DNA of 62,542 nucleotides, filler included, from Collodictyon triciliatum (taxonomy: Eukaryota): assembly GCA_043381765.1 (NCBI GenBank). It is 9 parts of 9 records of this genome, joined end to end, with 100 filler letters (N's around TTAATTAATTAA, not from the genome) between each part and the next. Parts side by side here need not be neighbours in the genome. Positions count along the whole stretch, not along the records: positions 7,518 to 14,932 come from JBHJMP010003910.1; positions 15,033 to 22,444 come from JBHJMP010003911.1; positions 22,545 to 29,962 come from JBHJMP010003912.1; positions 30,063 to 37,473 come from JBHJMP010003913.1; positions 37,574 to 44,977 come from JBHJMP010003914.1; positions 45,078 to 52,475 come from JBHJMP010003915.1; 3 more parts are not named here. One strand, 5' to 3'. This document shows, piece after piece, positions 1 to 62,542 of this stretch; position 1 is the stretch's first letter, and each line of letters starts with the position of its first letter. The position numbers and the translations under genes were made by a program. The notes under the pieces are model-generated. The model saw nothing but the letters and a program-made list of their open reading frames with translations. It searched no databases and was not told the DNA's origin.

Positions 1-97
1 TTCTTGTTTTCTTGTTTTCTTGTTTTCTTGTTTTCTTGTTTTCTTGTTTTCTTGTTTTCTTGTTTTCTTGTTTTCTTGTTTTCTTGTTTTCTTGTTT
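1..97. repeat. (TTCTTGTT)n 8-bp tandem repeat at window start
   Basis: Direct reading; it produces the spurious FSCFLVFL ORFs. Confidence 0.95.
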
Positions 98-266
98 TTC
101 CTTTTTCCTTTTCCTTTTTCCTTTTTTTTCCCTTGTTTATTTTTGTTTATTTTTGTTTTTTATTCAAAAAAGCAACGCATATGCCCTTCTTTGTTGTTTC
201 GCACAGAATGTAGCTCGCAATTCAAATCCAACTCTGACGCCGAGAATTCAATCTGCACACGTATAG

Positions 267-2859
267 AATCCGGACCTATATTTGGCTTCGTACTTTAACA
301 ACAATCTCGACAGTACTCAGTTTAAATATGGAGGTTCTGTGCTTGTCTGGTCGATGATTCTTTCATCTGTACCTGAGTTTACTTTTCGTTGCAACGTATG
401 TTGGCAAACTCAACTTTGAATCCGATGCACTTAATCACATTCCTCATGTGTCAATCTAAATGGAATAATCAAGATTGTGACAATATAAATCTTAAAAAAA
501 AATTATGAATCAATTTTCTTCTTTCTTGGTTACTGAAAAACTGCGCATTATTTTATGACGTATCTTCTTAAAGATGCTGTGTTAATCAACAATAAATAAA
601 TTTTTGCAGTCTCCGGTTACTTCAGCTTGTTTTTCCCCTTTCAACCCCAATCTCATTCTTGGAGGAACACAAAGCGGCCAAGTGGTTCTTTGGGATATAC
701 GAGACAAAAGCCTTCCTGTCCAGGTGACATATTTCTCCCTTTTATCTCTTTTTTTTTTTTAACCGTGACTAATGCTGGTTGATTGTGTTGTTGTATCTGT
801 TTCATTGGTCCTATTCGTCTTGTGTATTTGCAGTTCCTTCATTTTCCTGTCTTGAGTAAATTAACATTTTTTTTGGGCGCACATTTCCTTTGATTCATTC
901 ATTTTATGTTATTTTGGCTTCCTTTTTTTTTTGGGTGCCAATTTTTTCAGAGTTAATTGGTCGTTTTTTTTTTTAAAAAAATAATAATAATAATTAGAAA
1001 TCCAAAATTTCGAGCAAGTCTCACAACCACCCTGTCCGATGTTTAAAAGTCACTGGAAATCAAAATGCGCACAAACTCACAACAATATCAAATGATGGGA
1101 GAATCTGTTCGTGGTCTCTTGATCGACTCTCAGACCCTCAGGTTCTAAACTTTCCAACAAAGAGAAGGTCTCACAAAAGATGATAATAAATTATATGTCT
1201 ATTTTCGATGCGAATACATATATATCTAATCAGCTTACGTACTCATGAAAGGATTCGTCAGAATTGCCTTGCAGTCTTGTAGAACAAACGAAGCGAATTC
1301 CGATTGCAGCTACATGCTTCTCTTATATTCATGAAACATCCTCTCCCATCATTGGAACCGAAGAAGGGTCGCTTTACGAGGTATTTGAATCCTAACAGAT
1401 TTTAGGAATGTAGAGCTTGGCCGCGAATGAAAACTCAGTATATTCATTCGATATTTTTGTATTTCAAATCATTTTTGTGATGCCTTCTCAAGCCGCCATT
1501 AAATCATCTTTTGCGTCTTTTCTTATTGTCTCATAGGTATCCCGCAGTGCGAGGTTTATTTTTATTTCACTCCTTTTTCTTTATTTCAACAAGAAAAGAA
1601 AAAAACGACAGGCGATTGGCGATTGCCTGTCGCAGCTGATCTCCAAAATGATTATTCTTTTTATTTCTTTTTATATGCTTTATTTCAAGCTTGAAAATAT
1701 ACCGATATCGTTCAAACAAACAGCCACAGAGAGAAAAACGAAACAAGAAAGTGGTTGTGCAGTTTTGTTTCAGAATGTAGGGTTCATGTAATTCATTTTT
1801 AATTATATTATATAGCAAATGGGGAGTGAAGGAGTGCTATACTGGCCACAACACCATCATCACGTCGGTAGAATGCAATTCTTATGCTGTTCAGCACCGA
1901 AACTATACTGACCTCATTCTGACATCATCTCTTGACTGGTCATGCAAACTATGGAGTCGCAAAGTATTTAGAAAGAATAGAGCATTTAATTTGTTGATTT
2001 CAGAAGCATTTGTGCCTTGTTGTTTACTTTCCTTTTTTATTTTCTTTTTTTATTCTCAAACTCTTAACTTTTCAAAAAAAAATCTGATGCAAGGCAAAAT
2101 CGGTTATATCAACTTTCGAAGTAGCTACTGACTATGTCTACGACGCAAAATGGTCACTTTCAATCCCTTTTTTCTATAATATTTTTTTAATTCATTCACA
2201 CTGTCCAACGGCACCTGAACTATGTCTTTTCCCGTGCGCACAGGTGCCCATCCAACCCGTCTCTGTTTGCGACTGCAGACGGAACTGGAACCGTGTCTCT
2301 GTGGGACCTTGCAACGCAGCCAGAAGTAATTGAGTCTCTCAATCACCACATCATTCTAGCTTCATTTTTGTGCGACCAGCTTTATAAAAGCACTTTTCAA
2401 CCAAAGATACAACACGCTCTTGATTTATTCAAACTTTGTGTGCATCTCCAGAGTCCCTGCCTCCAAAAGAACCTTGGACTTAGTGCAGTAAACTCGCTCT
2501 CTTGGTCAACGGACTCAAAGTACCTCGCTGCGGGCGACTCTGACGGAACAGTCACTATCTTCAGAGTAAACCAAGAGGTTTTTTTTTCTTTGATGCGACC
2601 CTTTTTGCCTTTTATCACAAGGATGCCCAGAACACTCTTTTGCAATATGGTATCATCGCCTGAAGAAATAATGAATAAGAAATGCTCGCCTCACACCGAC
2701 CGGCTGCTTTTGAAAATACAAGTCTGGATAATTGAGACTAATCAGTATGGTTCGTGTGCGTAGTTGACCTCCTTCAGCAAGGATTCTGCACAGAAGTTTG
2801 AGCGGTACTTGGCAAAGGTGCAGAACCCAACTGCCACCGAGGAGCTGTTTTCCCGATAG
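267..2859 (+). CDS. DYNC1I: Cytoplasmic dynein-1 intermediate chain (WD40), multi-exon, 5' end missing
   Basis: Spliced peptides [25 protein letters not shown] / [19 protein letters not shown] / [30 protein letters not shown] / [14 protein letters not shown] / LAAGDSDG follow the DYNC1I WD40 order; stop TAG at 2857-2859. Confidence 0.9.
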
Positions 2860-3485
2860 ACACACGTATCAAGTTTCTCATTTTCGTCTTGTGATACTGA
2901 TTCTCCCTTGAACCAGAGGGAAATGCAGTTTATACAAGGGTGAATCACACAGACAAAACAGTCAAACAGTCAAACAGTCAAACATGATAAAGCACTTGCC
3001 GCGATGCAAGGAATTTTCGATATATCTTCTGTCATCTTTTTCATCTGCCTGTTCAGCACACATAACGATACACACCACACTCTCAAAATCACATGTTTAT
3101 TTACCCAGAAATCGTTTGATGCATTGTTGTAAATTATGCACATAAATAACTAAATCTGCATTGTTTGTATTTGTTGTTGATTTATTTAATTTTTTTTTTA
3201 ACTCGGACGTATGGAGCAAAGGAAACCTTCAGCCTGCCGACATAATCATGCATCGAGTTATGCACAATCGCCCCGATTATTGAGTACCACAGCGAGATAC
3301 TTGAACAGGCTGCACCCAAGCACAACTCCCACAATCAAAGAACCGCTGGTCTCACGACTCGACTTTGTGATGCAGTCGGCCTCCTTCGCGGAAGCAACAA
3401 CTTCAACAACCAACAATGACCATTGAGCCTTATCACCAAAGCTTATCAAGCATTGCGCCCATGTGAAAAAGAGACTGTCGATGCC

Positions 3486-3545
<60 letters not shown>

Positions 3546-3729
3546 TCCATCTTTCCATCTTTCCTGTCGCCGACGTCCTTATATGCGGCTCATTCTGCCG
3601 GGTTTACCAGCGCATCACACACGCCTGACTCTTGTTTCAACTCTGTACCGATCGAATAAGAAAGACGAAGGAAAAGGAAGAAGGGGCAGACTCAAAAGGC
3701 GGCCGAACGCGTTGGTAAAGCCAGAGACC

Positions 3730-6700
3730 ATGGACGATAAAGACGATCATCCCACATGCTCCGAGGCAAGCGACTGCGATCCGCTGGGCGAACTTCTTGG
3801 AGAAGGCAACCTATCTCTGTTTTCTACCCATTGTTTTTCTTACATTCATGTCATTCTTGTGCTTTTGTTGGACATCGCTTCCTTTTCACTCTGTTCCAAA
3901 GTCCTTCTTCCTTGGGCCTCACACCATCCTCTTTCCATCAGACGCCCCGCCCAACTGCTTCACTTGCGCACTCTGCTCCAAGGAACTCACCCGGCCGCAA
4001 TCTCTGGCCGGCTGCAAGCACTTAGTGTGCTGTGAATGCTTGCAAGGTAGCCTAGCCAAAGGCGCCACAAGACCCGACGATGATATCCAAAACACAGCCA
4101 CAGATACAAGAGCATGCACAAAAATAAGAGACAGACCCTCGCACAATCCAAACCGCGATATAGACTCCCTTGACGAGGAAAGCTCTGACTCCGACTTTGA
4201 TCCTTTGCCGCCTGTGCAGAATGCACCTGACTTGGACGATATATTCGGGTTGGTCGGGGCCATTGATCCAATCCTTCAAAGAGATGCTATGCTTAATCCG
4301 CTTGGTGATCAGGATGCCGATGCCAACATGGATTCAGATTCACATCCCATCGGGTTTTTCTCGCAACAAACTATGTCCAGCCAAGGCTCGGCCGCAAATG
4401 CAATATTGAGTCAGAACCAAGACGACGGATCGGGTCTTTTGTTTATCAGCGATTCGCTGGATGGCCGAGCCTCTGGTGAATGCGCTACCGTGGTCAAGGC
4501 GACTAAAAGTGTTATATGTCCCATTTGCTTCGTTGCTACTTATGTGGTGGCCGAAGATCTGTGTGATGTGTCTCCAGATTCCTTGGCTATGCTTCAGAGA
4601 GACTTTCCCATGGACGAGGACGCTGCCTTTGGGTTGGTGCCATCATCTGAAATCAATCCAAAAGCTGATGCAAGGTGCGGTTCTTATGATTGCACGAACC
4701 CAGCTGCATACTTTTGCGAAACGGAATGTGGATATTTGTGTCTTGAATGCGAAAAGCAACACAGAAGATTTACTTACACACGTCTGCATCATATTAAGTA
4801 TGTATTCACTTATTTCCTTTAAAACTTCACCGATGGGCTGTTCGGACATGTTTTTGATTAATTGTTCATTATTGCATGTAGCAGAGTATTTGAAATAGAA
4901 TTTCAAAGACTGAAAGTGATATATTGATCACACTCTGAAATTTTAACAGGGAAATAGGTGCTCTAAGGGAATCATCTGCAACAATGCACTCCAAAATGAA
5001 CTTGGAGCTATGTAATCTACACCCTTATTACCGAATTGAGTTTTTTTGCCTTACTTGTTCGAGCCAAAATCTTGCGTGTCTGAAATGCGTCGTTGAAACG
5101 CATCATTTACACAACATCGTTCCTCTGGATGTTGGCTTGTCGATGATAAAAGAGAAGCTATTAAACCAGATATCTCAAACATTTTCCATACGCGAAAAAC
5201 TTGAAGACATACAATTAACTAGCAAAGAAAAAGTCAAAAGGGTAAGTAAAGTTTATCTTGAGAAAGCACATTAATGAACAATTTCCATCCATTTAAATAA
5301 GTAACATGAATACCGCGTGGATACAGCTCCTGGAAACTGAGGAACAAGTTCTTGCCGCCATTCATCAAGCGTGTCAAAACTATGACACTAAATTGGAAAA
5401 AGTAGCCCAAGACCTCATCTCCTCGGTAACTTTTCTAGTTTCATTTTATTTTATTTTTTTTTATCATATAGCGAGTATTTGATAAACTCTTTAAATTTTA
5501 CAACAATCTATGATCTCTGAACAGTTTCCCATGCCTTACTTTGAACATAATTTTGGTATTTTAAAAATAGGCATTGTCTTACCAATTAGAAATATCCAAA
5601 AACATTCAATTGGATGTGGAAAATGTCAATAGTGCTGCCGCAGATGCAGAAGAAAAAGTCGCAATCAGCAAAGAGACCCTCGAAGCGGTTGAGCATACCA
5701 GTGACATCCAGATTCTAGCCTCAGCAAATGACTCGCTCGCCACTGTTATCACCCGGGTGAAAAGCATGACAGAGACAGAATGTCGGCAAATCAGATTTCG
5801 TCCAAACACCTCCATCACTCTATACCGCGAGAGTGGGAATCTAACGCAGAGGCCGAGTTTAGGGAATGTGTATCTATGGAATCAGAACAAAAAGAATGAC
5901 CAGTACTCTTTCCGACCTTTAGATCAGATGGGTCGAGCCAGGAAGGCTGTTGGGCGCTCTGGTGCGCGGCCACTTGAATTCGACCATGCGTGGGGGATTT
6001 GCGTCAACCCTCAAACTGGGAATCTATACGTAGCAGATCAGTTCAATCATCGAATCCAGGTGCTGAGCCCAGACCTAGAGTACCTGTTTCACTTTGGTAA
6101 ATACGGAACAGAGCCCGGCTTCTTCAATAATCCCATATCAGTGTGTGTCAGTCCCGACGGAGAGTTTGTGGTTGTGACGGACAACGGAAATCATCGCCTT
6201 CAGATATTTCTGCCTGATGGTGAGTTTCTGCGTGTGGAGAAGCTAGACCAAGCGACTGGGGAGCAGTTCAGAAACCCCATCAATGTCGCCATCAGCAAGG
6301 AGCCGGATGCATGCATGTATGTCACTGATACCCGAAACGAGAGGGTATACATCATGAGCCGCAACGGAGAGTTTAGAAAATCCTTTGGGAGAAAGACGGG
6401 CGGTGAGGATACGATTGGAATGGCCGAGGCCATCACCATCACGGAAAAGAATGAGGTTTGTGTTCTGGCTCGTGGAGGCAGTCGAATCGTAGTCTACGAC
6501 CTGGAAGGAGAATTCTTGCGGGCGCTAAGCATCGAACCTGTGCGAGGAAGAGTCAGTATGACATGGGGCCCGGAAGCGACTCTGTGGGTGGCAGACTCGG
6601 ACAACCATCAGGTTGTAGTGTACAGCGAATCTGGCGAGAAGCTCAAAGTCATCGGCTCGTCTGGCCACGGAGACAGCCAACTCACGAGTCCCATGGGCGT

Positions 6701-6767
6701 TGCTTTTGGGCCCAACGGATACTTTTATGTCTGCGACTACGGCAACAGCCGCATTCAAATCTTCTGA
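3730..6767 (+). CDS. TRIM-NHL-like E3 ligase: RING (split by long insert), B-box1, B-box2, coiled coil, NHL repeats
   Basis: RING ligands CALC..CKH..CCEC...CPIC; B-box CGSYDC..FCETECGYLCLECEKQH..HHI; B-box CNLH..FFCLTC..CLKC..HHLHNI; NHL repeats (LYVADQFNHRIQV, VVTDNGNHRLQIF, YVCDYGNSRIQIF) in the 5574-6767 exon. The start at 3730 requires a GC-AG first intron (3806-3941), which is phase compatible. Confidence 0.85.
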
Positions 6768-6964
6768 CGTGTGTGTTTGGCTGTGATGTTGCCGAATGTG
6801 GCGCTGTGGCGTATCCTTTTTAGGAAGCAAACGATAAACCAAACGATGAAGCAACCGAAGGGCAGAAGCATGTGTCGCGCGCCAAGATTAGACGCTTTGT
6901 CTGTCTTCCTCTTATCTGCTCGGTTCTCTTCTCTTTATCTTTTTGGTTTCCTGTGTTTGCGGAG

Positions 6965-7276
6965 ATGAGCGCAGCACTCTCACCACAAGGTTTTGCAGCG
7001 ATGCACCTTCCAGACACGTCCAGCAGCGAATCTGACATTGGGGAGTCGTACCACTCGCACGTTTCTGTGGAGGATGGGTTTCTGTCGGTGGGTGACTTCT
7101 ACCAGGTTCGCGCGAGTCGATCGAGCGGGGTTTTACTGGCAGACTCGGAAGCCGCAGACGAGATGGAAACGCGTCGGTCTGGTGGGCTTGCGAGGACTTC
7201 GTTGCGGGCTGCGGTGATGAATATGTGCAACGCAATCCTGGGCGGGGGAATCCTAGCGTTGCCGTACTGTTTCAAG
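6965..7276 (+). CDS. Amino-acid transporter (AAAP/SLC38-like), first exon only, truncated by contig end
   Basis: TSLRAAVMNMCNAILGGGILALPYCFK matches the first-TM motif (N..N.I.G.G.L.LP) of the Aa_trans family; donor GT at 7277. Confidence 0.8.
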
Positions 7277-7417
7277 GTTTTTGTTTTTTATTGGTTTTTT
7301 ATTGGTTTTTTTATTGGTTTTTTTATTGGTTTTTTATTGGTTTTTTATTGGTTTTTTATTGGTTTTTTATTGGTTTTTTATTGGTTTTTTATTGGTTTTT
7401 TATTGGTTTTTTATTGG

Positions 7418-7517
7418 NNNNNNNNNNNNNNNNNNNNNNNNNNNNNNNNNNNNNNNNNNNNTTAATTAATTAANNNNNNNNNNNNNNNNNNNNNNNNNNN
7501 NNNNNNNNNNNNNNNNN
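7418..7517. other. Artificial contig linker 44N-TTAATTAATTAA-44N (also at 14933-15032, 22445-22544, 29963-30062, 37474-37573, 44978-45077, 52476-52575, 59973-60072)
   Basis: The same 100-bp spacer with a six-frame stop cassette occurs 8 times at about 7.5-kb spacing. Confidence 0.98.
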
Positions 7518-7635
7518 GCTTTGTTGCTTTGTTGCTTTGTTGCTTTGTTGCTTTGTTGCTTTGTTGCTTTGTTGCTTTGTTGCTTTGTTGCTTTGTTGCT
7601 TTGTTGCTTTGTTGCTCAGTTAAAAAAATAAAAAC

Positions 7636-10600
7636 CTGTTGGATGATGGCACCTTTGCGATCAACGATATTCCAGACGGGCAGAGGATACGAATGGGATG
7701 TTTTGGGGAGGGATATATTTTCGCTACTGTATATTTATTGGGCCAAAATTATGAGTGGTGTCTTTTGAATTTAATCGGGAAATGATTATTTAAAAAATAG
7801 CATGCTTTAATATCAATATGTATCTGAATAGAAGTTCACTCGGTCATCTCTCACCTTTCAAACAAATCAATATCACCGTGAGGAACATGATATATAGGTA
7901 CATATGCCAGGTAGACGCGCCCTTGGCTTGGGTAGAAGAGCGCATTCTTTGAAGACTATGTGCCGTATCAAAGTTTTTTTTTTTTATTCTTCCTTTCAAT
8001 TTTGTGCAGGATGGTGGGGATGTTGGCTTTGAGATGCGCCGTATCAAAGTAGAAAGCGCATGTTCGATTTTACTTAAGGATTTTAATTAATATTCTTTAA
8101 GGCGGTATCTGTAATTTACGATAAAGGTGTACCTCGATGGCGTCTTCTCTAGACTCGAAGACACTTAACCCAATTGTCCCTGAAATATTGCTCAGGAGAA
8201 GATAGTACTTCTCTTTTCCGGTTTTTTCGATTTTGATTGAAAACATCTGTTGTTTTTAGTTAATTTAAAAGAGAAAATAGAAATATAATTAGTTAATATC
8301 GTGATTTTCTTCAGCATGCAATGTTGGAAACAACTCTGTTACAAGTTAAATTTTTTTATCAGCAAGGACACCAAAAAAGCCAGACAATTTCAAAATAGTG
8401 CCTTGGATGTGGTCACGTAAAGCCACGGATCTCTCTCAAAGAATTTCGTAGCAGCTTCATAAAACTTTGATATGAAGTCAACTTCCAATCCGTCCACCGC
8501 TTAAAAGAAAAAAAACATTCTAATTAGAAAGATAAATCACGGCGTAATTAATGGTGATATTTCTACTTTTAAAGATAGGAATCAATTAATACGTTAAAGA
8601 ATTGATATTTGCTCGTAAACCATTAAAATAAAGACCTTGCATCAAAGGTTTCAAGTTGGAGGGCTTTGATTGGTTAGCCTATCGCAGGAATAAAAATTAG
8701 CAAACTGCGATAGAGAAAGCATGTAAAAACTTTCTCATCCATGAAGAAATAGATATGAGTGTAAACCTGTTCGATATGTGCTGAAAATACCGATATGTAA
8801 CGAGCATCTTCATCACTGATTTTTGTCGACCTTGTGATGGTTATATTTTCTTTGGAGAGCAGTGTCTATGTTTTGGTTGGTTGTTTGTTTGGTTGTTTGT
8901 TTGGTTGGTTGGTTGTTTGTTTGGTTGGTTGTTTGGTTGTTTGGTTGTTTGGTTTATGTATTTTACTCTCAATTGCGTTCAAATTTGCGTCTGCATTATT
9001 TTAAAAATAAACTGTGATAGTTTCGATATGACGACTACTTCAAGCTCCTGAATTCCAGAAATGTTTCCGTGAATAACAATTTTTTTGGGCTTTGTTGGTG
9101 CTGTATCTACAGACTAATAACACCGTGAAAATACGCGATCATGTGAACTTAAGTAGAATTTGAATCGAAGAAACAAACATAAGGCCGTGCATTTTTGGGA
9201 ACAACCAATAGTCTATCAGTTTTCTGGTAATTTATGAGCTGAAAAGGGAGAGTGAATACCTGGCTTTCGTCGCTTGCTGGGCTCGGAGTGATGCATGCCG
9301 ACAAAAAGGTATCGACGAGCATAGCTACATTCGATTAGATACCGTTTTCTTGAGAAGGAATTGATAACAAAAAGAAAAAATTGAGTAGACTAAATGAAAA
9401 GGCTATTCATTTTTCAATTATTCTGTCTTATTTTCTTTTGTATTCACCTGTCATTTAGTTATCTTACGCGATAATGCTATTATTTCTGAGTGTGGTGTAA
9501 AGAGGGGAGGAGAGTTCTAAGATTGATCGAAATAGTATAAGGAAGGCTATTGGGTACCAGGGGTGGGGTGCTTCTCCATTAATTTATAGGCGCGCAGGTG
9601 AGCCTTTGATTTATCCGTCTGGATGATTAAGATTCCATAAGGACGGTAGATGTGTCCGTTTAATGTTTTGAGGAAGATTTTGAGCCTCTGGACATGCACC
9701 TTCCAGACCTGGTTGGAAAGAGGAAGCTGAGATAACCTGTGCCGTACTTGTCTTTGCGGAAGTGCCGCTATGTGGGGATATTTTAAGAACAAAATCATCG
9801 AATATCGCATAAGAAGTTGTCAATATTTGATTGCTTTTATTTGCGTTAAAAAAATACCGAATTTGCTCAAATTTAAGCGAATTAAGATGTAGAGAGGATG
9901 TAATATTTTTACCTGAGCAGCGCTTCACATTTTCAACCTCCTGTTTAATATCTTTTTGCAGAGCCTTCACTGGTTTGTTGAATGGATCGGTCCTGAGAAT
10001 ACTCGCACATTGTTCTAGAGCTTCAGGGAGAGATCCCATCATGAAGTACGCCTGAGCCAATCGATATTTATTCTAGTAAAATAATAAGAATTTTTTCAAC
10101 GAAAATATTAATAATACCGTTAGTATATATACTGGTGCGCTCATCAATGTGTGCAGAGTATGACATAAATCATCAGGACAATCACGCATTGAAATAAAAG
10201 TGCCGAATCAATATAAAAACTGTATGTCTAGTTCTTGCGTGTAAGGAAATATCTCAATCAACTTCAAGTATTGTATTTCAGGGAATAATAATGGTTGGGT
10301 TTAGGTCAATGTGGACGCAATACCTTTATTGATGATTGGATTGAAATGGCCTTCATAGCATCTTCTATAGCCAATTTCGGAATCTTGAGACCTAGATACA
10401 CCTGAGAGCGGTTTCCATAGCTCGCAGCACAGTTCGGATCGAGCTTTGATATATTAATATCGGAGAATGATATTAGAAGAAAAAATCCGGGCATCATATC
10501 AGTTGTGAGTTGCTGTAAATAAAGTAGCTACTATAGTTATATAAAATGGGGCTGAAACTAGCGTCCTTGCTTCTTGATCAAACTTGATCAAATCAAAAAT

Positions 10601-10982
10601 GGTAGAGCAAATAGGGGAAGCTGGGGTGATTACATCGATGGCTATCGTGTAGAGCCTGCAGGCTTCAATCAGCCTTCCTTCTTTGAACTTTTCGTTTCCT
10701 TGTTCTCGGAAGTGTGAAGACTGTAGGACAAGTTGTTTAGTCAAAAAGCAACTAAGTGGTATAATCCTAAAGTCTCTTCTGTAAGTTGACCAGACCCAAA
10801 CTTTGAAACAGGCTAATAAAAGAAATAAAGTCGAGTAGAAAAAGAATATTCACAAAGCGCTACGCAGACACGAACGCTGAGTCGATCAAAGAACAGTTTT
10901 TGAAAGAGAAACTTTGGCTTCCTTCTGTTTTTCTTTTCCGTGCAAATACCTCGGCGGATGTGCCCTGCACTTCTGGATCCAT
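7636..10982 (-). CDS. TPR-repeat protein with an uncharacterised C-terminal domain, multi-exon, 3' truncated
   Basis: TPR exons REQGNEKFKEGRLIEACRLYTIAI, LDPNCAASYGNRSQVYLGLKIPKLAIEDAMKAI and RLAQAYFMMGSLPEALEQC..DPFNK; downstream same-strand exons FYEAATKFFERDPWLY and MFSIKIEKTGKEKYYLLLSNISGTIGLSVF. Joining into a single gene is inferred. Confidence 0.65.
7958..8050 (-). mobile_element. 59-bp A-tailed insertion with a 17-bp target-site duplication
   Basis: ATG(T/C)GCCGTATCAAAGT at 7958-7974 and 8034-8050 flank an insert that ends GAAT(A)n on the minus strand. Confidence 0.6.
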
Positions 10983-11077
10983 AGTGAACGAAGCCTCCTA
11001 GTTCGACGATGTTCAGACGGGGTAACTTTTGAAGAAACACAATTTTTCATTCAATCGGGAAAAGGTCGCGCTATGTT

Positions 11078-11140
11078 AACTTCAACTCCCTTATTACTTT
11101 GGATCGAATAAAGGGAAAAAAAACTTCAACTCCCTTATTA
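11078..11140 (+). mobile_element. Micro-retroinsertion CTTTGGATCGAATAAAGGG(A)n with a perfect 19-bp TSD
   Basis: AACTTCAACTCCCTTATTA at 11078-11096 and 11122-11140. Confidence 0.75.
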
Positions 11141-11511
11141 ATAAACTTAAAGTAAAGAATCATACACATAGCCGAGGTGAGAAAGAAAACAATAAAGATT
11201 GAGAATGGGAAATGGCAAGTACGCAGCCGAAAACAATCGAAGACTGGCCTTGGAAGTGCTTTTGGTTTTTGGTTTTTCTGCTTTATGATCTTTTTTTCTT
11301 CTTTTTTTGTCTCTACAGACTCTTGATTAAAGTCAGAATTTACTCCAGTTTTGTAATGATTGCGATATTGATTTATTGAATTAATCGCTCAAAATAGCAT
11401 GGACGAACTAAGGGGGTGTCACAGGCAACTTTTGATTTCGATTTTTTTTTTGCTGCTTGCAAGGCCAAGGCACTAAGCCCAGGCGAATCTTCTTTCCTTC
11501 CTTCCTCACAA

Positions 11512-32797: not shown

Positions 32798-32914
32798 GTG
32801 CATTAGTCGAAGAATGACGGAGTCGATCGAATGTAAGCAGGCTGGCTATTAGAATACCATTCCTCCGATGCCCGAATAAAACTCCAACACGCGCAATCTT
32901 CTCTCAGTGGCCAT
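30184..32914 (-). CDS. TRDMT1: tRNA (cytosine-C5) methyltransferase DNMT2
   Basis: Motif I LRVLEFYSGIGGM, motif IV MCPPCQPYTR, motif VI LENVKGFE, DNMT2-specific CFTKGYG..EGSGS, LRYFTPTEV, YRLLGN/SLNV. Confidence 0.93.
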
Positions 32915-33169
32915 CCCCGCTTCTTCTCTTGTGCACACGGAAAGGAACAGTTACTCTTGAGCCGCCTTGATCTTCGCGAAAAGGCTCAGGGTGATTGTAA
33001 TAGACACTTCCAAGTAAAACAGAAAGATAGAAAAAAAAAAAAAGAAGGAAAAAACAAAGAAAACAGAGAAAACAAAGAAAAAAGCCAGTAAATACAAGTA
33101 AATGCACAAGATATAAAATGCGAAAATGATATTGTTCGCTGTGCGCAGTGATGATCTCCGCTTGATGGT

Positions 33170-37181
<4,012 letters not shown>

Positions 37182-37723
37182 GGCTTTGCAGCTCTTGCGC
37201 TGCGCATCGATCAGAGTGTGGGGATCAAGATTGAAGTACAGAGATACTTTCCAACAAGATGCGCCCATAAAGTGGTTTTCGGCCTCATAGAAGGCCGATC
37301 AACTAACCGACGAGTACTGCACGACCAGCAGCTATGGCTCATTCTTTTTCTCTTTTTCTCTTTTTCTCTTTTCTCTTTTCTTTTTCTCTTTTCTTTTTCT
37401 CTTTTCTTTTTCTCTTTTCTTTTTCTCTTTTCTTTTTCTCTTTTCTTTTTCTCTTTTCTTTTCTCTTTTCTCTNNNNNNNNNNNNNNNNNNNNNNNNNNN
37501 NNNNNNNNNNNNNNNNNTTAATTAATTAANNNNNNNNNNNNNNNNNNNNNNNNNNNNNNNNNNNNNNNNNNNNATTTATTATTATATTTATTATTATATT
37601 TATTATTATATTTATTATTATATTTATTATTATATTTATTATTATATTTATTATTATCACATTTACTATCACATTTACTATCACATTTATTTTGATTTTA
37701 AAAGTCTTTGGGCTCACTTTCAG

Positions 37724-39461
37724 GGACCCCCAGGAACCGGAAAGACAACATCCGTGCTTTGTCTGGCGCATGCACTACTTGGTGTATCATTCAAAGAAGG
37801 CGTTTTGGAGCTAAATGCATCGGATGACCGCGGAATTGAAGTTGTGCGGACAAAAATCAAGATGTTTGCTCAGAAGAAGGTCACACTCCCAAACGGGCGG
37901 CACAAAATCATCATTTTGGACGAAGCTGACAGCATGACAGACGCAGCTCAGCAGGCGTTGAGAAGAACTATGGAAATATACTCCTCTACCACTCGATTTG
38001 CACTTGCGTGTAATATGTCAAGCAATATCATAGAGCCCATCCAAAGTCGATGTGCGATTCTGAGATACACAAGATTGGCTGATGAGCAGGTCATGGCAAA
38101 ACTCTTGGAGATATGCCAAAATGAAGGGGTATTTGTAGCAGAGATTATTTAATATGACTGATGTATGGAATGGTTGCTATTTTTGTCCCTGAGTATATAC
38201 GCTATTTAATTATTTGGTTTACAGATTACATATTTCTTTTATTAAATTATGCCCATAATACGTTTTAATATTATTTCGTATCTCGTATATTCTCCTTTAA
38301 CAAAGCAAATGTCTCAATTGCATGAAATAAGACAATACGATGAAGCGATACTTTTCGTGTTATAATAGCTTTTTTTAAAAAAAAAATATATAAGCCTACT
38401 TTATTTAAAACAAGGTTGCTTACACAATGGATGGGCTGGAGGCAATTATCTTCACAGCAGAGGGTGACATGAGACAAGCCATCAACAATCTTCAATCAAC
38501 ACACGCCGGAATGGGTTTGGTGGATGCCGATAATGTTTTCAAGGTTTTTTTCAATTGCTTATTCGCCAACTGGTTTGACGTTTTAAGCCAAAGTTGTTTC
38601 TCCAGTTTTTTGTTTGTTTTTTGTTTATTTGTTTATTTTTGTTTTTTTGTTTTTTTGTTTTTTTGTTTTTTGTTTTTTGTTTTTTGTTTTTTGTTTTTTG
38701 TTTTTTGTTTTTTGTTTTTTGTTTTTTTGTTTCTTTTTGCTTTTTGTTTTTTTGTTTTTGTTGGAAAAATACTATATTGTATACCTTAAGCACTGATAGG
38801 ATTTTATCGTTTGTACTTCATATATTTTGCGTATACTCACAACCTGCGTAGATTTGTGACCAACCGCACCCAAAAATTGTCAAGTCAATTATTCAAAACT
38901 GTCTCAGCGGCCACCTCGACGAGGCCATCAGTACCTTGATGAATAATTTATGGAATCAGTAATTTTATTTTTCTTAAAAAAAAAAAATCGTTTATTTGAA
39001 ATTACTATTGTGGTATATTGTGGAGTTCTGTATAATTGAAATAGATTTTATATGTACGTTATGAATATATCAATCGCACTATTTAAATATATACCCAGAA
39101 CTAATTTGTTCCATGCAAAGAGCTATATTCTCAAAAAAACAATACAGACATGTTACTAATTATCGTATTTATGTGTATATTGACACACTCACTCTCATTT
39201 TCAGAGGGTACTCATCTTTGGATATTATTGGCACGTTCTTTGGCACGGTGCGTAACTATGAGATGCCTGAGTACACCAAACTCGAGTATATAAAGGTGAG
39301 AAGCTTGTATATGCGATTTTGTGCGTGGAATACTGAAGATGGGATAATTGTAGGAAATCGGAACGACCCATATGCGTATCGCGGAGGGAATCAGCAGCCC
39401 ACTCCAGTTGACTGCCCTCCTGTCTCGTCTTGTTCTTTTGTCTCAACCTGCAACTGCCTGA
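37724..39461 (+). CDS. RFC2: Replication factor C small subunit (human RFC2 / yeast Rfc4 type), 5' end missing
   Basis: [83 protein letters not shown]; stop at 39459-39461. Confidence 0.95.
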
Positions 39462-39890
39462 AACATTTACTAGTCGAAATAAAGCAAATAAATAAGTAAA
39501 AAGGAAATGCAAATCACTATCAACCTCGCAAGTGAAGAAATATATACATGAATAAATGTGTTTCATTTTTCTGCAATCTTTTCAGTGTGAGAGGTTGATT
39601 TTCCCCAAATGCAAAACATATTTTGCAACTTGGAGCCAAGAAAGAAGTATAAAAATGGATGTGTATACTCGTACGATTGAGTGGACAGAATGATGCAAAC
39701 GCTACACCAATGATTAAATAAACCCCAAACCTATCCGCCCTTAGACTTTTGGAGCGGATAGATATCAAAAGAAAGCAACAATAATGGGCACTTGTGGATT
39801 TCGATGGTGCCTTAGACCATTTAGAAAAAGTGTTTTGGCAGAGAAAAAAAAAAGCCAAAAATATCGCGAGGCAGGTGCTTAGGGGTAAAA

Positions 39891-39990
<100 letters not shown>

Positions 39991-40250
39991 GCAAAATAGA
40001 ACCTCAGCAAATAAATAAATGACGAAGGGAAACCCATTTTTGTGGCGATTGACTAAACACACCGCCTATTACCCTAATTCACACTAGTTTCACACTAGAA
40101 GTAGTTTTTAATATCTAAATATGTAAAATTAATGACCTTTTTATATAAAATTTAGCATATTGACTATTATTATTGTATTTTCCAGATGTTGATATTAGCT
40201 CATCTTGGAATAGATTTTCTACTTATCGGAAAATATTAACTAAATATCAT

Positions 40251-40303
40251 ATTAATTAACATAAATTATTTTTTCCTTTATTCGATTAATTAACATAAAT
40301 TAT
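40251..40303 (-). mobile_element. Micro-retroinsertion CGAATAAAGG(A)n (15 bp) with a perfect 19-bp TSD
   Basis: ATTAATTAACATAAATTAT at 40251-40269 and 40285-40303. Confidence 0.72.
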
Positions 40304-40925
40304 AACACAATAATGATATTGCATCACTTAATTTCGTAAATAATATCAATCAATTAAAACAATTTACACATATGTATAAAATTGTATCTACAAATATGGA
40401 ATAATATTAATTTGTACATAACCATATCCAGTTCGGCGCAATCGCCTTCGTATGGAAATTCTGGATAAGGTCATAACCATACATGTACTAATATATTTAG
40501 CCTAATTTAACTCAAAAACACGCATAAGGTCATAACCTAAATAGGAACGCCATTAAAGGCAATAGCGCGCTGACTCGTATATGGACAAACATCCTTTTTC
40601 CCAACTCGAAATCCAATCATCACTAGCCTGAGAAGGAAGCTACCAAAGAAGGCGAGATCGCGAGACACTATTTAAAGCGAGGCGAGCGAAGTGTTTTCCT
40701 GCAAAGCCATGCGACTCTGGCACATTCATCCGCCAGACGCCACCCAGCAACACACAAGCCAATGTGAAGGAAGCCAAAACAAAGCCCACAGACTAAACAG
40801 AAATCCACGCCCGAGAAACGTCCATATTCATACAACAGCAACAAACTAATCTGCCAACCAATAATCTTCCCTGCCCGACAGATACCCCACAGCCAGCACA
40901 AACACAACCCAGCCAAGAACAAGAG

Positions 40926-41570
40926 ATGGATCTGTGGGCAACGATATCTGCAACAACAGCAACAGCCTCAAGCAGCCCTGTCATCCATACAGAGACTTCA
41001 CCCCTCTTAGCGCTGCAGACACAAAGCCCACCCTTGTTCAGCCAGGATTGCGCCCCCACAACACTTGTTGTTGTGCCACCTGTCAATGCAGACGGCTCGC
41101 TGCACTATTTCTACTGCCTGCCTCCAGAGTTGCCGTTTCTCATGTGAGTTGCCCTTGCCCGTCAGACTCCCAAATTATTCGCCCCAGGCACTGACAGACT
41201 CTCTCATAGATACCCCTTCCAGCCCGTATCTATCGGTGCGCGCACCGAACAGCCCGGCAGCCAAGAGTTGCAGAGCACGAAGCAGCCTCACTTAGATACT
41301 GAAACCGCAGAAACAATAGCAAAGCCATCAAAGATATCTCACGTTTTGCCAAAACGCCCCAAAGCTGCCTCTGGTATAAAGAAGAAAAAGGCTATCAATC
41401 CATACATCGCCTTTAGCATCGAAATGAGAAAGAAACGTCTCCAGACCGACCCGTTCATAGGCAACCGTCAGCTGATTCTTGAGATTGGGCAGATGTGGAG
41501 CAAACTGTCCCTGTCCGAGAGGGAAGAATATGCTGTTCTCGCAAAGAAGCTGACAGACGAGCTTAACTAG
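40926..41570 (+). CDS. Single HMG-box protein (2 exons; intron 41144-41209)
   Basis: KKAINPYIAFSIEMRKK..IGNRQLILEIGQMWSKLSLSEREEYAVLAKK is an HMG box; phase-compatible GT-AG intron with CTGAC branch point; TATTTAAA at about 40669. Confidence 0.82.
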
Positions 41571-42355
41571 GCCGGCCAATCTACTGTCTCACCACAACAA
41601 TGTGCCGTGTAAGGCAATCACAATTTGTCCTTGAGGTGATGTTCCTGGTTATAACCATTGGCTCCCTGAATCACCGTCTATGTATTTCTAAAAATCATGA
41701 TATCATTATGTTCATCCACCCACTACCTGCTAGACCCAAAGTCCACATTCAATCTTTTGAAATAAAATGACGGAAGAAATGAACGATTACGAGTAGGAAT
41801 ATGAACCCCTCCTTTTTCTCGGATATATAATTAAGGTTTGATGGGATTGGGCGGGGTAAAACCAAGCCGATGTGCTCTATGAGCAGGTCTCTTCTTTGTG
41901 TCATTGTGCTGTGTCATTTGAACTACGAAGGCGAAACACCATCACAATAAAGCTGTTAAAGTAAACCCGTTTCTATGTATGATGAAGCTGGTGATGTCCT
42001 GTGCGAACTAATGCGGGTTGTTCTCTGTGTCTTTTCTCCCCTTTTCTTTTTCTTCTGCCCTGTTGTCCAAAATTGCCCAACACATCTCACGATGCCATTC
42101 CTCCCTTTTCCACATTTGACCACATCGAACGACGCTTGTTCGTGTGTTCCTTTCGGAAACCGAGATGAATCAGCAACGAGCGGGCTCCTGCTTTGTCGGA
42201 GTGGTTTTTCGCTTGCCGTCGGCCCTTGTGCGTACCTTCTCTGGTGCCTTCTATTAGCCTCCGGTGAAGTTGGAGAGGTCATTATTTTCCGCCAAAACCC
42301 GTCAAAAAATGGCCATGTAATTAATGCATAGGAAAATCTGAAGCAGGTATTTCCT

Positions 42356-44446
42356 GTGCCTAACCGCGACCGCCGAGAACACATGCAGTGTCGCCTGTCT
42401 GACCCCACCCACGGCCAAGAAAAGAGGGACTCTTTGGCCAAACCTCATCCAAGCGAACACGTTCAATCCTGCACTCATAAGTTTTCTGCCTCCAGCAGCG
42501 TGGAGCGCTCTCGTTCTTCCATGCCAGAGAGCTCCGATCCAGCCATTTTGTCTGATCGAGAGAGTGCTCTCCAACCAGTCTCGGACCACTTCCACTACAA
42601 TTCAGATATATCCCAAACCCCCATACCCCCCACATCAACTGTTACTTATCCGGCCTCTTCTAAGCTTCGGCCACACACAAATCCCTTGTTGATGGATGAG
42701 TCTCATCCCACAGAGAATCGCTCACAAAATCGAGCATATCTACCCCAATCTTGCGATGCAGATGACTTTGGGGGAGCTCCAAAAGAGATTACACAAGACA
42801 GGCAACAGCTGCATGGACAAGAGGTTGGTTTATTCTCGCCATCACACACACTCGTAGGTGCCTTACATCATTCAGACCCTTTGGGCAATTCCGAGGCGAA
42901 ATCTCCTTTGGTATTGATGTCTATTTCATCGGAGGTGAGTACAGGGGTCCATTCCAAGGAATCTCGCGTGCAGAGCGAGACGGTTGAGCAGTCTCATCTT
43001 CAACATGGCGATCACCCCTCATCATACTACTTCAGACTGCTTGATGTTGCACCGCACCAGTGTGAAGACCATACCGCAGAGATTCACCCGGAGGAAAGTT
43101 CCAAACCGAGTCTTGATTGTGCACGTGTGAATGAATCAGATCCCCAGAGCTGCAAATCCACTGAAAGAACCCCGCTATTCATCCGACATGCCGATGGTGA
43201 GTCTACGCAGCTGAAGAAATCAATCAAGGCCATCATGACGCGGAACCGTAGGGCACAGATGTCTGAGGAAGAGAAGAATCGTGTGCGCAAGGTTAACGCA
43301 GACTCGATGCGATTGAAGAGGGCTCAGATGAGTATTGAGGAGCGCAAGAAGGCAAGTCTCACTGCCATCATGAATAGGAAACGGAGAGTCTCTGGAATGA
43401 CAGACGAGGAAATTGTTGCCCGCCGCCAAGCTGCCAACGAAGCCATGCGCCTCCGCCGAGCCAGGAAAACAGAAGAAGAGAAAGCAAGAGGGAATAGACC
43501 ACGAACACTGCAATGCAGAACCCATTTGATATCACCAATTCCCTTGGTCTCTCAAGTAGCAAACATACCAAACTCACGTCCGCCATTGGCTATCTATTCA
43601 TGTGCATCAGATAGCCCAGCAAGTAATCCGCCGCATTCAGCTTCTGAACCCGTTCCTACATCAGCAGTGTCATCTGTGTGGCCTATGCCGCCTTCAGACA
43701 TGGATGCTAGCTTTGCTCAGTTCCATGAAGTAGTGGAGCCCGACGAACAATATGCAGAGGGAACTGATAGCGATATTCATCAACAAGTCTCTTCGCACAC
43801 CAGCCACCCTTTGCATATCACACATCATTCATCAAATTATTTTCGCCACCACCACCACCATTCAAGCACCCAGCACCACTTGCCACAACCACTAGTCAAT
43901 CAAATTCATGAATCTACATCAATTGCCCCATACCAGCTTGTCTATCACCAACATAATCACTATCATATAACCCAATCACCAGGGCAAAATAACTACCTCT
44001 CTAACCATGACCAGCAGCAAAATCAACCTCGGTGTGTCTTTATTTTAGAGCACCCTGGAGATGGCCCCCGCTCACAGGTTAAACGTCCCAAGGCCGTCCA
44101 GCCCATTCGGAAAAAGATGCATGCACATACACACCACCCAACACGATTGCACCCTCCTATGGGCCCAGAGGGTCACGGCACAACCCTCGTAGATCAGGAC
44201 ATTTCCCTTGAAGAATCCCGGATGCATATGTGCAAACTAGAAAAGGGTGCCACCCTTGAAAGTGTATTTGGAGAAATGTCTGGTTCTCCCGCTCGACTCA
44301 CACAGACATCCAAACCGGATGACAAACAAAGAAGTTTTGAGGCTTACTCAGGACCTCGCCATGGAGATACTGACACCGATCAGAATCTCACATGCGATGG
44401 TGAAGACAGTGGTAGTAGCGATGTTATACCCCTTGCAAATGATTGA
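42356..44446 (+). CDS. Low-complexity protein with 23-aa helical repeats (STPR-like) and a His/Gln-rich tract; true start uncertain
   Basis: 696-codon uninterrupted ORF with repeats MSEEEKNRVRKVNADSMRLKRAQ / MSIEERKKASLTAIMNRKRRVSG / MTDEEIVARRQAANEAMRLRRAR / KTEEEK. An in-frame AG acceptor at 42331 suggests an upstream exon. Confidence 0.7.
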   Translation: MPNRDRREHMQCRLSDPTHGQEKRDSLAKPHPSEHVQSCTHKFSASSSVERSRSSMPESSDPAILSDRESALQPVSDHFHYNSDISQTPIPPTSTVTYPASSKLRPHTNPLLMDESHPTENRSQNRAYLPQSCDADDFGGAPKEITQDRQQLHGQEVGLFSPSHTLVGALHHSDPLGNSEAKSPLVLMSISSEVSTGVHSKESRVQSETVEQSHLQHGDHPSSYYFRLLDVAPHQCEDHTAEIHPEESSKPSLDCARVNESDPQSCKSTERTPLFIRHADGESTQLKKSIKAIMTRNRRAQMSEEEKNRVRKVNADSMRLKRAQMSIEERKKASLTAIMNRKRRVSGMTDEEIVARRQAANEAMRLRRARKTEEEKARGNRPRTLQCRTHLISPIPLVSQVANIPNSRPPLAIYSCASDSPASNPPHSASEPVPTSAVSSVWPMPPSDMDASFAQFHEVVEPDEQYAEGTDSDIHQQVSSHTSHPLHITHHSSNYFRHHHHHSSTQHHLPQPLVNQIHESTSIAPYQLVYHQHNHYHITQSPGQNNYLSNHDQQQNQPRCVFILEHPGDGPRSQVKRPKAVQPIRKKMHAHTHHPTRLHPPMGPEGHGTTLVDQDISLEESRMHMCKLEKGATLESVFGEMSGSPARLTQTSKPDDKQRSFEAYSGPRHGDTDTDQNLTCDGEDSGSSDVIPLAND

Positions 44447-44512
44447 GATACTCTTTCTGTAATTCAGCTCCTTGTCATATTGTATCACAACCAAGCGTTC
44501 CTTACACCACAC

Positions 44513-44746
<234 letters not shown>

Positions 44747-45077
44747 TCTACTAACTTCTGCATTTACATTTGATTACTTTTTTTTTGGCAAATCGTACAT
44801 GAGTGGGTTTGGTTGCCTGTATGCAAACCCGTTCCCTAGCTACCGTGGATTATAATCATCGGAGAACCCTACCTGGTATTTAACAATAAAACATAATTGT
44901 ATTTGGATTTAAGATTTGGTGCAATTGACCACTCATATTCCTTTTTTTTTTTTCTAAATATATTGATTTTAATAAAANNNNNNNNNNNNNNNNNNNNNNN
45001 NNNNNNNNNNNNNNNNNNNNNTTAATTAATTAANNNNNNNNNNNNNNNNNNNNNNNNNNNNNNNNNNNNNNNNNNNN

Positions 45078-48000
45078 TTTCCCCAAGAGGTTCAGACTGT
45101 TATTAAGTCTAAAAAACTTGAGGATTTTTGCAAACGAAATCAAGCAAACTGCACCGGCGAGACACTAGAGTTGTTGATGAAACAAAAAATCAGATGTTGG
45201 TGTATCTTGTTTCAAATATATGTTAGCCTATTCAGGGGATAAGGTGTCATAATATGTAGATGAAACGATAGGCGTCATCTAACCTGAAAAACGGTGTATA
45301 TGTTGGATGTCGTCTGGAAATTAATATATATTGTTGGCTCTAAAGGGTTATGGTAATGATGGACGATGTCATAAATGTCCTCTGATTTTTTGATAAAATA
45401 GGATATGACTACGATAATCGCGAGCGTCGACTTTGATGAAATAGTTAAGGTTTTTGATTTAAAATAGATAGAGAGGGTCAGTTCGGGAAAAAAAAATGAT
45501 GCTGAATTTATTTAATTATGTATCTTAAGAATAATTCTTGAATGTTTATCCCGAAGAGTTTTCATGGCCATAAGTAAGGATACACATTCAGATATGATTT
45601 CAAAAAGTTCCCAAAATCCTATATCTGACTGAGACATGTCTGCAAAAATCTTTTTTTTTTCCAAAGAATTGAGTATATTGAATATAGCTTAATTGTCAAT
45701 TCAAAATGACATAGCTGACTATGAACAATATAAGAAAAAAAATACCCTGGGGACATCTCGAAAGGCTATAGCGAGGCCCGTGAGAATGTAAAATGCAAAG
45801 TATATCATTTGACTGCTACCGCCTCCGCCTTTGACTCTATTGATTTCGTTACTATTGAGTTTTGCGATTCCGTTTAATTTTCCCATAAATAAAATAAGAC
45901 AAAATAGCTTCCCTCACTTGAATCGAATAAAGGGAAAAAATGGGATGAGATAAAATAAAATAACGAAAATACGTGAAAACTTATAGTGATAAATATAGAA
46001 GAAAAAAAACATGTCCGGCATACAGTATAAGAGGAAAGCTGTTTATTCGTGAAGTTGTTGTGATGAGTCCCGTTGGTGAAAATTCGAACAACTATCCAAT
46101 ATGGTATTCATATTGATGAGTAATTGTCGTGATGTGGATTTATTTTCGTTCGTGTGTGACATATGAATAGCAGGAAGAAAAAAGTACGTATTCCACAGAT
46201 GTGAGGATTCCACTATCTCCATTTATCATACTGAAGTCGAGGGCTACGGCTCTAGTAGAACGGTCGATCCAATTATCATCCTTAAAAAAATGAAGAGAAA
46301 GAGAATGACTCATCATGTAACCGAGTATCGATGAAATATTCTCTTGGTTCGAGAAAAGAAATCAATTACCTTGAGTTGTGATATTAAGGAGAGTGTATCA
46401 TTGAGTCCATATGGCATAGTAATCGCGTGTGCTCCAGTGCCGTACACGGAATCTGGACTGATATGTGTATCACGAAAGTATACGAATGACGATATGAGGA
46501 CTGGCCATTCTTCTGAATAGGTATATTTCCTGGAGTAGGAATGGTTTGGTGGACAGGTTAATTTCTATTGGCAGGCAATAAACTTGCGGAATATCCTCGT
46601 TGAAGGGATATGTTTTTCATAGCATGTTTAAAACTGCAACATCGCAGTAAATATTGCTAAAAATATTCGATATGATTCTTTTTTAAAAATATAAAATAAA
46701 ATACTGTGGCTCGCTTTTTGGTCCAAAAGGATTCTTGTCTATGTTGTCGTATCGAAAGAATCCATAGCAATCTGAGTTAGTCTCATATATCTTGCATGGC
46801 CCAGATTTGACGCGGATCTGGCGAAGCAAAGGTTTTCCAAAAAGTCTGACTCCATCGTCTATCGTCCCATTGTTCACAAAAAGACCAATGGCTATTGAAG
46901 ACGACAGGAACTGAAATCGTGTAAATTTGTAAAGGAAGAAAAACTGACGTTAACATAGCTTTATACAAATAGAGCAAATGGGCTGCATAATAGGGTTTGA
47001 TGAACATCCTTTAACTATAAAACATTCCTTGTCGCGTATGTACTCGAATATCATATGCGGTGCTATTTCATGCATTTGTCCTATTTCTATTCCATTCTTT
47101 CTGTCTATCTTAGTTTAACGTAAACTTTACCGAGTAGAGTCCGTCCTATAAAGAACAACAAAACATTTTTTTTTAATAAAAACCTTTCAAAAATAGATAT
47201 AGGGTGCAAAAATGTTGATTCACAATTCCCACAATTCTTTTTCCTTATAAAAGACTCACTACAGAGTTCACAGAGGAGACGTCTTGATAGTCTGGATTGC
47301 TCTCTGAAAGAAATTTAGATATTCAATAAACGTAACATGTTGTTTATTAGATTTATTACCTTTCCGCTAAACATAATTTAATATCGTAATTTACATTTCT
47401 AAAGTAAAAAGAAAATGAAAAAGAATATAAAGAAGGCAATATAGTGTTATCATTTGATTTTGCAGTGGGCATTAAATCTGATATTACCTGAAGAAAAGTA
47501 TGTAGCCAAGAAGGAAGACTGCATTCATCAATTATTAGTAACATGATAGAGAATCCTTATCAATTCAAATATGAACTAAAATAGCATATGGTTAAGTACA
47601 ATCTGAGGTTATGCTTTTGATTGAAATAACGATCACCTCTTCATAGAGAACTGAAACGGGGATAAACCAAACCACAAGGATAAGGTATGCAATCAAATGT
47701 ACAAGGTAAACCAATAGTTCTAAGTTAAAATCAGTCCTTGCCAGGATTTCAAAGTAGTTGAAAACATTTTCGGAGTTCAGGACGGTGTACATTTTTCTGG
47801 TTTGTGTACCATCTAGTAAACAAAATCGTGTCAAATTACGTAAAATTAGGTGTGGCAAATTGTATGTTTATCCAGCGATAATGCATAATTTTCCAAAAAA
47901 AATAATTAATTTATAATCCACCAACCTTGTTTTTCTGTGCTTTCATTTTCCTTGTATTCTCGAGATTTATGATACAACTCAGTGAATTCACTATCTGCTC

Positions 48001-49989
48001 TGTGCGAGGTAAACATCCGGGCTGCTGTTTTTCGAAGAGGGTTTGGTAAAAAGAATACAAAAAGTGAAAGGATGCTGAAATCAGCGATATATTCTGAGGT
48101 ATCGCTTTCTGGCCGAGGATTTACTTCGTTTTGGGCTCCTAGGTCAACTATTGTTTCATATAAAAAATAAATTGTATAAGTTTCAAAGAGATGCTCTCTG
48201 TCCTGATTATCACATATCAATTAATGTTCATATGTATTTTCCGTATTCTTTTTTTTTTATTCGAGGATATTGCTAACAAGTTCCCACGATTTGAATGGCA
48301 GATAAAATATTGAATGAAGATCTATCAATTACGTTCTTGAGGGGCTGGGTGGACGACATTTGATATTTTGGGAGGCCCTCCAGAGGGTGACATTAGTGAT
48401 GGACTTGATTTTATGGAGGGCTCATCCTTTTGGTAGAGATAACAGAAGAAAATCACTCAACCCAAGAATTGTACAGAATGGTTTTTTTAAGATTGAAGGC
48501 CTGCTTATGCTGTGTGTTGTATGCATAAAATATTACGAAGATGGGTACAGCGGCAGGTAATGTATCCTTTGCAAGCATCAGCGGGGTAAATCCTCCCAAA
48601 TTTTTAACGTGTGTATCTGCACCCAAATCAACAAAGAGGCGTACAGTACTCTCATGTTTATGAAGCACTGCCAAGTGCAATGCTGTGTTTCCATCTTTGT
48701 TTTTCGCGTTTAAATTACATTTTGCAGCATGAAGATATCTTATGATAGACTCGTGCCCTATTTTTGTGCAAGTCGAATCAATTTCACAAAGATTTGAGAT
48801 TCACATGCTTACTAAATTCCACGAGTGAATTATACGCTGGCAAAACAGGGGGAAATACATCAACATGAAAACAATATAGGAAAGGAAGGGAAAGGAAGGG
48901 AAAGGAAAGGAAAGGAAAGGAAAGGAAAGGAAAGGAAAGGAAAGGAAAGGAAAGGAAAGGAAAGGAAAGGAAAGGAAAGGAAAGGAAAGGAAAGGAAAGA
49001 AAAAAAGAAAAGAAAAGAAAGGAAAGGAAAGAAAAAAAAGAGAAGAAAAGAGAAGAAAAGAGAAGAAAAGAGAAGAAAAGAGAAGAAAAGAGAAGAAAAG
49101 AAAGGAAAGGAAAGGAAAGAAAAAAAAGAGAAGAAAAGAAAGGAAAAGAACCGTTTTTAGCGGCGATGTGAATGACTGCATTTTCATTGTCAGCCAATTG
49201 CTCAAGAGCCTGAGCAGAATACTTTGCCAGGGCATCCACAACGTCAAGGAATCCGCCATCGACTGCATAGTGTACAGCCTGCCACTTTCTAGCATCACGA
49301 GTCATGAGCATGGCCTTCAGCTGGATGAGCTGATTTACAACCGCGAGGTTCCTAGAGACATGTTATATGTGGGTTAGAGCTTATTAGTAGTCCTTTTTTT
49401 TTTTTCCTTTATTCGATTCAAAGTACAGTGAGCTTATTGGCAGTCTTATCATAATGTATTATCGACTTTACAGGCTTGAAATACAACGGATGTAACCAAA
49501 ATAAAATTAATGAAGAAACCAAAGAAAATGAAAAAAAAAAGAATTGTCAGAAAATATTCGTCGTATGTTGAGAACTCTAATGACACTAATAACGATACCC
49601 TTTCTGACAAGCCACGATTAAGGCTGTTTCACCTTTCTCATTCTTCTCCTCAATATCCACCTTTAGACGGGCCAATGTCTATATTATTTTTTTGTCAATA
49701 AGGCATGTCCTTTGACCTCCTTCCTTTTTTAATAACAGACGCACGGAAATAAAAAAAAACAAAACGAAGGTACACGAGAGGGAACGGATGAGACCATAGA
49801 GACATAACAAACAGCAATCATTGTGTCATATCCATTCCTCGCGCATTGATGGATAGGCGATTCCCCGTGGCTCCGTGTCTTGCTGGGGTCGAACAAAGCC
49901 TCTGTCCCAGGCTGTGTCTCGATTCGATGCAAAGTCTTTTGGGCTTCGTCCGGTTTGCCGGCGTCCAAATGACGAAGGAACTCCTCCAT
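45078..49989 (-). CDS. Ankyrin-repeat + polycystin-2 (TRPP/PKD2-like) cation channel, multi-exon, 3' truncated
   Basis: Ankyrins GESPIHQCARNG, WQAVHYAVDGG, DGNTALHLAVLHKHESTVRLFVDLGAD, GFTPLMLA; then TM1 and polycystin TOP-domain motifs LFGKPLLRQIRVKSGPC and LK/DDNWIDRSTRAVALDF..LFEFSPTG. Start codon uncertain. Confidence 0.75.
45917..45940 (+). mobile_element. Copy of the micro-element core CTTGAATCGAATAAAGGG(A)6 without a recognisable TSD
   Basis: Matches the other copies in sequence. Confidence 0.55.
49377..49445 (-). mobile_element. Longest micro-retroinsertion copy ACTGTACTTTGAATCGAATAAAGG(A)n with a 16-bp TSD (2 mismatches)
   Basis: GAGCTTATT(A/G)G(T/C)AGTC at 49377-49392 and 49430-49445. 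Confidence 0.7.
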
Positions 49990-50626
49990 AAACTTTTCTT
50001 TCCCGCCCTTTGTTCTTGCCGGATATGCGTGTTTGTTCCGTGGTGGCAAGTTAGAAAAGGAGTGGATCTTTTGCTCTTTCTTTTCTTTTATCATTATCCA
50101 GTTGAATGTGAACATGCTTATTATTATTCTTCACAGCGAATAAAAGAAAAAAATGTTTGTTCTTATGATTCTTTTAGGGGTTGCGCACAACTGGGGACGA
50201 GCCCAAAGCACATGGCTCCTGTTCTCATTCTTTTCTTTGCCGATTTTCAGCTTTTTTATTTGACGCAACAGCAGCCAAGCAGACACGATCGGATAAGGAA
50301 CGAGACGGCGATCATCCTTCAATGACACGCTCGGACATCGTCCACCCGTGTTCACCAATCTACCGCAACAATTGCGAAGGGATCAAAACCTTATTTCCAA
50401 TAAAAAAAATATATCATTATTTCGTAGAAATCTACATATTATATGTAAAATACTCAAATAAAGAAAGGTTTTGCAGTTCATGTATATTTTCCAGAATCAT
50501 ACACCAGTTTGATCGCTTTGCGGCTGCGAGACTACTTGCGCCGAAACCCGTCAAGCATACGTCACAAAACACCCACAACCCAGCAGTGTTGCCCCCTGAC
50601 AGAAAAAGCGTGTGCGTAGGCGCCGA

Positions 50627-52475
50627 ATGAGCAGAGAAGCCGCTTTGGAAGCAGACTCTCCCGTTCTGCTTGGAAAGAGCAGCGCGCTTGACGAGGCCGA
50701 CACCCCCGACCGCTCGGACCACGACTCAGACGCAGAGGCCTCGGCAAGCCTGCTGCTTCGGCAGAATGCATCGTCAGACTCGCTGAGCTCCTTGGACGGG
50801 TCCGGTGACGAGTCTTCGGCCACGGCTGCGGGCATTGTGCACAAACCATACCGCAAGTCCGACGTCTTCAAGGAGTTCCAGACCATCATGGTCATCAAAG
50901 TCGGCTCTCACCTGCTTGCCGATCCCTCCTCGAACATGGATGTCCAGATTGCTCGTTTGGCCCCCGTGGTCGACGCCGTTGTGCAGTTGCGCCAGGCTGG
51001 AGTCCACGTCATCCTCGTCACATCCGGTGCATTGTCCATGGGCGCATCAAGGTCATCTGTGATGATTGTGATGATTGTGATGATTGTGATGATTGTGATG
51101 ATTGTGATGGCTGTGCTGATTGTGATTGTGATGATTGTGATGATTGTGATGATTGTGATGGTTGTGCTGATTGTGCTGATTGTGATGATTGTGATGGTTG
51201 TGATGGTTGTGATGGTTGTGATGGTTGTGATGATTGTGATTGCGCTGATTGTGATTATGATGACTATGATGACTATGATAGTTGTGGTGGTTGTGCTGAT
51301 TGTGCTGATTGTCATGATTGTGATGGTTGTGATGATTGTGATTGCGCTGATTGTGATTGTGATGACTATGATGACTATGATAGTTGTGGTGATTGTGATG
51401 ATTGTGATGGTTGTGATGGTTGTGATGATTGTTGTGGTGATTGTGGTGATTGTGATGATTGTAATGATTGTGATGGTTGTGATGGCTGTGATGGTTGTGA
51501 TGATTGTGATGATTGTGATGATTGTGATGGTTGTGATGGTTGTGATGATTGTGATGATTGTGATGATTGTGATGATTGTGATGATTGTGATGATTGTGAT
51601 GGTTGTGATGATTGTAGTGATTGTGGTGATTGTGATGATTGTGATGATTGTGATGATTGTGATGATTGTGATGGTTGTGATGGTTGTGATGGTTGTGATG
51701 ATTGTGGTGATTGTGATGATTGTGATGATTGTGATGATTGTGATGATTGTGGTGATTGTGATGGCTGTGCTGATTGTGGTGATTGTGATGATTGTGATGG
51801 TTGTGATGGCTGTGCTGATTGTGATGATTGTGATGGTTGTGATGGTTGTGATGATTGTTGTGGTGATTGTGGTGATTGTGGTGATTGTGATGATTGTGAT
51901 GATTGTGATGATTGTGATGGTTGTGATGGTTGTGATGATTGTTGTGGTGACTGTAAAGATGCCGGTGATATTTATAAAAAAAGGTTGATGTTGCAGGTTG
52001 CAGCTGAAAGCACGACCAAAATATCTTCCGCAGCAGCAGGCCGCATGTGCAGTGGGACAAAGCCGCCTGATGCGAGTATACGACGATCTTTTTTCGATGG
52101 CCGGAAATCACCCCATCGCACAGGTGAAGGCCTTATTCGTTCCTTCGCAAAAGAAAGAGACATAGAAAACGACAGAAAAAAAAAGAAGGCAACATGATGA
52201 ATGCATCATCATATATTGTCGTATCACATTCACGGCTATATATGCATTTCAATAAACAAATACGCACAAATAAGTAGGTTCTCATCACACGCGAGGACCT
52301 CGGCCAGCGCCACCGATATCTGAACGCACTCAACACCTTCAAGGAGCTCCTCTCGTACAACATCATCCCGATAGTGAACGAGAACGACTCTGTAGGGGTG
52401 TGCGGGCTGCGCTTCGAGGACAACGACACGCTCGCTGCAGGCGTCTCGAACCTTGTGGAGGCGGACTACCTCGTC
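50627..52475 (+). CDS. proB: Glutamate 5-kinase (ProB/Pro1 family), at least 3 exons, 3' truncated
   Basis: [84 protein letters not shown]. Confidence 0.92.
51058..51955. repeat. About 900-bp degenerate (GTGATGATT)n triplet-based minisatellite inside intron 1 of glutamate 5-kinase
   Basis: Lies between donor GT (about 51052) and acceptor CAG (about 51996). Confidence 0.9.
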
Positions 52476-52577
52476 NNNNNNNNNNNNNNNNNNNNNNNNN
52501 NNNNNNNNNNNNNNNNNNNTTAATTAATTAANNNNNNNNNNNNNNNNNNNNNNNNNNNNNNNNNNNNNNNNNNNNAT

Positions 52578-54959
52578 GTAAATGGTCCTAGTAATTTTAA
52601 TGCTTATACTCCCAATTATTCATTAATATTAACGCCTACTTTATCGTGCACATTTGATCCTACGGGCACAGCTTCTGCATTATTCGGTATTGCATGTAAT
52701 ACAAATAATGGAGTTTATGTTATATGTAGTAATACTTCAACATCAGGACATCAGCGATTATTTGTTTCAGAACCTAATAATTTAACTACATGGACGGCTA
52801 TAACTAATACTAATATAAATATAAATAATTTACGAAATATTGTTTTTGGTAATAATATTTGGGCGTGTCTTTCACAGTCAGATACAACGCGTACATTATT
52901 TTATACTACTGATATTACAGCAAAGACAGGATGGACACAAGTTGCAAATTCGGCGCCTTGGACAACAACGCGAATATTAAATCGTTTAAAATTTATCAAT
53001 GGACAATTTGTAACTGTTGATACGGGTTCAAGATATCGAGTTTCAACAGATTGTGTGGTTTGGTCTTTTGAAATTTCGATGACGGCGACCGCTTATAATA
53101 TGTCCGATATAACATATTCTCCCGAATTAAGAAGATATGTTGTGGTTGCTAATAATGCTATTTTATATTATGATGGTACAACATTACCAACAACAGGAAG
53201 TAATATGTTTACTCCTGTTATAACAACTTCAAATTTAGCAGCGGTTGAGTGGTCTTCAAAATTGGGTATGTTTTCTACTAGTACAAATTCAGCTAATGGT
53301 TCATTTTTAATATCAAAAGATGGTATAAATTGGACAAGTCCGGGTACTTTACCATGGATAAATAGAACTATAACATGGGTTAATGATTTTGGCGGGTTTT
53401 TTATGGCTTCACCTCAACAAAACACGAATAATCTTGCAATTAGCAGAGATGGTATAAATTGGCAAACTATAGCATTATCATTTACATCTTTTGGAGCTTC
53501 AAATTATTATAATCCTGTAACTAAAATGTTTGTATTTTCAGGTACTGATATAGCACATTATCGAGATGTCAACACTTTATTTTCTTCTTATGTTGATACT
53601 GATTTAATTTATAATACTTTTAATTCTAATGTTAGATTTGACGATATTATTGAATACAAAACACAATTAATAACAACAGAAACCGCAAACACACATTATA
53701 CAGTATCAGTATTAAATAAACCAAATATTGACGTAAACACAACAAATGCAAACTTTAATATATATATGCAAGGTACATCATTTAATGGAAGATTAGGAAC
53801 AACTTATAAAATATATAAATATGCTTCATCTAATAATAATGTTAGAATTCATGGTTATGAAACAACTAATATTATATCACCATTAGGCAATATATCAGGA
53901 TTCAATGCCCAAAGTTCCCCACAAATATATAATTTAATACCGGCGGGATATTTTGGTAATTTTGAATTAATACGTGTTTCTGATAGTGGTAATGGTACAT
54001 GGTTAATAACTAATTTAAATGTTTATGATAGTACAGGAACAAAACGAGAAATCGGAAGTTTATCAATTGCTAATAATTTAAGTATTGATGGGTCATTTTC
54101 AACTAATGGAATAAATATAAATAGAAATTTTATATGGACACCATCAGCCGGAGTTGTACAAACATTAATATATGATATTGGAACTCATGGATCATATGTT
54201 CAAATTAATGCAGTAAATGACAATCAGACAGTGTTTATAACTTTACCAAGTTTAAATATAACAGGATATCAAAACAAGACATTTTTATTAACTTTTGATT
54301 TAGTATTAGATAATGCAAGGACTCAAACATTTGGTGTATTTTCTTATCAATCGCCGACAGTTAGATTATCAACGGGAAACAGACCGGCACAAGAATATAC
54401 AGGAGAATTAGTATATGAGCCTAGAAGTTGGAGACTTGACACACCAGGAGGGGCACTAACAAGAAGAGATTATAGAGGAGGTCCAATATCATTTTTAGTT
54501 AGTACAAGTTCTAATTATACATGGTATCGACCTATAACAAATGATGACGATTTAATAGAAGATGTAGGATCGATAAATTGTATTTTTTCAAATCCTGATT
54601 ATTATATAAATGTTAATAATTCTAATCAAGGGATAACATTTTATAAATATAATGAAGTAATAGGGGCACCATCAGGAACAAATGTTATTTTAAATTTTGA
54701 AACTTTAACATTTGCCGATAATAAATTTACTATATATTTTACTATGACGTCGGGAAATTCTACCGGTAATTTTAATATAAGAAATAATATGTCATCAGGT
54801 GATATAGTTAATATATATTCTCAAGGATCAGTAACATCTTTAGTGGTAGGAGGTAGTACCAATAGAGATGGTCAATCATTTTTAAGATGTACATATTATC
54901 ATAGTAGATTCGGAAACCCTCAAAATGTATGGGTAATACATGTACTAAACTCAATATAA
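52578..54959 (+). CDS. Viral fibre/receptor-binding-like protein, at least 793 aa, 5' truncated
   Basis: The frame is open from the contig edge (52578), upstream of the listed GTG. Asp-box-like repeats VSTDCVVW, ISKDGINW, ISRDGINW; Asn/Thr/Ser-rich beta content. Confidence 0.6.
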   Translation, partial: VNGPSNFNAYTPNYSLILTPTLSCTFDPTGTASALFGIACNTNNGVYVICSNTSTSGHQRLFVSEPNNLTTWTAITNTNININNLRNIVFGNNIWACLSQSDTTRTLFYTTDITAKTGWTQVANSAPWTTTRILNRLKFINGQFVTVDTGSRYRVSTDCVVWSFEISMTATAYNMSDITYSPELRRYVVVANNAILYYDGTTLPTTGSNMFTPVITTSNLAAVEWSSKLGMFSTSTNSANGSFLISKDGINWTSPGTLPWINRTITWVNDFGGFFMASPQQNTNNLAISRDGINWQTIALSFTSFGASNYYNPVTKMFVFSGTDIAHYRDVNTLFSSYVDTDLIYNTFNSNVRFDDIIEYKTQLITTETANTHYTVSVLNKPNIDVNTTNANFNIYMQGTSFNGRLGTTYKIYKYASSNNNVRIHGYETTNIISPLGNISGFNAQSSPQIYNLIPAGYFGNFELIRVSDSGNGTWLITNLNVYDSTGTKREIGSLSIANNLSIDGSFSTNGININRNFIWTPSAGVVQTLIYDIGTHGSYVQINAVNDNQTVFITLPSLNITGYQNKTFLLTFDLVLDNARTQTFGVFSYQSPTVRLSTGNRPAQEYTGELVYEPRSWRLDTPGGALTRRDYRGGPISFLVSTSSNYTWYRPITNDDDLIEDVGSINCIFSNPDYYINVNNSNQGITFYKYNEVIGAPSGTNVILNFETLTFADNKFTIYFTMTSGNSTGNFNIRNNMSSGDIVNIYSQGSVTSLVVGGSTNRDGQSFLRCTYYHSRFGNPQNVWVIHVLNSI

Positions 54960-54968
54960 ATATTATGA

Positions 54969-55000
54969 TTTTTAAATAATACATATATATTATTTAAAAA
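54969..55000. terminator. 13-bp-stem hairpin between convergent viral genes
   Basis: TTTTTAAATAATA-catata-TATTATTTAAAAA. Confidence 0.55.
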
Positions 55001-56160
55001 ATATTAGAACTATAAGACAATCTTAAAGGTTGTTTTTTATTATTAAAATCTTTTGATACATTACTTATAAATTTAGATTTATTATTATTATACATATCAA
55101 AACCACCATTATATATAAATTGTTTAGCATAAGATAAACTTTTAAATATTTTTGTTTTTGCCCCTTCTTTTACAATATAATTTAATCCTACCAATTTAAT
55201 ATTAATTTTTTTACCATTGACGATATAATCGCCTAAATCATTATTTACATATGAACTTATTTTTAATGGATTTTGTGTATTTTCAACTTTATATATATTT
55301 TCTGTCCCTGTTATTAAATTAGCATTTTTAGTCGGTTTATTTTGATCGCTTACATTTACTTTTTTTAATGGATATATACCTAATTTAAAATAATTTCTTA
55401 CTGTTTCATAATGATTAGCACTGTCTCCGTCTTTTAAATCATTTATTATTAAATCAAATTTATCAGATATCATTTTTGTATCATTAGATGATAACCTTAT
55501 TAAATCATTTTCTAAATCTTCCACTGTTGTATAACGTTCATTTACTCGTTTTTCATTAAATCTATACCCTGATGATAAATTATTATATAATTCTAAATTT
55601 ATTCTTTCTATAAGTTTATTTAATTCTGTTATATTATCTTGTACTAGTTCTGAATTGGTAAATAAATCTCTCATTCCTGGTTCTTCTTTAATTTCAGCAG
55701 GTCCTGTGTTTTCTTCAGCGCTTATAGCTTCATCTAATGTTCTTACTTCTCGACCTTCATATTCTAATTGATCTAAATTATAAATTTCTGGATTTTGTAA
55801 TAAATAACCAAAAATTATACTTTTTAAAGTTTTGTCTCTTAAACTTGTGTTTGAAGTAAATTGTTTAATGATAGCTGAAGCTTGAGATCTAAGAGGTATT
55901 AAACTTGTATATTGACCTAAAAATGATTTATATTTAGTAAAATAACGTTTAGTCGTCGCGTCTGGTTTTTCATTTGCTATAAATTCTGGAGGGGTAAATT
56001 TGTCTTCTATTCCTAAAATTTCCTGTATATCGTTAATTACATTTTCCATCACAACATTCGCGTTAATATATGAGTTTGAAACTTTACTTGGTTTAACATT
56101 CTGTTCAAATGATTGAACAACTTTATTTAATATATTTTCAAAATATTGTCGTAATACCAT
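54994..56160 (-). CDS. Viral hypothetical protein (388 aa)
   Basis: Long ORF in very AT-rich DNA with an ATG preceded by TATAATATAT; no family recognised. Confidence 0.8.
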   Translation of the reverse strand: MVLRQYFENILNKVVQSFEQNVKPSKVSNSYINANVVMENVINDIQEILGIEDKFTPPEFIANEKPDATTKRYFTKYKSFLGQYTSLIPLRSQASAIIKQFTSNTSLRDKTLKSIIFGYLLQNPEIYNLDQLEYEGREVRTLDEAISAEENTGPAEIKEEPGMRDLFTNSELVQDNITELNKLIERINLELYNNLSSGYRFNEKRVNERYTTVEDLENDLIRLSSNDTKMISDKFDLIINDLKDGDSANHYETVRNYFKLGIYPLKKVNVSDQNKPTKNANLITGTENIYKVENTQNPLKISSYVNNDLGDYIVNGKKINIKLVGLNYIVKEGAKTKIFKSLSYAKQFIYNGGFDMYNNNKSKFISNVSKDFNNKKQPLRLSYSSNIF

Positions 56161-56205
56161 ATATATTATATATCTAAAAAAATTTTATATATATATAATT
56201 ATATA

Positions 56206-56577
56206 ATGATAGGAGATATAATGAGAAAAAGCGCATTTGGACGAATTGGTAATATAAGAAAAGTTACCACACAAGCAGGAGGCATAATATCAAATCTTTC
56301 ATCAAAAGCAAAAGAAGGAATCCAAAAATTTGAAGATATAGCAAATAAAGTAGATAAAATAACAGGAGGAGCGGCAGGTGATGTTTTAAGAAGTTCAGGA
56401 ACTATTCAACAATATCAATCATATAAAGCACCTGTTATGACAGGATTAAAAGCGGCAGAATTATTCGGGTCATCATTAAAACGATTAGGAGGTGAAAAAT
56501 TAACACAAAGCAATTTAAAAAAATCATGGGATGAAGCAAAAGAAGGTATAAATATAGGTAAGTCAATAATAAAATAA
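56206..56577 (+). CDS. Small basic Gly/Lys-rich viral protein upstream of the MCP (possible core/structural protein)
   Basis: 123-aa ORF, TATATAATG start context, co-oriented with and adjacent to the MCP. Confidence 0.7.
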   Translation: MIGDIMRKSAFGRIGNIRKVTTQAGGIISNLSSKAKEGIQKFEDIANKVDKITGGAAGDVLRSSGTIQQYQSYKAPVMTGLKAAELFGSSLKRLGGEKLTQSNLKKSWDEAKEGINIGKSIIK

Positions 56578-56622
56578 ATATATAGATTAAATAATTTTTT
56601 TATATTACTATTATATATATAT

Positions 56623-58167
56623 ATGTCAGTCGCAGATCAAAACAAATTTTTTAAGATTAAATCATTTGATAATATCATTGATAGAAAAACCGTAAAACTT
56701 AGTCCTAACAATGGATCTGTATTTTCCACAACATCAGGTATTGATAGAATAGTATTTAACATTCCAGTAAGTAATAATTATTGTCTAGACACAAGAACAA
56801 TATATATACATTTTGATGCATCGCTTGACTTAGGCACGGGCGCGACTTGGGCAAATAATGACATTTATTTTAATAACAGTATAGAATCAATTATTAATCA
56901 AGTTTTAATAAGAAGATCAACAGGAGGCGAAATTTTAGAAGATATAAGAAATTATAATTATTGTGAATCTCTATTAATGAATTATGTATCAGAAACACAC
57001 AATAGAACTGTTGGGCGTATGTGTATGGGTATTGGTGATGCAAATTTTAGAATATCACTACATCCACAAAGCGGAACTAGTACATCTTCTGTAGCTCGTG
57101 GATATACTATTCCTTTAAGACTATCAGGAATATCTAATGTTGATACTTATATTCCCCTTCAGATTTTAGATAATGTATGCGCTTTCCAAGTAGAAATTAT
57201 TTTAGCTAGACCAAATGAAGCAATATCCGCATATAATATATCAGCGGTCGCAAGCGTAGGAAATACCGTTGAAAATGCAACATATACACTTAGAAATGTT
57301 TTTATGAGTTATGATATAGTACAAATGGACCAGTTATATATGGATGGTTTAAATAGCGCTTTATTATCAGGTCAACCTTTAGAAATTCCATATAAAACAT
57401 GGAAATCATCAACATTTAATATTCCATCTACAGGTACTAGTTTTTCATTTAATTTAAATGATTCTTTAAAAAGTATAAATGCTTTGTTTATTGGATTTTG
57501 GAAAACCGAAGAATTAAAATTAAATATGGCAGGAAAAGATCGTTTACACTTCCCTACTAATTTAACTTCATGGCAATTACAATTAGGTAATCAATATGTT
57601 CCACAACAACCATGTAGTACTGTTAATACATCTCAATGTTTCACAGAACTATGTAAAGCATTAGGTGAACTAACATTTAATGAATATTCTTCTGTTTTTG
57701 ATTTTAATGGTGAAACATATTCACAAGCAGAATACGGCAACACATTTGCACTAAAATCAGGTTTTACCGCAGCGACGCCCTCAGCAGTTACAAAAAATGG
57801 AGTAAGTATATTTGCAGCATACCCAACAGATGGTGTTAAAATGAATGATGGTTTAACACAAGTCGTTAAACAAAGTACAGGTGCCGCATTAGCAGCAGGT
57901 GATTTGGTAACAGGCGGAGTAAGATATTTAAGAGAAGCATGCAACGCGAATCCTTCAAATTTCTGTATTGGCATTAATCTTAAAAAATTATTATCATCAC
58001 ATAATGGTGAAATTGTCGGGAGTTCTTTATTAGATGGAAATGGTATTATGACATTAAGACTCGAATTTTCGGCAAATCCAGGAGATACATATAATATGAT
58101 TGTATTTACTCAACATGATGCAGTATTAGAAGTAAATGCAAACCAACAAATATTTAAATCTCAATAA
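56623..58167 (+). CDS. Major capsid protein, double jelly-roll type (Polinton-like virus-like)
   Basis: 514 aa, beta-strand-rich. N-terminal KLSPNNGSVFS..IVFNIP..LDTRTIYIHFD, SIINQVLIR..EILEDIRNYN, YTIPL, LKSINALF, WQLQLGNQYVPQQP, FCIGINL and C-terminal FTQHDAVLEV resemble PLV MCP motif order; recognised by eye. Confidence 0.78.
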   Translation: MSVADQNKFFKIKSFDNIIDRKTVKLSPNNGSVFSTTSGIDRIVFNIPVSNNYCLDTRTIYIHFDASLDLGTGATWANNDIYFNNSIESIINQVLIRRSTGGEILEDIRNYNYCESLLMNYVSETHNRTVGRMCMGIGDANFRISLHPQSGTSTSSVARGYTIPLRLSGISNVDTYIPLQILDNVCAFQVEIILARPNEAISAYNISAVASVGNTVENATYTLRNVFMSYDIVQMDQLYMDGLNSALLSGQPLEIPYKTWKSSTFNIPSTGTSFSFNLNDSLKSINALFIGFWKTEELKLNMAGKDRLHFPTNLTSWQLQLGNQYVPQQPCSTVNTSQCFTELCKALGELTFNEYSSVFDFNGETYSQAEYGNTFALKSGFTAATPSAVTKNGVSIFAAYPTDGVKMNDGLTQVVKQSTGAALAAGDLVTGGVRYLREACNANPSNFCIGINLKKLLSSHNGEIVGSSLLDGNGIMTLRLEFSANPGDTYNMIVFTQHDAVLEVNANQQIFKSQ

Positions 58168-58194
58168 TTAAAATATAAATATTTATATTTTAAT
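58167..58194. terminator. Perfect 28-bp palindrome immediately after the MCP stop
   Basis: ATTAAAATATAAAT|ATTTATATTTTAAT. Confidence 0.65.
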
Positions 58195-58257
58195 CAAATT
58201 ATTTTTTATTTATTGGAATTTGTGAAAAATCGGGAACGCTTGATTCTGTGTCAAATT

Positions 58258-58359
58258 CTACAGATGACCACAACATGAAGATTTTTTAAAATGTTTTAAT
58301 ATTCTTTCAATTACTAAACCAGCCATTAATATTATTGATACTATGCTCGCAGGATCCAT
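58258..58359 (-). CDS. Small viral membrane peptide (33 aa; possibly a frameshifted 53-aa gene)
   Basis: MDPASIVSIILMAGLVIERILKHFKKSSCCGHL*, with the ATG in the same TATATATAATG context as its neighbours; not in the ORF track. Confidence 0.55.
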   Translation of the reverse strand: MDPASIVSIILMAGLVIERILKHFKKSSCCGHL

Positions 58360-58390
58360 TATATATATATTTATATATTATGTTTATATA

Positions 58391-58639
58391 TTAAAAATCA
58401 TCTAATATAAATTGATCTAAATAATGATAAACCCAAAAACCTATATATTTTGGATCATCAATATGTTTATATTTATTAAAATTTATTCTTTGTTTATCTT
58501 TTTTACCAAATGATAAAACCTGATATGTTAAAGTATCATTATAAATATGATGAACACTATATGGTTTATGTTTTGGATAGCTATGTTTTTTTACTAAATA
58601 TGTATTATCTTTTACAGCTATTAATTTTTCTTTTAACAT
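58391..58639 (-). CDS. Divergent paralog of the adjacent DUF5754/Tlr6F-like small viral protein
   Basis: Shares N-Y-L..K.Y.V..SFG.K..IDDP.Y.GFW.Y.YL with 58776-59072. Confidence 0.7.
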   Translation of the reverse strand: MLKEKLIAVKDNTYLVKKHSYPKHKPYSVHHIYNDTLTYQVLSFGKKDKQRINFNKYKHIDDPKYIGFWVYHYLDQFILDDF

Positions 58640-58775
58640 ATATATATATATGATATTAAAAAAAATATGTAATATAATAAATAATATACTAACATTATAT
58701 ATAAAATTTTGTTATTTTATTATTATTGTTATAATGATATTAATATATATGATAATTAGTTATATAATAAAGTTA

Positions 58776-59072
58776 CTACCATAAATAATTATAAGCCCAA
58801 AATCCCGCATAATTTGGATTATCTATATTATCATTCTTATGTCTATCTCTATATAATTTTCTTCTTTGTTTATCATTATGATCTTTACTTTTATAATATC
58901 CTATTTTATCTTTATAATGTTCATATCTTTTATCACCGAATGATGTAATGTAACGTTTAACAAATTCATTATCTTTTAATACAATATAAACATCATATTT
59001 TTTATTTTCTCTTTTAGATGGTTCTAATAAATATTTGTTACCTTTTACAATTATTATTTTTTGAAATGACAT
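58776..59072 (-). CDS. Small viral protein, DUF5754/Tlr6F-like
   Basis: The motif SKRENKKYDV..FGDKRYEHY..DHNDKQRRKLYRDRH..AGFWAYNYLW is typical of a small family in giant viruses and PLVs. The family name is recalled, not searched. Confidence 0.7.
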   Translation of the reverse strand: MSFQKIIIVKGNKYLLEPSKRENKKYDVYIVLKDNEFVKRYITSFGDKRYEHYKDKIGYYKSKDHNDKQRRKLYRDRHKNDNIDNPNYAGFWAYNYLW

Positions 59073-59079
59073 ATATATA

Positions 59080-59502
59080 TTATACTATTCTATTTAAATT
59101 TATATTATCAACATTTATATTAATTTGATCTTTTAATTTTATAAATTTAATGCTACATTCTATTTTATCAAGATTATTTTTTATTCTATAATACTCTTTA
59201 TCATATTCTTTATGTTTAATTCTAAAATTAATATCATTTTTATATTTTTCTTTTAATCTATTTAATATATATTCTTTATTTTTTTCATAATATGAATTAT
59301 GATATTCTTTAACTTCGTTCTTTTTTTTATAATAATATTGTTTACTATATTCTTTATGTTTGTTTCTAAAATTAATATCATTTTTATATTTTTCATTATG
59401 ATATTTTTTTTGATAATCACATACTTTATCTTTATTTTTTTCATAATATTCTTTATACTTTTCTTTATTATTTTCATAATATTCTTTTTTATAGGTTGAC
59501 AT
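59080..59502 (-). CDS. Viral Lys/Tyr/Glu-rich helical repeat protein
   Basis: KEYYENNKEK / KEYYEKNKDK repeats and a duplicated EKYKNDINFR.KHKEY unit. Confidence 0.7.
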   Translation of the reverse strand: MSTYKKEYYENNKEKYKEYYEKNKDKVCDYQKKYHNEKYKNDINFRNKHKEYSKQYYYKKKNEVKEYHNSYYEKNKEYILNRLKEKYKNDINFRIKHKEYDKEYYRIKNNLDKIECSIKFIKLKDQININVDNINLNRIV

Positions 59503-59538
59503 ATAATAATAATATAATTATTATATATTTTTAAAAAA

Positions 59539-59892
59539 TTAAATAAAATCATATAAATAAAACCCGATAATTTTTCCCGCTTCTTCCTCTGTTATATTTG
59601 AGTCCGAAGTATCATCTATATTTACTAATATATTATTTTTTGTTATTTTTATAGCGTCACGTGTTGATCTAAAACCAGCATTTTTATATAATACTGTTAA
59701 TTTATATTGTCCTCTTTGTCCTGTTTTCCACTGTTCCTCAAGCATGTTTTCTAGTTGTCGAGTTAATTGATTTCTAGTCATTCCCCCATTATTTATTTTA
59801 AAAGCATTTTGTCTAAGCTTTTTTCCGTTTGAGTTTTTTATTTCTGTTATTTTTGTTGCCTCGTTCCATTTAAATATTTTTGGTTGTGACAT
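59539..59892 (-). CDS. Viral hypothetical protein (117 aa)
   Basis: ORF with TATATATAATG start context; no family recognised. Confidence 0.7.
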   Translation of the reverse strand: MSQPKIFKWNEATKITEIKNSNGKKLRQNAFKINNGGMTRNQLTRQLENMLEEQWKTGQRGQYKLTVLYKNAGFRSTRDAIKITKNNILVNIDDTSDSNITEEEAGKIIGFYLYDFI

Positions 59893-60072
59893 TATATATA
59901 TAATTTATATAATAAATAAAGCTTTAAGTCATTTTAATTTTAATTTTAAATTATTTTATATTTAATATATTANNNNNNNNNNNNNNNNNNNNNNNNNNNN
60001 NNNNNNNNNNNNNNNNTTAATTAATTAANNNNNNNNNNNNNNNNNNNNNNNNNNNNNNNNNNNNNNNNNNNN

Positions 60073-60152
<80 letters not shown>

Positions 60153-60263
60153 ACTCCTGATTTTAAAATTTTTATGTAAATCAAATCAAAATTTCTTATG
60201 TAAAAGGCCCTATTCAGTCATGTAGTTTAGCAATGACTAATATTTTTCTATTTTGGCGCCCAG

Positions 60264-62407
60264 GACCACATACCCGAGGCTGTTCTGAAGAAAGTAAAAA
60301 GGTATATCGACAATCCCCAATTTCAGCCAGCAAATGTAGCCAAGGTATGTGCTACAACAGGAACTAAAATGTGTTCTTTGAGATAAAAAATATTGGTTTA
60401 ATTATTCAAGTAACTATCAAGGGCAATTATTAACCAAAAGCATTAGGTGTCGGTTGCAGCAAAGTCTATATGCATGTGGGTTAGAGCCATCGAGCATTAC
60501 AGCAAGGTTTAATATAGTTTCACCCACGTACACTACTTGCTTAGATACGTATTTGACTTTGTTATATTATGGCGGATGGATCTAGCATATTTTACATTTA
60601 TTGATTGAACCGTTATTAATACTGAAAATCCCATGGAATAAAAAAAAATGAAGGTTGCAAAAGCAGTAGAACCAAAGAAGTTGAGAATGTTGGATGCTCA
60701 AATGCAACTGGAGGCGTCTCAACAGAAGCTTACTCAAAAACAAAAGCAGCTATCTTCCATAGAAACAAAGCTTCTAGAGCTTCGAAAGAAATATGAAGAA
60801 AGGTTAGTATTTTTGTTTATTTTGACTCCACGACACATATGCTTTGTTCTCAGTATTGTTCGCATGCATTCAAACATGATTCCAAATCTTGTATACATAT
60901 ATATATTTTGTAGGTAAGTTTTAGTTTTTTTTCTTTTTGTCAAGTCTTACATGGTTAATATGTTTTCTTTGTATCTAGTTTGGCAGATAAAACAAAATTC
61001 ACAGAGAAAATGGATGAAACGTCAAAGAGATTGGGTCGCGCCTCAAAGCTGACCACTGGTCTTTCTAGCGAGCAACAACGGTACTTACTTCGTTATAATG
61101 CATAAACTTATTCATGGCGGTCTGATGTAGTTTTTGCATCGCTCAATCAAGAAAGAGCGTGTATTTACATGCAAAACTGCCTTATTTTAGCTGGTCAGTC
61201 ACCATAACAGAGCTAGATAGCCAAATCAAGCATGTGGTTGGGGACGCACTCTTATCTGCTGCTTGTGTTGCTTATCTCGGTGCCTTTACAGGATACTATA
61301 GAGACACCCTTGTTCGTAGGTCAGGAAACACTTAGTTTTTATTTATATCAAGATGGAATCGTACGAAACATTTAAGTTGAGTATTATTACCTCGGAAAAG
61401 TCATGCACACAAATCTTCTGTTTTTTTCTACATCTTGTTGTAGATGGGTATATCGTTGTCAGAATATCGGAATTCCTATATCAGGCAACTTTGGGATTGT
61501 TCCTTCTATGTCAGACCCTCTTGTTCTTCGAGACTGGTCCATTTGGGGGCTCCCGAGAGACAATTTGTCCATAGAGAATGGAATCTTGGTCACAAAAAGT
61601 CGTCGTTGGCCTTTGGTGGTTGATCCCCAGGTTTGCGTAAAGAATGCTTGCCCGCACGATTAGTTTTTTTGAAACAATTCGTGGTGCTTTTATTTGATTC
61701 ATTTTTGTTTCCTATCGAATCATCAATATCTCTTGAAAAGGATTGTTCCTAGCTACGCTTAATATCACAATCATATGGTTTAATACAGTCACAAGCCAGC
61801 AAATGGATAAAGAACATGGAATCGAAGAACGGTTTAAAAGTAATTCATCTTTCTGATGCCAATTACATGAGAACGTTAGAAAACGGAATCCGATTAGGTT
61901 CGTTCATGCTATAATTATATGCCCGCAATGGCACCCGAAATGTACCTTGTTTGAACATACTTTGTTTTTGGTTATGATTTTTACGATATAAAGTATGCCC
62001 ATGTCGAATGATACAGGAACGCCTGTTTTGTTGGAAGATGTTGGTGAAAAACTTGACCCTGCATTGGACCCTATCTTATCTAAACAGACATTTAAACAAG
62101 GGGATAGATTACTGATTAAACTCGGTTTTTTTTTTAATTAGAAAATAAAAAGGCATTTAAAGTCACAACACAATAACCCTCTCTCATTAATGAGCATTTC
62201 TCCTGAAATCGTATGTGAACGTTTCACCTTATTTGTTTATGTGTTGCAATCGTAGGCGAGGTCGAGATCGATTACGACAAGAATTTTAGGCTCTATATTA
62301 CTACGAAACTTCACAACCCACACTATCTACCTGAAACCTTCATTCGGGTAACAGTAATTAATTTTACTGTCACTCCCGAGGGTTTAGAGGATCAACTTCT
62401 TGGAGAG
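60264..62407 (+). CDS. Axonemal dynein heavy chain fragment (stalk/MTBD to AAA5; inner-arm, DNAH6-like)
   Basis: [110 protein letters not shown]. Confidence 0.92.
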
Positions 62408-62542
62408 GTTTTGTCTCTCTTTATAACTCTCACTATTATTATTTTTTTTTTTGTCTTTGTCTTTGTCTTTGTCTTTGTCTTTGTCTTTGTCTTTGTCTTT
62501 GTCTTTGTCTTTGTCTTTGTCTTTGTCTTTGTCTTTGTTTTT

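Follow-up and report, generated by a model that had tools for sequence, protein, structure and literature searches.

Short A-tailed insertions with long flanking duplications in Collodictyon triciliatum, probable products of target-primed reverse transcription

How a sequence of 15–37 bases, only 10–24 of them other than the closing A's, comes to be scattered over unrelated parts of a genome is the question raised by a 62,542-nucleotide stretch of Collodictyon triciliatum DNA (the whole of which we call the window). Nine pieces, each some 7.4 kb long, make up the window, with N44-TTAATTAATTAA-N44 spacers between them, and five of the pieces contain the copies. The short assembled contigs from which it is built terminate in simple repeats. 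When searching the window for the core ATCGAATAAAGG with at most 1 mismatch, we obtained 7 matches where 0.41 were expected (sd 0.75), a count that 0 of 100 shuffles reached. The eighth copy (at 15596) has a degenerate version of the core, AATAAGGAG, and was found by reading the sequence. All eight copies listed in the initial annotation are present at the positions it gave, and its figure of about one per 7 kb is close to the measured density of 8 copies in 60,850 non-N bases, or about one per 7.6 kb. It had also seen no copy in the viral contig; the core search (at most 1 mismatch) gave no match in 52576–59972.

The copies are alike at one end and variable at the other. All eight end in ...AATAAAGG(G) or a near variant of it, and in 8/8 a run of A4–A12 directly abuts the downstream flank. 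The 5' starts are spread over the 24-base consensus, at about six positions in all, in line with the proposed common 3' end and variable 5' truncation, and the 5' junctions show 0–3 bases of microhomology when read from the aligned copies. Three of the eight copies (c1, c2 and c7) start at CTTTG, which simple random truncation does not predict, and c4, plus c6 within its 3-base ambiguity, start at or near ATCG. The coordinates and the make-up of each copy are collected in Table 1, together with those of a further A-tailed insert of unrelated sequence.

Table 1. Positions of the A-tailed inserts and their flanking duplications in the window (a slash in a landing site marks its boundary)
Feature	Extent	Strand	Duplications	Length and mismatches	Duplication score	Insert position	Insert
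c1	11078..11140	+	11078-11096 / 11122-11140	19 bp, 0	19	11097-11121	CTTTGGATCGAATAAAGGG then A6
c2	15581..15636	+	15581-15595 / 15622-15636	15 bp, 2	9.5	15596-15621	CTTTGAATCGAATAAGGAG then A6 and T; older, degenerate copy
c3	16396..16444	+	16396-16408 / 16432-16444	13 bp, 0		16409-16431	TGTGAATCGAATAAAGGGG then A4; 5' end unlike consensus
c4	24196..24247	+	24196-24213 / 24230-24247	18 bp, 1		24214-24229	ATCGAATAAAGG then A4
c5	25591..25649	+	25591-25608 / 25632-25649	18 bp, 1		25609-25631	TTGAATGGAATAAAGGG then A6
c6	40251..40303	-	40251-40269 / 40285-40303	19 bp, 0		40270-40284	CGAATAAAGG then A5; last 3 bases of duplication (AAT) assignable equally to insert
c7	45917..45940	+	none convincing		6.5		CTTGAATCGAATAAAGGG then A6
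c8 (longest copy)	49377..49445	-	49377-49392 / 49430-49445	16 bp, 2	9	49393-49429	24 bases, ACTGTACTTTGAATCGAATAAAGG, then A12 and G
A-tailed insert of unrelated sequence	7958..8050	-		17 bp, 1			59 bases ending ...GGAAGAATAAA then A-run; landing site CT/ACTT

Seven of the eight copies are flanked by direct repeats of varying length, 13–19 bp with 0–2 mismatches, inside the span of roughly 7–20 bp expected of L1-type insertions; at c7 the best that the flanks offer is a match of 10 bp that is offset and has 1 mismatch, which is not convincing. As a control, the tandem repeats were masked, the copies left out, and duplications scored at 4000 placements picked at random in the window. A score of at least 13, attained by c1, c3, c4, c5 and c6, occurred at 0 of the 4000 placements; at least 9.5 (the level of c2) occurred at 9, at least 9 (the level of c8) at 19, and at least 6.5 (the level of c7) at 148. 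The seven duplications reported in the initial annotation therefore hold up, five of them beating every control. Mismatches between the two members of the duplication pairs occupy 6 of 118 positions, which indicates that the copies differ in age and are not a library artefact, and that the duplications vary in length speaks against a transposase of fixed stagger. Paralogous empty sites were absent within the window, and over 22545–29840 no DNA contig from X3 or X4 bridges c4 or c5, cover there being absent or partial.

The sites of insertion may also have a base preference. The L1 endonuclease nicks DNA at a step from T-rich to A-rich sequence, TT/AAAA. Across the seven sites with a duplication, T stands at position -1 in six and TT in four, and A stands at +1 in five; the T signal (binomial estimate about 0.04) comes from these seven sites and is partly forced by the way the boundary is drawn, which allows no A at -1.

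Taken with the A-tail and the common 3' end with differing starts, the variable duplications and the T before the duplication at 6/7 sites agree with the proposed origin by target-primed reverse transcription, and the description of these events as abortive also fits the inserts. We consider it probable that the inserts are products of this process and that the template was a poly(A)-type LINE 3' end. From the anatomy of the insertions we infer an L1-type (APE) endonuclease, which would nick the target at a T/A step. The T-rich 3' end freed in this way would serve as primer on a retroelement RNA, at its poly(A) tail; reverse transcription would cover only the last 10–24 bases, and the cDNA would be joined to the far side of a staggered break 13–19 bp away, the stagger leaving the duplication. 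The template would most likely be a LINE of the poly(A) type, copied at its 3' terminus, in which AATAAA precedes the tail by a few bases; L1 likewise carries AATAAA immediately ahead of its tail and inserts at T/A nicks. If the template is such a LINE end, the copies are extreme 5' truncations and not a self-standing element. The insert of unrelated sequence at 7958–8050, which is of like build, suggests that such retroposition occurs generally in this genome. The mechanism would be a known one, with an unusually short product.

Two of the copies can be placed within genes. Copy c4 lies inside a 126-nt GT..AG intron (24176–24301) of a minus-strand gene, an intron deduced from an RNA-contig exon end, depth and splice motifs, its joint being absent among the matches listed. 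Copy c5 lies at the 5' end of a 146-nt minus-strand intron (25490–25635), the joint of which (25487/25634, cut +2) is present in RNA contigs of X1 and X2. Through the c5 duplication the 5' splice site is present in two copies, of which the one on the exon side is used; landing on an exon-intron border was harmless here because the duplication regenerates the splice site. The copies that can be judged, these two being documented, sit harmlessly in introns and antisense to the gene. One DNA contig of run X4 matches only 25608–25642, with unlike flanks on both sides, and may represent a copy at another locus. The shares of runs X3–X6 were 0.05–0.08, from which we draw no conclusion on habitat or strain.

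The initial annotation had drawn a 5-bp stem of CTTTG with TAAAG in the core. This stem can be drawn, but it is no more stable than shuffled sequence (minimum free energy -0.3 kcal/mol, z +0.59), 121 of 200 shuffles folding as well or better; for a second fold (-1.2 kcal/mol, z -0.18), 72 of 200 shuffles were at least as good. On these values we rejected a stable conserved 3' hairpin of the kind found in stringent-type LINE/SINE tails, and the suggestion of a 3' stem-loop recognised by a LINE is not supported, the fold being no better than shuffles. A minimal SINE, which had also been suggested, is likewise unsupported: the copies have about six start bases and neither a discrete 5' end nor a unit length, 0 tRNA genes and 0 Rfam matches were found in the window, and with only 10–24 non-A bases the inserts cannot hold the promoter head, derived from tRNA, 7SL or 5S, that marks a SINE.

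The clustered starts bear on a different reading, in which the inserts would be a self-standing micro-retroposon, a discrete polyadenylated RNA of about 12–24 bases copied to its end in trans by LINE enzymes. It might stem from LINE RNA, as a 3' fragment left by cleavage or shielded by the enzyme, or it might be a small RNA in its own right. The three starts at CTTTG and the two at or near ATCG speak for it, as does the shortness of the copied stretch (about 16 bases on average), which is difficult to reconcile with an enzyme that must make full-length copies as well. Against this stand the about six start bases among eight copies, the one copy that reaches 24 bases, the lack of tRNA or Rfam RNAs in the window and the instability of the drawn hairpin, and we regard a self-standing unit as rather improbable. 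An early stop that is non-random, through a fixed 3' RNA fragment (protected by the reverse transcriptase or produced by a guided cut) serving as template or through a host factor aborting synthesis after about 12–24 bases, also seems to us unlikely. Were it so, the genome would bear, at about one mark per 7 kb, a record of target-primed reverse transcription aborted at a defined stage, and the inserts would be the shortest retro-copied units known.

A parent element was sought in the window and in public collections. Reverse transcriptase and endonuclease families gave 0 matches among 241 ORF translations of the window, a set for which 146 of the 267 ORFs of 55–99 aa were submitted. The window also contains a 563-aa ORF with an NHL domain, with no match above 45% identity. 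In public metagenome contigs a 20-mer occurred at 4 loci, none of which was accepted as a parent: two are a bacterial coding region, and the other two are near-identical AT-rich contigs without an A-tail, family copies or similarity to the window. An 18-mer occurred at 20 loci in public genome contigs and 1 in viral contigs, all in unrelated contexts. Over the 25 loci of the three public collections, an A-run of at least 5 followed the motif in none, and A4 followed it in 2 bacterial genes. The public-collection matches to the tail are chance or unrelated ones.

That the parent was seen neither in the window ORFs nor in the public scans would also suit an origin in the 3' ends of an abundant host mRNA, making the inserts fragments of processed pseudogenes with no LINE as template. 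AATAAA near the poly(A) is what any mRNA 3' end might have, and L1-type enzymes copy mRNAs in trans, according to PMC11702581. However, of the 9 A-tailed inserts found in the window, 8 derive from one sequence, which LINE cis-preference fits better than trans copying, and a host mRNA source is very improbable. An adapter or chimera from library preparation or assembly, which a short, constant motif in short contigs with simple-repeat ends might bring to mind, is hardly credible given that adapters do not produce target duplications, that the duplications are particular to each copy and of different age, that copies lie within contigs and inside introns of expressed genes, and that the X4 contig described above carries its match in unlike flanks, maybe at another locus.

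If the tail is that of a LINE, as we prefer to read it, this genome shows how far 5' truncation goes, with most landings amounting to 10–24 bases and a short A-tail. Such marks would escape ordinary repeat finders and so leave retroelement activity undercounted, and the micro-insertions could be mistaken for small indels. Should the clustering of start bases extend genome-wide, it would suggest that copying pauses at a defined place or that its template is short. A keyword search of the open-access literature returned no description of LINE-tail insert families below 30 bp, a result that cannot show that none exists.

Among known systems, SINEs and stringent-type LINE/SINE pairs resemble these inserts in being short, dispersed and dependent on LINE enzymes, but the inserts lack the promoter-bearing head, the unit length and the stable 3' hairpin. 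They also resemble 5'-truncated ('dead on arrival') insertions of L1-type LINEs, for which PMC11702581 gives duplications of 12–18 bp and some or only little microhomology at the 5' junctions: variable duplications, poly(A), a common 3' end and 5' microhomology are found in both. The two differ in length, the median insertion in the L1 experiment being 712 bp according to the same paper (PMC11702581) compared with the 10–24 bases copied here, and in the clustering of the starts at one or two bases in our copies. For Ylli, an L1-family LINE of Yarrowia lipolytica, PMC5014426 counts 17 full-length elements, 7 copies longer than 1 kb and 104 fragments of 30 bp–1 kb; it resembles the present family in that numerous fragments are very short, 5'-truncated and carry poly(A). 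Compared with Ylli as described there, Collodictyon triciliatum has shorter inserts, flanked by clear, long duplications.

When the window was searched for the 12-base core of the insert family, ATCGAATAAAGG, allowing at most one mismatch, we found seven matches against 0.41 expected, a count reached in none of 100 shuffles; the eighth copy (c2, at 15596) has a degenerate core and was found by reading the sequence. All eight sites and their flanks were read directly and the flanking repeats then measured by script, and the initial annotation's description of eight copies (c1-c8), seven of them with flanking target-site duplications, proved accurate, as did its copy density, at 8 copies per 60,850 non-N bases.

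A-tailed inserts of the c1-c8 family and two further direct-repeat features; mismatches are between the paired repeats
Feature	Position	Strand	Duplication	Insert	Remark
c1	11078-11140	+	19 bp, 0 mismatches	25 bases	
c2	15581-15636	+	15 bp, 2 mismatches	26 bases	
c3	16396-16444	+	13 bp, 0 mismatches	23 bases	
c4	24196-24247	+	18 bp, 1 mismatch	16 bases	
c5	25591-25649	+	18 bp, 1 mismatch	23 bases	
c6	40251-40303	-	19 bp, 0 mismatches	15 bases	
c7	45917-45940	+	none convincing	24 bases	
c8	49377-49445	-	16 bp, 2 mismatches	37 bases	
second A-tailed insert	7958-8050	-	17 bp, 1 mismatch	59 bases	other sequence; ends GGAAGAATAAA + A-run
direct repeat	40463-40537	+	16 bp, 1 mismatch	43-base spacer	no A-tail; outside the c1-c8 family

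The eight copies have one 3' end in common, AATAAAGG or a near variant followed by zero to two extra G and a tail of A4-A12 that directly abuts the downstream duplication. Their 5' starts fall on about six different bases of the 24-base consensus that precedes the A-tail: c1, c2 and c7 begin at CTTTG, c4 and possibly c6 (with a 3-base ambiguity) at ATCG, and only c8 reaches the full 24 bases. The copied length is 18 bases in three copies and about 12 in two, with the others spread. In that 24-base tail (49393-49416, minus strand), one frame meets an in-phase TGA followed by TAA (…T V L stop) and the remaining two are open into the A-tail. Duplications range from 13 to 19 bp, with possible microhomology of 0-3 bases at the 5' junctions. 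Six of 7 copies have T immediately before the duplication, and in 5 of 7 the duplication opens with A; an A at -1 would be scored as part of the duplication, which puts the fair null for T at ~0.46, and the resulting binomial value (~0.04, by hand arithmetic) is suggestive only. The copies are of different ages, because their duplication pairs have diverged at 6 of 118 positions and five inserts show base or indel differences from the consensus.

For comparison, 4000 random placements in the window were given a flank-repeat score by the identical function, leaving out the real sites and masking tandem repeats because microsatellites inflated the unmasked versions. None of the 4000 scored at least 13, a value reached by c1, c3, c4, c5 and c6, while scores of at least 9.5 (the level of c2), 9 (c8) and 6.5 (c7) were obtained by 9, 19 and 148 placements, respectively. 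An unbiased search for exact direct repeats lying close together also recovered the family, as did a screen anchored on A-runs, whose ten hits comprise five family copies with duplications, a weak hit at c7 (c2 and c8 lie under its cut-off), the different-sequence insert at 7958-8050, and three hits not built with an A-tail (40463 and two spots in the AT-rich piece). The second A-tailed insert, which landed at CT|A, probably represents a tail from a different retroelement family; because its sequence differs, the retro-insertion process is not confined to a single sequence.

Duplications of variable length, an A-tail, differing 5' starts combined with a common 3' end and, suggestively, a T|A landing step are together characteristic of target-primed reverse transcription by an enzyme of the L1 type. 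In human L1, AATAAA stands a few bases ahead of the tail, and the same motif lies a few bases ahead of the A-tail in the c1-c8 family. How the start bases cluster bears on whether truncation is random or reflects a pause or a fixed short template. An artefact as the source of the inserts is very unlikely, as the duplications are specific to each site and partly decayed. The minimal SINE put forward in the initial annotation is rejected because the inserts have no unit length; the window holds no tRNA genes and no Rfam matches. Nor did the proposed 3' hairpin hold up: its minimum free energy is -0.3 kcal/mol (z +0.59), with 121 of 200 shuffles folding equally well or better, and the c1 version reaches -1.2 kcal/mol, with 72 of 200 shuffles as good.

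We sought a parent, a hypothetical LINE whose 3' tail would end like the inserts. No reverse transcriptase or endonuclease family was matched by any of 241 ORF translations from the window; of its 267 short ORFs (55-99 aa), 146 were included, those in 22545-37473, 41995-44459 and beyond 50382 being omitted. Metagenome, genome-contig and viral scans gave 25 loci, all unrelated. Because this search was without result in the window and public collections, the link to LINEs rests on the anatomy of the inserts.

Public sequencing runs (X1-X4) were compared with positions 22545-29840, on one piece of the window. Contigs from X1 and X2 skip GT..AG introns of a minus-strand gene, so these two runs behave as RNA; c4 and c5 are both antisense to that gene. 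At c5, which lies at the 5' end of intron 25490-25635, the duplication reads ...GATG|GTAT twice in transcript orientation, so that the 5' splice site is doubled, and both X1 and X2 use the exon-side copy; c5 landed on the exon-intron border and its duplication restored that border. As judged from exon end, depth and splice motifs, c4 appears to lie within a 126-nt intron (24176-24301), whose joint is not among the matches listed. Neither X3 nor X4 DNA contigs bridge the c4 and c5 sites, and no empty allele was observed among them. One X4 contig matches 25608-25642 only, is unlike the flanks on both sides and may be a copy at another locus, the match being too short to judge. No paralogous empty site was found within the window.

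The window is nine ~7.4 kb pieces linked by N44-TTAATTAATTAA-N44 spacers, not one continuous DNA, with extra N blocks at 16745-17200 and 35670-36201. Since most piece ends lie in microsatellites (7283-7417, 7518-7616, 14800-14932, 22295-22439, 29852-29962, 37342-37471, 37574-37657 and 62450-62542), simple repeats appear to be where the assembly breaks. ORF translations gave eukaryotic Pfam matches (RING, B-box, NHL, WD40, ankyrin, HMG box, RFC, polycystin and dynein), and GT..AG introns of 87-349 nt are seen through RNA contigs. Within a 563-aa ORF, the NHL domain has no relatives above 45% identity in the large protein collection searched. A 704-aa open frame without a Pfam family (42332-44443, plus strand), in a GC-richer stretch (0.49 versus ~0.35), has three similar basic repeats of the form ...RNRRAQMSEEEK..., and at 51058-51942 a tandem array of ~97 copies of the 9-bp unit TGTGATGAT leaves several frames open on both strands. 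The AT-rich piece (52576-59972) carries long ORFs without a Pfam family; for its 514-aa ORF (56623-58164), the nearest entries by language-model features are viral clusters (score 0.97, a lead only), including double-jelly-roll capsid families of virophage, polinton-like and giant viruses.

The insert family is real, the unusually short product of a known mechanism. A keyword literature search found no description of LINE-tail families under 30 bp with long duplications, which is weak evidence of absence. Ylli of Yarrowia lipolytica has 104 fragments of 30 bp to 1 kb, but target duplications have not been identified for this element (PMC5014426); seven of the c1-c8 copies, in contrast, have them.

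Follow-up and report, generated by a model that had tools for sequence, protein, structure and literature searches.

The likeliest reading of the two long palindromes (hairpins 1 and 2) of the viral contig studied here, and one held with moderate confidence, is that they mark transcript ends in both directions in a polinton-like virus (PLV), in the way described by the 'hairpin rule' of giant viruses. As either palindrome takes up the entire 31-34-nt spacer separating a pair of convergent stop codons, transcripts of both genes would end in a common stem-loop. By analogy with the hairpin rule, it would be the shape of this RNA hairpin, rather than its sequence, that is recognised for cleavage and polyadenylation, and such ends would keep transcription units from running on into one another as antisense. 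Together with TATATA boxes abutting the ATG, the hairpin ends would make up a virus-type gene punctuation, which a co-infecting giant virus would most plausibly read with its own machinery. Hairpin-type gene ends of PLVs were not found in the literature searched, where the reports cover giant viruses, Sputnik and transpovirons.

The viral contig and its genes

The window, that is the whole stretch of DNA analysed (62,542 nt), consists of nine joined contigs of the Collodictyon triciliatum assembly GCA_043381765.1. One of them (52576-59972, JBHJMP010003916.1; 7397 nt, 26% GC) represents a portion of a PLV and encodes a double jelly-roll capsid protein and Tlr6f/DUF5754 proteins (Table 1), as the preliminary description had it when it spoke of a viral contig with a PLV-type capsid. 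PLVs are recognised by a double jelly-roll major capsid protein (MCP) alongside a penton protein, an A32-type packaging ATPase and Tlr6f, on genomes of some 14-40 kb. The contig is incomplete at both ends and covers 7.4 kb, in which Tlr6f/DUF5754 occurs twice. Within these 7.4 kb, no penton or packaging ATPase gene was recognised with Pfam, nor were genes seen for an RNA polymerase, an RNase III or a poly(A) polymerase. The contigs of its relatives measure 17 kb or less.

Table 1. Genes, start box and hairpins of the viral contig (positions in the window; a dot marks features without a strand)
Feature	Position	Strand	Remarks
ORF1	52578-54959	+	793 aa or more; runs off the contig at its 5' end
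Hairpin 1	54969-55000	.	perfect A/T-only stem of 13 bp, loop of 6 nt
388-aa gene	54994-56160	-	no assigned function; convergent with ORF1
123-aa gene	56206-56577	+	immediately 5' of the capsid gene, also in L002, L004, L005 and L008
(TA)n box	56609-56622	+	example of a box abutting an ATG (capsid gene); from the sequence
MCP gene	56623-58167	+	514 aa, double jelly-roll (AlphaFold2 and Foldseek)
Hairpin 2	58167-58194	.	perfect A/T-only palindrome of 28 nt (14+14)
Small membrane-protein gene	58199-58359	-	53 aa in L011; adjoins the capsid gene in 8 relatives
82-aa gene	58391-58639	-	Tlr6f/DUF5754 paralogue (BLASTP between ORFs and alignment)
98-aa gene	58776-59072	-	Tlr6f/DUF5754 protein (Pfam PF19058, E 2.3e-4, under the gathering score)
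140-aa gene	59080-59502	-	Lys/Tyr/Glu-rich; internal tandem repeat of 144 nt
Hairpin 3	59501-59526	-	stem of 10 bp, loop of 6 nt; 12 bp with G-U pairs on minus-strand RNA
117-aa gene	59539-59892	-	no assigned function; heads the leftward gene run

The AlphaFold2 model of the MCP (mean pLDDT 71, pTM 0.72) matches the capsid proteins of iridovirus, PBCV-1, mavirus and Sputnik in a Foldseek search of the PDB (E 1e-16 to 1e-12), and it is also matched by Foldseek against BFVD. All 22 homologues of the MCP are unnamed; those numbered P0002-P0007 show 73-89% identity. Relatives of the capsid were found neither in IMG/VR viral contigs nor in prokaryote genome contigs, and the loci of the relatives used below (L001-L011 series) come solely from a metagenome scan. 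As for the 98-aa protein, many of its 50 homologues carry PF19058. The Tlr6f and DUF5754 families are the same, as stated in the part of PMC12220804 available; the gene is widespread among PLVs.

Outside these markers, ORF1 possibly encodes a fibre or beta-propeller-like virion protein, a lead only, as its Atlas feature score to phage beta-propeller clusters (0.80) is under the reliable range. The 388-aa protein matches no Pfam family and has no Atlas match; it has a homologue within a 1015-aa protein of L007. The 82-aa ORF had been taken for the convergent partner of the capsid gene, but comparison with the relatives replaces it with the small membrane-protein gene, which in the window has lost one nucleotide of a C run and is thereby frameshifted and truncated at 58258-58260. 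A structure at 58216-58259, considered as a signal ending a 33-aa ORF, was rejected because the relatives show that this stretch is coding and the ORF frameshifted in the window.

Palindromes between convergent genes

The three structures of the preliminary description are present where it placed them, with the stem and loop sizes it gave, and the long ones do lie at both convergent junctions, reaching from stop codon to stop codon. Hairpin 1 occupies the 34 nt that separate the ORF1 stop codon (54957-54959) from that of the 388-aa gene (54994-54996), the latter lying inside its right arm; on minus-strand RNA it can alternatively be drawn with 14 bp and a loop of 4 nt. The first base of hairpin 2 is the last base of the TAA of the capsid gene, and its end lies 4 nt ahead of the convergent stop of the small membrane-protein gene (58199-58201; spacer of 31 nt); as RNA it would have 12-14 bp and a loop of 0-4 nt. 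Hairpin 3 begins 13 nt past the stop codon of the 117-aa gene, its other end falls on the 140-aa gene's ATG, and its minus-strand loop is TATATT. It may have the same end role for the 117-aa gene, or equally be part of the signal that starts the following gene. The hairpins thus start 0-13 nt downstream of a stop codon and adjoin four of the nine gene ends in the window, or five if the marginal hairpin 3 is counted; the ends of the 123-, 82-, 98- and 140-aa genes have none. These three are the sole perfect stems of at least 9 bp (loop up to 10 nt) in the 7397 nt of the contig, and all are intergenic.

Chance is the simplest explanation for palindromes in low-complexity spacers of 90% A+T. The spacers of the contig are indeed 84-94% A+T, and some stem of at least 13 bp arose in 337 of 5000 shuffles of these spacers alone. 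Nevertheless, two regions with such stems were obtained in only 6 of the 5000 spacer shuffles and in none of 1000 shuffles by 200-nt blocks. A stem of this length appeared in 3.5% of the latter and in 2.2% of 1000 dinucleotide shuffles of the whole contig. Taken individually in the spacer shuffles, hairpin 2 was reached 3 times in 5000, hairpin 1 23 times (0.009 in the junction scoring) and hairpin 3 335 times (0.081 in the junction scoring). By these controls hairpins 1 and 2 are above chance and hairpin 3 is marginal. Since hairpin 2 is also conserved in relatives and palindromes recur at the convergent junctions of distant ones, chance is for the most part refuted as the origin of hairpins 1 and 2 and would be a very improbable account of them.

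Hairpin 2 is kept in L001, L009, L010 and L011, whose capsids are 64-100% identical to that of the window (best matching segments). It belongs to the most conserved 60-nt stretch between the window and L001 (0.95, against 0.59-0.93 elsewhere). The only change that preserves pairing is one two-sided A-T to T-A swap, a single event among five sequences that 94 of 500 shuffles match. Of its 14 pairs, 12 are the same in every relative, so that the sequence is conserved besides the shape, and a DNA-binding site would fit too. This opens an alternative at the level of DNA, in which the palindromes, as duplex or cruciform, would bind dimeric proteins or mark sites of replication, recombination or packaging, and would lie between convergent genes merely because these spacers hold no start signals. 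A spacerless, perfect palindrome such as hairpin 2 suits this view, and so do pairs that are all Watson-Crick on both strands. In endogenous virophages and PLVs, moreover, palindromes at the termini have been described and given a putative role in replication, in the portion of 10.64898/2026.07.28.741278 available.

The other junctions of the lineage speak against this alternative. Distant relatives (36-45% capsid identity) bear palindromes of unrelated sequence at their own convergent junctions, abutting the stop codons, as at junction 359/467 of L005 (p = 0.008) and junction sTM/122 of L007 (0 of 1000 shuffles). Over the lineage of the window, four of five independent convergent junctions reach p < 0.01 and none of seven divergent ones p < 0.05 (Fisher p = 0.010); among tandem junctions, p <= 0.01 is reached at 4 of 26. 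The palindrome never coincides with a break in gene order, which is unbroken there in all relatives compared. Finally, the stems of hairpins 1-3 have no sequence in common, as expected if they are recognised by shape, and a single protein would not fit all of them. Three giant-virus-like fragments (assigned by Pfam), scored in the same way as a positive control, gave 7 of 8 convergent, 8 of 30 tandem and 1 of 9 divergent junctions, a profile that matches that of the PLV lineage, high at convergent junctions and low at divergent ones.

The picture is less sharp elsewhere. Across 80 other viral contigs with Tlr6f, divergent (19 of 148) and tandem (108 of 665) junctions too are enriched in inverted repeats, and in the tandem spacers they are nearer the next start in 65 cases and nearer the stop in 40. 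That PLV-size contigs have inverted repeats in all kinds of spacers favors action on DNA, and the same is true of an even split in strand stability. The sense strand was the more stable in three of the six one-way hairpins and the antisense in the other three, in a comparison used as a test of action on RNA. All in all, a role at the level of DNA seems unlikely to us, and the end-signal reading is preferred.

The predicted RNA folds have energies of -7.4 (plus strand) and -8.8 kcal/mol (minus strand) for hairpin 1, -6.8 and -9.2 kcal/mol for hairpin 2, and -8.2 (sense) and -5.5 kcal/mol (antisense) for hairpin 3. Such energies make for weak stems, which is a point against the end-signal reading. 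A ranking by folding energy was dropped as a detector, as A/T-only stems are not picked out by it: the contig's top 20 windows of 44 nt by stability include none of the three, a further point against that reading.

Comparison with known hairpin signals

The sizes published for the hairpin rule are, in the parts of PMC8557863 available, a stem of at least 13 bp and a loop of at most 5 nt in Mimivirus, and a stem of at least 10 bp and a loop of at most 10 nt in Pithovirus. Hairpins 1-3 are A/T-rich and fall within these published stem and loop ranges. As in Mimivirus and Megavirus, they are A/T-rich palindromes placed right past the stop codons, at a frequency above chance and above that of spacers away from 3' ends (four of five convergent against none of seven divergent), with a sequence proper to each site: hairpins 1-3 and the palindromes of distant relatives are unrelated to one another. 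Unlike the giant-virus signal, which is present at a large majority of genes, they occur at about half of the gene ends (5 of 9 in the window, including the marginal hairpin 3) of an element of roughly the 20-kb class. The likeness to the hairpin rule put forward in the preliminary description therefore stands as regards non-randomness, position at gene 3' ends, stem and loop sizes and placement in relatives. Its tie to Mimiviridae is not supported, as the same part of PMC8557863 reports the rule in Pithovirus and Marseilleviridae as well.

Small elements that depend on giant viruses offer a closer parallel. Sputnik carries hairpin signals at 16 genes (PMC6723459, in the portion available) and the transpovirons of Mimiviridae carry terminator hairpins (PMC7031253, likewise). 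Like the PLV, these elements, which bear the hairpin signal and the late promoter of their host virus, are small, Sputnik with a double jelly-roll capsid, and have start and end signals of helper type. They differ in that the capsid of the window belongs to an unnamed Tlr6f-carrying lineage without the Mimivirus promoter box AAAATTGA. The bidirectional intrinsic terminators of bacteria and phages also place a single hairpin between convergent genes and serve both strands with it, but their stems are G+C-rich and flanked by A and T tracts, which is not the case here. A scan for bacterial-type terminators found none at gene ends and two sites within coding sequence, where 1.4 were expected.

Gene starts and a possible helper virus

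TATATA lies at most 14 nt upstream of the ATG in seven of the eight window genes having upstream sequence, and abuts the ATG in 17 of 23 genes of the branch to which the window belongs. The canonical nuclear TATA box lies about 30 nt upstream of where the transcript starts, and a box 6-14 nt upstream of the ATG cannot qualify as one. As TATATA abuts the ATG and leaves almost no leader, it would act as an initiator and not as a nuclear TATA box. These starts resemble the late motif of ASFV and pacmanvirus rather than a Mimiviridae signal, though this is a likeness only, and the Mimiviridae early box AAAATTGA has no match in the viral contig. A Mimiviridae-type helper, which had been proposed for this element, is thus not supported, all the less so as the hairpin rule extends beyond that family. 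The virophage-like lifestyle proposed along with it is at most hinted at by the gene ends, and none of the observations speaks to the suggested part in host defence. Nor did the suggested search for Nucleocytoviricota markers reveal any in the other contigs of the window, which carry ordinary eukaryotic domains.

It could then be asked whether the PLV needs a helper at all. An autonomous PLV would use the hairpins as real transcript ends or barriers to read-through for the machinery of the host, or for other machinery foreign to giant viruses; the likeness to the hairpin rule would be convergent and uninformative on a virophage lifestyle. The lack of giant-virus genes in the window's other contigs suits this view, as do the occurrence of the element in runs of 11 studies and the many PLVs within the same protist assembly. 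Moreover, TATATA directly 5' of the ATG is common, being found at 40% or more of the genes in 33 of the 80 Tlr6f-bearing contigs, and need not indicate one helper. Yet the position of the box is incompatible with a canonical nuclear TATA box, the junction profile is shared with giant-virus-like fragments, and A/T hairpins are not known as cellular polyadenylation signals, going by the accessible part of PMC4402537, which describes enzymes of hairpin cleavage and polyadenylation including a viral RNase III-like one. PLV expression that depends on giant viruses is also documented, at least in the portions of 10.1101/2022.07.28.501842 and 10.1101/2025.10.09.676808 available. Expression without a helper seems rather improbable, and transcription by a co-infecting giant virus would be the more plausible reading.

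In the same two sources, the PLVs PgVV-14T/Gezel-14T and those of Tetraselmis have giant-virus-dependent or giant-virus-triggered expression and promoter boxes of helper type. PgVV shares its promoter through AAAATTGA, whereas the lineage of the window has TATATA starts and hairpin ends; the word 'hairpin' does not occur in the texts of the two sources. Pacmanvirus and its transpoviron, as far as the part of PMC11788076 available goes, have the ASFV-like late TATATA at the initiation region near the start codon, as in the window, but the gene ends of pacmanvirus carry a T-rich linear motif (WWTTTATTTTTTAWW) and not hairpins. Since those ends are linear and the ends in the window are hairpins, the window joins the start motif of one known type with the end signal of another.

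The sister branch adds a further contrast, as its genes begin 14 nt past a TTCT box (12 of 23). It is conceivable, and we put it forward only tentatively, that one PLV capsid lineage bears a complete giant-virus-style punctuation that is swapped between sub-lineages, with TATATA or TTCT starts and common A/T hairpin ends defined by shape only. If so, PLVs would adapt the way their genes start to one helper giant virus or another and retain a common hairpin-type end signal, and the helper of the window's branch would be a virus with a TATATA late promoter that obeys the hairpin rule, a combination that was not found described in the literature searched. No link between TATATA-type starts and hairpins was seen across the 80 other Tlr6f-bearing contigs.

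Whether a PLV replicates autonomously or parasitizes giant viruses bears on who transcribes it, and gene punctuation would be a cheap clue to the transcriber, readable from sequence. Hairpin ends and ATG-abutting boxes lead to a testable prediction for this PLV: poly(A) sites inside both palindromes, on both strands, and expression solely with a helper. TATATA-ATG starts plus A/T hairpin ends also provide a search image for the putative helper virus.

Among public data, 12% of the words sampled from the stretch occur in one metatranscriptome and 5% in one possible RNA run, shares that are not evidence of expression. In whole or in part, the stretch was found in 20 sequencing runs from 11 studies of freshwater, sediment and aquaculture.

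The viral fragment and its gene ends

The 62,542-base window consists of nine contigs with N spacers in between. The viral contig (52576-59972, 7397 nt) has a G+C content of 26%, against 35-42% in the neighbouring contigs. Its 514-aa protein has 22 homologues, all of them unnamed, and a sequence search of the PDB returned no match. An AlphaFold2 model of this protein (mean pLDDT 71, pTM 0.72) was matched by Foldseek to the double jelly-roll capsids of iridovirus, PBCV-1, mavirus and Sputnik, with E values of 1e-16 to 1e-12, and to viral capsid models in BFVD. The 98-aa gene encodes a protein of the Tlr6f/DUF5754 type, Tlr6f being named as widespread in polinton-like viruses (PLVs) in PMC12220804, and the 82-aa gene is a paralogue of the 98-aa gene. 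Given the capsid fold and the Tlr6f/DUF5754 genes, the contig is a piece of a PLV, cut at both ends. The 140-aa gene, rich in Lys, Tyr and Glu, is made up of a 144-nt tandem repeat (59177-59487, 2.2 copies, 75% match).

Genes and hairpins of the viral contig, in window coordinates
Feature	Position	Strand or orientation
ORF1, 5' end open	ends 54959	plus
Hairpin 1	54969-55000	
388-aa gene	54994-56160	minus
123-aa gene	56206-56577	plus
514-aa gene (major capsid)	56623-58167	plus
Hairpin 2	58167-58194	
Small membrane-protein gene	58199-58359	minus
82-aa gene	58391-58639	in leftward run
98-aa gene (Tlr6f/DUF5754)	58776-59072	in leftward run
140-aa gene	59080-59502	in leftward run
Hairpin 3	59501-59526	
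117-aa gene	59539-59892	in leftward run

The small membrane-protein gene occupies part of an apparent spacer of 223 nt on the 3' side of the capsid gene, and it is also conserved among the metagenomic relatives (8 of 11). In the window its frame is shortened from 53 to 33 aa by the loss of one base from a run of C; the intact 53-aa frame is present in a near-identical metagenome locus (L011), and the frameshift is either an assembly error or a mutation that truly inactivates the gene. With the stop of the intact frame at 58199-58201, the real convergent spacer behind the capsid gene measures 31 nt. In distant relatives the two genes share a strand, the small gene coming after the capsid gene, and no hairpin separates them.

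The preliminary description had claimed three hairpins in this contig. All of them are in place, and they are its only perfect stems of at least 9 bp (loop up to 10). Hairpin 1 begins 10 nt past the ORF1 stop and its right arm includes the 388-aa gene's stop codon, and hairpin 2, a 28-nt palindrome, runs from the final base of the capsid stop to 4 nt short of the small-gene stop. Both of these long palindromes are made of A and T only, and each fills the spacer between convergent stop codons. Hairpin 3 lies 13 nt past the stop of the 117-aa gene, its other end falling on the ATG of the 140-aa gene. Roughly half of the gene ends in the viral contig carry no hairpin, and a scan of all gene ends there found no bacterial-type terminators.

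Hairpins at convergent junctions

Hairpins 1 and 2 are non-random and conserved, and palindromes of unrelated sequence are placed likewise in distant relatives and in giant-virus-like fragments. A stem of at least 13 pairs appeared in 2.2% of 1000 whole-contig dinucleotide shuffles and in 3.5% of 1000 shuffles by 200-nt blocks, two such stems never occurring together in the latter (0/1000). Since the spacers are 84-94% A+T, each was also shuffled by itself in 5000 trials: hairpin 1 was matched in 23, hairpin 2 in 3 and hairpin 3 in 335, and two regions with stems of at least 13 arose in 6. The enrichment over composition-matched shuffles proposed as a check in the preliminary description thus holds for hairpins 1 and 2, which are rarely matched, hairpin 3 being marginal. 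Folded as RNA, hairpins 1 and 2 reach -6.8 to -9.2 kcal/mol, with z-scores of -2.0 to -4.2. Nevertheless, the 20 most stable 44-nt segments of the viral contig, ranked by raw energy, include none of the A/T stems, which counts against the finding. Nineteen of them are annotated coding sequence; the twentieth (58216-58259) had looked like the end signal of a 33-aa ORF, a reading that was rejected, as the stretch is coding once the small-gene frame is corrected. The strand-asymmetry test, comparing sense with antisense stability in 6 one-way hairpins, ended 3 to 3.

Searched with the capsid alignment, IMG/VR and prokaryote genomes gave no hits, and metagenomes gave 11 loci. The palindrome of hairpin 2 is kept in all four near relatives that cover the capsid 3' end (L001, L009, L010 and L011), and the window differs from them by one two-sided swap of A-T to T-A; three of the four lack the outermost pair. 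This covariation is a single event that 94 of 500 shuffles match, and it is therefore weak on its own. When the window's copy is compared with L001, the 60-nt segment holding hairpin 2 is the most conserved (0.95 identity versus 0.59-0.93 elsewhere, coding sequence included). In hairpin 2 the sequence itself is conserved besides the pairing, and a DNA-binding site would also fit. Distant relatives, with 36-45% capsid identity, have unrelated palindromes at their own convergent junctions: one of 14 pairs with 1 mismatch spans stop codon to stop codon between the 359- and 467-aa genes of L005, and another of 14 pairs with 1 mismatch lies between the small membrane-protein gene and a 122-aa gene in L007.

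The tie between hairpins and convergent junctions, claimed for this contig beforehand, extends to its lineage. Using curated gene models and 1000 shuffles per junction, four of the five independent convergent junctions gave p<0.01; the fifth, between the 96- and 194-aa genes of L010, gave p=0.97 and has a doubtful gene model. None of the 7 divergent junctions reached p<0.05 (minimum 0.063; convergent versus divergent, Fisher p=0.010), and p<=0.01 was obtained for 4 of 26 tandem rows, among which homologous rows are not de-duplicated. A wider set of 80 IMG/VR loci was gathered with a Tlr6f alignment and comprised 879 junctions (automatic ORFs of at least 60 aa, 100 shuffles each), where p<=0.01 was found at 18/66 convergent, 108/665 tandem and 19/148 divergent junctions (convergent versus divergent, Fisher p=0.018). 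Inverted repeats exceed shuffles there in every kind of spacer, very unevenly among contigs, 25 of the 80 having no signal and some others having it at half of their junctions. The repeats of tandem spacers are nearer the next start in 65 cases and nearer the stop in 40, so not every inverted repeat in a PLV spacer is a gene-end signal. As a positive control, three loci were taken from large contigs with giant-virus-like genes: L014 (DNA polymerase X, kinase, NUDIX) and the mutually related L064 and L076 (D5/C962R primase-helicase, SNF2 helicase, SbcC-like ATPase). Their junctions (convergent 7/8, tandem 8/30, divergent 1/9) show the same profile as the lineage of the window.

Start-proximal boxes and tandem hairpins

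A (TA)n run abuts the ATG of every gene of the viral contig that has upstream sequence. TATATA stands at -14 to -6 in 17/23 genes from the viral contig and near relatives, versus 0/23 in distant relatives, where TTCT occurs at -22 to -10 in 12/23 genes, with 8 placed exactly at -14 (background 8-9% per 16-nt window). Within one capsid lineage, two branches have different start-proximal boxes, without overlap. According to PMC11788076, TATATA at the initiation region serves pacmanvirus and its transpoviron as an ASFV-like late promoter; the gene ends of pacmanvirus are there given a linear T-rich motif without hairpins, whereas the lineage of the window has hairpins. The Mimiviridae early box AAAATTGA, used also by PgVV according to a preprint (10.1101/2022.07.28.501842), has 0 matches in the viral contig. 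In 33 of the 80 Tlr6f-bearing loci, at least 40% of the genes have TATATA no more than 14 nt ahead of the ATG, and no link was found between such starts and hairpin frequency.

Two tandem hairpins of L005 (5767-5799 and 6044-6075) hold the TTTTC or TTTCTC box of the next gene inside their loop and, like hairpin 3, end at or near the next gene's ATG. Hairpin 3 has TATATT in its loop and abuts the ATG of the 140-aa gene. In view of this loop, the parallel with L005 and its marginal result in shuffles, hairpin 3 could belong to a start signal; such tandem-spacer hairpins may contribute to the start signal, instead of or besides acting as an end signal.

A candidate reader of the signals

The most likely role of the palindromes at convergent junctions is to form RNA stem-loops at which transcripts from either side would end. 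By analogy with the hairpin rule of giant viruses, in which A/T-rich hairpins after genes signal polyadenylation, the hairpin would be cut by a viral RNase III-like enzyme and receive its tail from a viral poly(A) polymerase, two activities described in PMC4402537. Other papers quote the rule for Pithovirus and Marseilleviridae (PMC8557863) and for Sputnik (PMC6723459), and mention terminator hairpins in transpovirons (PMC7031253). As no genes for transcription were seen in the PLV fragment, and as its start boxes leave room for hardly any leader, the most plausible reader of the PLV signals is a helper giant virus, which is the least secure step of this proposal. The hairpin type of signal is already known, as is, as an idea, the dependence of PLVs on giant viruses. 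The accessible main texts on hairpins or promoter motifs in PLVs describe promoter sharing and hairpins that are terminal or linked to replication, and no gene-end hairpins were found in them. Hairpin-type gene ends in a PLV give a testable prediction.

A check of the open frames in the window's other contigs for giant-virus markers found none, the domains there being ordinary eukaryotic ones (WD40, NHL, RFC-like AAA, HMG box and ankyrin). NHL-repeat beta-propeller proteins are encoded by long open frames at 5571-6767 (plus) and 11512-13203 (minus), on separate eukaryotic contigs. In the neighbouring eukaryotic contig a 9-nt unit, TGTGATGAT, is present in 97 tandem copies (51058-51942), with a G+T-rich strand, a GC skew near 0.9 and long open frames through both strands. 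The last contig starts with a run of 77 A (60073-60149), and 15.5 copies of TTTGTC close the window (62450-62542).
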